A stretch of 64,000 nt of DNA from Lingula anatina (taxonomy: Eukaryota; Animalia; Brachiopoda): positions 59,250,788 to 59,314,787 of the forward strand of contig CM120640.1 in the NCBI GenBank assembly GCA_051362555.1, written 5' to 3'. Positions 1 through 64,000 of this stretch are shown one piece after another. Positions within the stretch are counted from its first letter, which is position 1. Every line of letters starts with the position of its first letter. The notes beneath the pieces were generated by a model. It had not been told where the DNA came from. It was given only the letters and a program-made list of their open reading frames with translations, and ran no database searches. Made by a program: the position numbers and the translations under genes.

Positions 1-3000
1 ACGGTCGAGGGGGATAATAATAAGTACGTTTTGTGTGTAGTTTACAGGACACAATGGTTTATTAATGTAATACAGCCCTAGTACTTGTGATTAATAGTCT
101 TTTACGGTAACTACATCAGACAAATTTGCTTGTAACATTCCTATCTCCATATAACGTGTACCTGATTATGAAATACTGGTGAACCTTCCACACCTATTAA
201 GTATACACGGTGTTCAGTTGCATTTGTAACATTCCATGCCGGGTGGTCAGTTATGATAATTGCAAGTAAGGTAGAAATTAGAGTTGGTATTTTACAACAA
301 CGTTTATCACATAATGATATATATTTCAGAAAACTGAGTTATTTTTTTTATATTTATTTTAGAGCATGACAGACACAGCACATGTTATTGAACCAGGCAA
401 GAACTGTGAGAGTCATGTGGTCAGGATAATCAGATGTTGAAGATTGCTCAGTGTTTATTTATCTCTTATGTCCTTAGTTATTATGTTGTTTACTTAATTA
501 TATCGGGAGTCAACAGATGGCATTTTTGTCTGGGTGTCACTAACAGTATCAGGCATTTTTTTTATTACTTTAAAATGAAATATTTGGTTTTATGAATATA
601 ATTATAGGCCTATGTATTGTACTGCACTAGTGATTTAAAGAAGAAAATTATTTTTCTTGCTAGTATAATTTTTATGTTACTGTAATCTTTTTAAATAACT
701 ATATGACACCTGTTTTTCATATCATTTACTCAGATCACAAATACAAGTTCGCCTGTGAAGTGTTTATTTGTTGCATTTGTGTATAACTGTCAATAAAATG
801 CAATGATTTTGTGAAAATTTCAATTTATATGTTGTCCATTTTAATACTTTCTTTTGTCATCTTTCCTGTCATTTAAGTCGGATCTGATCACAATGAAACT
901 TACATTTTGTGAATGCTATCCATTAGTTTCTATAGCATCATTTTCATAAGTAAATAAATGAAGAAAATTAACTTTATGATCAAACTCGAGCCTTTTGAAT
1001 TAGTTACTATAAATTTAGTGAAATTAAAACAAAGATGCAGGCAAGTCTAATGTTCAGATATGCCAACCATCAGTAAATGAAATGTCAAATGATGTAGCCT
1101 GTTTAACGCGACCTTTGCTGCGTAGCACGTCCTCAGGGCAAATTTTGCATTGCAAGCATCATCGGCACTTAGCTTGGCAAATTCAACATGTCAGTTGTAC
1201 GTACATATTATATCCATACTTTTTCTTTATAAAGTGAAAAAAGAACAAGCTTGCAGCTCAAAAATGTGTATGTTCAGCTATTTTTCAAGTAAAGAAATCG
1301 CTGCTCTACTTCCTTGTGGTCTCCATATTTTAACCCCACCTCAAGGCAGATCTCGTAAAATCACGGTAAAAATTGGTCTTCTCGTTGAGAACCCGGACAT
1401 CCTCTATTGCTCAGATACACCTTGATTTTTGCTAGCCAAAAAGAAGTTCTACTTTCAGTCACCAGATGGCACTGTATGCCTTATAATTTCCCCCTTCTCT
1501 CTGCTAAATAATGTGTTGACTGTTTGTCAATGAAATAACTACAACAACATTCCCCTACCATGACTTACTAAGAGATGTAAAATATGCTTCTGGTTTCCAA
1601 AGATAAATCTCTTTAAACTTTGGTGGTAATCTTGTTGTGACCTTCTCTAGCTACATATCTGTCCAGGTCTCTAATCACATAAACATGCATTTCCACAAAC
1701 AGAAAACCCACGTAAGCTAATATCTTTATCATTTATGATCCCTTTTTATCAAGGAAATTATACAGAATAATTCGATATTCAACTATAAAAACCCATTTTT
1801 TGAAAAAATTTACAATGACCATAATAACAAGAACTATTCTTCATTTCCATATTCAGCAGTGATGGCACGCTAAGCACTGATCTTAATTAAACAATGTCTG
1901 TTCAAAACTAGTTGTCATAAAACCTTACATATATATTTAGAAGATTAGATCATTTGTAAAGCTACTGCAATTTATATATACATGTAGTGCTCAACAAATT
2001 TATTCTCATTATATTCAAGAATGGCAATAAAATAGGCAAAAAGCTTTCCAGCAAAAAATGCCAGCAATGTTGAAGAAATATGCTTGACACTTCAAACCTA
2101 GTCTTCTATAATCTCAAGAGGACTTAGTGCAACTTAGTCCTACCAGCATGTCGACTACATACAAATGACACCTAGTATTATCTATTGCAACTATATTTTC
2201 TGGAGGAGTGAATATTCTGACCTAAATCCAATTCAACCAGTCATGCTACTAACTGATAACATCTTTCATGAATTACAGATTCCAGAATTTAAAGGAATGC
2301 AGTTCCAATAAATCCACCTCAGGTTTGTCAAACAAAACCTTAACCACCCTATTATATAGAGATGATAAATTTTTTACAATATGTTTCTGAAACTTAATTT
2401 ATATGGAATGTAATTTGAGAATAAGTATTACACCACAGGTGTGCCTTCGTTGGATATGGCAGCAGAATATAATTCATTCAAATAACACAAAGAGCTTTTT
2501 TTTACATTTTCAGAAACAGTTTTGTATTTTTGGTAAACGTTGAGAAAATTGCTTAATGTATCTAATTGACCTAGAAATCAAACTGACAGAGGTTATCTTA
2601 GACATTCATTACTTACAGAAATATATGATGCATCACTGCCTTTTTGGCACAGTTTACCTTATTGCAAAAGCAATATACATGAGCATCAATAATTCTTTCG
2701 TACTATTACTGAGCAAAACAAATATTAATAGTTATTGTGTCACATTTTCACAACACGAAATATATTTCATTCTATTCAAAGTCATACGATTTAAGTGTGT
2801 GTTAGCTTGAGGTGCTTTTACATGAATGTTCTCAGGCAATTAATTCAACTGATTTGACAGAGTGTGGTTCTGACCTGAATGTCCTGAAATAACACCACAT
2901 TCTCAATTACATACAACACTACTTTTGGTAGTGAACATGATTCAAGGCCACTCGAGGAATATCTGAATATATGATACTTTACTGTAACCAAATAAGTATG

Positions 3001-6000
3001 TAAATACCAATTGTTTCTATGATTTTTTTTTCACTTTCCAACCAATAGCTTGCAGCAGGGTATTTGTGGGAATATTTATCTTTTGAGATAAGCTTGTTTT
3101 GCCAAACTCCATCCCATGATTCACAAATTAAATGCTCCAATTAGAAATGCAGACTGATTAAGAAACAATACAGTGCCAATCCAGCACTGAGTGACATATA
3201 CCATATAACAGTTAGAGATTATGAGTCACACAATGATAAAATCAACATGAAAATATTTTACTGTGGAAAATTGACAGTAAATGTATCTGGCACAAGAATA
3301 TTATCAAACATAATGGGAACTTTTAATTAAGAATTTACACAACAATATCATTTACTTACTGTTGTATTACTACATTTGCTAGCTATGTACAATTATTAAT
3401 ATGATACTTCAGCAAATATATGAAACAGCCCTCTTCGATATTCTCTCTATAAAAATATACATAAAATTAAGTTACAAATATTATGTCAAAAAATAAAAAA
3501 ATATTTGTATTAGTGACCAACATTTTAACTTTTTCAACATCATTTGGCACCATAATTTTTACTTCTTTAAATTGTCAATTTTTTGTTGCAATATTCACAT
3601 AATTTTCTTTATCTTGGTAAGTAAGTAGCCTTTACTACAGGTTCATGAGCATTATACATATGCTCAATTCATTACTAGTACCATCTTTTCTTCAGCTGTA
3701 TGGGTTCATTGAGTTACCAACATTTCTGCTTGGCTGATGTGATTGGACAAGTGCCCCTCCAGTGCAGCAGGAGGGCAAGCGAATGTTGTAATATCCTTTA
3801 TTGACTTTAAATGTTATGAGAATGCATTATCAAGTTTCTTCTAGGCTATCTATATCATGGGGGTAAACTGGAGTGCAATGTGGGACCGGTCAGGCAGATA
3901 TCAAATGGAAAGATTGCTAATCTATACCATGAAGCAGACAAATTTATGTAGAGCCAGTTTTTTTACATGTAAAATGATACCTAAAGCTTATAAAATTAAC
4001 AATTAATTCCCTATATATTTTTCTTCTCTTTTGACCTTTGAATTCCACATATTTCTTACAACTTTATGTGTTAATAGTTCTGATTTCCCCAAAAATACAT
4101 TTTTAAACACTAAAATTTAGTTACACTTGTTTATACACATCTTTCAATGTTACACCAACAAAAACAGTCACTGCAGATAATTGTGCACTTTAGACAGAGA
4201 TCACCATTCACATATTGAACAACATGTGCAGCAGACTGTCAGTGCTTTGCCCCTTGAACTGCCCTGTTATCAACAGGCTGTGAAAATAAGATTTCTAAGT
4301 ATAATTGTCTATGTACTAAGAAATAGTGAAATTCCCTCTGCAATAAAATATACAAATCTTGTCTTGATATTTAGCTGGTAACAGTATCGCAGGCATGTGA
4401 GTCAATAAATGATTCAAAATTGTCAATAAAAAGATTTATCATCATTATGTTTATTGGCTGCTATTCATCAATGTGCTGTATACTTAATGATATGGCAAAA
4501 TTAACAAAAGGAGTAATAACCAAGAGCAATATCATGCCGTTTGATATGATAGTCAAAGAGGCAAGTAGAAAAGCCTATATATGAGTGAGGTGCAAACTTG
4601 TAGTCTTGAACTATAATATGTATAAATATGTTTTCTTTGATGTTTTATTAGAGTAATATTATACCTGGTAACACAGATACTAACTTGGAGTGCTTTTATT
4701 GCATATACTTGTTATTTAGGTGAAATTCACAGTCTAAAGCATCCAACCTCAAAACTATTCAAAATTGTTCTACAACCTGTTATTTAACAGTAACATGACA
4801 CCTACCAATAATAGATTGTTCTCATTCTTTATATTAGTTCCACATGCACTCACTGGCCACAAATGAGCAATTCAAGTCATATCACCACTTAAATTAAAAC
4901 CATATGTTTTTCTGAGAAAAAATTGTCTAACTTCAATAAATCACTGAGAAAAAATAATCAATCCTGCTTAATTGTATTGTTTCTTTATTCATTAACTTTC
5001 ATCATTAATTTTCAGGACCTTTACAGCTACAGAAAGCAAAGAGGCATTTTCAGTTTTATCTGATAATGTAATAATTAATGAGCCCATATCTGTGAAATGT
5101 ACAACTGTCAAATAATTTATACATGTACCAGCTGATTAAAAATACCCAATGCAGGCAAATTCTAGAATGTGATCATAAAAAATGCTCCACAAAGTTCACA
5201 TTTAAGAATGAACTATTAGCATCTTCTTTTAATCAAGCACGTCTTAATAAATGGTTATCAGTGAACATTGTACAAAGCAAAACCATTTTAACAATGATAT
5301 AATATGTATTAAAATAAACAGAAAATAACAAATAAATGAACAAATAAAGAGACCATGAAAGGATTTGCTTTTCAAGTAATCTTTTCAACCATTATAAAAA
5401 TGTTTGATCATCATAAGAACTTGCTGTGCACCTGTAAATAGATGTACTCCTACTTGACAGGGTGATTGCTGCTTATCTAAAGATAAATGATATCAGCCAA
5501 CTAGAATAATCACAGCTAAATTAAATATTGCCAGCAACACATTATATCTAGGGTATAAATTGCATGACTATGAGAAACTAAAAGGTTGAAGGAATATCAA
5601 TAGATGGTTATTCAGCAAAAGACTACCCTGCTGAATAAATATTTATATCCTGCATATAACTCCATCTTTGATATGTCTCCTCTTTAGTGAATTTGCTTTT
5701 ATTTTTAAATCTAAATACTACCCTCTATTCTAGTATTTATGTTTTTTCTCCTTCTTTCATCATCCCAAATAATTTCTACATTCTACAATTCACAATCTCT
5801 TCTTCCATGAATTCTCCATAGCTGGACATATAATTTGCCTCATCATTCAGGTCCCAACATTGGTCTCCACTAGTTACATACTGTGGTCAATAATATACCA
5901 CTGTCACACATGTATGAGCTTAACTGATGCTACATCAAGAATCATTCTAATGCTGATTCATATAACCTTTGGATATATGTACCACATATTGTATAAATAA

Positions 6001-9000
6001 GAAAAATATACTAAATTCTTTGCCAATTTTTGTCAAACCCCTTAGATCATAACTTTTTAATTGAGCAAAATATCCAGAGTATTGAAAAGAAATCATGCTG
6101 GAGTACATGTATAAGCCCAGAAATGACCGGTCATCTAGGTAAAGACTTTCTGAAGGGCCTCTTATCAATCATGTAACCCTAGGAGGCACAAAAAGCAGTG
6201 TGAATATCAGCCATATGTACATTACATCGTTTAAATTCCAATGGATATTATTTTACCTACACCATTACAAAACAGATATTATCAAAATGTACACTTGCTG
6301 GTCAATCATATAATCCTTGACAGTTAGGGTTGCTTGGTTTGAATGAATGTGAAGAAATGTGCTGATAAGAGAGAACAGTAGATAAACCAATAGTTCTCAT
6401 TAAGTTGATAGGATTGTATTAAACATTATTCTAAATCACTTGCTGAAACAGCAACTGTTTCACGAGTTTAAGCACATGGGTCTAGTTAGCAAGGTAGCAA
6501 CACATGCGATTTCTTAACTTATACAATAAATAAGCCATGCTCATAAAAAACAACTGACATTTATTGTTTTTCACGCTCATTTCTAAAGTCATGGTAAAGA
6601 GTTAATGAATATTGTCAGATGAATCAAACATGAATGTCCTCCCTTCAACAACTGTGCATATTGTACTTCTTGTAAAATTACCAGAGGAAAAAGAAACAAA
6701 GAAACCAAAACCATAAATAATCTGGTAAAGGAAGAGGGGGGGAGGGGGGGGGGAGGGAGTCAAACATTCTTACCCTGTTAGGGTTAATATCAAAGGATTA
6801 TCTCTAATTAACAGAAAATTCATTAAAATCCATAAAATGTAAGCAAACTTTATGTAAAATATCTTTTTAGGTCTAGTATAAACTTAACAAAAAAGCTACT
6901 GGCCAAATTAATTCTAAAAACAAGTATACTCAATACTTGGCAAATTGAGTTTATATTATGCCAGCAAATAAAGGTCACCTGGGCACTGCACCCAAATATG
7001 TTCACCTATCCATGTTCCTGGCACAGGTGCTAGTGTGTCTTATGGGGCCTCGTAAGGTGTAAATGGTAGGTTTGCCAAAATCAAACTATAGTATACTAAA
7101 ATGCTCAGTTCAAATCTTCTGACTGATTACCAAACAAAATCAATAATTGTTATTTACAATTCAAAACTGATGACAAATAGGTATAATTTATACAATTACA
7201 TACATAGGCAAATACATTCACTTTTTATGCCAGAATCACCACAAAACATCAATATCATAGACTGTATCATATAACAGAGATAATGAAAACGATTAATAGT
7301 TTTCAACATGCACATGTCACGGTAAAGGTCTAGTGCATCAGAAACACATTTTGCATAAAAAGCTGAATCTCTTAATTGCATGTGTAAGATTTTCATTAAA
7401 AAAACATTAAGTCAATTACAAAGTGGAGTTCTTGGTATGTAAAAGAAAAAATATTAAAGCAATTCTTATTACTTTAAATCATATCTTACAACAGACAGAA
7501 ATGAACTGAACTGGTATTTATGGATTCCTAACACATCTTTGTAAGTAATAAGACCAAGACAGAGAAAATATGATGTGCCCCATTCATGGATGCCAACACA
7601 GTCCAATTCCAGCCATATTGTGCAAGTATTTCAATGGGAAACATGCCACAAATCTGGATGATTAAGAAAAGACTCATGTTGATCGCTATACCTTTTAAGT
7701 GGGAAAATTAAGCAAATATAAATGTACTATCTGGCATAGAACACAGGCCATGTTGATAATTTCCCAACACTTAAACATAACATGCACAACTGCTTTCCAT
7801 AAATCATCCTGGATATCTTAAACCAAATTTACTGAAGACATTTGCACCTATCATTATTATTGGGCTGTTGGATGTTACATATACATATTAGTAGTATACC
7901 ACATGCAGTTTAAATGTTCCATAATTGATCATTATTGACCAATATCTAAGACTGTTTGTCATTGGGATTGGGAAGAAATATAATGAATAAGGCATTATGC
8001 AGGCTGGAATATTGTGGGCTCCACATAATATCAATATTGACTGTGATATTTTTAAAAGTAAATGTAAACATGCATATAACAGTGGTGATGGATGATTAAA
8101 TATGTATTTGTGTTAAGAAAACCATTTAAATTATATTCAATCTGAGGCATCTTTTACTTTACAGCTATATGAATAATCTAACGGAAGAACTTAAAACTGC
8201 AGATATACAAACACATTTTAACAGGTAATATTCTAACATGGGGAGCTGTTATCTGGTAATATCATACTCTGAAAAGTGGGGTACTTTTCTTTCAGTTATT
8301 AATTTTCTAATAACAATATGTATTATAACATTTGTTCCTGTTTATTTTGAATTCTCTTCCAAAATGTCATTCAATAAACAAAACCAAGTCATTGATGAAA
8401 AGGAAGCAAACCGTTTTTTAAATTGAAGGTGCCTCTTCAGGAAGGGCCTAATAAAATACCACTCTCACTGGTACCCATATTCTGATTCAATTTTAGTTAA
8501 TTACCTGCAAATATCAGGGACAAAGATTCTATGGTAAATGGAATGTTCAGACACATGTAACAAAGATATACTAGGCTAGCTGTTTCTGTTAACTAAAATT
8601 TTGTCATTATGAGTAGTAGAATCACCAACAAAACAAATGTAAATCAATGTGTCAAATATGTCATCATTTTGGAGAAAAACATGTTTACATGTAATACTTG
8701 TCCATGTATATGAATATACATGATAACTCAAACAATCTTAATGATATTTGCAATATTTTCTTACTCCTGAGTTATTATGACCACCAGACTACCAAATGAG
8801 ATTCATTCTGGCATTATCTGGCCATAATAATAATAATATTAATAAAAAAAATAATAATAATAATTTAAAACCCTTTTCAATGCACAATTTTCTTGTGATA
8901 TATGTTTTCTTAAGAGGGTGCAAAGGGAATCATCTCAGATGGCCCGAAGTCTTGCGACTTCACATAAAATCAAGTGAAATTTTTCCAGTGTGGTCAGAAA

Positions 9001-9168
9001 AAATAGTTAACTAGCAATCATGCTGTAGAAACATATAAAAGCTGGCAGAATTTATTGACAGTTATTTTTTCAGTTGTTTTTTGAATTACAGTCTATTGCA
9101 TAACAGTATGCATTCATGTTTTTGCAAAAGTTTTGTATTTCATTCTACAACGACATGTCCAGCACATA

Positions 9169-9382
9169 GACCCCATTTCCAGAGATTAGATCGATCTACT
9201 TTAGATCGACCTAATTCCCTGGGGGTTCATGCTAAATAGCTGTCAGCCGGGGGACACGATAGTTAATTACCCCCTTACAGCTTGTAGTAGGCGGGACGGA
9301 CATTTAAGCCGGATTATCTGACAGTAATCTAGTGAGACTCCACGCGGGGATAGATCGATCTAAAAGCTCTGGGAATACAGCC
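9169..9382. mobile_element. PIF/Harbinger-like MITE, copy 1
   Basis: Imperfect TIRs containing the palindrome TAGATCGATCTA, 3-bp ATA target-site duplication, core homologous to 37504-37729. Confidence 0.75.
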
Positions 9383-12300
9383 ATAGTGTTTAAAATGCTA
9401 TTGCTTAATAGTTAAACCCGTCTTATGTGGATTCTCACAAGTTTTCTGGTTTTGAATGACATCATGCAGTGCCAAGTTTTATGTTATCTTGGATGGAAAT
9501 AGCATATAAAATATAAAACCTCTTTTCTTAAATAATGTAACATCTAACTCCATCTCATAAATGGATGTGCAATTTTACTGCATGGAAGTATTTAACATTT
9601 CATTTGAATTCCTAGTTCATCATACAAATAAATTACAAAATAACACCCTGCACATGACATACCCCAAGACAAATATCTGTAGATAAGAAATGATAAATAC
9701 AGAACCTGACCATGTCAATGAGTATGTCATTAATTATAGAACTTGTCAAGGTCTCATTACCTATATTTCAGTATTTGAATGCAGCAGCATATCATGCATT
9801 ATGAACTGCAAGAAGTCTGAGCCATACATCTCCCAGAATTCACACAGCAAGTGTATCCAATGTAATCTGATATCATATAATTTGTTGGAGAAACATGTAA
9901 ATGACTTTTAGCATTATTAATATAATAACTAACTAAGAAAAGGATCTCCCTGCAAAATTCCTCAGTCAGACCAATTAAATTACTTTAATCAATATCCTTG
10001 TTAATCATCCTGTCTGATGAAACAAAAAAATAAGATGATAATATTGTTCTACATCAGGTTTCTTGCACTAAAAAAACATTCAGTATATGATACTATCAAA
10101 GATGATAATTTCTCTAAAGGCTATAATGAAATAAAACCAAACATGCCATCTTTATCAACATACTGACAAAGATGTTATGATATAATGGGTAAATTGTGTC
10201 AAATGACAATGTACACTGTATGTATGCTGTTAAACCAATGGTATAAAACATTATATTGATTTACAGCATTTTAAATACTGCTGATTGTCTCAGACTACTT
10301 CTAAAACCAAACTTCCTTCCAACAGTGAATGTTGTTCTACAAACTCAATCCTCTCCCCAATATGCCAAATATACCAGAAGAAATCTATACTTCCAAAGAA
10401 CAATCCAACCCATTACAGTCACAAAAATATCCAAAGCCAGTAAGTAAATTTTGGAAAGTGCATATTATTCAAATCAAATTTGTTCATTTCTAATCTTGAA
10501 CAAAGAGACTGCTCATAATGTGTAAGTTAGTTAAGCTGATAATGCAATGGTATCGATCAGGAGAAAGAACATATGCAGTAAATACTCTCCAATTCCTGTG
10601 ACCAATAACTGAATAAGTATAAAATCCTCTACCTTTACATTTATTCAGCTAAGCTTTGACCTTTAACTGCCAGGATCATGTAAGGACACACTTGTCAGTC
10701 TAATTTATTTGAAAAGATTGCTTCACTAAGCAGATTTACTATACTCAGCATGGGATGTTACCATTGTCATTTCACAATTACTCATCGATACAATAACAAT
10801 TTTAAAATTTCTAGAAATAACCTATTATCCAATAAAATCAGAAGTTGATGCCAGTTACCTCTGTCAGTTTTTGACAAAATATAATGAACCTATTCAAATG
10901 CTGGCTACATGGATTCCGTGCAGCAAACATATGTTCACTGTATCTTATATGCTTTTTACATTTTTAACAATGGCAATCAATATCATGCAAAATAAACAAT
11001 CACTAAGTAATGCACACCTGTCTAGTAACAAAATCTTAACTGGCTATGGATCAGGCTGTGCCATATATTATATAGTTTTTTTTTTTTTTTTTTTTTTTTG
11101 ACAAAACAAATTTAATTTGAAATCAAAAGTTGTGCCGTTTTCAATTTCAGATCAACAGGACTTGCCATCTGTTGCCACAATTAATAATATGCAGATTAAG
11201 AAGGGTAGTTTTGGTTTCATAAAACTTACTGAATAAATGGCTTAATGATATAATTCACTTCTACATCCATGCATTCTATTTCCTATCATAAAAATATCTA
11301 AACTTTCACTGTCACTGGATTCCACCTGTTATTACAGGTCAACAATAAAAAAAAAAAGAGAGAGAGAGAAAGAAAAACCCAAGGAAGCCAAGGTAAATAA
11401 GAACAATATGCATAATTTACAATAGTTGGTAAAAGGTATTTGTATAAACAACCCTGTCTTTTGGTGGGTCTTAAGGTTAAACTGTGTAGTTAAAGTGTCA
11501 TGAGTGTGCATCAATAGCAAACACTATGCATTCTTTCAACATAAGCAGTGGTATACATACTTAAATTGTTAAATGAGTTTTTTTTTTAATTTACAAAATG
11601 TATGAGTAACACACTGAGACAGGTATCTATGCTTAATTCATTTCAAATTGTGGTTTTACTTCCTGAAACTCCATATTCCATCTTTATAATACACTCATGC
11701 ATTTCCTTTCTTTTGTTGGATCTATAGTCACCTTTCTGAGTCTGACTGATGACTCTTTCTCCCTCCCCTCAGGGTTCTGCTTCATAACAGAGATCTATAT
11801 TTTATGGATATTGTCTCATTTGAGTGTTGTGCTCTGATGATCACAAAAGGCCAACAAAGGAATACCACGAATGCTTGTCCAAAATCCAATGCTAATATAG
11901 CTAGAATATCTTTTTTAAAGAAAACAAAAACCAACTAAGGATGATTTCTAATTATTTGTTTGTGTATTAAATTAAATTTAAGATTGTGTCTCCTTTTCCT
12001 AGAACGAAAATACATGAAAAACACATATAACCTTCTTTTAGGTTTGTTTACTAAGCAGTGTTTATATTTTTTGGTTTCCAACAAATTCGAAGTAATTTGT
12101 ACTTTAAATAAAAAAACAAATATTTCACTAAATCCCTCACTTTATTAATCCACATTTTGATAATCAACTCTTTAGATGCAAAGATTCATATCAAAGTTCA
12201 GAACAACCAGAGGATGTATAAAAAAGTAGAAAGTCATGCAAGTAAATTAAAAAACATAAAATGTGAACATCTAGTCCAATTTACTGACATATTCACCTTT

Positions 12301-13944
12301 ATCATTTTAAACAGGTTGAAAATTACAATTTATTTTCACCTGCCATGAAAATAGACTACCAGGACCATTTCCCTAGTAACAGAGGGCAAAGGTAATAGGT
12401 AGGTAGTTTACCATTAAATATGGGTAAATAACAAGGTATTTGCTTGACCTCTTCATGACGTTTTCAAATAAAGAGCAATGTAAGAGAATAAGAACCCTCT
12501 ACTTAAATAAGAACCTACTGCAATTGTTCTTTTTTGCATTAAATTGATTAATGGCACTTGTGCCAGGCATAGTTAATTTATTTTTGTATGTATTTTAAGG
12601 CCATATTTACATGAATAACATATTTGTTGTGCTCAACTGGATATCGTATCCTTCTTATCATGAACTTTTGGTGTTAATGTCATTCATCTCTTCAATCTCA
12701 AGCCATAATACGACGTGAAGAAAAATAACCAAATTGATAGAATATTTTTCTGGAGTCGTAAAATAACATCTAAACAGCAACTGTCATCTCTTTTATTACC
12801 AACACTTCTCAACATACTATAAAATAAAAGATCACATTTTCATCTGTAAAGTATGCAAATATCATCCAAATAATGGAAAATAGTTACGGATCCCTGTTAG
12901 CCACAATATCTCCCATTAAACCTCAATTCAGCATTATCTGCTATCAAGAGTACAAGTTCCATTTTGTCACCTGCTATAAAATAAATAGGGCAAGGTAGAC
13001 TAATGAATGGCAAACTTCATTTGAAGCTTGATTCATGATTTAGGTACTGAGATTGCCTAATTAAGCACTCCAAGCCATGATATGTAGTGAGAGAGCAACA
13101 AATGGATCCGCAAGCATACCATTTGAAAGTAAGAATAATATCTGCCTCATATGTCTATTCAACACTTTCTGAATATTTCATATATTACCAAGAGCTGCAA
13201 GATCGAGTTAACTATTCATATCACCTGCATCTTTAAAATGGGTGAAAATGGAATAAACACGGCTACTTATATAATTTTCCTTTTCAAATTCAGCTCCTAA
13301 CATCCTTTTCGTTGGGTCATGGTGCAGATGCTTAAAATTTTACTACTTTTAAGATAATAGAGGTGGAAGAAAAAAAATTTTTTTTTGACTTTGAAACTCT
13401 AATTTAACAACCACTGATACTGGTAGTAGCTTACTCCAGTAAAAAGAACCTGTATATTAAAGGAGAGACTTTGATGAAAATCAGGAGCAAAAGTCAACAA
13501 ATCATACTTCCAAATGCTATATGTTCAGTTCCATATGGTCCAATTGCACCACTCCAAATAAAAATTCGCAACACTTAATTTGGTGATTGTAGTACTTAAA
13601 TCACAGCTCAAACATCCATAGATAAACAGATGGATGTAATGGCAGATAAAGAGACAGACAGACAGACAAACTGACAAAAAAGGAAAACACTGGAATCAGT
13701 TCACAAAATCTAGGGAACTGATCACCAAGCCATCTTGTTTCTAGTATTGGATACCCTAAATTACACAGAGAGCAAGATGATGCATTTAAAATAAAACCAA
13801 AAAAAAATTGGGCAAACTTGGATTCTTCATTACTTCGTAGGAACAGATGTAGGAACATACTTCAAGTGGGCAGGCTGTCATACTACTGTCAAAAAGAAAA
13901 AGAGCACTCCTCTGGAAACGTTTCCTTCTCACAAGAAAACTCAC

Positions 13945-16900
13945 CTCTCCCTGATGTGGAGACCTGTGTAACTTCCCCAGTTCCATTATTTTTCAGGGCA
14001 GGCCAGGAATACACAAAGGCACTTGTATGTGTTGAACCAGCATCTAATACTACTGCATACTATAGAAATGTAAGAAAATAAAATTCTCCACCTTGAAATC
14101 ATTTGTCCCATTAGAGATTTTAACACAAAATCTTCAAAGATTGTTAAGAAGCATATAAACAGCACATCAAGAATGACAGATTTTAATGAGAACTTGCAAT
14201 GAAACGCTGTGGACTCTAGCAGACAGGCCAAATTGATTGATGAAATGCATCATTACTTTTAAATTAATACCTTTGAAGAAAAGTTTGAGGCACAGTACTT
14301 TTGCGTGGCATTACAATACTTATCAATTTGTAATCATACCTTCTGCATAATTTTCAGATGAGAACAGTAGTTACCATTTACAGGCTAGAATGAAGTGTCC
14401 AACCTCTTTAAATAATCAGTATAAAAATCAAAATTACCTCTGTGATTGGACTATCCCCTTGGACCTTGACTATACTGATGATGGTAATTCCTGTACCACC
14501 AATTATCAAGCAAACAGCTGCCAAGACCCACCATTGGTTGCACCTTATACGTGAAGCAAGACTTTCTGCTGGAAAAGTATAAAATTGCATAATAAAACAT
14601 TACTGTTTACATGGCATGATAGTATACAAAGAAGCTAATATAAACACATGGAAGATAGAGTATTATAATCATAATAAGTAATATCCCCCCCCCCTTAAAG
14701 TTTAACTTACCAAAACCTGTTAAACATGTTAGACGTTTAGATTCTGAGGAGTCTCCAACGTCTGTTTCAGACATAACTGGAAAATCTGTATATCTTTATA
14801 CTATACAATGATGTTTCACCAAACTAGTTGAAATACACTGCTTGCATATCAAACAAAAATTTACTAAAGTCAAACAAAACTGTCATGTACTTGTGATGTG
14901 ATTTGCTTTCCATCAAATAGGTTTCAGAAAAATGTTCAGTAAGCTCTTTCTGACTTTCCAATATTGTAAAACTTCAGCACAGGCTTCCATAATTAAAGTT
15001 TAAGCCCCATAATGGAGAATCAATAAGTTTCTGATACTTAGTCATGTTCCTGATCACTAACTGTGAAAGGGCAACCCTGTACATGCAATAGCCATTTCCC
15101 TGAACTCATCTTTCTCAGTGTTGAAATAAGTTGGTATTGAATGGCTGTACATGTAAATCCAATCAATGTCATCATTTGTGAGTGCCCAATAGAATGCAAA
15201 GGAATGATTTATAACTGGTTTGACATGTACTCTTTTCTTTAGATACAGAGATTATAGGCACTGAAGAGTGCAGATTGCCTCTACATTGATTGGGACACTA
15301 ACAAATCAAAATCTTGACCTCAGTCATTACATGTGTATAAAATGTTCTAAAATGATTCTACTTTCTTTAGTCAGAATTCCAATTAACTTAAGGCAAAATT
15401 TATAACATCTACAGTTGATGAGACAGATTAATCACTTAAAAATTTATGTCAAAGTAAACATCCTGATATTTGCTTGCTTACTGGAAAAAATTAACTAGAA
15501 AGCAAAGCTGGAAAATATACAGACAAGTAACAGGAAAAATTATTCCCATTGCTCCATTTTAACCTATACAGGCACATTGAAGTAAACAATAACTTTTGCA
15601 AAAATAGTCCAATCATACCAACTTTTGAGAAGAACCTGCCTATTTACCAAACAAAACTTCTCTGCAAATTTGAATTAAAAGAAATTAATGGTTTGGCACT
15701 TGTGGGACATATGTCTCCAAAATACATGCATAAAACAAAAAATCTATAACTTTGGCAAAGTCAATTAGATAATGCTGAGTAACCTTCCTCTTCACCAAAC
15801 AAACCCACCTAGTTTATTTAAAGAAAAACAAATGCATAGTTTGGCAGTTATAGGATGAATTATCAATAACACATGTGGAGTGGTGATGATCATGAGCAGA
15901 CAGTGATCAGAATTTATTAAGACACATTTAGTATAGTGTCTATATATATATAAAATTAAAGAATAATTCAATGGCATATATATAGACATTAATGGTATCT
16001 TTTTCAGGATTTTCATGCTAAAACAAATTTTCCCTGTGAAATTATTAGAAAATAATCTACTCTAATAATAATAATAACCTGATCATACAGATTTTCAAAC
16101 TTAGCCTGCCTTTTAATCAACTAAAGCTCCTTAATTAATTAAAAACAATACAACTAAACAGCAAAACTGGCAAATATACAGACACCATACAGAAAACAAG
16201 GCAGCAAAGTTCAAAGATTATGCAGAAAAAAATGTCATAATGTTTTGGCTAATTTTGGGCTGAACATCACAAAAATACATGCATAAAAACAAAAAATCCC
16301 ATAATTATAATAAAATCTTATTGCCATTTATGAAATATTGTTCTTTTGTAAATTTATTTGAAGTAAAACAAAATACATTTTGGCACTTAAAGGGCAAACA
16401 AATGTGTTGGTAAACAAAATTGACAGTAATGAACAAAGGTAATCAAAATTTATACAAACACTGAGGGAGTGTGTGCATGCCAGAGAAAAAGAGAGAGAGA
16501 GATAAAGGGCCCATTCACAATGTCAACCTAGCCAATTCCCACTGAATCAATCAGATGAGCTGATTAACATGCCTTCTCGTTTCCAACATATATTTAACAG
16601 CTTTTCTACAATCTACTCATCGCCAGGAGGAGGCCTGTCACTCTGTAAATCTGACTGCTTTCAGCAAGAGTCCTTGTGAAGTTAGTAGGCATTAGCTTGT
16701 TTGTCATTGTGAATGGTCCCTTTTTCTTTGTTTTTTTCAAAAGCTAACATAAACAAAACTCATCATAATACAAAATAATGCTAACAATTTTAAAACAAAA
16801 TAAAAAAAATATAGCCAAAGATAAATCTGTGTCTTGTACACTGAATACATTAATCTCAGAGCATACAAAAATGAACACTTGGTATCAATTATAAGATTTG

Positions 16901-17513
16901 GTGTCAAATATATAGTCAACAAAGTGTCAAATTTGAAGCCATTTCCCACAATCATTCTGTTGAGTTCCAACTGATATATATACCCTACAAACGTATCTTC
17001 TTGGCTCACTTTTCTTTTTCATTTGTCATTATGTGAGTGAAGGATAGCATGCATTTCATTTTCTTGCATAAAATACATACTTGAAGAAGCTGTAGTAATT
17101 TTCTCATTCGTAATTGATGCCACAAGCCCTAATTTAGTGCTTAGTCAGTAATGCTTAATGTACAAAATACTCACAATAAATGAAACATTAATGAACAATC
17201 TGTGATTGACCATTGTTGTTGTTGTGGCAAAACAGTATTAAAATATGCTTACTTAAATGTCTAGACTCTAATAAAACTTACCTGAAGTCAGGTACAGAAC
17301 ATCTCCACTGTTAATACCACATGTTCCTAATGTCCTTGAAACATGCAATATATTATCATCTTTGGTTTTCAGTGCATATTCTGATTTTTGCTGGATGTTT
17401 TTATCTATGCAAAATGCTGCTATCAGACTGTCAACAGTTTGAGTTGGGTCTGTTGCTACGGTTAAACGTCCTGAGGCCCCATCCCCTAAAGTGCTCTGGA
17501 TTGTCACTTCCAT
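13945..17513 (-). CDS. 5' coding exons of a CD39/GDA1-family ectonucleoside triphosphate diphosphohydrolase (ENTPD1/2/3/8-like) with an N-terminal ubiquitin-like domain; partial
   Basis: Exons 17513-17282 ([10 protein letters not shown]...[12 protein letters not shown], Ubl-like, phase 1, GTAAGT donor), 14568-14438 ([45 protein letters not shown] helix, phase 0) and 14059-13945 ([33 protein letters not shown], apyrase conserved region 1 DAGSxHT, phase 1, GTGAGT donor). All GT-AG and phase-compatible; exon and phase layout matches CD39 exons 2-3 as recalled. Confidence 0.85.
16507..16720. mobile_element. MITE with about 30-bp imperfect TIRs
   Basis: Left GGGCCCATTCACAATGTCAACCTAGCCAAT versus reverse complement of right end GGGACCATTCACAATGACAAACAAGCTAAT. 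Confidence 0.65.
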
Positions 17514-18589
17514 ATTTGTGGCAGGTACTATCACAGATAACAGTTTAGCCCAGGAGAAAACATACTATTTAATGTTTCTGAGAATCATATATCCATGATC
17601 ACAGTCAGTGACTCCAAGTGATAATCTGAAATGGTAAACAAAATATATGTGAGTTCATACATGTTTATATATGTAATGTAGAATAAAATTTTTAGGAATT
17701 CACAAACATACACTAAACAGTTCTTTGGCATAAGTATTTTATTTTCAAATGTTCTCTAAATTCAGTTATGTGAGCCATGTCTCTACTATTCTAATAAGTT
17801 TGCAATAAACTTATGATTTCCAATGTTTTTACAAATTGCCCATATTAAGTCCATTAAAATATAATGACAGCTGTGGTAATTTCAAGGCTGAACATCTCAA
17901 AATCAGTACGTGAATGATAAAATTAATTCCTTTACCAGGGATATTGATCAAAGTCACAACATAACTCTCTTTAGAAAAACAAAATATAAAACCAAAGATT
18001 TGCATTTAAAGTTAGGGGATAACTGCATAAGTGCCAACCATACCACATGAAATTTCTGTGGAATTTGTTCACCAAAATTGAACAAAAGAAGAGACTACTC
18101 TCTAACACAACAATACAAAGCAGTACAAGTACCATAAACAACAGTAAAAATAATGTAATATTTGTTGCCAGTGGCCAATAAAAAACGCCCACCACACTAC
18201 TGAGTATATACTGGGTAAAAATTGGAAGTTTAAGTTTGACACATACTGCAAAGTGGCCAGTTTGTCCAAAATGAATTTGTTTCACATAATTTCAAAGAGA
18301 TAATTAAACATCACCAAAAATCCCCACACAAAGCAGTCAGCGGCAGATGTACAACCTAAAAAATGTTCTAGATGTCATGTGTAGAAAACTTCAAAAGCAG
18401 CACAATGTGATGTACACAAACAATATACCGGAAGACGAAGATCAAACACTGTTTACAGAGAATGTACTCTCTCAACAGCTAAATAGTTTCTTTAGACTTT
18501 AAGCTAACACAAAACTTGTGTAAATTAACGGTTCTTCAAAATCCGTCAGCACATTTTTTCTAAAAAACAAGAAAATTATCCGTACGTAC

Positions 18590-18640
18590 TCGAGCTTCGT
18601 CTGCAGCCGCCATCTTCTCAAGGTCACACAACATCGAGAT
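18590..18640 (-). other. Putative first exon of the NTPDase gene (short MAAADEAR ORF from ATG at 18613)
   Basis: Minus strand reads AAGATGGCGGCTGCAGACGAAGCTCGA|GTACGT in a CpG-rich patch; a matching acceptor (tttcag|) precedes 17625. Confidence 0.5.
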
Positions 18641-18890
18641 CAATTTGTTTTTATATAATCAAGAGCGATTGCCGAATAGTTTTTCTAAAAAATTATGAAA
18701 ATATTTCTTTGAAAATAATCTTTGCTTAATGATGGTTTAAAAGAGTTATTTCAAAACTTTGAAAAATATTGAATAAATTATGGAAATTATGTCGGCCTCA
18801 ATCCGTGACGTCATTAATTAGGGACCAAATATAAATGTATTGTACAGTGTATTTATTGAAGACGCCTCGCTTTTATCAAGATTACTGTTG
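18590..18890. promoter_or_regulatory. Bidirectional promoter between the NTPDase and ARID5 genes, with YY1 and CRE motifs
   Basis: Divergent first exons about 280 bp apart; GCCGCCATCTT (YY1 consensus) at 18606-18616; TGACGTCA (CRE) at 18806-18813; local CpG enrichment. Confidence 0.6.
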
Positions 18891-21800
18891 ATGGAGTCTT
18901 CAAAAATTGAGGTGAGTAGTCCGAAAAAGTTATTAAGTTTATTTAAAGTAGTTTTTAAGAGAAAATTCCGATAAAAATTGTTTCAAGAGTTATTTTGAGC
19001 TGGTATTTATTTCGCTCTTGGATGTGACCTGAACTGGGGAAGTTGATGAACTGTGAGCACGCCCCGCACCACTGTGGCAAGATTGCATTTCGCCTCAAAT
19101 ATTTCTCTCTCGTTTCAGTTTCTAGGCACTCCGTGTGGCCACCATGGGCCATACACCTTCTACAAGGCCATCAAATATTCCCTGGGGAATAAAAGTCAAA
19201 TTTTATCACTGGGCGAATTTTTCTATGTGAAACATTCTGAAGATGCCCCCATTTGTATCGGAGAAGTTCAGTTACTTTGGGTCGACAAAAATACCTGTCA
19301 TGATCTGTCTAGTGTCCGATTATATTTCCTGCCAGAACACACCCCAGAAGGAAAACAGCAATATCATGGAGAGGTAAAATGAAAATCCAGTATTTAATTT
19401 AAAAGAGAAAAGTTGAAATGTGCATTTGTTATTAAGTTTTCTTATTCAATGTTTATTTAGTGTTTGTTTACACTTGAGTGATTCACTAAAGTGGCTTAAC
19501 AATGGGTATAGTATTTTGAGGTAAAAGTTCATATAGGGAACAAATCCAATGCATATGATTTGCAATTTGACTGTATATGATAAATAAATTAGTACTCACA
19601 ATTTTACTTACTAAATTAACAAGCAGATTATTAGAGATATTAATTGATGTGTCTCTGTAATTGTTTCATTTTTGGCACAGAGATGTTGATGAAAAACATA
19701 TAACTTAAAGACATTTATTATGGTTATACTGATATTTTATCTGAACTGATGTCTAATTAACCTGAATAGTTTTGATAATAGCATCTTGGAAAGTACTGTT
19801 GAGAGATGCACGAGTTTTAACTAGCTAAGAAATGTAAGCCAAAATTCCTTAACCTTTTTTTTTTGTTATCTGCATTCTTTATTGTTCTACTTAAGAACCT
19901 AGTAGCATGTGTCCTAGTAAACAGTTAAATATGATACTGACTTATAAAATTACTGCCCTTGATGTTAATAGTAAATGCCCTTGTGAATGGATAACAAATG
20001 TTGAAATTGACTATCCATGTCTTAGGTTGAGGGCCTGATATATTCATCAGAAAACACTCCTGCTATTGTGTGTAGCAAATAGCTGATTCTGCTTGATGTA
20101 TCGATTTTAATACTCCATGGTCTTTTCCCACTAACATATATATATATATATATATACCTGTAACTCAAATAACCTCAATTACCCATCCTCCTTATAAAAT
20201 AAAATGTTTACCTAACATCTTGAAAATTGATAAGAGCCCAAATGACTTATTTGGCTGTGAAAAAATCTTTTTATGGGAACTAAGCCTTCTATAATGTAGA
20301 AACAGTAGATGTAATTAAAGGTGGAAAAACCATGTGTCATGTAAATGTTAGTAACAGGCAGTTAGTTTTCTTTTGTGTGTCATTTTTCTTTTTGGCATCT
20401 GAGGCCCTATTAAAATTCAGCCCACCACTACACCACTATGATTATGGCTAGAGGGGATAATGGCAGGCCTACAATACAATCACATGAACTGAAGTGATGC
20501 ATTACATGCTGTGAATAGATGGTCGAATGTCTTTGCTATTGTTGTCCAAACGAACCTTAATAAAATCAATATAATTATCAGTTCTGCTCCTTATTATTGA
20601 TGTCAGATTTTAGTTATGTTTGAATTAAATGGAGCTGAGCTTGATAAGAGTGGATATATGGAAATGCTCAGTGCATCTGTTATTAATCATCTTCCTAGAC
20701 TCATTGGTTTAACTAAAATAGCAAACACTGTTTTATTTAATATGGTTGTCTTGAAGTGAAAATAGCCTCATTTAATATTAAAGACCAATTGTTATAACTA
20801 ACTTAGAATGATGAAAAGAAATAGCTTTTTTAATTTGAACTAAAATATGGTACAAACTTGAAAGTTCAGAATGTTTGCATACGAATTTATTTTAGTAACT
20901 CCAAATTATGGAGTGTAGGAATTTCTCTGATGATATCCTTGCTATTGCTTGATGTGTACTGGAAGTTGGTAACTCTTAATTAACACACACATGTAAGAGG
21001 TGCAGCTTGTCAAATACTGTGACAAGGAGGGAATGCATATCCCTCTTAAGATAATTTTCAAGATGTGTAGTGGACCACATACTAGCCAAAATATCCTGAG
21101 CTCCCATTATTATCTCAGGGCTTCAGTAACCCAGCCCCAAGTATATGTGTAATGAGTTGATTAAACATTCCCATATAGCAACAAGATAAATTTATCCAAC
21201 AGATCATTAAGACTCGTTTTTAAAGAAAGATCCTGTTTTGCTGAAGTTTAAATGTAAATAACAGAGAGGATTGAACACACATAATATCTGACCTACTTTA
21301 TTTTCACTAAATAAGTAGATTGAATATTTAAAGGAGAGCAATATGTTGTTTTAATCTGTAGGAATGTGTTGGTATAAGATAAGATAGATACCTTTAAACA
21401 ATTTCACCACACAATTTCAGTGGTATTGGCCAAATTATTTATTTTTTTTTTACTAGAAATATGCAAAAAGAAATTGCTCCAAAAAGATTTTTGTCATATG
21501 ATGATTAATTTATTATATTATCACAAGGAAGTTTCTTTCATTGGTGGAAAACAACAGCAGTATTAATAATAGTTGTTCAGACAGAGTTAGTTCAATTAAA
21601 AACACTACTTTAGCATTGGACAAATAATAGTAGTGAATTTGTAATTGTTAATTACAGGTGTCTGATCAATGAAGTTAACAGTTTAATGCAGCATCTGCAA
21701 GTGTCTTAAAGAATGTCAGCTTGCACAGTCCACACTTAAGGCATTGTGTGATTTGGCCCAGCTTTGACTAATGTAAAATAAATATGGCCTTTGTTGTGGG

Positions 21801-24800
21801 GCAAAGTGAAATGTAATATGCATGAACCTGTGCAGAAAAGTATTTACAATAAGAGCTCTGGTTGTTCATTTAGCACTGAAAGGACCCCTTTGGCCCAACC
21901 TATCCATGTGGAATAGTCTTCCAAATTTGTTCTTGTTAGATAACACAAAACTACCACAGTGGGTGAATTATGGTTTGATCAACCTTTGTTGTTTTTTTAA
22001 GTTTATGTTTGCTCAAAAGTAAAACTTGTAAACTATAGCTATATATTATATGGTATTAACCAAATTTCTGATAAAATGGTAACTTAAAGTGTTAAGGGTT
22101 TATATTTCAGAGGTCTTTTGATTTTATTTTATTTTATTTATGGTTAACATGTTTATTATTAACATGTCACAAGAATATTGTTTTGATAAGATAAAGTGCT
22201 TTCTTCTTAGTTGCTGAAAATATTATACTTAAAAGATGAATTAATTTTCCTACTAGTTCAATATGAAATTAAAGAAACCTTTATGCAATCAACCTAATCC
22301 TCTGTTATCATCATCTGAGTAAATGAAAATCATTTGATTCCTGCTCAGTTTAGACCCAGTGAATTATCACATTTTTGTTTTAACTTAGCTGTCAAGATTG
22401 ATCATCTCCAGTCCTAACATTAAGCCAGACATGGAAATTTCTGTTTGTTTGAAATGAAAACAGATGTCAATTTTGGTACAAAAGGGTTCATTGTTATTTA
22501 ATCCCATATGTTCAGAAAAAAATTGAAACATTCTTAAAGAAATTAGTTCAAGAACAAAAGATAAAGACAAATATTAACAATTCTATAAGCAGGTAAATGC
22601 TGTACAGATAATTTCGTGTTGCATTCCAGTTAAATACATGTATGCCAATTCAATCTTTCTCTGAGGGAACTTCTGCTTGCATGTGTTTTGCAGTCAGTGG
22701 AGTGGAAATGTTGATATAACTTCAGTCATTCCAGGTACATTCAGCTCAAGAAAGATTACTTAAGTTTTCTTGTGCCATTGATAATGGTTGGTTTAATGTT
22801 GACCCAAATGTCAGGTACGGTTTATTGATTAGTATATAACTAGAGGTCTTTTATGCTCTTTTTATTGTAGCCTCTTTTTTTTCATTCATTTTGGAATTTT
22901 TGTTCACATGTTGATTTATCAGCCTTTAAGGAGAAAAATAACTACTGAACATTGTTTGAGTACAGCATATAACATTTTTGTCTGAACTTAACAGGATATC
23001 ATTAACTAAGGGAGCTATTTGCAATTTTGCCAGTGATGTTGATGACTTTTCACAGTTATATATGGCTAAAATTTTACATTAGATTATGTGGTAATGATAT
23101 ATTTCTAAACTGATGAGTCAAGGACAAGGTGATATTTGCTCAATGATACAAATGGATTTTTTTACATTTTCTTATGACTCAGCTCCTAATTCAGTATAGT
23201 GTCTTCCTGATTTTAATCTAAAAGCTAAATAACCTCCATAACTTTAAAAGACACAAATTGTTGTGATTTAAAATGGAACATAGTTTGTAATTCACATGCT
23301 ATAAGACTTAATTTACAATATTAAACATATCTTCAGAATATTAAATTATAAATCAGTGGTCTTTCGTGTGACCTCAAGTGAACAAGTCTCACTAGTAAGT
23401 AATCAATGCAAGTAGGTTGTTTTTCCACACTTTTGTGCTGTGAATTAAGTGGAATTATATACTAATAACATGCTCTTTGTCCCATTGCCTAAAAGTTTTT
23501 TGTTCCAGAGGTGTCAGCTTTACTATATTGAGGTCATGCATGTGTTTTCTTTATTCAAATGTGGTACATTATAGAGAAAAATATTCTTCTGTATATGGGT
23601 GCTCAAGTGTATTGCTAACACTGATGTAATTAGGGATCTTTTGTGCATATTCTTGATCTGTTAAAGACTTATTATAGTACCTGGGCTCGTATAAGTAACA
23701 AACTTACTTTTTAAACCTATTTAAACAGGTAATTCTAAAACATAAAGCTTAACAGTTAAGAGTGTGATTAATTTTGAACCAAAATAGTTAAAGTATTTCT
23801 ATTATCAAGTGTTTATAAAAATCTAATTAAAATCTGTTGTTGGTTTACATTGGATATTATATACTAGTATGCTTATACTTTCACTGGGTCAAATTAAACT
23901 GCTTACTTCAATAAAATATAAACAAACTTTATTTTAGGATGAGATACTAGCTGTGTCTGAGAAAATTGTGTTGAAGATTGAGGATTTGCTTAAATGGATG
24001 GTGTACGACGTCACATGGACAGCAGGGTCAAAGGCCATCTTCAGTGCTGATGAGAAGAACGATGATATAGACATCCAAAACAATATCATTACAAAATCAT
24101 TTTCCAACAACAGTGCTTTGGATTGGAAGGACATTGAGAAAGAAAAGAAAGCCCTAGGTAAACAAAACAGTACTTTACCTTTTAAACATGTTGCTGAAAT
24201 TTCCAAGAAATTTCCAGTCTAATTCCTTTATTCATTGACATTTTCTTGCAAATGTGTATCCATCAAGCTTAATTATGTTACTGGTAATACATTTTTTCTC
24301 AGGGATCTTCAATATAACAGTCAGTGCACATGTATGCTACAAACTATAATTGGCCAGAGACTTTACTTGTACCTTATTCCACACTGTAGACAGTATTTTT
24401 GGTTAATAAGAAATAACAAGCTTGGACTAGAAATTTAAAAGAAGATATTTTTTAATGTTTAAAAGATATCATGTATAAACATAATGTTATTAACCACTGG
24501 GTAAACCTGCTGTGTCTGCATCCTTTATTTTATCTTTTATTTATTATTATTCTTTTTTAGCAGATGTGAATATTGAAATGCATTTAAGAAATATTGCTCA
24601 CTCATACACATACATCCACACAGCTAAAGAAAGAAAGAAAGAAATTATTAAAGTGCAATATGTGGATCAACTGCTTATTATTTATATTTATATTTAGTGC
24701 TTTGTAAAAAGATAAATGGGGAGATCAGTGTAGGACCATTACAAATTATGCAGGTGAACTTGGTTAGCAGTTAGGATAGGCAGAAATCATGGTTGTATAA

Positions 24801-27172
24801 AATATCACCATGTGTTGGCAGAAAGAATCAGTCTGCATTGGATATGTGATTAGTTGACTTGATTCCTTTGTGACCTTATGTCCTGTGTTTATCAGGTAAA
24901 TGGAGTATAATTCAACTTCTTCTTTGATGTTAAATGAGGATATATCTTTTTGCAACATGTCTTGCAATTCTGATCACTGATATGTTTTTTTCTGTTTGCT
25001 CTATTTAAGATATAACCGTGGGCTTTTAAAGATATCTACACATTAAATGAAGATAGGAGAAGATAACTATTGATCTGAGTGCATATACAGTATTGGTCTC
25101 AAATAATCTTGCTTATCCTTTAGAGGGGCCTCCAACTGTGCTCCTGGGGTTGCACTTGGCATGATTTGTTTGGTCTCCAAACTAACCATGGCTGGTGTGT
25201 GCATATCTGCAATGTGTCCTAAAGCTTGGAGAATTTAATAACTGGAGCTCATACACAGTATTGGGACTTCAATGTCAACGTTACAGCTGCAATAAGAAAG
25301 GCCTAATATGCTGCTATTCACTTGGTTTTATTATGAATATAATCAATTACCATTACATGCCTTTATGCACAAAACCTGTACTTGATTAGATTCTATAGGT
25401 CTACTTATATTTAATGCAATGATACCACTAAGAGGAGAAGTTAATTTATATCCTGCACTGCTGAAAGCAAGTAGCTAATACCATATTTAAATATTATGTA
25501 TTGGTTTATTTTTTGAGGGTCTTTTTATGACCCCTCTTGGACCAAACATTTTATTTTTGTCTAATATTGAATTGGCAGTTATGTTTTTACGCATCTAATT
25601 TCCAATAATTTTGAATGTCTTTAAACAAACATTTCATCTTTTCAAAAGAAAATTCAATATTTTGCTGTAGAATTTTCACCATGTGTTATTGGCATTTGTT
25701 CATTCCTTGGAAGTGGTATTCATTCTTTTGACTAGAATAACTTCAATTACAGTAATTGATCATATGGAAATTCAGCTAATGATAGTGGACTAAAATGCCT
25801 TCTCTCCTGCATCCTTAGTTGGTTTAAGTGTGCATATGATACTTGGCCCTTCTTGTGAATATTACATCAGAAAATTTCTGTATCCATACCTCTGGCCACT
25901 TAACATTTGTGAGTCCTTGAATATGGTTGTTTGTGATTATTGAAAGCTGTGTGACCACAGTTGTTCAGTGCCTAATGATTTATTCATGGGTTGTCTTGCA
26001 TACTGAGTGAACACAGATAATACCTTACACCAACATCATAATGTGCACAAAACACACACACTTATTTACAGGTAAAATGTAAATATAGGTACATGTCTTC
26101 TTGTAATAAAGTAAGAGGACCCTTTTCCCACTGGTAATTTTGTATTTCTCTTTAGGGTTACTTTATCAGTTGCATTTATTTATTGCCTTATCAGATTTTT
26201 CTCTGCAAAAATGATTTCCTAGGTGAAAGTAACAAATCAATACAAGTAATTAATAATTTTTTCTAGATTTCATTTTATGAAGAGATGTGGTCATTATACC
26301 TAAAACTATCATTTTGAAACCTCCTTTTGGTTATTTTAATAGAAACCAATGTGAAGAAAGATGTGCTAGCAAATGCATCATTTTTAGTGCATTCAATGTT
26401 ATATTGGTGCCATGGCAGTTGCAATTTACAAGAGTCATTTTAATGTTGTTGTTTCAAATAGTACTATATTACAAAGGGAAAAACATACAGAATCTTTGTG
26501 TTAGTATTTGTTTTTTTGGTAAACATGTGATACAAAATGGAGTAAAGATATGTTGGTGCCAACTAAGTGAACATAACATACAATTTCTTTAAAGAGGATA
26601 TGTATTATATAGACTTAAAAAGGTTATCAAGTGTCTTTATGATGATATTTATATATAACAGTTATTTATTACTTATTACAATTAGGAAAAAGAAAGCTGT
26701 TTTAAAGACAACAACTTGACATAAACTTAAAAGCACAAAATAAATGAGGGCACAGTATCAGTGGCTTTATGTTGGAATGTCATTATATGTAGTGATGCAG
26801 TAAAAAAGCAGTTCATTTCATTTGTAGGCCATCGGTAGCATGGTAAGTAGATTTGTTATTGATTCCTTCTCCCGACTAATGACATTGAATATTATAGGCA
26901 GGTAATCTTTGCATTGCAGAATTAAAAAATGGATCCAGAATAATTGCCGCTATCATTGAATCTGCCTTATTCATTACCTTGGTTCAGAAATGTGAAATTG
27001 ATACTTTTTATGGGTTTTGATGTTGATATTTACCAGTCTTTTGGTGATAGCTGTTAGGTGCAATATCAGATTAATTGATTTGCATGTAGTCCTGTTAAGT
27101 AGGTAACTTGATATTTGACCTAAAAGATTCTGCAGTACATCACTGCTCTGTGCAGATGATTATATACGTATG

Positions 27173-27229
<57 letters not shown>

Positions 27230-30200
27230 CCCTTAAACCAAAATCGGTAGAATATATTCTACCGATTTTGGTTTAAGGGCTTATTATTATTATGTATATT
27301 TGAGAATCAGTCAGTGATAAACTCAGTAAGACTTATCTTTTTGATAAATGATCCACGAGTACTTAGTTGCAATACTGCACAGATAAGAGCCCCATCTGTT
27401 AGGAATTTAGGGTACTAAATGTACATGATGATGAAACAAAGGAGTGGTAAATATTAATAAGATGAGTATGCAAAAGCAGCATCACAGAGAATGCAAATGC
27501 CTGTTTACTTATTGGTTTGATAAAGAATATTAATTTTTCATGCTATTTTTTATTTGATCAGTATTAAAATATTATCAGTTTCATAATCCTGTTTGACATA
27601 TGAAAATATTGTTCATGTACTAGTATAAAAACATGTATAAAATGTAACCAATTTTATGTTCAGTTCTGTTATAATATCTTGTTATTATTAAATTCAAAGT
27701 ATATATATATATATTGTGTTATTCCTAAGTGGTGAATAAAGGAGTAGCATTTCTTTGACAGCAGTAGAAATGACAGTAGCATTGATTTAAATTTTCAGGT
27801 GTTTGCAACAGCATGAAAGGCACGGAAGTGATAATACTTAGTTATTCCCAATACTGCCGCTACAAAGCCATTCTCAAACGCCTCGAGGGAGTGACAGACA
27901 AATGGCTTAGGAACACCTTAGTGTGTGCCATTGGTGGCTTTACATTTAACAGTAAGAATGCTCGAATACTTTTCTGTAAGGACACATTTGAGCATCCAGA
28001 ACTTGAGGAACTTGAAGTGCGTTGTGATGAACTTGGTAAGTTTGGCAATAGACATATTGTTTTTAAATTAATGTACATATTGTACATACTGTAAAGCATC
28101 AGCATGTTTTGTTCACTGTTTCTGTCCGTGTCACTGTTGTTGCATTTTTTTCCTGAAATTTAATTGAAAGATATGCTCATACAGTAATACATATTGGTAG
28201 TTGGTCAGAAAACCACAACAGATTGTGAAATACATAAACTTTTTTGTTTAAGGTTATCCAAATGTAACAGATAATTCTTTGCATGCATTTGATATAGTTC
28301 ATGAGATCCAATATTATGGCTTTTGGTATCGAGTTTTGCCTTAAGGAATGTGTGGATTTCAAAGCCCCTTTATGCATTCATATAACATCCCCAGTAGATT
28401 TTTATTCCATTGTTATTGCATGTAGATATTTATGCATGTTAAAATCTTCAGGTCTGTATTAAGTGTTACATTTCGTTATAACAGCACCAAACCTAAAAGG
28501 CCGTCCAAGGAAAAAGAAACGTCTTAAAAAGGAGAGTTCTATAGAGTCAGAGTCAGGAGAAGAAAGTACAAGCATGGATTCTGTCAGTTTTAAGAAGGTG
28601 AGCCATATGTTGTACACTCTTTTTTATATGAGAGGCATGATGGAGCTAATAATGTAAGTAGTTGAATGAAGGCATGCAGATAATCTGATCAGTTAAACAG
28701 ATTTGAATGGTTGTCTGGTGTATTATTTCACTTTGTTTGTCATTGCCTCTGTTAAAAAATAGCAAATGCGAATTATGTACTCATATCCCATATCACATTT
28801 GACCAACCCCATCCATCTGAGCCTGTTCCCTGAATATTGGTATCCTGTCTGGGAATGCCAATATATAAATATTTGATCTTGTCTTTTTGGGCTCAAGTCA
28901 AGCAAGATGGAAAGAACAATAGTATATGTGAATTCATGAAGCATTTTTTTTTTTTAGTCTCAGGCTCGTGGAGAGAGAAGGAATGGCAAGTCTATGTCAC
29001 CTAAAGATATGGCAGAAGCAGACTTTCTGGCAGCCTTGTATAAGTTCATGAGGAACAGACAGAGTCCCATCACCAAGGTCCCTTCATTAGGATTCAAAAC
29101 AAGTGAGTCGGTTTTGAAGGCTGAATTTTTAATGTTTATATTTTGTGACTGTTTCCTAAAAATCAATCATGAAATTTTTGGGTAAAATGAAGATTCTGAA
29201 TTATTTAGATGATACTCTAAATATTGAACTTAATGTAGCATTTTCTTATGTATTAAGCTCCTAAGTTAAGGCCATGGTAAGATTGATGTTGAACCCCTGA
29301 TAAATCCTCTCAAGAAGTATTATTAGTAAAAATAAGTTAAATGAAGCATAGAGTGTGTAGTAAGTGTCTTGTATCAGTAGGATAAAGTATTACTTTAAAA
29401 TCAGCTTAGGGAAAAAAGGTCTATACTCTCATTACTATTGTTGCTATTACTTTATCTCTGTATATTTTCACCAGCTCAGTCTGGTGCAGTAAGTATGAAT
29501 AAAGCATCATGTATAATGCTCAACTGGATATTAATTATGTTTAAATTGGAAGCTAGTATTGCATTGCATTTCATTTGTTATGGTGATATATACTGGCTGT
29601 GTCGTTTCATCTATAAGCGGGCTACATGTTGAGAATACATAAAATGTATGGTGTTGAAATGATTCCAAATGAAGTATACAAAGTTTAGCAACAAAATAAT
29701 AATGATAATAATTGTATCATAGTAGCTTCTAAAAACGATCTTTAAAATGATGGATGTTAAATTAGTAGCTAGAGATGACTGGTTTCCACACTTTTTGGTC
29801 ACAGTTGCTCAGACATAATATCAGTGTGACATATCCTTGTCATTTCTTACAATAATTTATGGATGGATACAATACTGTTACCTGCGGGCAGTTCAAAAAT
29901 ACACCAGACAACCATTCTTGTTTGTTTACTTTTGGCATTATATAAGTTTTTACTAGTTAAATTTCATGGTTTGTTGTAATATGTGGCACGTCAAATTGAA
30001 TTTTAATTTAATTAAAGATTTTACTAGTAAAATGAAGCACAGAAGTTATCCCCGTTTTCAGACTGAAAAACTGCACCATCTTAAATTTTATTTCAGTTGA
30101 CCTGTATTACTTTTACTCCAGTGCACAGAAGTATGGGGGCTATGAACAGGTAAAGAACAGCTCCATTTTAAAAAGGGAAATATAGAAAACTGCTCAAAGA

Positions 30201-33200
30201 TATCTTTATTTTTAATGCAGATGAATGAAAACATTTTTGTTTAGAGCTAAATTATTATGTACAGACACAGATGTGTCTGTACATATTGCCATCACCTGCG
30301 TCTGTCGTCGCCGTCGTCGCCGATGCCGATGCCGATGCCGTCGCCGTGCACTTTCCTTGTAAACACCATAAGTGGAAGGCAGTTTTACTTTTTGGCTTTA
30401 TATTTACAGAGCTGATGAATATTCATAAAACGCAGGTCAAGTTCGAAAATCAGCATGATCGGGCCATTATTGTAGAAGTTATGCTGTTTTTTCACTTTTC
30501 AGCATATATGCAACCTTGTAAACACATTTTAAGGAAAACCGTTTGGCCTGTTGTCATGAAACTCACAGGAGTAATCAATCTTACTAAAACGCAGGGCAAG
30601 TTCGAAAATCAGCATGATCGGGCCACTATTTTAGTAGTTATGCGTTTTTTTCATTGTTCAGCATATATGCAACACTGTAAACACAATATAAGAAAAACAG
30701 AAAGCCCAATTGTCATTAAACTCACAGGAACGGTCAGTCTTACTAAAACGCAGGTTGAGTTCGAAAATCAGCATAATTGGGGCATTATTTTAGAAGTTAT
30801 GCTGTTTTTTCACATTTCCTCAGATTTCCTCAGATTTAATTCTTAGGCATGTTAATAGCCTTATTATTTAAGTAATAAGATACGTAAAAGTGTTTGTTTG
30901 ACATTTCCTGAATCTTTACAACATTGTTAGTTGATTATGTAAAAATGATGGTAAACTTGTTATCGTGTATTGTGTAATAAAGTGTCAAAAATGGAAATAA
31001 ACTCATATCATTGCAGTTTGTCAGATTCAATCATTCACTATGTTCAGAATCTCAGAATGGAAGAAATTGGACATTTAACACTGTTCTATTGATATTCTTC
31101 ACATCTCATCAATTTTCTTAGTTGATCTTATAAAAATGGCAGTAACCTATTAATTTTGTTTTATGTTAAAAAAGTGTTAAAAATGGAAATAAACCCATTT
31201 CAGAACAGTGCAGTCTTGTTTACATTTTGGCATTTTTAAGGCGTGACTTTGAAGTTCCATCGGCCTAAAAACATTTGTTAGTCATGTTTACTATTTGTCC
31301 ATGATACTAATATTTTATTATTAAAAATTGATGATCATTATGCTGTTAAACATTATGTAATATTGCATCAAAATTTGAAAAAAACCTATTTTGGGCACTG
31401 CTCCCATGATGACCATTTAAGAAAAACCATGTCACTTACTGTTCTCAAACAGTACAGTTAATATGTACAGATGTGTCTGTACATATTGCCATCACCTGCG
31501 TCTGTCGTTGCGTCACTGTCGCTGTCGCCGGCGCCTTGCACTTTCATTGTAAACATGATAAGTGGAAGGCAGTTTTACTTTTTGGCTGTATATTTACAGA
31601 GCTGATGAATATTCATAAAATGCAGGTCAAGTTCGAAAATCGGCATGATCGGGCCATTAATGTAGAAGTTATGCTGTTTTTTCACTTTTCAGCATATATG
31701 CAACACTGTAAACACATTTCAAGGAAAACCGATAAGCTTTTTGTCATGAAACTCACAGGAGTAATCGATCTTACTATAACGCAGGTCAAGTTCGAAAACC
31801 GGCATGATCGGGCCACTATTTTAGTAGTTATGCTTTTTTTTTCACTTTTCAGCATATATGCAACACTGTAAACACAATATAAGAAAAACAGATAGGCCAA
31901 TTGTCATTAAACTCATTCCTGCTAAAGCGCAGGTTGAGTTCAAAAATCAGCATAATCGGGCCATTATTTTAAAGAAATGCAGTTTTTTCACATTTCCTCA
32001 GATTTAATTCTTAGGCATGTAAACAGTTTCATTATTGAACTAATAAGATACGTAAAAGTGTTTGTTTGGCATTTCCTGCAATTTTACAACATTATTAGTT
32101 GATTATGTAAAAATGATAGTAAACTTGTTATCGTGTATTGTGTAATAAAGTTTCAAAAATGGAAATAAACTCATATCATTGCAGTTTGTCAGATTCAATC
32201 ATTCACTATGTTCAGAATCTCAGAATGGAAGAGATTGGACATTTAACACTGCTCTGTTGATATTTTTCCCATCTCATCAATATTCTTAGTTGATAATATA
32301 AAAACGGCAGAAAACTGTTAATTTTGTTTTATGTTAAAAATTGTTAAAAATGGAAAAAAAAATACATTTCAGAACAGTGCTGTCTCGTTTACATTTTGGC
32401 ATTTTCAAGTTGTGACTTTGAAGTTCCATGAGCCTGAAGACCTTTGCTAGTCACATTTTCTGAATATCCATAATACTAATATTTTATTATTAAAGTTGAT
32501 GGTCATTATGCTGTTAAACATTATGTAATATTGCATCAAAATTAAAAAAAAAAAAAACTATTTTGGGCACAGCTCCCATGATGACCATTTAAGAAAAACC
32601 ATGTCATTTACTGTTCTCAAACTTACAGGAAAGAAACATGGGACTAAAATACAGCTTCAGTAGGAAATACAGTCTGTTTAGTAATTCTTACTGCCAGTTA
32701 AACAGTTATTTTGTGAAAATTTCATTTTTCACATATTGGCATTTTCAAGGTGTGACTTTGAAGTTCCACGGGCTTGAAGACCCATGCTAGTCACATTTTC
32801 TGAAAATCCATGATACGTATATTTTATTATTAAAAATTGACGGTCATTATGCTGTTAACCATTATGTAATATTGCATCAGAATAGAAGAAAACACAATTT
32901 TGGGTGCTGCTGCCATGATGACCATTATGGGAAAACCATGTTACTTATGATTGCCAAACTTTCAAAAAAGAAATACAGGACTAAAATGCAGTCTGAGTTG
33001 GAAAAGCAGTCTAAGTGACTTCTTTTTCTGGAAGTTATACATTTTCAAAGTGTAAACTTGTCACATATTTTAATTACATTGGTATTACCTGTTGAGGATA
33101 ATTAAAATTTGATGTTGAATTTGCAGTTTAACATAATGTACTTTTGCATCAGAATTGACAGTAGCCTATTTTGTGCATAGTTATTTCCTGTTTTTTGTCT

Positions 33201-36200
33201 GTACATTTGACAGCTTTGCTGCCTTGTTTTCATTTACAATTAAACATCCCAAGCAGAGAAACTGAAAAAATACACATTTTATGTTAAATTTGTTGTAAGA
33301 TCAAGGGGAAATGAAAAATTTGGAATTCCTATTCTGTTAAATGTTGGTGTCACCTGCTGTGCTTTAATAGTCAGTCTTAAAAATTGACAGGTGCTATAAT
33401 TGTCTGCTTATATCAGTTATGTCATTATGTTCACAGTTGAAAGTTAATTTAAAAGAATCTGTTGAATTAATGATTTGCTGTTCTCAATAGGATCATCCAG
33501 TTTTTTACTTGGTTTTAGATAACTAACAAACGGCTTTGGAAACACCTTTATGACAAACTAGGAGGTAACCCAGGAAGTACTAGTGCTGCCACCTGCACCA
33601 GAAGGCATTATGAGAAGTAAGTGGGTTTGCAATAATTATTAAACAGTGCAGGTATACCTGTTACTGAGTTAAGCATTGTGATGTACAAGGGAAGATCTAG
33701 AGGTTGCCCCCATTTCCAAACCAAATTGTAGCCCACTCCCCACCCCCCAAAAAAGAAAAAGGTCACACACACAGAAGCATGTTTCATATACTCCATTGTG
33801 CTTATTTCCTTAGTTACATTGCACCTTTTTATTATGTACAGACACAGATGTGTCTGTACATATAGCCGTCACCTGCGTCTGTCGTCGCCGTTGCCGTTGC
33901 CGTTGCCGTTGGTGTGCACTTTTACCGTAAACACGATAAGTGGAAAACGGTTTTACGTTTTGATTTGAAACTTACAGAACTGATGAATATTCATAATATT
34001 CAGGTCAAGTTCGAAAATCAGCATGATCGGGCCATTTTTAGGGAAGTTATGCTGTTTTTTCACTTTTTTCAGCATATATGCAACACCATAAACACGATAA
34101 GTGGAAAACCGTTTTACCTTTTGGTTTGAAACTTACAGAACTGATGAATTTGTATAATATGCAGGTCAAGTTCGAAAATCAGCATGATCGGGTCATTTTT
34201 AGGGAAGTTTTGCTTTTGTTTCACTTTTTTCAGCATATATGCAACACCGTAAACACGATAAGTGGAAAACCGTTTTACCTTTTGGTTTGAAACTTACAGA
34301 ACTGATGAATTTGTATAATATGCAGGTCAAGTTTGAAAATCAGCATGATCGGGTCATTTTTAGGGAAGTTTTGCTTTTTTTTCACTTTTTTCAGCATATA
34401 TGCAACACCGTAAACACGATAAGTGGAAAACCGTTTTACCTTTTGGATTGAAACTTACAGAACTGATGAATATTTATAATACGCAGGTCAAGTTCGAAAA
34501 TTAGCATGATTGGGTCATTTTTAGGGAAGTTATGCTTTTTTTTTCACATTTTCTCTGATTCAGTTCTTAGGCATGTTAATAGTCTCATTATTGAACTAAT
34601 AAGATATGTAAAAGTATTTTTTTGACATTTCCTGCATCTTTACAACATTGTTAGTTGATTATGTAAAAATGATGGTAAACTTGTTATCGTGTATTGTGTA
34701 ATGAAGTGTCAAAAATGGAAATAAACACATAACATTGCAGTTTGTCAGATTCAATCATCCACTATGTTCAGTATCTCAGAATGGAGGAAATTGGACATTT
34801 AATACTGTTCTATCGATATTTTTCCCATCTCATCAATTTTCTTAGTTGGTCATATAAAAATGGCAGTAAACTGTTAATTTTGTTTTATGTTAAAAAAGTG
34901 TTAAAAATGGAAATAAACCCATTTCAGAAAAGTGCTGTCTTGTTTACATTTTGGCATTTTCAAGATGTGACTTTGAAGTTCCATGGGCCTGAAGACCTTT
35001 GCTAGTCACATTTTCTGAATATCCATGATACTAATATTTTATTATTAAAAATTGATGGTCATTATGCTGTTAAACATTATGTAATATTGCATCAAAATTT
35101 GAAGAAACCCCTATTTTGGGCACTGCTCCCATGATGACCATTTAAGGAAAATCATGTCACTTACTGTTCTCAAACTTACAGGAAAGAAACATGGGACTAA
35201 AATACAGCTTCGGTAGGCAATGCAGTCTGTTTGGTAATTTTTTCTGGCAGTTAAACAGTTTTTTGTGAAAATTTAATTTTTCACATATTGGCATTTTCGG
35301 GGTGTGACTTTGAAGTTCTATGATCCTGAAGACCTTTGCTTGTCACATTTTCTGAAAGTCCATGTTACTAATATTCTATTTTTAAAAATTGATGGTCATT
35401 ATGCTGTTAAACATTATGTAATGTTACATTAAAATTTGAAGAAACCCCTATTTTGGGCACTGCTCCCATGATGAGCACTTAAGGAAAATCATGTCACTTA
35501 CTGTTCTCAAACTTACAGGAAAGAAACATGGGACTAAAATACAGCTTCAGTAGGAAATGTAGTCTGTTTGGTAAATTTTTCTGGCAGTTAAACAGTTTTT
35601 TGTGAAAATTTCATTTTTCACATATTGGCATTTTCAAGGTGTGACTTAGAACCTCCACGGGCTTGAAGACCCATGCTAGTCACATTTTCTGAAAATCCAT
35701 GATACGTATATATTATTATTAAAAATTGATGGTTATTATGCTGTTAAGCATTATGTAATGTTGCATCAAAATAGAAGAAAACACAATTTTTGGTGCTGCT
35801 GCCATGATGACCATTATGGGAAAACCGTGTTACTTATGACTGTCAAACTTTCAAAAAAGAAACACAGGACTCAAATGCAGCCTGAGTTGGAAAAGCAGTC
35901 TAATTGGCTTCTTTTTCTGGAAGTTATACATTTTAGTGAAAAATTCATTATTATCGTGTTGGCATATTCATTGTGGGACTCAGAGCTCCCATGGACATGA
36001 AGCCGAATAGTAATCAAATTTTCTAAATGCCCATGCTATTTATAGTCAATAATCTAAAATTGGTGATAATTATTATATAATTTATTATGTAATGTTACAT
36101 CAAAATTGACAAAAATCTTTTTGCACTGCTACTGCAAACATTATGAAAAGAAAACTGTGTTACTTATTATTATTTTTAACTTACAAGTATGATTTTTAGG

Positions 36201-36404
36201 ATTGGCATGCAGTTCAAATTAGAAAGCCAGCTCAATTGGGTTATCTTTTATCATTGAATTCATGCAATTTTGTGTGAAATTTTCATTTTTCTCATTCTGG
36301 CACTTTCAAAGTATAAACTTGAACTCTGATGGGCCTGAAGCCTTATGCTTTTACTTGCTTTTACAGCGCAGGTAAATTTTGTTTAATATTGCAAATAAGT
36401 TTTT

Positions 36405-36452
<48 letters not shown>

Positions 36453-39400
36453 AAAAAGATTAAAAGTTTGAATGGCAGCATCATTGGAATTATATTTACC
36501 TCTGCCAAGGAGGTTATGTTTTCACCCCTGTTTGTCTGTCATCAACATAACTCAAAAAGTTACGGACCGATTTTGATGAAATTTTCAGGAACTGTCAGAA
36601 GTGGGCAAGGAGGACAATGATTAGTTTTTGGTGGTGGTCCGGATCAATAATCAATCAATAATAATCAACAATTGCTGTCTTGGCAGAGGTCTGCGCTCTT
36701 GGAGTGCCTTTCTAGTTTTGTTATGTTTTCCTTTTTAATTTTTTTCTCAAACACTGGCATTTGTGACTTTTAACTCTCATCTGCCTGAGGCTCTGCACAT
36801 TTTCTATATTTCCACATAAGCAGTTGTATTGTTTTTTATGTCTTTAAACATTATGTAATATTATTTTATGCACTGTCATCATTTTTCAAATATTGAGACT
36901 TTCATCATGAGAATTTGAACTCTCATGATCCTGAAACTGTAATCTTACTGAAGGGGTGGATTGAGACCATCTTCTGGGTCTTCCAGAAGACGGTCAGGTT
37001 ATTAAGTTTATATTGACTGGTATCTATTTTTTTCTGTTGGAAGACCATAAAAATGGAGGATGGATCAACATAGATACTTTGGAATACTGTCAGAAAATAT
37101 CTCTGGGTTCGCTCCTGTTATTGACCATGGTACCTGTTGTGCATGATTAAAATTTAGTGTTGACTGACAGTGCTATTATAAGCATTATTTATTATTGCAT
37201 CAAAATTGACAAAATGACCTATTTTGCATCTTTATTTTCTGTTTTTTGTCTGTACATTTGACAGCTTTGCTGCCTTGTTGACATAAACAATGTATCAGCA
37301 CATGTAGCTGTCACCTGTATCTGTTGTCACTCTTGTCATACAGTTTCCCAGAATTTTTTCTTGTTAATGCAGAAATGATTCAGCAGACTTTAAAAAAAAA
37401 CATTTTTTGGACTTTCATTGTTAAATTAGTTGGTCGTCATTGTTAGACTATTCTTATATATCTGTCCATTGCATCTTCTTAACAGTGAGTGGGGGCAAAC
37501 AAAGGGTGCTTTCCCAGAGATTTAGATCGATCTAGAGATTAAGATTTAGATCGACCTAACTCCCTGGGGGTTCACGCTAAATTGCAGTCAGCCGAGCGGG
37601 CACCATAGTTAATTACCCCCTTACAGCTTTTAGTAGGCGGGACAGACGCTTAAGCCGGCCAAGCTGACAGTAATCTAGTGAGACTCTCCGAAGGGATAGA
37701 TCGATCTAAAAATCTATGGAAATGGGGTCAAAATTAGGCCTAACCCACCTTGTTATCCAGGACTTGCCAGTGAGCTTGAAAATTGGTGAATTATATTTGG
37801 ATCATTTTTTCACAAGTAACTGGTTTGGACAAATAACATCCCTTTTAGTTAAATTAGAAAACGATACATACATGTATGTTATACATGTGTCTGTATATGA
37901 ACTCCTTATGCCTCAGGCTGCTGTTGCCATTTGAACGTTATGTGAAAGGAGAGCTACACAAACCACTGCCAGTGCCTTACAAACAGCCGCCTCGCAGGCC
38001 GACCTCTGACACAGAAGGAAGAAGAGGACAAAAAATCAAAAACGAACAAGAAATAGCCTGGGAAGACAGAAAGAGAAACTCAAATTTGGGGAGAAAGGTG
38101 AATACAGCTTGTGAATGCTCAGACACTGCTGTAGCCTTTTATATAGGGATCACCAGTCCTACCTAAAGCCAAACCATGATACTTTTCTTCTTTAAGCAAA
38201 AGTCAGTGGTATCTGTCTGTTTAATTCTTGATATTGTTCCTTATATGTAGCACCTGTATTTGGATGGCTCCCATATAAATGACAGGTAAAAAGGTCTATG
38301 AAAAATGTCTTGTGTATTGAGACTACTTTGTTTGACATGTTTTGTCTCTCATTCAGAAGTTTGGAACCAGCCTGGAGTTGATGGAAAAAGAGAGGAAGTG
38401 GGAAGAGATGAGAAGACACAAAATACTTGTGCAAAAGGTAAACTCATTGAAAAATTTCTCTCCAACTTAACTTAATGACATGCTTTAACTTTCATGTGTT
38501 TGATGTTACAGACGAACAAGAACTGAATACAACCAAAGAGAGCATTCAGTGGCATGTAAAACGGGGTGAAGTAGGTCTTTGCCAACATCCACGTAAAACT
38601 ACTATACTCCATTTCTAGGTGAGACAAGGGCATCCCAATCATGTCTTCAACAAAGAATCAGACATGCCCTCTTCATCAAAAGTCAATCACCAGCCAGTGG
38701 GCATTGTGACTCCAATGAAAAGCCCAACTACTTTGCAAGAGCCACGTGAGCTATTGAGAGCTGAAACAGTAAAATTCAACCAAGATGGAGAATATGATAA
38801 AACAAATCGTCCCAGCATTCCTCCTCCTCTGCAGAAACAACCTCTTAGTGTGCCAACCTTAGGGCAGAAAAAGGTGTTTTTGCACCGCTCTTTAGGCCAG
38901 GGTCAGGATATGTCCAGTAGCAGCCGTCCATTGCCTCCACCCTTAGTAAAGACTTCAGGGGGGAATAGAGAAAATGCTCCTGCAAAAGTGTACCATGAAG
39001 ATGCTAAATATACTGCTGATGGCAAAAGTATGAGTTAACAGTCACTTATTCATTAGAACACGAGTAACTAGTCACAGAGTATAGTATTTTGTTATTGATT
39101 ACAAAAGTTGCTATTTTATATCTGTTAATAAAATTGTTATGAATCAATTAAGAGATATAAGAAATTATGAACAGTACTGTAATGGGTTTGTCAGATGAGT
39201 CATATTTAAATTCTAGGTCTGTAAACATTTTAACATTTTCTTTTATTTTTGTAGGTACCAGTAACAGGGATAGCATAGATGGACAAGAGTCTTTTGCTCA
39301 CAGACCTTCAGTGATTCAACACACACATCTGTCATCAAAGGGACCAATGGACAGTGAAGCTTCCTCTTCACAGCTGTATACAAGAATACAGTCCGAATAT

Positions 39401-40881
39401 GGAGGGGTTTTTCCGCCATCACATCACTATAACCTTCCTATGAAAAGGCCATATCCTTATCCACTCCCAGCTCATCAGAAAAAAAGCTCTTTGCCAGATA
39501 GTTATGCCAAGGAACACAGGTCATTATATAGTTTGTCAGGAGATGTCATCATTGAAAATGCACATTCAGAAAAAGCCAAACGTCAAAAGCTGGACTGTAG
39601 GACTGATGACCCGAGGTCATTCCTTAAGACTAACACAAACCTGGTCCTAAGTCATAGTAGAGATACTCAGGAATCCTGTGACCAACCTTTTGATCTAAGT
39701 ATGAAATCAATGAAAAAGAACAATGAACAAAATACAGGAGCATTTGATACCAAGGTAGAAAGTAAACCATGTACTTCAGCATCGGCATCATCCAGCAACA
39801 AGTACACTGAATGTGAAAAAACAACATTAACCATGAACTCTGTATCACCCAGACCTAGCCAGCAAGGTACAGTGAGCCCTAAAGTGCCATATCATAGTAA
39901 CATTGTCAAACGTACAAATTCCCCACAGTCAATGGATTCTGAATTGAGTAGGAGTCAAAGTTCTGCCTCAAGAAGCCTTCTCGATGACAGACGTGTGTCT
40001 CCAGTAACACCATCTTCAGGTGGTGAGGATGGCAGTGACAGACCTGCATTTATTACCTCCTATTTTGACCCTCATGGTATCGAGTCCCAGCAAGCTCTTG
40101 CAAAGCATGTTATCACAAGAGAGGGGAAAGTTGTTTCTCCTGAGCTAAAATCACCTCAGGTGAGGGGTAGTTAATATCAGGGTCTGTATTTGTTTGTGCA
40201 CTGAATTTAAAAATTGGAAGAATATTTTTGCCAGTTGCTTACTTAAAGGAATTGTTTTTCACCAGTTTTATTATTTAAATGCTGAAGTGCAAGTGTTAGC
40301 TAAAGAATGAATTATAATGGTTGAACTCAAAAATGTGTAAACAGTAGTGTTTATAATACTGATGGATAACATAAGTTCTGTTACTTTATGAAATGATTCC
40401 CATTCCAAGAAATGGACTAAAATCCTTATCTGAATGCTTAAATGAGAACAATTTTTGTTTCAAGTCGTAAATATTGTTAAAAATAAATGTCTGTTCATGT
40501 ACTTTGTCCTCAGTTCACATTCCTTTCTATCTTTTAAGGCATGATTTAATGGTCTTTCTCTTCTAAACAGTTTTATGTAATTTTTTCCAGCATCCATCAG
40601 CAACACCCAAATCCAGCAGTGCCATCCAGGACTTCTCTCCATTGCTGCACCCAGCCTATCCCCAGATGTTGTCCCCTCCTAGCACCGTCCACCCAGGGAT
40701 TCTGCACTCTCCTCAGCAGCTCATAGAGGCTCAACTACAGGCCCATGCTGCACACAGGGCTGCCTATGAGGAGATGATCAGAGCACAAATGTATCCTCAC
40801 CCTTCCCCACTGTTTGTGCCTCAGTCGCAGCTTTACCCTCACCTGTACTCTGAAGGGCAGCAATACTTGTTTCCACAATAA
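18891..40881 (+). CDS. ARID5B: AT-rich interactive domain-containing protein 5 (ARID5B-like), with BAH-like N-terminus and ARID domain
   Basis: Exons 18891-18911 (MESSKIE), 19119-19373 (FLGTPCGHHGPYTFYKA...YFLPEHTPEG), 23938-24157 (DEILAVSEKIVLKIEDLLKW), 27799-28035 (LSYSQYCRYK), 28485-28597 (APNLKGRPRKKK), 28958/28964-29102 (FLAALYKFMRNRQSPITKVPSLGFK), 30097-30149 (IDLYYFYSSAQKYGGYEQ), 33519-33616 (WKHLYDKLGGNPGSTSAATCTRRHYE), 37917-38097 (LLLPFERYVKGE), 38357-38437 (less certain), 38619-39027, 39255-40159 (RPSVIQH, QPFDLS), 40591-40881. GT-AG sites and phases are consistent; motifs match vertebrate ARID5B as recalled. Confidence 0.95.
27178..27226. repeat. (TA)n microsatellite
   Basis: About 24 TA units read directly. 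Confidence 0.95.
27225..27284. repeat. Perfect 60-bp spacerless palindrome
   Basis: ATAAGCCCTTAAACCAAAATCGGTAGAATA followed immediately by its exact reverse complement. Confidence 0.95.
30255..33227 (+). mobile_element. Two tandem Helentron-associated (HINE/DINE-1-like) elements; the first is 3'-truncated near 31450, the second starts near 31462
   Basis: 5' subTIR TATGTACAGAC with adjacent inverted copy GTCTGTACATA, (GCCGAT/GTC)n microsatellite, internal ~161-bp tandem units, 3' subTIR GTCTGTACAT plus CAGC-TTT-GCTG hairpin and CTTGTTTT end. The ORFs at 30271 and 31473 are repeat artefacts. Confidence 0.8.
36407..36450. repeat. (TA)n microsatellite
   Basis: Read directly. Confidence 0.95.
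36496..36716 (+). mobile_element. Small HINE-like element of a second family nested in the larger one
   Basis: ACCTCTGCCAAG (36498-36509) and CTTGGCAGAGGT (36679-36690) subterminal inverted repeats, GCGCTC-TTG-GAGTGC hairpin, CTAG-TTTT end. Confidence 0.8.
37504..37729. mobile_element. PIF/Harbinger-like MITE, copy 2
   Basis: Same core as 9169-9382 (ccctgggggttca...atagttaattacccccttacagct...ctgacagtaatctagtgagactc), TIRs, AAA duplicated on both flanks. Confidence 0.75.
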
Positions 40882-43800
40882 GAGACAGGCATGGGCAGGG
40901 AAGTTCTTCATTTCATACTACTGCTTAGGGACTTTTTATATTCTCAGGAGTTTCCATATTGTGACATGAAGTTATGTTTTAGTCTAGAATTATATTTGTC
41001 TTGTATGCATTTTGGGGTTCTAAGAAAAATGAAAGGTGATTCTTTTTTATGTATGTTAAACTGCTTGTGTGGTTTAATGCCTGCAAAATGCGTTTATGTT
41101 TACTTTAGAATGCATTACTTCATAATCAATTAAAAAGTTTAAGGCAATAGTTATATGTCCGCAGTTCCCTTGTATTAATCGTATTGGATTTGCATTAGGT
41201 TGAAGACAAACCTTTAAGACTGTTGGCAAAAGAAAAATTGTTGACTGCTGGAACTGCATGGTAGATTTAAGGTTGGATATGGGACTGCTTTCCTGTCTAG
41301 AAAGTAGAGTTCAGGTATTAGATACATTTAACACAATTGCAAAATCCTACAACAAAGAAAAAAATGAAAAGAACAGATAATGTGTATGTTCTTTATGACT
41401 GTGTCACCAAAGCAAATGTTTAATAAATATTCATTATGATGCATTTCTGCATATTAATCTAGTATGTAAAAACAAGAAAGCCTGTATGATTATGGTCCAA
41501 GCTAAGGTCTTGCAGATCTTGAAAGATTTCAGTAATGAAAATAGACCTATTGATATTATATATGTGTTCCACATGGGTAGTGGACTAGCTTGCATTTGTT
41601 TTCATATAAAATGATATAGTAAAATTCATTATGTAGTCCAAAGAGCAATAATATGTAAAGCAAGAATAAATAAAAAGTAAATCGATATAAAGTAATGCAA
41701 CACTAATACTATGCATTACCCTATTGCAAAACAATCAAATTAAGATGTATAATTGAAGATAGATTAAGTACTTATTCTGTTCATTGTACATAGAAACAAA
41801 TCAGTATTTTATATTCGTTAATCATTTCATAATTTGATAGTTTTATATTTGCTTTCATTTATCAGAGCACCTTATCCAGTTGCATGATTATACTGGATCA
41901 ACATATCATGTTGAATAGAAATACATTACTGTAGAAGTGATGCACACAGTGTCTGATCCTCATTGTGTGTAGCATAATATCTGAAAAATACTCCATTTCA
42001 TATCAAGTTCATTGAACTGAAAACACATGCAAAGAAAGAGGAGTAAGAAATACTGGAAACAGAGAATCTGGCCATTTTCACCTTTTATGCATTAGCTGTT
42101 CAAGAAAAGATAACAGTGGTAATAGCTTGCCTTTGAGGAGTGACTTATTGAGCCCAATTTTGAATGTAAGGGAGTAAAGAATTCTTGAAGACTGTAAGTT
42201 GGTAATTTTAAAAACTTCTTCTTATAGCGTCTTAGCATTTTGAATCGGTCTTTTGAAACTAAAGAAAAGTGGTCTCGGATTCTCCGGATGTACATCGTAC
42301 TTCTAGGATGCATTACTGACTTGCCATATGTATACCCACACCGATTGAGTTATCGAACACTTTGCTACATCATGATTCAAACCTTGTTTCAGCTTTTTGT
42401 ATAAGAAGGACACTTCTAGTTACAATGGCATTGTGTATTTCCATTTATATAAGATTTGATGCTAATTTTCACTTTTTACCAAAGGGATCTAGATTATGAT
42501 AGAATTAAATATTATAATAATATAATTATAGGTCAAATTTGAATAAATGAAAGTCTGTAAAGAAATTTTTGGTGTTTTCTTTGAACATATGTAATATTAT
42601 TGTAGATGAAGGCAAGTGGCATAATATCATAGTATCTGACTTATGAAAATGAAATTGCCTTTTATCAGTATTTTCCCCTTAGAATAAAAGTAAATGAATC
42701 TCTTTTGTCTTCCCAGTCACATTGTGTCCTTATTACCAGACACTACAAAATTGCGATGGAATCCTGAAACACGGAGTTGGGGTTTTCAATATATCTTGTA
42801 TTGGTTTTTTTTTTATAATCAGGCTATATAGATTTATTTAAATTTCTATGAGTTTGTGCCAACCAACATACCTTCTGGCATCAGCGTATTTCATATGTAG
42901 TTGTTGTAAATAGAGTTAGTTAAGGACTGACGTGAGGATTATAATTGTGAAACAGACATTCGAACTGGTGATGGTTCGGACTACTAAATCTTCAGAGCAA
43001 TTAACATTCATGTGAATGAAACTTAGGAATAAAGAGCAATGATCTTTTAACTATGGATCTTTTAACTAAAAGACTTTTATCAAAAATAAAACACCTTCAT
43101 TTTACTGGATGTATGGACAAATATTTTGATAAAAAATACTTCAAAATAACAAGATGATCCCCTTACCCTGCCAACTAATCATGCCCCTTTGTCACATATC
43201 TCGGCTTTACACTGTTTTTTTTTTAGCATACAGAGTATTTTTGTCCCCACTGTGGTTGTTTCTTCATGGTTTGGATAAGACTTTCATCTGACAGCCAGTC
43301 TGATGGATAATCTTTCTAGATTTTCTGAAACAATGCTGAAAATGGAACACCAAATGCCTTGAAAAAATTTTTAAAATGTATTTTTTTCTCATATATTATT
43401 GATTTGGGTGTTTTCCCTTTCTAATCTCCTAATCTGTGAATGTGTTATTTATTTGCAGCTAGTGTCTATAGAGGGTCCTAGTTTGAAGAAATGGCCAATA
43501 GCATGCTTGTTTTTTAAAATAAATACCAAAACTAGTTTTTCATGAGATTGGAGCTGAAGTTTTGTTCAGGTTAGGGTGGTCCATATTTTCGTGCTTCTGG
43601 AGATCTATTAAAATCAATCTAGATACCTCAAGTTAAAGGTAAAAAGGTTATTTTCTTGGGTTAGCTATAAATCAGAAATTCCTCTCCAATAACATTCCTG
43701 TAGGCCCTGGTAGCGCCTGTAGTTATACTGTATACTGCTAGTACTGTACTGGTGACTTTGGTACATTCATATGCTGTTGGTCAAAAGGTACCATGCCCCA

Positions 43801-44087
43801 TCTCTAATAACATGTATTTTTGTAAAAAAGGATCACGTCACAGCTGTAAACTTTTTTTTTTTTTTTAGTGGTCATGATTCCAGATAGTACGGGTACAGCA
43901 TAGAAAATGCAAAATACCAGTGAAGATATCCATATATTTAATAATTAACCCAGTAAAATCTTGGACATCTGATGTTCCACAGAGGTAAAAAAAAAAAAAT
44001 TCAAACGACATGACCAAGCTGGGTTAGAGGTGGGTCAACCTTTTTGACCAAGAATACGTGTACATTTATGTCGGACCCGTGTATATA

Positions 44088-45540
44088 CAGTACGTACCTA
44101 TACTCCCCCGCACCGATACTCCCCCACTTCTTTACATCCCCGCACCGATACTCCCCCGCACCGATACTCCCCCGCTTCTTTACATCCCCGCACCGATACT
44201 CCCCCGCACCGATACTCCCTCGTACCGATACTCCCCCGCTTCTTTACATCCCCGCACCGATACTCCCCCGCACTGATACTCCCGCGTACCGATACTCCGC
44301 AAAAACACTACTCCCCCAAGGCATAGATTCCCTTGGCTTTGTAAACCCCATTCGTAATTTACAACACTTTCTGTAATGCTTTTTTTTCAAGATGCACCAC
44401 CCTCTTGGGACCCAGATTTGACAAATTTTATTCGAAATATATTGGGAAAAATAAAGAACGTTACACGAAGTCAATCTCAGACTTAGTGTGCAGCTTGACA
44501 GTACGTAGGTCTACAGCTCTTCCTTGTGATTTTTGAATGTTTTTGCAAAATTAATTTCGTTCTCCTACTGTACTCAGTAGTTTTTTTATTAACTTAAGGC
44601 AAAGTTAGTTTTAATCTAAGATAACGCAGCTATGTCTTTTTTTCAGGCAACGATGAATTCGTAAAATTATTAATTAAGTAATAAAAAAGAAGTGCTAAAG
44701 CGCTTCGTTTTCTGTCTTTTTCCTCCAACCTTCTTTTCTGCTCTTTAAGCTTCTTTCCCTTGTCTTTTGAATCTGAATTAGATTAGAATCTGAATTGAGC
44801 AAAATTCAAAAATTTTGAAAATTGTTGCACAACGAAATTGTCGAGACACGAGCATGCGTCGTGAGCACGCCTTTTATACTCGCAGTCCCGTCGTGTTTTC
44901 GATTTTGTTCGTTATAGATGTGAGGGCGTGCGCCGTACTCAACACGCAAAGGGCTCTTTCTCCTTCATTTCTTGCGGCGTGCATCTTGGACCAGGCAAGT
45001 CTCACTTGCAAACCAATCGCAAACTCCTTACAAAGGGAACAAATTACGCTTACGGCCTCGCTGTTCGCAGATTATTCGTAGAATCTATTGGAAATGTTCA
45101 ATATCCTCCGTACGTGCTTACATACGTGCGAACTCGAAATTTCGCATAAAGGACTTGCGTGGTACATGAGATTCTCCGCAAAATTTGGACTTAAACGGGT
45201 CGTAGATTTTGATCCACTTACCTAGACTGACCCTAACCTGTATAATTAAATGGAGGGTTGACTCTGTTACTCGATCCTCAGTTTCGGCAAAATTGCATAG
45301 GGGGAGTAATGATGAGGGGGAGTATCGGTGCGGGGGAGTAACGGTGCGGGGAAACAACAACGCTGGGGAGTATCGGTGCGGGGGAGTAACGGTGCGCGTA
45401 TAACGGCAATTTTACAGGGGGTTTATCGATGCGGGGATCTATCGGTGTGGGGGCGTATCGATGTGCATAATGCAAAAATTTACTAAGGGGGAGTATCGGT
45501 GCGGGGGAGTAACGGTGCGGGGGAGTATCGGCATGACCCC
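44088..45540. mobile_element. Foldback-type DNA element with inverted arms made of 16-bp tandem repeats
   Basis: Left arm (ATACTCCCCCGCACCG)n at 44100-44300; inverted copies GGGGAGTATCGGTGCGGG at 45300-45400 and 45487-45535; TATA on both flanks as a tentative TSD. ORFs in this interval are repeat artefacts. Confidence 0.65.
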
Positions 45541-46479
45541 TATACGGCTGTGGTAATACTCGTAGAAAAAGGTTTTTATTTTTTGACATGTCATAATACT
45601 AGCATAATCAAGATTGTTTTCCATTATTGAAGTGTGTAATTGTGACTAAAACATGGTATAAAATTCTTTTACTTCAATTCCAATACAACTGACATTCTAA
45701 CTTAATTTTAAAAACAAATATAAAGTGTTACCAAAGATATAAATATGAAATAAAAATAAATTGTTTTTGTGATCAGACAGCTTTCATTGCCAAGTTCCAC
45801 AACTACATATTTTTAAATTCAAACCCCATGTTCATTCAGGTGATTTCAGTACCCCTTGAATTATTTCATTTCTTTAAATTGGGAAGAACATCCAATAGAA
45901 ACATCCAATAGCCAACAGAATGTCACCAAACATAAAATCAGCATTTTTTTTTGGTTTGTCCAGAATCAAAGTTTATTCAAATGATTTTGTACACCATCAG
46001 GTGAATATTTAGCTTTCCATGCTGCATCTTTTAATTTGGAAGCTTACATTACCAACACAATAGTGTTAGTGTTCCAAATATGTAGGATTTAAGAGAAAGA
46101 GAGAGAAAATAAAAAGCTGATAAGATGAATATTTATTTGAATACAATATCATATAGAAAGACTACAGTATTTTTCCATTTTATTTACATGTAACTATCTA
46201 TAAGACCAAGTTTATATAAACAGAAGCTTGTCTCCCTATCTACATCATTAGACAAATTAGTGCCCAGTTAATTGCTTGTAGGTCAAGAGCATTTTAAGTG
46301 GGTACAACTTTCATTGTTTAAGAAAATTAAAAGGGGAAATATAGTTATGTTGGTGAAACAGAAATATTTGACATAACTATTGACAGAGTGAAAGCCACTG
46401 ATTGTCCTTCAACGGAAAACACCCTATATTTATAAGTATACAATGTTCAATCAATCATTTATCTTCGCCTCGATTTCGG

Positions 46480-46980
46480 AATATAAATTGCTCTTGTGAG
46501 CCTCGTTTCCACGCAGTGTGTTGTTGTTATCATATCGAGGTCATGAATTAGTGTCACGAGATTCAGGTTAAGCCGAAACCAACTGTTAAATTAGGAATTT
46601 TCGGTGAGAAAGATGAGGTTTTGAAGTTAACTAGCGTGGGGATATTAAAGTTGATCCTTGACCAGGTAGCAGTTTTACAACTCTAGTGAGGTGACCCAGC
46701 TCTCACAATATGCTGGCAGGACACACAAGTTACGTACGTAGTACAAGAAGTCGGATGACCGTCTGGTGATGTAGACTGTGACGACTTACCGGATTCTATC
46801 CATCCTAACATGTTTTGCCTCAAAGTTGACCGGCACTCTACCACACTGTACAGATTGCGAGCTTTTGATTGACTCATGTGTACATTACATGTACGTGTAC
46901 ATGTACTCTTATATTATTAGCTGTTGATAACTCAATCTTGATAACACTACAATATTTCGTCCGTTTTTAGTTATTTGCAG
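46480..46980 (+). promoter_or_regulatory. Putative endoglycoceramidase promoter, non-coding first exon and 5'UTR intron
   Basis: TATAAA near 46484, CpG-rich patch, candidate donors near 46566 (cag|gttaag) or 46665, acceptors at 46970/46980 (tttttag, ttgcag) just before the ATG. Confidence 0.35.
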
Positions 46981-47028
46981 TCACATTGTATCCAGTATTG
47001 ATATAGAAACTTTCCACACCCAAGACTG

Positions 47029-48531
47029 ATGAGTATGGAGTCATTGAAGATTTTGTATATGGCAGTGGCAGTTTTCCTCCTCACTACCCAAGCACCCAGT
47101 ATCTCTGCAGCTGGTCTTCAAAAGATATCTGTTAATGCTGATGGATGGTTTGTGGACCCCAATGGGCGTGTGATGCTTTTCCATGGCATTAACATGGTGC
47201 AGAAAGGATTTCCCTGGTATCCAGCAACTCTACTAAACAAAACCAAACTAAGAGACTACAAAAATTGGGGATTCAATGCAGTAAGATTAGGTATGATGTG
47301 GAGTGGACTCGAACCACAAGAAGGTGTCTTCAACACGACATATGCAAATATTATGTCTTCGATTGTTGACACTTTGGAAAACTATGGCATGTACTCTCTG
47401 CTTGACATGCATCAAGATGTCATGTCTTCCAAATTTCAGTCATATGATGGGATTCCATTATGGTTGGTAAATAAACTTCCCAACCCCTCTCAAGATGAAG
47501 CTTTTCCGTGGCCCTTTAAGAATATAGGCTCGTGGGAAGATGGATATCTAGCTAAAGCCACTGGCATGGCATTTCAGGGATTATACAGTAACAGAAGTAA
47601 TGCATTGGGCTACTTTTCACGATTTTGGCAGACCACTGCTAAGATATTTAAGGGCAGGGGTGGTGTTCTTGGCTATGAACTTATCAATGAACCTTGGGCA
47701 GGAGACATATGGAGCAATCTGAGTTTACTATTACCAGGCAATGCAGGTAGTCGTAATCTAATGCCAATGTACAAAGTGATAAATAAAGCCATTCGTGCAG
47801 TGGATGATGACACAATTATATTTTACGAGCCAGTAACTTGGGGTGTTATCTACAAAAATGATTATCATCACTTTGGAACTGGATTTAACATGGTACCTGG
47901 AGGAAGTGACTACAAGAACCGCAGTGCTTTGTCATATCATTATTACTGTTGGTTTGATAAACCTGCAGATGAACCCTTTCCCTACCCTGAATGGAAAAGA
48001 ATAGCCTGTGATGACTTCTGGGGTCCTTTTGTATTTCTTGCTGTCCGTGGTGATAGAGAAAAAATAGGAGGAGGTTCCTTCCTCACTGAGTTTGGTATTT
48101 GTAGCACAGATGGTAATAACAAAACAGAGGGGACAGTAGAATGTGAGTCCACTATGCAGGGGGCAGATGCCGCACTCCAGTCTTGGACATACTGGGACTC
48201 TTCCTTTTATTATTCCAATGGAAGTGTAAACTGGAATCAAGTGAGGTCCTTTTCGCGTGTCTACCCAAGAGCCACTGCTGGCACTCCCAAGTATTTAAAC
48301 TTCAATCTCACTTCTTTAATATTTACCTATAGATATGTTCATTTAGTTGCAATACAGCAACCCACAGAAATATTTGTGCCCAAATTTCACTACCCAAAAG
48401 GTTTCACTGTAGAATTGAAGGGCCAGCTGAAGTGGACCTTTGATATAAATGAATGTGTGATCTATGTGACTCCAGTAGACAGCAAACTCAAGTATATTAA
48501 TGCTCAGGTGATTATAAAACCCAAAACTTAA
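47029..48531 (+). CDS. Endoglycoceramidase (glycoside hydrolase family 5), secreted or lysosomal; single coding exon
   Basis: 500-aa uninterrupted ORF with a hydrophobic signal peptide and GH5/EGCase motifs HGINMVQK, WGFNAVRLG, LLDMHQD, GYELINEPWAG (acid/base Glu), LSYHYYC, FLTEFG (nucleophile Glu), SWTYW and SRVYPRATAG. Confidence 0.93.
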   Translation: MSMESLKILYMAVAVFLLTTQAPSISAAGLQKISVNADGWFVDPNGRVMLFHGINMVQKGFPWYPATLLNKTKLRDYKNWGFNAVRLGMMWSGLEPQEGVFNTTYANIMSSIVDTLENYGMYSLLDMHQDVMSSKFQSYDGIPLWLVNKLPNPSQDEAFPWPFKNIGSWEDGYLAKATGMAFQGLYSNRSNALGYFSRFWQTTAKIFKGRGGVLGYELINEPWAGDIWSNLSLLLPGNAGSRNLMPMYKVINKAIRAVDDDTIIFYEPVTWGVIYKNDYHHFGTGFNMVPGGSDYKNRSALSYHYYCWFDKPADEPFPYPEWKRIACDDFWGPFVFLAVRGDREKIGGGSFLTEFGICSTDGNNKTEGTVECESTMQGADAALQSWTYWDSSFYYSNGSVNWNQVRSFSRVYPRATAGTPKYLNFNLTSLIFTYRYVHLVAIQQPTEIFVPKFHYPKGFTVELKGQLKWTFDINECVIYVTPVDSKLKYINAQVIIKPKT

Positions 48532-48686
48532 GGTATTCTTCATAACATTGAGTAACAGTAGTTGGTGGGTAGCTGTGATCTAATATAACTACAGTATTTG
48601 AGTATTTGTAGTTTGTTATTCCTGTATCCAATTCAGCAAAACACCAACTTCAACCCCCTGTCTCCTGTTTCAATGAAAATTGAGTA

Positions 48687-49030
48687 GATTGTACACCTAA
48701 CTTTTACTATGTTTCTACATTCCATTTGTTAAGAAGTTTATTTTTAAGTCGTACAGGTCAAGAGATTAAAAAAGGATTGTATATATTGAATGTAGTGAGA
48801 TCCATAAACATGCTTATAGATGCTCTCTGTGACTAATGGTTTAAGATTTAAATATTTGGGGGGGGGGGGGAGTTGATTGTACACCTAACTTTTATTATCT
48901 TTCTACATTCCACCTTTTAAGAAGTTTTTTTTATAGTACAGGTCCAGAGATTTAAAAAGGGCTTGCGTGTGTTGAATGTACTTGTTTATATATGTAGATG
49001 CTCCGTGGCTAATGATTTAAGATTTAAATA
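48687..49030 (+). repeat. Diverged tandem duplication (about 165-bp units separated by a poly-G run) downstream of the endoglycoceramidase stop
   Basis: 48687-48854 and 48875-49030 both begin GATTGTACACCTAACTTTTA and end TTTAAGATTTAAATA. Confidence 0.85.
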
Positions 49031-50089
49031 CAAAAATGCTTTCAATATGGTTTAGTATTTTTAACTTCAGCATAAAGAAAAATTCTTTAAAAGCAGCCTG
49101 AGAATGCATTGCTTCACTCTTAGCCATGTCCCTTGCTAATTGTTAATTTGATATATATGTATATATATATGCAAAGGTGCTGTGGAATATTTATTTTTGT
49201 TGTATCAAATATAATTGTTGATATGTTTTATGTGTTGATATATATCTTTATATATACCAAATTAATGACTGAAATTGCTTAAAGCATGTCTTATCCATTG
49301 GAATGGTTACAGTATAAAAATTGATTTTCCCTGAAAAAATTGTGACAGTTTTTCTGCAAATATACCATGGTTTGTTTATTATATTTTTGAGAAATGAAAA
49401 CAAAATAAAGTGATACTGTAATTACAGAATGCCTTTTAAAATTATTGATGCCTTATGTCTTTTTTTTTTCTTTTTTTCCAAATTGTATTTGATAGCAGTT
49501 ACCGTAATCTTGATTTTGTTCCAATTCTTGAGATGTGGACTAGAAACACAAAAGTAAAATTTTAAAACTACTGACATTTATTATAAGATTGTTTTGCAAG
49601 TTTACTTAAGGAAGTGTTCATCATACGCTAATAAGCGATTTATGTTGCACATTTTTGTGTAGACGATATTGCCTCTACGTAAACGGCATCATTTCCATTT
49701 GCTTATTTGGAACTTTTTTAAAAAGATATATAAATAAGTTGATCAGTAAGAACAAGCTTATTACAGTTTTCTTAATTATATCTTAAATATAATTTCTTAA
49801 CAGAGATTGAATGAAGTATTTTTCTTAAATATTAGACCATTACAATTGTGTGATTGATTCAACATCCAAAACGGGAAAATGTGTCCCCGTAATATGTATT
49901 ATGATTACGCAAGGTCCCCCAAGTAGCCTCGAATGCGTTGGATGTGACATGACAAACTCCCCCACTCCCTGCAAACACACTTCATACGGGACACTGTTAT
50001 GGCAGCTTGCATGTGAACTAAACAGCAGCGGCATCTCCTACTGCATACCTGAAAAACTGCAGAAGAACTCGGCGAATGCCGTTTTTTAG

Positions 50090-50133
50090 ACGTTTGTGGT
50101 GTCGCAGATTATCCCTTATCGAGTATTCATTAA
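50090..50133 (+). other. Putative non-coding first exon of XPNPEP1
   Basis: CpG-rich patch ending in taag|gtaggc donor; acceptor ttcag| at 50873, 10 nt before the ATG. Confidence 0.45.
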
Positions 50134-50883
50134 GGTAGGCATTTTACCAACGACGACTTTTTAGAGTAACTCGAGATGAACTTTCTTAGGCCGAACCACC
50201 TGCATTGTTTACTGTACCTTTATGGCGTGACTACTACCGTTGTGTGGCCTTGCAGTCAGTCAGTAGGTCCCTTCTTTTCGTATTTGGGCTACAGTAAGTA
50301 GGTAGCATTAAAGGACTAAATTGAATCAATGCTGTATTATTTGTTAAGAAAGTTTTCTTTTTTTGCAAAATTTAACTTTGCTGGATAATCAGCTTTGCAT
50401 TGAAATTATTTTAACTGCATACTCATTGATTTCGATTTAAAAGTGTTGACAATCAACATTAAAAAATTGCAGGTCTTCTGCCATTTTAAGTGGTCATGAC
50501 CAGTCATAACCATGTCTGCACATGACAGTTAAAAATTAGGATTACTAAAAACCAAATGTTTTTGATGGTCTGAGCATAAAAACGCTACGAGACCATGCCA
50601 TAATTGGTTTTGACAACATTTTAATGGCAAATTATTCAATACTTTTTATAATGTAGATAAAATATAAAACAATAATTGTGATTGTTTTAACATATGTGAT
50701 TAATGAAGCAGTGTATCACCCTCCACACACCCCTCAACTGATTTTATGAATAAAGGCTCAGTGCATTATTTGTGAATTTTTTTTACACTGAAGATTTTTA
50801 CATATTAATAACTTGGATGTATATAGAGGGCTGGTATAACACTGTTGTTTTAAAAGATGTTCATTAGTTTCAGGTTTTGCTCC

Positions 50884-53800
50884 ATGTCTGCCAAGAATAC
50901 CTCATTAATTCTTCATAAGTTGCGTGGCTTGATGAAAAACAGTCACTATGTCACGGAGGAACTCCAGGCATATATTGTACCTTCAGAAGATGCTCACCAG
51001 GTATTATGTGCTTTTTGGTATTTTTCTTTAAATCATTTAAAGCAAAGTGTGTTTTTAAATATATTTGTAAGTAAATGTCAGTGTTTTAGTATGCTTTGTG
51101 CTTTTGATGACAAGTATACATATACTACTAAGAAGTGTATCATGCGATATATATATATATATATATATGGGTCAAAACACGGTATTTGAAATGTCTCTGA
51201 CGGGACATTTTAGAGACAATTTTAAAAATTACAGTTGGTAAACGATCCACATGGTTTCTTTTAAATACATTTTTATTTAGCTGGACCATAAAGGATTATG
51301 TAAAACAAGCAGCTAATTTGTATTGAAATTAATGTGGGAATGACAATCACTTAAAGGTCGGTCTCTGACGGGACATTTTTGACCCCTGTATTTTTTTACC
51401 AAAACTCCAATGCAAAATTCTCTTTGAAATTTCATTTAATCAAGACTTTTGTGATTCATATTGCAAGATAAAAGTCTTGGGAAGCAATTAATGCACAAAC
51501 AGGCCAGTTTTGTTTACTTTCCTTGGCAGCATGGGCTGTTGAGTGTAAAAAGTCACTGTCTCTGACGGGACGTCTCTGACGGGACACTTTTGGGCACTAT
51601 TGAAAAATCTTAGAAAAGAGGTTTAAAAAGCCACATTTTTGTATCTAATGAATCTTACTTGATGGTTATTGCAAAATAGCATTTCTGTACATTAGAAAAA
51701 TCACCAGATGCAATATGTTTAGAATATTAATTAATTATCATGATCGACACAGCGATAAGGCACAGTATAAAATTTTCACGTAATCCACTGTCCATTACTG
51801 AAGTTCATGATGACATAATTCAATATCAATCAACATTTTCCATGATAGTTCACATAATAAATCCTGTTTTTCAATTAGTCTTAGAACATATATCTTTTCT
51901 GCACTTTAGAGATTTTTTCAACCAGTCACATTAACAGGTGATGGAAACAAGTATATATATATATATTTTTTGTCTTTGAAAATAGTAAATATCAGTAACA
52001 TTTTTTTAAAGTTTATTTTTTATTTTTTCCACACAGAGCAGACAAATGAAATGAATCTTTCTTTCATTTAAAAGAGAAATTTGAAATCCATTATCAGTAT
52101 TTTTAAATATTAAAAAATATGCATATTTAATGTGTGTATTTGAAACCTTTCAGAGTGAGTACATAGCTCCTTGTGACTGTAGAAGAGAGTTTGTTAGTGG
52201 ATTCTCAGGGTCTGCAGGTAAGGCAAGTCAAGGTTATATACAACTTGGGAGTTCATATATTTTCTCAAAACTGAAGTTATTTAAAAAGGTGATTGGTTAT
52301 CTGAAGCTTATGTTTATTTGTGAGAAAACAGTTGAATTTGTTTCAGATTTGCTACTAGCTGGAGCTTTGGCTGTCACCTTCATTATTACAAGAATCTTGA
52401 GGTCACATAAAACGATCTATATTTGGTTGTACTAAGCTTCCATTATGGAAAAAGAAAAGAAATTTACGTTATAACAAGAACATGTTGAGATGCTAAGTAT
52501 TATATTTCAAACTCCTTTTGGTGAGAAGTGTGACTTCTTTGTCCTATCACTGAAAAAATGATAATCTATAATGAAAAGGACTGGTTAGAAAATTTGCAGA
52601 GGGCTATCAATTGCAACAAAAAATTTAGCAAGTATATTATTCATTTCATTTGTCTGTTTGTAGTCAGATTTTTGTCTGGTGATAAAATAGTTGACAAAGT
52701 GGTATTAGAAAACAAAATTCAATGCACTGCATATTGCATGATTTCAGTAAGACCATATTGTTTTCACTGTAGGATCAGCAGTTATTGTGCAAAATAAAGC
52801 AGCAATGTGGACGGATGGACGCTACTTCCTGCAGGCAGAGAGACAAATGGATGACAACTGGACTCTGATGAAGCATGGTTAGTTACCTGGTCTTGAATGT
52901 TCAGCTACATCATTTAAGCAAAGTTGTTTGACAGCTACCTAAACCATTATGTTTTGCTAAAAGTTTCAAAATGAATAAGTATTTTAAAGTTGTTAAAACT
53001 TAAATGAGTCTGCTTTTTGTCTTTGCAGGCCTTCCTGAAACTCCAACTCAAGGAGATTGGTTATCAAAGGTAATAACCATTTGTCCTCATATGCATTAAC
53101 TGTAAGTTTGTATGTTAGTTGCCCAATTGATCTTGAGGTAATGAGAACCAATGGAGGATATTAGTCATTTTCTTGGTTTCTTGTACATATATTGGGATTA
53201 GTTTATTGAAATGTAATTGTGTGAATCCAAGTAGGAGGGTTTGAGAACTTCATTTAATAGTTACTATTTCCTTATTAATTACTTTATTTATTTATTTATT
53301 TGTTTATTTTATTTATTTATTTTATTTATTATTATTATTATTTTATTATTTTTTTGGTGCCCTTAAAGATGGAATAATATACTTTTTAAACAAAGTGTAA
53401 TTTTAGTTTGATGCAATACATGGTTAAATTTTTACTATATGCTTGCAGGTGTTGCCACCAAGTGGCAAAGTTGGAGTTGATCCATTCCTGCTGTCTGCTG
53501 GTTAGAATCTATTACATATTTTATTTTGTATATTTATATTTGTAAATCATGGGATTTTAGATTTACACGAAGTACCAGAGATTTCTTGCAATTATATATT
53601 TAGATACACATAACCTTACATTTTCACAAAAATAAGGAACAAAAAGAATGACAAAGCTTTACCATTGTTAAGTGATATCTTCAATGCCTAGAAACATCAG
53701 GGATAGGCAAACTACTGTTCAGTAATACTTTCAGAGAGATGGAAAGAGTTGTCTAAGACTTTGGAATCAAATGGTCATATGTTGGTGCCGGTGGCTCAAA

Positions 53801-56800
53801 ATTTAGTGGACATTGCATGGAATGACCGACCACCTCCACCTAACAACCCTCTCATTGTGCAGCCTCTGAAATACACAGGTATAATAGTTCTGACTAGTGC
53901 TTAGAATTTTCTTATTTAAATGTAAGTGTATCAAAAATGTTAAATTTTGTAATTTTGGTATTGACAATTTTTTCCTAAACACTTATGTTAAAAAACTATT
54001 TAGGTTCTACTTGGCAGGACAAAGTTAGACAAGTAAGAGCCAAAATGAAGGAGAAAAAGGTTGGAATGCTGGTTGTTACAGCTTTGGATGAAATTGCTTG
54101 TAAGTAATCTGCAACTTTTTTAAATTGTAGAATTTTGCTTAATAATTAAAAATCATTATTCTCTTTTATACAAAGTTTCTGATTTTTAAAAGAGCAGGAG
54201 AGAATATAGAGATTTATTATTTGAAAGAAGAAACTCAGTTTTAATAAGGTTTTATGGGTACGTGGGGGGTATTGAGCAGTTTTTACCGTCAAATAGGATG
54301 GCAGAGTGAAACTAATTTGCTAAATATTAGGAAACATTCTGTCACCTACTTCACCATATTGTTTTTATGATTCAGGGCTGTTTAATTTGAGGGGATCAGA
54401 TATTGCCTACAACCCCGTGTTCTTTTCCTATGCCATTGTAAAGGAAGACATGGTCGGGTAAGCTAGCATATACCTTCTTGTTCTGTCATGTATGAAAGAT
54501 AGTTGTAGTAATGTCATTGATTGTAAATCTGTATGATGTCATTTAGTTTTGAGGAATATTTGTTTCTTGTGGAATTAATTCAACATGTTAAAATAGATAA
54601 GATCTTTAGATATTTGATTTAGATACTTTGAACTGTGTTGGTGAGCTTGGAATGCTACTTTCAGTTGAATGCCAGAATTAACCAACATCATTAATTTATT
54701 AGGCTGAAGACAACATCACTGAGTATATGAACTAAAGTGTATAGGCCACCTACATTGAATGTCATCATCTCTGTTTTATTTTTAAAGATTATGGATAGAT
54801 GAAACCAAGCTAGATGCAGCAGTTCTTCATCACCTCAATGCCGCACAACAGAATGGAGATGGCAGTGACATAACAGTTACTCTTTATCCCTATGACTCCA
54901 TAAAAGACTATATCAGTGCGTTAATGGAAGGCATAACAGGGAAAGTGTGGGTGAGTGATCATACCATGATATAGATTGATACATATTCAAATTGACTCAT
55001 TTTTTAAAGTTTTCTGCATAGACTTATGATAAAACAATTGACTATTGACTGCCAATTGTATATGCAGTCAATAGTCTATAACTATAATTAGGCAAATATA
55101 GTTTGGTGTTATCTTTTTCAGATAAGCAATAAATCTAGTTATGCCTTGGTCAGTTTGGTTCCGCAGGTAGGTCCTTACAAATTGTCTGTTTTAATTTTTA
55201 GTGTGTGTGTACATAGCATTACATTGTTGGGTATATAACGTAATGTCATATAGACTTTATGAAGTCAGTGGTATGAAAGCCTTTTAGTTTGATTTCTGCT
55301 GTATGATAGATATATTTTTTGTACGTTTTCTAGTAATTGCATGTAAATAACCTTTTTTTTTATCAACTCAAAGTGGTTATTTTAAAGAGCTACAACATTT
55401 TTATATACACGTAGAACAATCATTATGGAGAATTGAGCCCTATAGCAGAGATGAAAAGCAAAAAGAACAGCACAGAGATAGATTGTATGAAAAGAGCTCA
55501 TGTCAAAGATGCTGTTACACTATGTGAATATTTTGCTTGGTTGGAGAAGGAGGTAGGTAGCCTAGTGAAAATGTTTCAGTTGACAAAGAAAAAGGTACGG
55601 TCAAAATACTTGTGATTTCTAGACATAATCTTTAATTTTTATTTTGGAGAATGGCCATTAAAACAATAAAATTAGCTATTTATTTCTTTTGATCATAGTG
55701 AGGTTAAAATTCTTTAGGAAGCTGTCAAAGATTAGTAATTTTAAAGATTTTTTGCACTGTTCTTTCCATTAAAAGGTTCCAAAAGGCAATGTTTCAGAGA
55801 TGTCAGCTGCTGAAAAACTAGAATTGATTAAGAGGTATGTTCTATATCACATAAACTAAGTGTAAAAGCCTAAAGAAATGATGAAAAAATTCTAATAAAC
55901 AAAAAAAAAATCCTGAATATCAAAGAGAAAAAGATTTTTTTTGTATTATTTGCCTAATATTTTTCTGCAACTCTCTTTATTTTAGGCAGCAGGAAGATTA
56001 TGTGAGTTTAAGTTTTTCCACCATTTCCAGTTCAGGTCCTAACGGTGCTGTGATACACTATAGGTAAGTGGGGGGTATTGAGCAGTTTTTACTGTCAAAT
56101 AGGATAGCAGAGTGAAACTAATTTGCTAAATAATATGAAGTCTTCTTCATAATCAGACAGAACATACAGCATTGAGCTGATGAAAAACAATGTAAATACA
56201 TACATTCTTCTCTAATTATAAAAGCTTTAGATTTTTAAGTGGTTTAAAGCAGATTTAAAAAAAACATTTTGACTAATAGTTCAAAAGTGTTTTCAAATGG
56301 GATGCGAAAAAGTATTAGTTAAACTAAATCTTTGTTAATGATGCCGGATTTTCAGACCAGTCCCTGACACCAACCGTCCTCTCTCCACTGATGAGATTTA
56401 TCTGTGCGACTCTGGGGCACAGTACAGGTATGCCAGACTTGAGATTTTTTGCAATAAATGTCTCCTTATCTAGGTTTGTCTGATTTTTCCTATTTCTTTT
56501 TTCTTTTGTGTTTTCTTGTCCAACAAAAGTCCTTCCAAAGAGACATCTCGTGAGTTGTCAGTGGATGAAATGTACCTTTGTGACTCTGGAGCTCAGTACA
56601 GGTAGAAAACCATCATCTTAATGATAATATAGTTATGCTAGCAACATATGTAGCATATCAATTTGGAGAAGATTGCCTTTCGAAATCGCATATCCCAAAT
56701 CATATACCAAACCAAAATCTGAAAATTTAGAAATTATATTGTATGATGTTCAAATGTATGCATATGTGTGTCTGTCTGGTAGGCCTGATATTACGTTTGC

Positions 56801-59800
56801 AGTATGATGTATGTTTTATATACAATAGGGATGGCACAACTGATGTCACCAGGACTATGCATTTTGGTAAACCAACGGCATTCCAACAGGAGTGTTTCAC
56901 TAGAGTTCTTCAGGGCCATATAGCTTTAGCACTTGTGATATTTCCAAATAAAACCAAAGGTATGGTACTTTCACAAAACAGTTTTAGAAGTACCGTGCAT
57001 ACTGTTTTTTAGTTGCATCTTGATATATTTGATTAAATGTATATAGATTTGAGTTTCAATGGTTAACTTTAAAAAATTCATACCGTGAGTTGTCTTATGG
57101 GTCACAATTGCTTTTGTCTCGATCATAGATATTTATACACATTGTTATCATAAATATGTGGTGTATAGTATAGGTACTAATACAATGGAAAGTGTCATGA
57201 ATTTGAACTGTTGAAACATCAAAGCTCTTAATTCATGCATTCTCCTACAGGTCATATGTTGGACACCCTGGCTAGGACGGCATTATGGGAAGTTGGGCAA
57301 GATTATCTTCATGGAACAGGACATGGAGTAGGAGCTTTCCTGAATGTCCATGAAGGTATGTCACTGAAAACCTAACTTTATTCTGATATCAGCATAATGA
57401 AAGTAATAGATTCAGTTGGATGCTTAGGGAAAGAATATACTGGATGTCTTTTCCACTGGTGGCCTTATGTCTTAAAGGGACGAAGAGGAATGATGATGAT
57501 AATTTTCCTCTGTTAATACTCTTGGAAACAATATTAATGGTTTAGTACATATCCATCCTTTATTCATGTTCTGTCACTCTCTTGGAAAAAGATTTTTACA
57601 AATTAATGGCATTATTAACTTTCATTAGGCCCCTGTGGAATCAGCTACAAGTCCTTCACAGACTGCCCACTTCAGGAGGGGATGATTCTCAGCAATGGTA
57701 TGTAAAGGGGACCATTGTGACTTGGTTAAAAGGACTTTTAAGTATTAAAATAGTCCTTTAAGTCTATTGACATTCAACACATTAAGTTTATTGAAATTCA
57801 ACACAAAGAAAAAGATGGTCTAAAAGGTTAAAGTGATGGATAATAATACAGCATATACTATATAAGACTGCATGCACAAACTAACATTAAAAATGACGGG
57901 GCTGCTTGGCTTGGGTGTTATCAATTTTATTATCATCCAAAAAAATTAATCTCTCAATTTGAATTTTTTTCTTCAGAGCCTGGTTACTATGAAGATGGAC
58001 AATTTGGAATAAGGATAGAAAATTTGTTTTTAGTCAAGCAAGCAGAGACAAAGGTATACAGTGATATTGAACTTTAAATATGGAACACTAAATCTGAAGC
58101 AATGCATTTGATCTTAGGCAAGTTTTCAAATATTTGTGCTTATTATGATGAAACTACACCCCTTACTGTTTTGACAACCATTAATTAGTGATCTAATTTT
58201 AAACTTAAAAGTTTTGACATTTGTAACATCTAAGTTTTTTTCCTTAGAAAATTCTAAAAATACATATAAACTAGCTGATACCAGTCACATCAATTATTTA
58301 ACCATGATAAGAAATTATTATACATGATTTATAGAATCTCTTTATATACTATATTCTGTGTGAAAGTCTGATTTCCACACTTGCCCTGAGTCAAAGATTT
58401 TGTGACTTTAACAAAAATTTTCTGGAACAACCGGGCTCTAGAGAATGCCACATAGGTCCATAAAGCGATGACGTCATAGCATAATTACACAAAACAATGG
58501 CACATCTAATGCAATATGGAAGTTAGACAATGAAACCTTATCACCATATCAAAACAATAAATATTTATTTTTTAAGTGTTTTACATCAATAAATACAGTT
58601 AACAGTATTTGGTGTAATTTATAAATGATGCTAAATATTTTATCATGGTAATTGAGACCTTTTATTTGTTTGTGACTTGCATTTTCAACCAACATCCAGT
58701 AAAAAAACAATAAAATTAAAAACCCACCTCCCTATCCTGCCTTCAGGTGCAAAAAGAACTATGAACAATCATTTTATATTAATATATATTATAATAATTA
58801 TTATAATTATTATTATTATTTTTAATTTTAAAAAATGGGACTGAGTGGGAATTGTAGCCACTGCAGCGTGTTTGGCAGCCAAGGATGTTATCCACTGTAC
58901 AACCAAATCCTGCTGTCTGTTGTAGTGTTGTTGATTTTATATGATACCTGTCACACGGACCGAAACTTTACGGAAATTGCTTAAGGCTGGAAAATGCCTT
59001 TAAAATATGCTTTTAACAGTTATAATCAAATTCAAAGTCCATCCACTTTCTTCCCACTTCCATAAGGTATTGCTAACACCTGTCAGTTGTCAACAGATTA
59101 TTGTAGTTTGGGAGAAAAACCTGACAAGGAAACTTTGGCTTATCTGCTGTTACTATATAGATATCTGACTGTCTGAAAAAGTTATTGCTTGAATTGATTG
59201 TTAGACCAACATGTTGTCCCACACAGCATAATATCTGGAAATGTATAGAACCCACTATGTTATATACTAACAAAATACATTTTATACATGCAATTTGAAT
59301 TTGCTAGGAAAAGGGGTTTTCTCAGGAAATTTCTCAAATCAAATTTCTCAAAAAAAAAAAAAAAAAAAAATTAAAGTAAATCAAATTGAAGTAGATGATA
59401 AACCTGGTATTTAAAATATTTTACATACCTGCTTTCTTACCAAACTGATGAGTCATATTTTAAGTCATAGGGGCCATTCAGAATAGATGATCCGAGTACT
59501 AACTGATTTGCTGACTGAATATGGCCGTCCCTACTTCAAAAGTGATGCCACTGATTCCCGATGGTCTCCCCGCCTCAGTTAGTACTCAGATCATCTATTC
59601 TGAATGGCCACATAGTTTTTAGACTACATGAAATCCAAAAATATTCTGGAATGGGTTCAGTGCCAGCTTTATATTAGTCAAAACATTGAACTAGAATTGT
59701 TTGACACTCCACACTAGCAGCTGTAGGAATTTTTGATGTCTGTTACATAAATCTTTTTATTATTCTATCAGCACAACTTCAAGAACAAAGGATTCCTAAC

Positions 59801-60278
59801 TTTTGAACCTCTGACTCTGGTTCCAATACAAACAAAGATGCTGGTGCCATCCATGCTGTCACAAAAAGAGGTGAACAGTTTACTTATACAAAATTGAAAG
59901 GCACGAGTTGAATGTCTCACATAATGGGACTTTTTACTCAGTTGTACATCAGGATTTGAAGTTTAAATGCAGCATAAATGTAAAGGCATTAGTTTTTTTT
60001 TTTAACTATTAAAATTTTGTTGTCATTACACTTTAAATTCATTTGTAACTGAATTACCAGTGACATCAAAGTAGTTACATATTACAATATTACCAAATTT
60101 TTTATGTTGTGTGTCATTAAAAACAAGTTGTATTCACAATGTTTCTTCATATTCCCAGATTGACTGGCTGAATGCATACCACCTGTTATGCCGGGAAGTG
60201 GTGGGGCAAGAGCTGAAGGACCAAGATAAGCAAGAGGCATACGAGTGGATGATGAGGGAGACTGAACCATTGGGTTAA
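50884..60278 (+). CDS. XPNPEP1: Xaa-Pro aminopeptidase 1 (cytosolic aminopeptidase P, M24B)
   Basis: Exons 50884-51000, 52154-52217, 52773-52877, 53029-53069, 53449-53500, 53735-53878, 54004-54099, 54376-54457, 54788-54950, 55122-55166, 55415-55552, 55776-55834, 55986-56063, [56356-56427 or 56530-56601], 56829-56959, 57251-57355, 57629-57697, 57977-58053, 59772-59870, 60159-60278. Motifs [64 protein letters not shown]; all phases consistent; no signal peptide or GPI tail. Confidence 0.97.
51169..51951. mobile_element. Probable DNA transposon remnant inserted in (TA)n, with subterminal-type direct repeats
   Basis: Four copies of GTCTCTGACGGGAC (51193, 51361, 51558, 51572); bounded by (TA)n tracts on both sides. 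Confidence 0.45.
54262..54326 (+). repeat. 65-nt intronic hairpin element, copy 1
   Basis: 63/65 identical to 56068-56132; folds as a stem-loop. Confidence 0.85.
56068..56132 (+). repeat. 65-nt intronic hairpin element, copy 2, overlapping the 5' splice site upstream of the alternative exons
   Basis: 63/65 identical to 54262-54326. Confidence 0.85.
56356..56427 (+). CDS. XPNPEP1: XPNPEP1 alternative exon A ([23 protein letters not shown])
   Basis: 72 nt, ttcag| acceptor, |gtatgc donor, phase 2-2, open frame. Confidence 0.9.
56530..56601 (+). CDS. XPNPEP1: XPNPEP1 alternative exon B ([23 protein letters not shown]), paralogous to exon A
   Basis: 72 nt, long polypyrimidine tract plus aaaag| acceptor, |gtagaa donor, phase 2-2, open frame, synonymous divergence from exon A in the shared YLCDSGAQY codons. 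Confidence 0.85.
59470..59611. mobile_element. Short Harbinger-like MITE in an XPNPEP1 intron
   Basis: About 36-bp near-perfect TIRs (GGCCATTCAGAATAGATGATC.GAGTACTAACTGA) and ATA target-site duplication. Confidence 0.8.
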
Positions 60279-61088
60279 ACTGATGTCCTGTTCACTTTAG
60301 TTGGACTTTCATTTACATTCACAGACAGTTACGGCTTTTAAGAACTTCAAATGGCCAGGAAAGAAGACGTAAAAATATAATTTTTTTCTTAAATTTTACA
60401 AGACTATTTTTAAATTTACTGTTACTGACAGTGTTTCTAAAAGTGAATGGTCTATTGATAGTTGGCAAATTTAATATTACTATAAATAGTACATATCATT
60501 TTAAAGACATCCCAACTTACTTTCAACACTGCCATTTTTGTCAATGATATTTATCCTGTATGTGAAACCACTTGTTGCTGTCTGATTGTGCATTTCGTTA
60601 ATTATTCTGGTAGAGTATATATACTAAATTTGAAATTGTCAATTTTTCAACAGTTTATCACAACCAGAGAATAGAACTTCTATAGCATTGGTGTATTTAG
60701 ACATATTTTTTAAATATTCATTTTATTCTATCATGCACAAATGTTATGGAAAATATACATTACAAAACTGCAATGATTTATGGTTTTATTAAAATTGACA
60801 TACAGCTGACATCTTGATCACAGGTACAAATACTTCCCAATCACATACATTTCTAAAAATCATTAATTTTCTTGATACTCAGCATTCAAACTGATCTCTC
60901 TCTCTCTCTCTCTCTGACAGATACAATTGTAGTGCTTAAATGATCCTTTCCTCTTTTTAAATTGAAATATTACCATTTCACTAGATATCTCAAACTACAG
61001 AGATCTTTGATAAGCCTTCCTATGTTTGTGTCAGGACAGTAGTTCAAAATTGGGGGGAAAACTTTTTTCATAATTTGGACTAAATAAT

Positions 61089-61610
61089 TTATTGAACCCC
61101 ACAACCACTAGGTTCATTGCTGTAGCTTCTAGGCAACAAATTCTTAAGTTCCCGACGAGCAGACTCAAAATCACTGATGAAACTTTCTCTATTTTGAATG
61201 TTGTTGTAGTTGATATCATGAATAAGCTTGTTCCTCTCACGCTTCAAGCGATGCATTTTATTCTTTAACGGCAATGGCAGTGGCCTGGCTGCATGAGTAC
61301 AAGCACTCTCTATGAGATCACCTGCACAAAAAAATCCTTTGTTAGTTGAACAATGCCATGATACATATAATTGCATTACTTTAGCTGATCTTAAATTTCA
61401 AGTTTATTCTTATTCTTTTCATTTGTGTTTATCTAGTTTTGTAAATATGTACCATACATTTCAAACATCAATTGACAAAAAGGCACCACCTAGCCCATTT
61501 CCTGTTGCATTAAACTGTTCTTTTAGAATAAATTCCAATTCTTTGCTGGTTCGTATAACCAGTTCAAAATCATTTCTGCTGTAAATTGGTTCCGACTCTA
61601 TATTCCCCAT
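61089..61610 (-). CDS. 117-aa HEPN/DUF4145-like protein with predicted N-myristoylation and C-terminal CaaX motif
   Basis: Exons 61610-61490 (MGNIESEPIYSRNDFELVIRTSKELEFILKEQFNATGNGL, 121 nt, phase 1, |gtggtg) and 61321-61089 (GDLIESACTHAARPLPLPLKNKMHRLKRERNKLIHDINYNNIQNRESFISDFESARRELKNLLPRSYSNEPSGCGVQ*, ttttttgtgcag| acceptor). An acceptor (ttttcag|) lies 4 nt before the ATG and a likely non-coding exon ends at 62078 (cag|gtaggt). Confidence 0.85.
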
Positions 61611-64000
61611 TCCCCTGAAAATCAGAATTGTGAGTGCTTATAATTGAGACTATTAAACGTTTGGAGGACATACACTGTAGGATCCTGTATAAAGAGTCAC
61701 TGGACTGAAATAAAGCCTTTATAATTTCAGGATTTGAACTGCCGTCTCTGATACCGATCACCACAAAAAGGGACGTACTAGTGTATCCTAACAACCGTTG
61801 TTTATCTACCAAAACAAGTAACTAATGATATGTTAATGAATATCATAAAACATAACGTTTATGAAAGCTAAGATACGGTCCAAGTGAAAATAGTAGCAGT
61901 AGCCGTATAGCTGATGTAACCTTAGACAAAGCCATGCGCTTTAATAATATCCTTTATGGTGCGAACTAACCATAGAAGTACATGTAAGTTGAGTAGGGGG
62001 TGTGAAAATAACTCCCCACCACCAAACCACCCCATCTTTTTGATACTCTGGTAGTGACTTCGGTAATAAATACCTACCTGTATACTTTCTTTAAAAGCTA
62101 TCTTTAACTGTTAAGTGACCTCGGTTCGATCGTGCTTTTGGTCAACGCGACGAAAACGAAAGCAATAAACATTTCCAGTGGAAATAGGTACTCGTTCACG
62201 ACAGTCTTAAGTACATTTTACGACATAAACACATATGCGTTCCAGTCGCAGGTTTATAAAGGGCCAAGTCAGATTTCCCCCCAAGATTCGACTTAATATT
62301 AAAAAATAAGTTAGCAGAAAGATATGTAGCAAGGTTAAACATACTGCATATTTTACCTGTTACAGCTATGTTAATCTCGATTTTTGTGTTAGATAGGTAG
62401 GCCCCTAATACACTGTCACCCAGCGATATTTTCGGTTGTGGAGAGGAGGGGGGGGGGGGGGGGGAACGCATGTGTAGATAGATTCCCATGGATAGTGGTA
62501 GAGCTTAATGGGTAATACCAATACTTGCAGTCAGCAATGCATTCGCCTCGGGAGTTTTATGGGTTAACGAATTCGGAACCAGCGATCGGGAATACATGTA
62601 GTGGGTGAGTGGGCCCCCTAAGATCGACCCTTTTTTTTTCTGCGCGGGATTTAAAAAAGGGGAGAGCATCCCCCTCGCTCCCCCTACCTCTGGTTCCCAC
62701 GCTACGATTCACTTTAACAGCCGGAGTAAAGAAAATACTTGGGAACACCGAGTCTTCGGAACAATAATGCATAATGCATTTTCATGAAAATGCCTTCAAA
62801 AATTTTGGACCTACGAATCTTTGGAATAAAAATGCTGTGGGATACCGTTTTTAGTCCGCTGTTTTGATAATTCTTTTCGACAGCTCCAACTCATAATGGT
62901 TGATGTTCACTTTCAATAGCTCGACTGTTCCATTACGTCCGACAATTAATATCTTAGAACATGTTTACAGTGAGCGGTACATCAAACTGGTTCACTTCAC
63001 TTTGAGAAAACGGACAATCCTATAGGATGGCTATTACGTATACGAGTCACAAAACGGTGGCCTGAGCTCGACATTTTCAATATTAATTAACTCAACTAAA
63101 TTTGTGGAGAACTGGTAAAAAGATTAAACCCCCTGTTGCGTGTTAAGGTTTTAGGATCTCTCATAGTGGACCGGTCCAGTTAAATGTACCACACGATATA
63201 GAGAATCTGGCTTAAACACATCTCACGGTAGAATATATCCAAACTTCCATATAACTTCTTGATGAACTTTTTTCAAACACTCAATCGATCATTAAACTTA
63301 GTAAAATACAGGCACTGATGTTACAAAGATGTTTTATTTTTTCTATAAAACGATGCATATATATCACGTTCGACTTTGCACATTAATGGTCAAACTAGAT
63401 ATCCTAGTACATTACTCACATGTAACACAAGTAACTCTTATGTCCAAGATATGCCTTTCTTCAGAGCAGTTTTGATAAATGTCATGATTTATTGGCGTTG
63501 TGTATAGCTTTTAAATCAAGGTAAACGCCTGACGAAACAACTGTTCATATTTAAGACAGAAAAAAGTAAAGGGAATGGAGCGTTCTATAAAGCCAAATAT
63601 GGCGTCTAGCTGTTAAAAGGAAACTTAACTTCCAAGAAAATTCAGGACAAGTATTAATTAAACAGACGAAGAGCGTATAGAGTGCAGCTAAGCCACTCCA
63701 ATTTTATTCTTATATTCTGTATATCCTCACGATCGAGGACAAATTATAATCGCTCGATATCCAATGAAGGTACTGCTGCATTGCCCTTAAAAAATAAATT
63801 GCAACGTTCTACATGTACTTCACAATAATACTGTACACTTTAAACCATGGCCTTTCCACGACAAAATAGCTGAAATGTGATCACTGTGATGCATCATCAT
63901 TAGTTTTATACTTCTTAGTCTAAACAATAAAGTACTGGTAGACATCTAGTCTTATGTCTTAACAAAAAGGCCCAAAAAGGCCTTTCAACTTGGCCTAACT

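Follow-up and report, generated by a model that had tools for sequence, protein, structure and literature searches.

Does a ubiquitin-like domain form the cytosolic start of a CD39-type NTPDase in the brachiopod Lingula anatina, and if so, how far among animals does such an enzyme reach and what could the domain do there? CD39-type enzymes terminate ATP and ADP signalling, and the known cytosolic control of CD39 rests on the short vertebrate tail. The question is raised by a 64,000-nucleotide stretch of L. anatina DNA (hereafter the window), in which the initial annotation had read a 77-codon ubiquitin-like (Ubl) exon as the start of a Ubl-transmembrane (TM)-apyrase protein and as a local replacement of the tiny first exon. 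The architecture was borne out by junction reads, homologues and a full-length record, and we are almost certain that a Ubl start on a two-transmembrane CD39-type NTPDase is conserved across invertebrate bilaterians.

The Ubl exon and the NTPDase gene of Lingula

A protein search matched the window gene to XP_013419262.1 (Lingula anatina, 621 aa, named NTPDase 8); the 77-codon Ubl exon is already contained in this record. The three coding exons, at the positions first proposed, have AG/GT ends throughout and splice in phase (phases 1, 0, 1) into 159 stop-free codons, i.e. the 232-nt Ubl coding part from ATG 17513 (phase 1), a 131-nt exon (14568-14438) whose first transmembrane helix was called by eye from hydrophobicity, and a 115-nt exon (14059-13945) (Table 1). 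The spliced 159-aa peptide differs from the first 159 residues of the 621-aa record at positions 50 and 99 only.

Table 1. Features of the Ubl-NTPDase locus, in window positions
Feature	Position	Strand	Basis
Exon 1, 5′ leader	18590..18614	-	Read 5′ ends 18609-18614; joint 18590-to-17625
Exon 2: leader (three further upstream ATGs), then Ubl coding part	17282..17625	-	Joints at both ends; splice sites
Ubl (predicted β-grasp), residues 1-77, phase-1 intron at its end, no Gly-Gly	17282..17513	-	Translation, model, homologues
Candidate 66-nt in-frame mini exon, ATG and phase-1 donor	14711..14776	-	Sequence pattern
Linker with juxtamembrane Cys87, first transmembrane helix, start of the ecto/luminal part	14438..14568	-	Joints, column conservation
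ACR1 exon, GDA1/CD39 apyrase domain	13945..14059	-	Pfam PF01150 E 1.3e-7, above cut-off; joints
Intron >13.9 kb	1..13944	-	No exon-like depth; loose end at 13945 absent from window

RNA data were taken from 8 of the 9 runs carrying the same species label, with 6-30% of each run read. The proposed 17282-to-14568 junction was found in all eight, by 92 reads (17, 1, 10, 11, 17, 21, 2 and 13 per run), and the 14438-to-14059 joint likewise in 8/8, by 156 reads; among the joints listed for these runs at the 6-30% read depth, no competing joint into 14568 occurred. Reads leaving 13945 shared one 30-nt loose end in 3/4 runs of one batch, and hand translation turned it into residues 160-169 of the 621-aa record. 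Because a 17-nt piece of this end was absent from the 64-kb window, and positions 1-13944 had no exon-like RNA depth, the gene remainder, 462 codons by the full-length record, lies beyond the window; no single read or long read linked the Ubl to the catalytic exons. That remainder, together with a Pfam call below cut-off, could be taken to mean that the exon is a brachiopod-specific replacement, another gene's exon or an annotation artefact, but such readings are refuted by the 92 junction reads in 8/8 runs and by the recurrence of the fusion, which named species from eight phyla and further assembled records share, and we give them next to no credence. The reads also carried 12 coding variants, mostly from one study, of which 9 were silent and 3 changed a residue (I5V, K38R, S117N); four fell in the Ubl exon, two silent and two conservative (I5V and K38R). 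This small sample is consistent with constraint on the coding sequence.

GDA1/CD39 NTPDases are marked by conserved apyrase regions and a catalytic Glu. PF01150 matched the full Lingula protein at E 2.4e-92 and was present in 35/35 fused proteins, in all of which the apyrase residues D127-A-G-S-x-H132, A207-T-x-G-M-R212, E255, W260 and D297-x-G-G-A-S302 were invariant. The closest solved structures were NTPDase2 (E 2e-81) and NTPDase1 (E 3e-75), far ahead of NTPDase4 (2e-28), and the values against intracellular NTPDase4 and plant apyrases ran from 2e-28 to 5e-30. Given the invariant motifs and these nearest structures, hydrolysis of NTPs and NDPs outside the cytosol is expected, and by its sequence the Lingula protein would work like CD39, as a variant with an added domain. 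Two anchors lie near the termini, with conserved hydrophobic columns 89-111 and 578-602 (the last helix placed by a hydropathy window). The N-tail, ending about 12 residues past the Ubl at TM1, is about 88 residues long and holds a predicted folded domain instead of the short unfolded cytosolic tail by which surface NTPDases are recognised. A plasma-membrane ('ecto') placement is put in doubt by conserved tyrosine sorting motifs in the C-tail.

Four upstream ATGs precede the Ubl ATG 17513 in the leader, including the exon 1 ATG (18613), which starts a 14-codon upstream ORF in a frame differing from the main ORF; use of ATG 17513 as the start is predicted. The mini exon 14776-14711 was missed by a strict splice scan and appeared on relaxing the pyrimidine threshold; 0.012-0.07 such exons are expected by chance per intron, by criteria picked after it had been seen. 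RNA depth at 14714-14882 was nil in 4/4 runs and its joint was absent from 8 runs, so that with no read supporting it the mini exon stays a candidate, which might open a short isoform lacking the Ubl. Such short isoforms are annotated beside long ones in three genera, Pecten, Lineus and Branchiostoma, and thus the two starts look like alternatives; in Pecten and Lineus the short forms part from the long ones at the phase-1 point after the Ubl. The residue two positions past the domain end was G/S/R in 21/22 single-exon gene calls (hand count), as expected if a phase-1 intron after the Ubl is common to all members.

The predicted fold and possible uses of the Ubl

Pfam matches to residues 1-77 were all below cut-off (YukD 5.6e-5, DUF2604 4e-4, Rad60-SLD 7e-4, ubiquitin 0.066). 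A single-sequence fold model was of low confidence (pLDDT 54) and was set aside. The model from a 31-row alignment reached pLDDT 93.8, and predicts a β-β-α-β-β-β fold for residues 1-77, in agreement with the β-grasp suspected at the outset. It resembled ubiquitin and SUMO (TM about 0.8; identity to ubiquitin 17-21%), with Rad60 SLD2 as the top structural match (Z 13.1, rmsd 1.1, 71 aligned), followed by ubiquitin (12.1) and by YukD and kindlin (both 11.9); since these Z-scores are near ties, within about 1, no Ubl subfamily is singled out. The Ubl profile also matched ubiquitin chains, and talin-1 at E 1e-4, while the Pfam RBD family gave a weak match in only 3/31 members and RA_2 in 1/35; a by-eye search for a PB1-type acidic motif saw none. 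In the Atlas, a feature search with residues 1-78 retrieved only unnamed clusters (≤0.8), and the aligned part of the Atlas model resembled TUG-UBL1 and ubiquitin clusters. The whole-protein Atlas search returned a 108-member, 612-aa GDA1/CD39 cluster in which Arthropoda were commonest.

Searching 1.84 billion representatives with the Ubl (E ≤0.001) yielded 33 matches: 8 with GDA1_CD39, 1 Ubl-plus-TM fragment, 22 short single-exon calls and 2 poly-Ubl repeats. Of the 33, 31 were aligned. As 8 of the 10 matches longer than 400 aa are NTPDases, the other two being poly-ubiquitin-like repeats, there is an apparent NTPDase-specific Ubl subfamily.

Ubiquitin-fusion precursors exist, and the Ubl might accordingly be cleaved off in their manner or be carried as an inert passenger, which would also suit the Ubl-less short isoforms and a Ubl evolving faster than the ectodomain (median pairwise identity 27% versus 40%). 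Gly-Gly, however, occurs in the linker of 0/35 Ubl-bearing proteins, as the initial annotation had noted for Lingula, and this marks the domain as an integral Ubl rather than a modifier; moreover, eight phyla have kept it, its core is conserved (L56 in 35/35, C35 in 32/35), and its exon varies in the reads by silent and conservative changes alone. We therefore hold cleavage or inertness to be improbable.

An integral Ubl could instead be a turnover handle: by engaging UBA/UIM receptors, p97 or the proteasome it would act as a ubiquitin tag that is part of the protein, giving the enzyme a shorter life or routing it to lysosomes. The integral Ubls of Rad23/Dsk2 or of ER membrane proteins such as HERP are models for this. 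Proteasome- and UBA-binding UBL domains are marked by a Leu8-Ile44-Val70 hydrophobic patch. The closeness of the fold to ubiquitin, the likeness to TUG-UBL1 and ubiquitin clusters in the Atlas, the Leu8-like L9 (aliphatic in 34/35) and Y74 at the His68 position (mostly aromatic or Met) all favour this reading, but identity to ubiquitin is low, the Val70 position is G/T/H/A across members, and the Ile44 register, read from sequence and not from model coordinates, is ambiguous, with L48 placed there by HMMER and K49 (R/K in 25/35) suggested by strand alternation. On balance we think a turnover handle unlikely.

We judge just as doubtful a signalling input, in which the Ubl would tune catalysis through TM1 rather than traffic, by binding a small GTPase (as RA/RBD-like domains do), a protein of the SUMO pathway (in the manner of Rad60-SLD) or membrane lipids and the cytoskeleton (in the manner of talin/kindlin F0-F1). 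The Rad60 SLD2, kindlin and talin-1 matches point this way, as do the roughly 12 residues between Ubl and TM1 and the statement, in the part of PMC7859358 consulted, that TM helices govern CD39 activity. Against it, the Rad60 and kindlin scores are within about 1 of those of ubiquitin and YukD, RBD and RA_2 are hardly represented, and a shared fold reveals no function.

Distribution and history among animals

The Ubl-TM-apyrase-TM layout was found in named carriers that by our own assignment span eight phyla: Lingula, Lineus, Owenia, ten genera of bivalves and two of gastropods, Paramacrobiotus, Strigamia, Chamberlinius, Nymphon, Eriocheir, Scylla, Saccoglossus and Branchiostoma. When longer proteins were searched with a profile, 6 of the 7 matches were NTPDases. 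With a full-length profile, in a search biased by its design towards Ubl forms and incomplete in that several query members were unreturned, 27 of the best 120 of 970 matches, among 7,996 scored candidates, carried the Ubl and 93 did not. Within these 120, the Ubl profile scored 33.8-108.6 bits on the 27 and ≤1.1 bits on 92 others, the Ubl status of Lineus X2 being called by eye. Among the matches listed, the Ubl was found in 0/84 vertebrate-type (76 named) and 0/3 coral-type records, and none was from an insect, nematode, tunicate or jawless fish; it was also absent from single models of a crinoid, a chiton and an argonaut, and from short Pecten, Lineus and Branchiostoma models whose long isoforms have it.

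As the fusion spans eight phyla, with protostomes as well as deuterostomes among them, the Ubl exon is no local replacement of a tiny first exon, contrary to what had first been proposed. The architecture is thus less of an oddity than first supposed, yet says something more general about the family. It had been allowed from the start that the architecture might prove widespread and already described; it is widespread, and no description of the fusion was found in the open literature searched. The part of PMC9857879, on CD39 evolution, that was consulted does not mention a Ubl. In UniRef, A0A0P4VYV9 and A0A0P4VS49 (Scylla olivacea) and C3ZTK6 (Branchiostoma floridae) have the same fusion and are auto-named 'Ubiquitin-like domain-containing protein', unlike most members, Lingula included, which are named merely NTPDase 1/2/3/8-like; the Ubl has been flagged by machine in these single crab and amphioxus records. 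The Ubl-NTPDase is real and expressed, an ancient variant within the CD39 family that has apparently gone undescribed.

In coral-rooted trees of the catalytic domain, the vertebrates formed one clade (support 99) among bilaterian sequences and grouped with the Ubl forms against the corals, with the deep nodes open; the revised trees dropped 9, then 13 further rows (near-duplicates and long branches). AU tests rejected neither a placement of the vertebrates among deuterostome Ubl forms (p 0.156) or with amphioxus (0.109), nor one outside the Ubl group (0.146), and hence a vertebrate loss is unproven. Carriers among protostomes, together with a hemichordate and amphioxus, suggest that the fusion is at least as old as the common ancestor of these animals, so the Ubl-NTPDase would be an ancient bilaterian form; it may have been gained in bilaterians or lost in corals. 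Loss of the Ubl on the vertebrate line would be the simplest reading, by which the familiar short tail of vertebrate enzymes may be derived. Tentatively, and with somewhat less than even confidence, we extend this to an ancestral bilaterian CD39 that was a trafficking-controlled apyrase with the undescribed Ubl, tandem tyrosine signals and a first-exon switch; vertebrates would have lost both modules when the family expanded, the short-tailed ecto-enzyme would be derived, and most invertebrates would use a never-studied ubiquitin-like input.

C-tail signals, a proposed docking role and comparison with known NTPDases and Ubls

C-tails with a YxxΦ motif were found in 33/35 Ubl-bearing proteins versus 0/83 vertebrate-type ones (10.7 and 3.7 in shuffled tails), in a set in which two members are swapped relative to the 35-row apyrase alignment and whose 35 sequences are non-independent, about two thirds being molluscan or mollusc-like. 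Two or more YxxΦ occurred in 23/35 Ubl forms, and a terminal Y-G/D-A/S/T/V-I/L/V in 30/35. NTPDase1 makes up most of the vertebrate set, beside a few NTPDase3, and since NTPDase2 is represented by one record (Labeo) and NTPDase8 by none, 0/83 falls short of the whole subfamily. The Ubl-less crinoid, chiton and argonaut models retain tyrosine tail motifs, so that the tail motif, if these models are complete, is independent of the Ubl, and the co-occurrence of the two may come through shared descent alone. A possible resemblance between the tail and the lysosomal motif of CLN7 stayed unconfirmed, as 'YGRI' was not found in the CLN7 literature searched. YxxΦ and dileucine motifs are sorting signals read by clathrin adaptors (PMC8946281, part consulted).

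We favour the reading that the Ubl stays uncleaved, serves for docking and acts with the C-tail tyrosines to steer traffic of the enzyme between surface and endolysosomes, and put the probability of this reading at about 50%. In the part of PMC7859358 consulted, CD39 has two anchors with both ends cytosolic, and its N-tail is palmitoylated and bound by RanBPM, which lowers activity, so the N-tail is a known control point; this and the YxxΦ motifs are why docking for traffic is preferred to a turnover tag or a signalling input. By the topology of CD39, both ends of the Ubl-NTPDase would be cytosolic and its active site outside or luminal; clathrin adaptors would recognise the C-tail YxxΦ, while the Ubl would bind a protein partner, by analogy with RanBPM on the short CD39 N-tail. 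The choice of first exon might decide which isoform, long or short, is made, and the fusion would have arisen by the bilaterian ancestor and been lost on the vertebrate line. That molluscs, annelids, crustaceans and amphioxus combine a conserved, folded cytosolic domain with sorting motifs would imply that regulation follows another logic in most animal phyla. The finding also defines a ubiquitin-like subfamily mostly missed by Pfam, and the Ubl, the two tail tyrosines and the isoforms offer an experimental handle in oyster, crab or amphioxus.

Compared with known systems, the fused proteins share with vertebrate NTPDases 1, 2, 3 and 8 the same two hydrophobic anchors around an intact apyrase domain and, in many members, a juxtamembrane Cys in the N-tail. 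The vertebrate enzymes, by contrast, have no folded 77-residue Ubl before TM1, and their C-tails are shorter (median 13 versus 25 residues) as well as free of YxxΦ in the records compared. The coral NTPDase (Stylophora pistillata and two relatives) has the same apyrase and two-TM layout, with 41% identity to the family profile over 473 columns, but its annotated isoforms are without the Ubl, and its short N-tail carries a DxxPL[IM] dileucine-type motif and its tail no YxxΦ. With Rad60/NFATC2IP SLD, TUG-UBL1, YukD, the UBLs of Rad23/Dsk2/Ddi2 and talin/kindlin F0-F1, the NTPDase Ubl shares the β-grasp (Z 10-13, from the predicted model) and the lack of a terminal Gly-Gly. It differs from these integral Ubls in sequence (identity 12-22%), in that no Pfam family claims the Lingula domain above cut-off, and in forming an apparent subfamily of its own, linked to NTPDases.

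Upstream start codons and the divergently transcribed neighbour

The four upstream ATGs in the spliced leader of the transcript encoding the ubiquitin-like (Ubl) domain open short reading frames of 14, 3, 7 and 10 codons, and, judged from sequence, may throttle translation of the Ubl form. No reads supporting the candidate minus-strand exon were found in the RNA runs examined.

A plus-strand gene begins within a few hundred bases of the Ubl-NTPDase 5′ end (18614, minus strand), giving a head-to-head promoter arrangement. One of its exons matched the Pfam BAH domain weakly (E 0.006), and an exon near 28958-29182 has an ARID-like look; together, these exons hint at a putative ARID5-type gene.

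Other coding regions and repeats of the window

The intronless GH5 reading frame is presumably endoglycoceramidase-like and, given its lack of introns amid an intron-rich genome, is possibly a retrocopy or an old transfer. The exons downstream of it resemble Xaa-Pro aminopeptidase 1. The short repeat has the look of a small mobile element that is abundant in transcripts from elsewhere. The repeated blocks are likely tandem or interspersed repeats.

Features of the window accompanying the Ubl-NTPDase gene
Feature	Position	Strand	Evidence
Short repeat element	9170-9380		RNA read depth around 1000, many loose ends
Candidate short first or cassette exon	14711-14776	minus	sequence pattern
Spliced leader of Ubl form	18613-17514	minus	139 nt, four upstream ATGs
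Neighbour gene, 5′ part	about 18700-19379	plus	joint 18909-19117
Repeated blocks	30200-36000 and 44000-45600		recurring peptides, several frames
GH5 ORF, intronless	47029-48528	plus	500 codons; Pfam Cellulase and Glyco_hydro_5_C
Xaa-Pro aminopeptidase 1-like exons	50854-58074	plus	translations

Domain units and tail motifs in related NTPDases

The Strigamia model P0014 (1697 aa) carries three NTPDase units with a Ubl on the first only, and tandem paralogues were probably merged in its annotation. The Scylla crab isoforms (P0041, P0177-P0179; 638 versus 629 aa) differ solely in the C-tail past the first tyrosine motif, and both lack the Y-G-x-Φ ending, the terminal tyrosine motif typical of Ubl-bearing NTPDases. 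A dileucine-type DxxPL[IM] motif was found in the N-tails of three Ubl-less, coral-type surface NTPDases from Stylophora pistillata and two relatives (P0152, P0115 and P0136), so that, as far as these sequences indicate, the group may have carried sorting signals ancestrally, even without a Ubl.

What the first reader, a model, noticed from the sequence alone, without database searches (positions are those of the whole stretch)
56356..56601. Duplicated, probably mutually exclusive exons at the aminopeptidase P active site
Seen in sequence: two 72-nt phase 2-2 exons 102 nt apart both encode ...DE(I/M)YLCDSGAQY but differ in their N-terminal halves ([12 protein letters not shown] versus [12 protein letters not shown]), and the shared residues use different synonymous codons, which suggests selection on both. 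Established knowledge: the Asp of DSGxQY is a metal ligand in M24B peptidases, so including both exons would duplicate a catalytic strand. As recalled, exon A resembles vertebrate XPNPEP1 (PVPETNRTLSLDEVYL) and exon B resembles XPNPEP2 (SPTKELNRKLSSDEMYL). Inference: one gene makes two active-site-adjacent isoforms. The putative branch point near 56483 is only about 55 nt from the exon A donor, which could sterically block A-B joining.
Basis: partly seen in the sequence, partly recalled or inferred. Interest (0 to 1): 0.75.

Follow-up and report, generated by a model that had tools for sequence, protein, structure and literature searches.

The report
Swappable loop exon in aminopeptidase P
A lamp-shell (Lingula) gene for an enzyme that trims proline-containing peptides splices in one or the other of two old copies of an exon carrying a metal-binding residue, in shares that flip between RNA samples, and because the copies differ mainly in a loop predicted to lie on the surface, the swap likely fine-tunes the enzyme rather than changing what it cuts.

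Summary
Confirmed. Exons A (56356-56427) and B (56530-56601) are 72-nt, phase 2-2 tandem duplicates in the cytosolic aminopeptidase P gene (XPNPEP1 type) of Lingula anatina. In 4 RNA runs both are spliced in, and no A-to-B or skip-both joint was listed. B's share is 19, 14, 100 and 88% by run. RefSeq already holds both proteins (X1 = A, X2 = B); no paper was found. All catalytic residues are shared. The 8 differences lie between substrate-binding His418 and metal ligand Asp438; none matches an inhibitor contact listed for the worm enzyme. dN 0.34 against dS 2.85 shows an old, selected pair. B does resemble vertebrate XPNPEP2 (11 of 15 residues to an unbiased representative; at most 8 in 83 XPNPEP1 segments). 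However, both exons keep the cytosolic-type Cys, and no second version appeared in 19 clusters from other animals. A lineage-restricted duplication with convergence is therefore more likely than an ancient shared switch. A steric block is plausible but marginal (branch-point candidate 56 nt from the donor). The scan noted similar swaps in other Lingula enzymes and an arthropod aminopeptidase, not this gene.

The parts
56356..56427 (+). Exon A, 72 nt, phase 2-2; residues 420-444 of RefSeq X1; carries metal ligand Asp438
   Evidence: (joints upstream-to-A 23/23/0/2 reads, A-to-downstream 38/60/0/0)
56530..56601 (+). Exon B, 72 nt, phase 2-2; same region of RefSeq X2; differs from A at R420S V422S P423K D424E N426S P428E T431V I434M
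   Evidence: (upstream-to-B 7/2/5/7 reads, B-to-downstream 7/12/6/8)
56428..56529 (+). 102-nt intron between A and B: shortest of the gene's 20 introns from the ATG exon on, with the longest A-free run (29 nt against 6-19) and the most pyrimidines before the acceptor (34 of 40 against 16-29); no joint across it listed
56480..56484 (+). Candidate branch point of exon B (CTGAT, A at 56483; inferred). A looser candidate lies 41 nt from the A donor
   Evidence: not mapped experimentally
55986..56063 (+). Shared upstream exon; encodes substrate-binding His418 (human His395) and the first two bases of codon 420
56829..56959 (+). Shared downstream exon; encodes the second metal ligand Asp449 (human Asp426)
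50874..60278 (+). Host gene from the ATG exon to the stop: cytosolic aminopeptidase P (XPNPEP1 type), 21 exons counting A and B
   Evidence: match to RefSeq; tree; fold
50076..50134 (+). Upstream in-frame ATG in exon 1 giving a 23-25 aa Arg-rich extension (in RefSeq X1-X3); possible mitochondrial presequence, inferred

Best explanation
An exon of the Lingula cytosolic aminopeptidase P gene exists in two old tandem copies that are spliced in one at a time, in shares that differ strongly between RNA samples, giving two enzymes that keep every catalytic residue and likely differ only in fine tuning through a loop predicted to lie on the surface. Shown: the two copies, their exclusive use, the sample differences, purifying selection on the catalytic half, and an identical predicted fold. 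Inferred: (1) the duplication happened inside the cytosolic gene, after the split from the membrane-bound paralogue and probably in the brachiopod line; (2) co-inclusion is blocked mainly because B's branch point sits close to A's donor in a 102-nt intron, since 72-nt exons would not shift the frame; (3) regulators choose between the two acceptors by tissue or stage; (4) the swapped loop (420-434) follows directly on substrate-binding His418, which is mobile in a homologue, so it probably alters turnover, stability or a surface contact and not the Xaa-Pro bond specificity; (5) B's likeness to vertebrate XPNPEP2 is convergence on a loop state that recurs in the family.
For:: four alternative joints with GT..AG ends; no A-to-B or skip-both joint listed in 4 of 4 runs. 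A 61, 83, 0, 2 reads against B 14, 14, 11, 15 (pooled Fisher p 1.7e-15; reads are not independent); dN 0.34, dS 2.85 over 23 codons; codons 14-23 dN 0.05, dS 1.53; both isoforms model at pLDDT about 94 with the same helices and strands; 420-433 is loop. B model matches human 3CTZ (TM 0.92, E 1.9e-95); ligands align to human with a constant offset of 23; no listed apstatin contact lies between His392 and Asp413 of the C. elegans enzyme, and residues 394, 396, 398 have patchy side chains and are outside the dimer interface. His551 of the Plasmodium enzyme shifts on ligand binding; the host gene groups with cytosolic enzymes (98-99 SH-like support). Cys at segment position 18 in A, B and 39 of 44 invertebrate-type cytosolic segments, against 0 of 20 sequences picked by a hydrophobic end (17 of the 20 fall in the membrane-type clade, P0411 does not, and all but the two vertebrate ones and the Mytilus one are unnamed); no two versions attributable to one gene in 19 clusters from other animals; the V12+M15 pair of B recurs in Cys-type enzymes of an aphid and early-branching fungi; unusual intron architecture.
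Against: No enzyme assay, and no contact map of the loop was available, so the functional step is inference. The B-to-XPNPEP2 likeness is strong: at the 8 A/B differences the unbiased representative P0314 matches B at 5 and A at 0, and Electrophorus XPNPEP2 matches B at 6 and A at 0; a column-independent null gives about 1e-5. That is more than plain chance predicts. The best branch-point candidate is 56 nt from the donor, outside the <50-nt criterion. Tissue or stage of the runs is unknown, and the A-rich runs come from one study while the B-rich runs come from two others, so study, population or library could confound the switch. Depth is low in X4 and X7 (64 and 47 reads laid). Absence in other animals rests on database proteins, not on genomes, and no other brachiopod or phoronid was identified.
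Confidence: 0.58

Rival explanations
1. The two copies are biochemically interchangeable. Both are kept because each has become the one spliced in certain tissues or stages (a regulatory division of labour), and the loop differences are drift in a tolerant surface region.
For: The loop is the variable part across the family: 7 of the 8 differing columns have a top residue under 55% in 109 unique homologous segments. All catalytic residues are identical. dN in codons 1-13 is high (0.69). Models are the same.
Against: B's residues S420, S426 and E428 are rare among those 109 segments (0-1%), and B matches vertebrate XPNPEP2 beyond a simple null, which suggests a selected alternative state.
Confidence: 0.24
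2. The A/B pair is older than the split of cytosolic and membrane-bound aminopeptidase P. The membrane-bound paralogue kept B, most cytosolic genes kept A, and Lingula kept both (splice isoform separation).
For: B is 11 of 15 identical to vertebrate XPNPEP2-like P0314, above all 83 unbiased XPNPEP1 segments (max 8); the closest segments to A among 289 are mostly vertebrate XPNPEP1. Two mollusc-type membrane enzymes share V12 and M15 with B. Synonymous sites are near saturation. The model has precedent: 11 such events in vertebrates (PMC4494069 abstract).
Against: Both exons carry the cytosolic-type Cys18 (0 of 20 in the hydrophobic-end set). B is only middling against Mytilus membrane enzyme (8 of 15; 41 of 83 cytosolic segments do as well), and most membrane-clade representatives do not resemble B (2-7 of 15). 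The two clades split before bilaterians in the tree, so many independent losses would be needed. No second version in 19 clusters. Only 2 independent vertebrate XPNPEP2 sequences were in hand, one of them found by a B-centred query.
Confidence: 0.1
3. Exon B's 5' half was copied by gene conversion from a membrane-type aminopeptidase P paralogue of Lingula, giving a hybrid exon.
For: B's 5' half resembles membrane-type sequences while its 3' half is cytosolic-type.
Against: A search centred on the B region (best 120 of 1715 shown) listed no other protein named Lingula, although membrane-type proteins with 15-20 of 25 matches were listed. No Lingula genome was held to look for a donor.
Confidence: 0.06
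4. One copy is an artefact: an assembly duplication of alleles, or a decaying pseudo-exon.
For: A has no joint to the downstream exon in X4 and X7.
Against: X1 and X3 each use both copies; copies differ at 28 of 72 nt with strong synonymous bias; reads match at 95-100%; RefSeq holds both.
Confidence: 0.02

Closest known systems
Tandem-duplicated (homologous) mutually exclusive exons of animals (PMC5740500, PMC7954323, PMC9741552; passages seen)
   Same: Equal-length, same-phase duplicates used one at a time; catalytic core kept, variable residues predicted on the surface; use differs by sample.
   Different: XPNPEP was not found in the searched main texts or in the supplements held as text. 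Tissue specificity and protein-level expression were not shown here.
Human cytosolic X-prolyl aminopeptidase XPNPEP1 (PDB 3CTZ; peptidase family M24, Pfam PF00557/PF16188/PF16189/PF01321)
   Same: 60% identity and TM 0.92 in the fold match; all metal ligands and shell histidines align; exon A matches residues 398-420.
   Different: No alternative version of this segment was seen in vertebrate database proteins examined (one lamprey cluster of 9, and cluster representatives).
Vertebrate membrane-bound XPNPEP2 (Electrophorus XP_035387799.1; unnamed representative P0314)
   Same: Exon B's first 15 residues match at 13 and 11 positions.
   Different: The Lingula gene lies in the cytosolic clade, has no signal peptide or hydrophobic tail in RefSeq, and B keeps the cytosolic-type Cys and Ala of the catalytic strand.
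Splice isoform separation after gene duplication (PMC4494069, abstract and outline seen)
   Same: One gene holds two exon versions that each resemble a different paralogue elsewhere.
   Different: Shared ancestry of B with XPNPEP2 is not shown; the catalytic-strand markers and the distribution argue against it.

Membership tests
Homologous mutually exclusive exons | Adjacent exons of homologous sequence, same length and phase, with intact splice sites | tested here: met
Homologous mutually exclusive exons | Each exon is joined to both flanking exons in RNA | tested here: met
   all four joints in X1 and X3
Homologous mutually exclusive exons | No co-inclusion and no skipping of both | tested here: met
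   neither joint listed in 4 of 4 runs (listing needs 3 reads at 2 starts; A donor had 38 and 60 reads to the downstream exon, so a few percent co-inclusion cannot be excluded)
Homologous mutually exclusive exons | Both copies under purifying selection | tested here: met
   dN 0.34, dS 2.85 between the copies (23 codons only; no orthologous exon pairs)
Sterically enforced mutually exclusive exons | Branch point under about 50 nt from the upstream donor | tested here: inconclusive
   best candidate at 56 nt, a looser one at 41 nt; no A between 66 and 94 nt; not mapped
Frameshift/NMD-enforced mutually exclusive exons | Exon length not divisible by three | tested here: not met
   72 nt each; co-inclusion keeps the frame
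Docking-site/selector RNA pairing | Competing conserved pairings around the variants | tested here: inconclusive
   no long perfect inverted repeat; donor-to-branch hairpin z -1.29; no relatives to test covariation
Cytosolic aminopeptidase P (XPNPEP1/APP1) | Three-domain M24 fold with ligands D, D, H, E, E and shell histidines | tested here: met
Cytosolic aminopeptidase P (XPNPEP1/APP1) | Groups with cytosolic enzymes; no signal peptide or GPI tail | tested here: met
   (tree without the swapped segment, FastTree SH-like support)
Cytosolic aminopeptidase P (XPNPEP1/APP1) | Cleaves Xaa-Pro bonds; homodimer | not testable with these tools
   needs an assay
Splice isoform separation (ancestral A/B split between XPNPEP1 and XPNPEP2) | Exon B is orthologous to the XPNPEP2 exon and the pair predates the gene duplication | tested here: inconclusive
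   loop half favours it; catalytic half and distribution do not

The most novel reading that the evidence does not exclude
The loop after the substrate histidine of aminopeptidase P has two functional states that vertebrates split between the cytosolic (XPNPEP1) and membrane-bound (XPNPEP2) genes, and Lingula switches between them by splicing inside one cytosolic gene, by ancient inheritance or by convergence. The two isoforms would then be a natural 8-residue swap that tests what makes the two human enzymes differ.
Probability: 0.2. Interest if true: 0.65.

Novelty: new member of a known kind. Interest (0 to 1): 0.38.

Why it matters
It is a clean, RNA-confirmed case of exon swapping across a metal-ligand strand of an enzyme for which no such switch was found in print. 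It gives two natural variants that differ at 8 residues, and one of them resembles the human membrane-bound paralogue, so the pair can test whether this loop matters for activity. The kind of event is well known, both proteins are already in RefSeq, and no catalytic residue changes, which limits the surprise.

Tried and rejected
No whole genome is held, so no search for Lingula paralogues and no genomic search for duplicate exons was possible. The run search listed no indexed RNA holder; 9 same-species raw-read runs were offered and 4 of 9 were laid. Only 55392-58001 was covered, so the 5' extension and 3' end have no RNA test. An alternative signal-peptide or GPI exon was considered: none appears in the 3 RefSeq isoforms, but it was not tested by RNA. 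A hairpin pairing the A donor with bases next to the branch candidate is not stronger than shuffles (z -1.29, 24 of 200 as good). Rfam: 0 matches in 49800-61000 at E 1 or less. Metagenome scan: 1 locus at 52% identity, not examined further. Atlas search with Electrophorus XPNPEP2 gave cluster names only. The IQ-TREE run did not finish; FastTree was used. One search stopped after 4 of 8 planned references because P0307 did not fit the pattern. No complex prediction was run.

Full report
Observation. The window shows two 72-nt exons, A at 56356-56427 and B at 56530-56601, each between AG and GT, both phase 2-2, 102 nt apart. They differ at 28 of 72 bases. Of 23 whole codons, 14 encode the same residue and 9 of these use another synonymous codon. 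A Nei-Gojobori count gives dN 0.34 and dS 2.85; for codons 14-23, dN 0.05 and dS 1.53; for codons 1-13, dN 0.69 with saturated dS (23 codons only). The pair is old, and the catalytic half is under purifying selection.

Host gene. The downstream exon matched a RefSeq protein of Lingula anatina at 100%. Its cluster has 3 members: X1 and X3 carry A, X2 carries B, and X1 and X2 differ only at R420S, V422S, P423K, D424E, N426S, P428E, T431V and I434M. My exon map translates to 618 residues identical to the ends of X1 and X2. In a FastTree tree of 51 proteins, built without the swapped segment, Lingula groups with cytosolic enzymes, and vertebrate XPNPEP2 and the mollusc membrane-type enzymes fall in the other main clade (99 SH-like support on both sides, midpoint root). 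The rows were chosen by me: 29 named or characterised proteins and 22 representatives with a hydrophobic end or related features.

RNA test. Four of 9 offered runs were laid on 55392-58001. Reads per joint in X1/X3/X4/X7: upstream-to-A 23/23/0/2, upstream-to-B 7/2/5/7, A-to-downstream 38/60/0/0, B-to-downstream 7/12/6/8. No A-to-B and no skip-both joint was listed; listing needs 3 reads at 2 starts, so a few percent co-inclusion is not excluded. B's share is 19, 14, 100 and 88% (pooled Fisher p 1.7e-15, but mates are not independent). X1 and X3 belong to one study and X4 and X7 to two others; tissue and stage are unknown, and X7 carries more sequence differences, so the switch is confounded with study and population. 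The intron before A has some depth in all 4 runs and the A-B intron in X7 (3 reads), while most other introns have none; this fits slow splicing of the cassette (inference).

Mechanism of exclusion. The exons are multiples of three, so co-inclusion would keep the frame and decay cannot enforce exclusion. The A-B intron is the shortest of 20, has the longest A-free run (29 nt against 6-19) and the most pyrimidines before its acceptor (34 of 40 against 16-29). Its only close branch-point match has the A at 56483, 56 nt from the A donor; a looser match is at 41 nt. PMC5740500 (passages) uses under 50 nt for steric interference, found in 9% of human clusters. A steric block is plausible but marginal. 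No convincing RNA pairing was found.

Protein consequence. Exon A aligns to human XPNPEP1 residues 398-420, so its Asp is human Asp415, a metal ligand (PMC5774706, passages). Lingula H418, D438, D449, H508, H512, H521, E546 and E560 map to the human active-site residues with a constant offset of 23. AlphaFold2 models of both isoforms reach pLDDT about 94 with the same helices and strands; 420-433 is loop and 434-439 the strand bearing D438. The B model matches 3CTZ at TM 0.92. In the C. elegans enzyme no listed apstatin contact lies between His392 and Asp413, and residues 394, 396 and 398 have patchy side chains outside the dimer interface (PMC4404410, passages; PMC10377022, passages and table). 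The substrate histidine is mobile in the Plasmodium enzyme (PMC13100289, passages). I had no coordinates, so surface exposure and any effect on His418 are inferred. This matches the general pattern that variable residues of such exons are exposed (PMC7954323, passages).

Is B an XPNPEP2-like exon? For: its first 15 residues match the unnamed representative P0314, which groups with Electrophorus XPNPEP2 at 100 support, at 11 positions; none of 83 unique segments from the whole-protein search reaches that (max 8). Among 87 representatives with a parsable segment, P0314 is the only one for which B beats all 83. At the 8 A/B differences P0314 matches B at 5 and A at 0, Electrophorus B at 6 and A at 0; column-independent nulls give about 1e-5, an overstatement because columns covary and the test was chosen after the fact. 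Ten of the 12 closest segments to A among 289 are named or listed among vertebrate XPNPEP1 hits, with one unnamed and one nemertean. Against: A and B both keep Cys at position 18, as do 39 of 44 invertebrate-type cytosolic segments and 0 of 20 hydrophobic-end sequences. B is middling against the Mytilus membrane enzyme. B's V12+M15 pair recurs in Cys-type enzymes of an aphid and early-branching fungi, found by a B-centred search, though in 0 of the 83 unbiased segments. Only two independent vertebrate XPNPEP2 sequences were in hand, and Electrophorus was found by the B-centred query.

Distribution. Members of 20 clusters were listed; one was a single Electrophorus protein. In the other 19, 56 of 57 and 52 of 52 printed members carried the segment. 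Differences followed species, contigs or single-residue alleles; no gene showed two versions. They cover a nemertean, bivalves, amphioxus, scorpions, ticks, locusts, lampreys, Hydra and a soft coral. Three large clusters were listed only in part (15 of 89, 15 of 20, 15 of 48). This is absence in database proteins, not in genomes, and no other brachiopod was identified. One Mytilus membrane-type gene model carries a tandem extra copy of the upstream exon and half of this one.

Literature. No paper held both XPNPEP1 and 'mutually exclusive exon' (0 papers); listings showed none on this switch by title or abstract start. XPNPEP terms were absent from the main texts of PMC5740500, PMC7954323 and PMC9741552 and from the 10, 6 and 1 supplements held as text; other supplements may exist that I could not see, and most subscription papers are not searched. 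PMC4494069 was seen as abstract and outline.

Verdict. A real, expressed, selected pair of mutually exclusive exons in Lingula XPNPEP1: a new member of a known kind, already present as RefSeq isoforms. Confidence in mutual exclusion is about 0.97; in the full reading (local duplication, steric block, fine tuning by a surface loop) about 0.58. The open point worth following is B's likeness to vertebrate XPNPEP2.

Noticed in passing
window 50076-50134 and 50868-50883: An upstream in-frame ATG gives a 23-25 aa extension with 5 Arg and one acidic residue, modelled as disordered; two acceptors 6 nt apart give RefSeq X1 and X3. It looks like a mitochondrial presequence, so the enzyme may be dually targeted.
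   Followed up: partly
window 54252-54345 and 56058-56150: A roughly 90-nt direct repeat in two introns of the gene; the second copy spans the donor of the exon upstream of A, the first has a donor-like start. Only these 2 copies in the window; no Rfam match.
   Followed up: partly
window 56064-56355 and 56428-56529: Unspliced reads cover the intron before exon A in all 4 runs and the A-B intron in X7, whereas most other introns have none.
   Followed up: partly
P0193 and P0444 against P0276 (Mytilus coruscus, one contig): Models of a membrane-type aminopeptidase P differ by a tandem extra copy of the upstream exon plus the first half of this exon; possibly an independent duplication in the paralogue, or a gene-model error.
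   Followed up: partly
P0194 (Pneumocystis oryctolagi): The same segment occurs twice in identical tandem form; likely an assembly or annotation artefact.
   Followed up: no
window about 47030-48530, + strand: A long intronless-looking coding stretch upstream of the gene, starting with a hydrophobic leader; by eye a glycoside hydrolase such as endoglycoceramidase (recalled resemblance, not tested).
   Followed up: no
window about 44100-44300 and 45300-45530: Short tandem repeats in opposite orientation flank about 1 kb, like the ends of a non-autonomous DNA transposon (seen).
   Followed up: no
P0058, P0066, P0069 (ticks), P0063 (scorpion), P0146 (Lineus): Long isoforms of cytosolic aminopeptidase P with N-terminal additions; the tick ones carry Pfam PF04500.
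   Followed up: no

Follow-up and report, generated by a model that had tools for sequence, protein, structure and literature searches.

In proteins of the HEPN superfamily helix 3 ends in an Rx4-6H motif, whose arginine is followed by a polar residue (N, D or H), a conserved acidic residue lies upstream, typically in an Ex3[KR] motif, and the N- and C-termini lie close together, as described in the survey of Anantharaman et al. (2013; PMC3710099). According to this survey, HEPN domains are mostly conflict RNases, and some of them are non-catalytic. It also describes three bacterial groups of transmembrane (TM) HEPN proteins, proposes that membrane HEPN proteins cut RNA at membranes, and presents this membrane RNA cleavage as an overlooked signalling route. 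The DUF4145 defence proteins RAZR and Ishtar are described with a zinc-finger sensor or a beta-rich domain (PMC13017515; bioRxiv 10.64898/2026.07.06.735840). ZAP-L and OAS1 p46 are reported to require prenylation to reach viral replication membranes (PMC8568172, PMC8357416).

The HEPN superfamily and TM-anchored HEPN proteins are thus known; what appears to be new at the locus presented here, judging from the sequences, is a family with a predicted lipid motif at each end.

Structure, expression and surroundings of the gene

The window, which is the whole 64-kb stretch of DNA analysed, is intron-rich and has about 33% GC; this setting and the closest relatives of the gene point to an invertebrate host. 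The gene lies on the minus strand, and its two coding exons (61610-61490 and 61321-61089) join into a protein of 117 aa that reads MGNIES…R70-N71-K72-L73-I74-H75…C114-G-V-Q. The features of the gene are the following:

62078..62149, minus strand: 5' untranslated exon; read depth in the bin 62076-62149 and none in 62150-62371; the 5' limit is approximate
61615..62077, minus strand: 5' UTR intron of 463 nt, GT..AG; seen in the sequence and in 13 junction reads from 3 of 4 RNA runs
61490..61614, minus strand: exon with the ATG at 61610 and codons 1-40; holds the myristoylation motif and the E-containing helix
61593..61610, minus strand: predicted N-myristoylation motif M-G-N-I-E-S (G2, S6), from sequence and family conservation
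61551..61565, minus strand: Ex3[KR] motif E16-L-V-I-R20 in the first long helix; kept in 148 of 155 relatives bearing ND[FY]E
61322..61489, minus strand: coding intron of 168 nt, GT..AG, phase 1, splitting codon G41; 30 junction reads in 2 of 4 runs
61089..61321, minus strand: coding part of the last exon, codons 41-117; stop TAA at 61091-61089
61218..61235, minus strand: HEPN-type motif R70-N71-K-L-I-H75 at the end of helix 3, from family conservation, models and HepT alignment
61092..61103, minus strand: C114-G-V-Q, a predicted CaaX motif for farnesylation; 155 of 165 relatives have Cys at -4
60722..61088, minus strand: 3' UTR with AATAAA at 60790 and 60727; its end is not fixed, the unstranded read depth being thin and reaching about 60750

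The gene is spliced and expressed. The sequence-only reading had proposed a two-exon gene for 117 aa with an additional 5' exon, and the RNA reads join both introns exactly where it placed them, with 30 spliced reads at 61490/61321 and 13 at 62078/61614. These raw reads come from four runs, of which 6-26% each was read. The 168-nt junction was found in 14 reads of run X7 and 16 of X8, with none in X1 and X4; the 463-nt junction was found in four reads of X1, six of X7 and three of X8, with none in X4. Read depth on the gene differs among the four runs, and X4 has zero depth over it. In the stranded run X1, the reads of the gene are oriented opposite to those of the adjoining plus-strand gene. 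The 5' exon has an in-frame stop (62106-62104) upstream of the ATG at 61610, so this ATG is the first usable start and Met1-Gly2 is fixed.

The reads hold 12 coding variants, five silent on 71 silent sites and seven replacements on 280 sites, which are small numbers; G2, S6, R70, N71, H75 and C114 are untouched by all of them. In run X7, a few reads fall within the coding intron (61410-61483), with a variant in its first in-frame stop, and one loose read end lies at 60977 in the 3' UTR, its first letters being absent from the window. Both are likely strain differences or a retained intron.

The gene stands tail to tail with a plus-strand M24 metallopeptidase gene (X-prolyl aminopeptidase-like, about 50850-60750), the 3' ends nearly meeting, and reads of the peptidase 3' UTR reach about 60740. 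At 47002-48531, on the plus strand, lies a GH5 glycoside hydrolase gene of 500 codons, which we take to be endoglycoceramidase-like; it is intronless in an intron-rich region, and is possibly a retrocopy or an old transfer. Exons of an ARID-domain gene, presumably BAH-ARID5-like, extend over about 19200-40900 (plus strand); a short ubiquitin-like exon without Pfam match is at 17268-17564 (minus strand); and long tandem-repeat tracts occupy 30200-36000 and 44000-45600, with repeated pseudo-ORFs in introns or between genes. No second copy of the HEPN-like gene was found within the 64-kb window.

Family members, conserved motifs and predicted fold

Shuffling the protein 200,000 times gave Rx4-6H, considered by itself, in 54% of cases, so the RxxxxH motif carries little weight on its own. 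The narrower R[NDH]x3H occurred in 3.9% of these shuffles, MGxxx[ST] in 0.58%, strict CaaX in 0.21%, and both lipid motifs jointly in 0.001%. The RxxxxH motif is taken as real because it is conserved in the relatives.

The first search used the last exon alone against 1.84 billion representative sequences and gave 21 matches at E<=0.001. Three of these (P0006, P0007 and P0012) are unrelated repeats and were removed before counting, which leaves 18 clear relatives. A profile search gave 855 proteins at E<=1e-5, of which 120 are listed; the protein searches covered lengths of 22-231 residues. Among the matches listed, the named members are from Amoebidium, Bugula, Watersipora, Globomyces, Fibrocapsa, Nitzschia, Seminavis, Fragilaria, Craspedostauros, Nannochloropsis, Saprolegnia, Achlya, Aphanomyces, Rhodomonas, Tetraselmis, Pyramimonas, Parachlorella and Ploeotia, and the named hosts include cryptophytes, green algae, euglenids, oomycetes, diatoms, a chytrid, Amoebidium and bryozoans. 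The collected proteins are mostly without species name; the grounds for treating them as eukaryotic are their named neighbours and the three nearest Atlas clusters, in which all members with a record (100%) are from Eukaryota. The 165 collected relatives include one bacterial protein and four first-exon read-throughs, all counted. The similar proteins in algae, protists and bacteria that the sequence-only reading had mentioned are supported by the 855 proteins at that threshold and at least 69 bacterial loci, and relatives with conserved G2, RNxxxH and CaaX are distributed across several eukaryotic groups.

Queries with single exons had no useful match in Pfam, NCBIfam, PADLOC, PDB sequences, plasmids or phages; the word-based protein search with the last exon gave zero candidates; viral contigs held no relative with either query; and the family profile had no match in PDB sequences. 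Weak matches to Herpetosiphon plasmids (E 0.3-0.7) were dropped, as they were not recovered as family members, and the metagenome locus L003 was a false positive with no ORF at the match. A full-text literature search, with subscription journals mostly outside its reach, found no paper on the family. The databases (UniRef, Atlas) name its members 'hypothetical' or 'DUF4145 domain-containing'.

RNxxxH is present in 160 of the 165 collected relatives, Cys at -4 in 155 and an MG start in 127; both terminal features occur together in 121, which measure 107-132 aa. The counts of terminal motifs are partly selected because the search profiles contained both termini. In the least biased set, where the query was the last exon only, a CaaX end is found in 16 of 18 family matches, and an MG start in seven of the 11 matches having the N-terminal part. 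Among 132 relatives, the positions of R70, N71 and H75 are conserved at 100%, 99% and 99%. G2 is present in 98% and S6 in 88% of aligned relatives with a residue there, and position 6 is S, T, A or C in 125 of 127 MG-starting relatives. The conservation of G2/S6, R70/N71/H75 and the CaaX cysteine, which the sequence-only reading had named as decisive, thus extends across the family (132-165 relatives counted). CaaX motifs with S, M, A, C or Q as last residue are of the farnesyl class. The last residue of the family is S in 67 proteins, M in 48, C in 30, A in four, Q in three, F in two and L in one; the farnesyl type in 152 of 155 points to selection for one lipid type.

The window protein has Gly2 after a fixed start and S at position 6, as in N-myristoylation sites; the acidic E5 and E7 near this predicted site count against the reading. 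At the other end it has Cys four residues from the end, an aliphatic a2 and X = Q, as in farnesylated CaaX boxes; CGVQ has Gly at a1, which is outside the eight commonest a1 residues of the family and likewise counts against. To our knowledge, it is unusual for one small domain to be flanked by an N-myristoyl and a C-farnesyl motif, and a phrase search of the literature gave no example of a protein with both. The window protein shares 49-56% identity with its relatives in Amoebidium and bryozoans, 39-44% with four named proteins (algal, oomycete, chytrid and euglenid), and 25-30% with two bacterial ones. On these sequence comparisons, the family is slow-evolving, low-copy and spread over many supergroups.

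Some members deviate at the N-terminus. In the Nannochloropsis-type proteins P0086, P0089, P0097, P0106 and P0131, the CaaX is kept and the start is MVKF or MGKL, with a short hydrophobic stretch replacing the myristoylation motif. P0139-P0163 form a second eukaryotic subfamily, which includes diatoms, has a short insert before GLHDKI and keeps both lipid motifs.

For the fold, an AlphaFold2 model of the Amoebidium protein P0001 (56% identical to the window protein; 132 sequences) was used as a stand-in for the whole window protein. It has helices at 15-34, 41-47, 57-75 and 85-110, three long and one short, with pLDDT 85; the model of the window's last exon shows the same helix ending at H75. 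The HEPN-type motif is R70-N71-x3-H75, with the polar N after the arginine, and in the model helix 57-75 ends at H75. The upstream acid lies in E16-L-V-I-R20; E26 is also 98% conserved and is nearer H75 in the dimer model. HEPN proteins are all-alpha, up-down bundles of four helices and about 100-120 aa, and form homodimers whose interface contains the motif. Structure alignments start at residue 15-25 of the solved chains, which suggests that the canonical helix 1 is largely absent.

Foldseek with the P0001 model placed HepT, HepS or HEPN entries at ranks 1-9, with a best E of 0.76, which is not significant; with the last-exon model no HEPN entry was obtained. In VIA-align, HepS was best (Z 8.1, rmsd 4.4, 108 aligned), Z of 7-8 being common for helical bundles, followed by 1wwp, HepT, YutE and MtlR at Z 7.1-7.5, with unrelated bundles up to 7.0. 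The Atlas structure rows gave HEPN, DUF4145 and MAE_28990 clusters at TM 0.63-0.66. Profile comparison by hhalign with an alignment of 19 HepT-like proteins, from which six HepT loci were left out (stops, short matches, unpublished status), gave a probability of 89.7% and a score of 37.4, with RNKLVH on RNxxVH; the best controls were 19.1 among 40 column shuffles and 10.2 for the reversed profile.

No Pfam, NCBIfam or PADLOC family reached its cut-off for the window exons or the relatives scored. The weak Pfam matches are mostly HEPN families: DUF4145 is the most frequent (matched at E<=0.05 by 33 of 132 members, with 1.5e-4 as the best value), followed by DUF3644 (18 of 132); PF01934 is matched weakly by three of 132, its cut-off of 23.5 bits not being reached (best 20.0, P0011), and HEPN_Swt1 weakly by two. 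Membership in DUF4145 (PF13643) was rejected, since 21 eukaryote-type and 20 bacterial relatives scored at best 16.3 and 21.0 against a cut-off of 23.1. The corresponding hhalign match, to a small set of 10 true domains, was 0.75% and no better than shuffles.

The predicted homodimer of P0001 scored 0.61 against a best control of 0.00, with contacts agreeing 100% between runs and pLDDT 83-84. Its interface includes K24/E27 as well as residues 73-77, against which the first helix of the partner copy packs. The mark applied to this score was attained by 21 of 30 solved homodimers from microbes and by none of 23 monomers. In eukaryotes it was reached by 17 of 29, and by only one of the seven without an older solved relative, so the pass of P0001 may reflect likeness to solved HEPN dimers.

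HEPN kinship, based on these models and alignments, is moderately supported. The suggestion of a HEPN-like fold and motif gains from the HepT profile match and from the HEPN entries leading the non-significant fold searches, among them the Foldseek search proposed earlier. The protein is here called, on its sequence, a putative HEPN-superfamily member of its own family, neither DUF4145 nor a HepT toxin.

Bacterial relatives and descent

At least 69 bacterial loci, found by a pattern-limited search, encode the same core in Planctomycetota, Gammaproteobacteria and others, with RNxxxH in 67 of the 69 and an MG start or CaaX end in none. A 19-residue hydrophobic stretch follows the motif in 53 of 68 bacterial proteins versus two of 161 eukaryote-type proteins, and in short bacterial relatives this hydrophobic tail begins where the eukaryotic CaaX lies. 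The bacterial relatives, which the sequence-only reading did not describe in this respect, appear to replace the lipid motifs with a predicted membrane-spanning tail.

In 17 of the 69 bacterial relatives, from Gemmata-like planctomycetes, G-C-F/L is found at the start of the tail helix (loci L010, L016, L019-L021, L023, L025, L028, L030-L032, L034, L038, L041, L043, L044 and L049). It sits 36-38 residues after the His, the median for the eukaryotic CaaX cysteine being 40. The eukaryotic CaaX could come from a shortened planctomycete-type tail; the tree does not nest the eukaryotes inside the G-C-F/L group.

The phylogenetic tree was built from 56 rows and 87 columns of the core only, without the termini. 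One of its branches (99/94) consists of the window protein, two bryozoan proteins, four others and, outermost, that of Amoebidium, and a quick 199-row tree agrees with the window-Amoebidium-bryozoan branch with weaker support. On the eukaryote side of the 56-row tree there are also two long branches of bacterial proteins. Seven database fragments of the branch start or stop at the Gly where the coding intron of the window gene falls, which implies a shared intron position. A search built from the branch found 45 proteins and only two named animals, both bryozoans; this search requires shared exact words.

A recent bacterial transfer into the window's animal was rejected, as the nearest rows are the Amoebidium and bryozoan proteins. 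The horizontal inheritance suggested earlier fares poorly, since the animal copies branch with Amoebidium and appear to share an intron position. From the sequences, old vertical descent with wide loss is favoured over recent transfer.

Proposed function and comparison with known systems

We propose that the gene encodes a conserved HEPN-like protein, predicted to be myristoylated, farnesylated and dimeric, which would be a membrane-surface ribonuclease in routine or stress-linked RNA turnover; we regard this reading as evenly poised between right and wrong. Gly2 would be myristoylated and Cys114 farnesylated. Two copies would form a two-fold dimer, as in the model, the E-helix of one packing on the R-N-x-x-x-H loop of the other, and by analogy with established HEPN chemistry the two R/H pairs would form one metal-independent endoribonuclease site. 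By the rules for such lipids, up to four acyl/prenyl anchors per dimer would hold the protein on the cytosolic membrane face; because HEPN termini are close, the two lipids on each chain would point to one and the same membrane. There the dimer would meet membrane-bound RNA, such as mRNA that is localised or bound to the ER, or RNA bound to vesicles. In eukaryotes the two lipids would have taken the place of the bacterial tail helix.

The slow evolution of the family and its core-gene status in Vibrio, the genus of the query genome G001, lead us to prefer a housekeeping or stress role to one in arms-race defence. A relative is present in 118 of 121 Vibrio genomes, nearly always single, and adjoins yhhN in 10 of 10 loci checked, one of them in the query genome; at locus L045 (4983-5348), rsmD and ftsY lie within 4 kb. 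This presence and fixed site are a core-gene pattern, not that of a defence island. The Vibrio relative (L108-L117, L045) has no NCBIfam name, and is an uncharacterised HEPN protein with a predicted membrane tail in a well-studied genus.

An antiviral or anti-parasite effector, in line with the defence role that had been suggested earlier, is rather unlikely. The lipids would then place a latent HEPN RNase on the endomembranes where RNA viruses replicate, like OAS1 p46 plus RNase L, or ZAP-L, in one tiny protein. HEPN domains being mostly conflict RNases (PMC3710099) and the need of ZAP-L and OAS1 p46 for prenylation to reach replication membranes (PMC8568172, PMC8357416) speak for it, as do the very patchy occurrence in animals (two named, both bryozoans, among 45 matches) and the read depth varying between runs. 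In addition, some bacterial relatives adjoin defence genes, namely AbiE (L008), Fic (L033), type I restriction (L059 and L060) and PDC-S40 (L042). However, these convincing defence neighbours are few: most of the 91 neighbour proteins scanned with PADLOC had no match, the other matches being generic kinase, helicase, sigma-factor or topoisomerase domains. The neighbours are mostly housekeeping genes, and among the bacterial loci none is conserved beyond close kin. The 39-56% identity across supergroups, the near-core single-copy Vibrio gene, and the lack of a paralogue in the window and of a sensor domain also speak against this role.

It is also rather improbable that the protein, at least in the animal/Amoebidium branch, is a membrane-tethered HEPN-fold dimer which does not cut but binds RNA, nucleotides or a partner protein. 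Some HEPN domains are non-catalytic (PMC3710099), and this branch shows concerted changes beside the motif, in all its members covering the region, at residues that are almost invariant elsewhere. GLH has become GLG, whose lost histidine is kept by 143 of the 153 other eukaryote-type proteins and by 68 of the 69 bacterial ones, and the A-T-I that precedes the Arg has become x-R/K-E. In the dimer model, G40 of P0001, beside the lost His, touches H75 of the other copy. Given these replacements, activity or specificity may differ in animals. R70, N71 and H75 are nevertheless kept in the window protein and all seven branch relatives, as is RNxxxH in the family overall, which suggests catalytic constraint.

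The two lipids might instead be ciliary targeting signals, for UNC119 (myristoyl) and PDE6-delta (farnesyl) cargo, with the protein acting in the flagellar membrane. This we consider very unlikely. Both lipid types tag ciliary cargo (PMC4635315), but the protein is present in pennate diatoms, Parachlorella and Amoebidium, and was not found in most ciliated animals by a search that requires shared exact words. As for the hosts, many of those named presumably have flagellated stages, whereas pennate diatoms, Parachlorella and Amoebidium, as far as we know, have no flagella. That the ORF is spurious or lineage-specific and its motifs have arisen by chance, as the shuffles for Rx4-6H and the lack of a curated family match might suggest, is already refuted by the spliced reads and by hundreds of relatives keeping all three motifs, and its probability is negligible.

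Returning to the membrane-surface ribonuclease, the wider reading, which we hold slightly short of an even chance, is that of an ancient minimal HEPN RNase family in at least five eukaryotic supergroups, with a myristoyl and farnesyl clamp replacing the bacterial tail helix. It would represent a shared membrane-surface RNA-cleavage pathway, lost from most animals and kept and remodelled in a few. If true, this would mean an additional RNase family found throughout eukaryotes, and a clear example of a tail-helix anchor exchanged for two terminal lipids around an unchanged catalytic core. As the protein is a single domain of 13 kDa with orthologues in tractable algae and in Vibrio, the membrane-cleavage proposal is directly testable.

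Among the known systems, HepT/DUF86 (PF01934; PDB 5yep, 6m6u) and HepS (9oij, 9oik) are alike in stand-alone size, all-helical structure and an R-N-x-x-x-H ending helix 3, as well as in the 89.7% profile match, the top fold-search ranks and the predicted dimer. However, HepT toxins are paired with an MNT antitoxin; no nucleotidyltransferase antitoxin was found at E<=1e-8 among 76 bacterial neighbour proteins (of 102 distinct immediate neighbours plus one), and the window gene has the M24 peptidase and GH5 hydrolase genes as neighbours. The family here also differs in carrying predicted lipid or tail anchors. The likeness to DUF4145, including RAZR and Ishtar, consists of weak Pfam matches and database labels only, and the zinc-finger sensor or beta-rich domain of these proteins is absent. 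The PADLOC defence models (2023 library) matched zero families for the window exons, two bacterial relatives and two eukaryotic relatives.

ZAP-L and OAS1 p46 show a CaaX lipid setting an RNA-acting protein on endomembranes, as predicted here; they have unrelated folds, a single lipid and no nuclease in the chain, so the analogy is functional only. The KEN domains of Ire1 and RNase L, C6orf70 and the three bacterial TM-HEPN groups have HEPN at the cytosolic membrane face, like the protein proposed here, but use transmembrane helices and extra sensor domains, and in the sources cited none is described with terminal lipid motifs. The 2013 family table, as far as cited here, includes no lipid-anchored solo family (PMC3710099), and its alignments might include the bacterial branch. 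By description only, this branch, in which HEPN is followed by a C-terminal tail and some members have a Zn ribbon, is similar in outline to the third TM-HEPN group. Finally, solo eukaryotic HEPN proteins (Swt1-like Ava_2192 in Daphnia, Naegleria and dictyostelids; solo KEN in Oikopleura) are single-domain with close bacterial relatives, as here; they are described as lineage-specific expansions (PMC3710099), whereas the present family appears low-copy, slow-evolving and shared by many supergroups.
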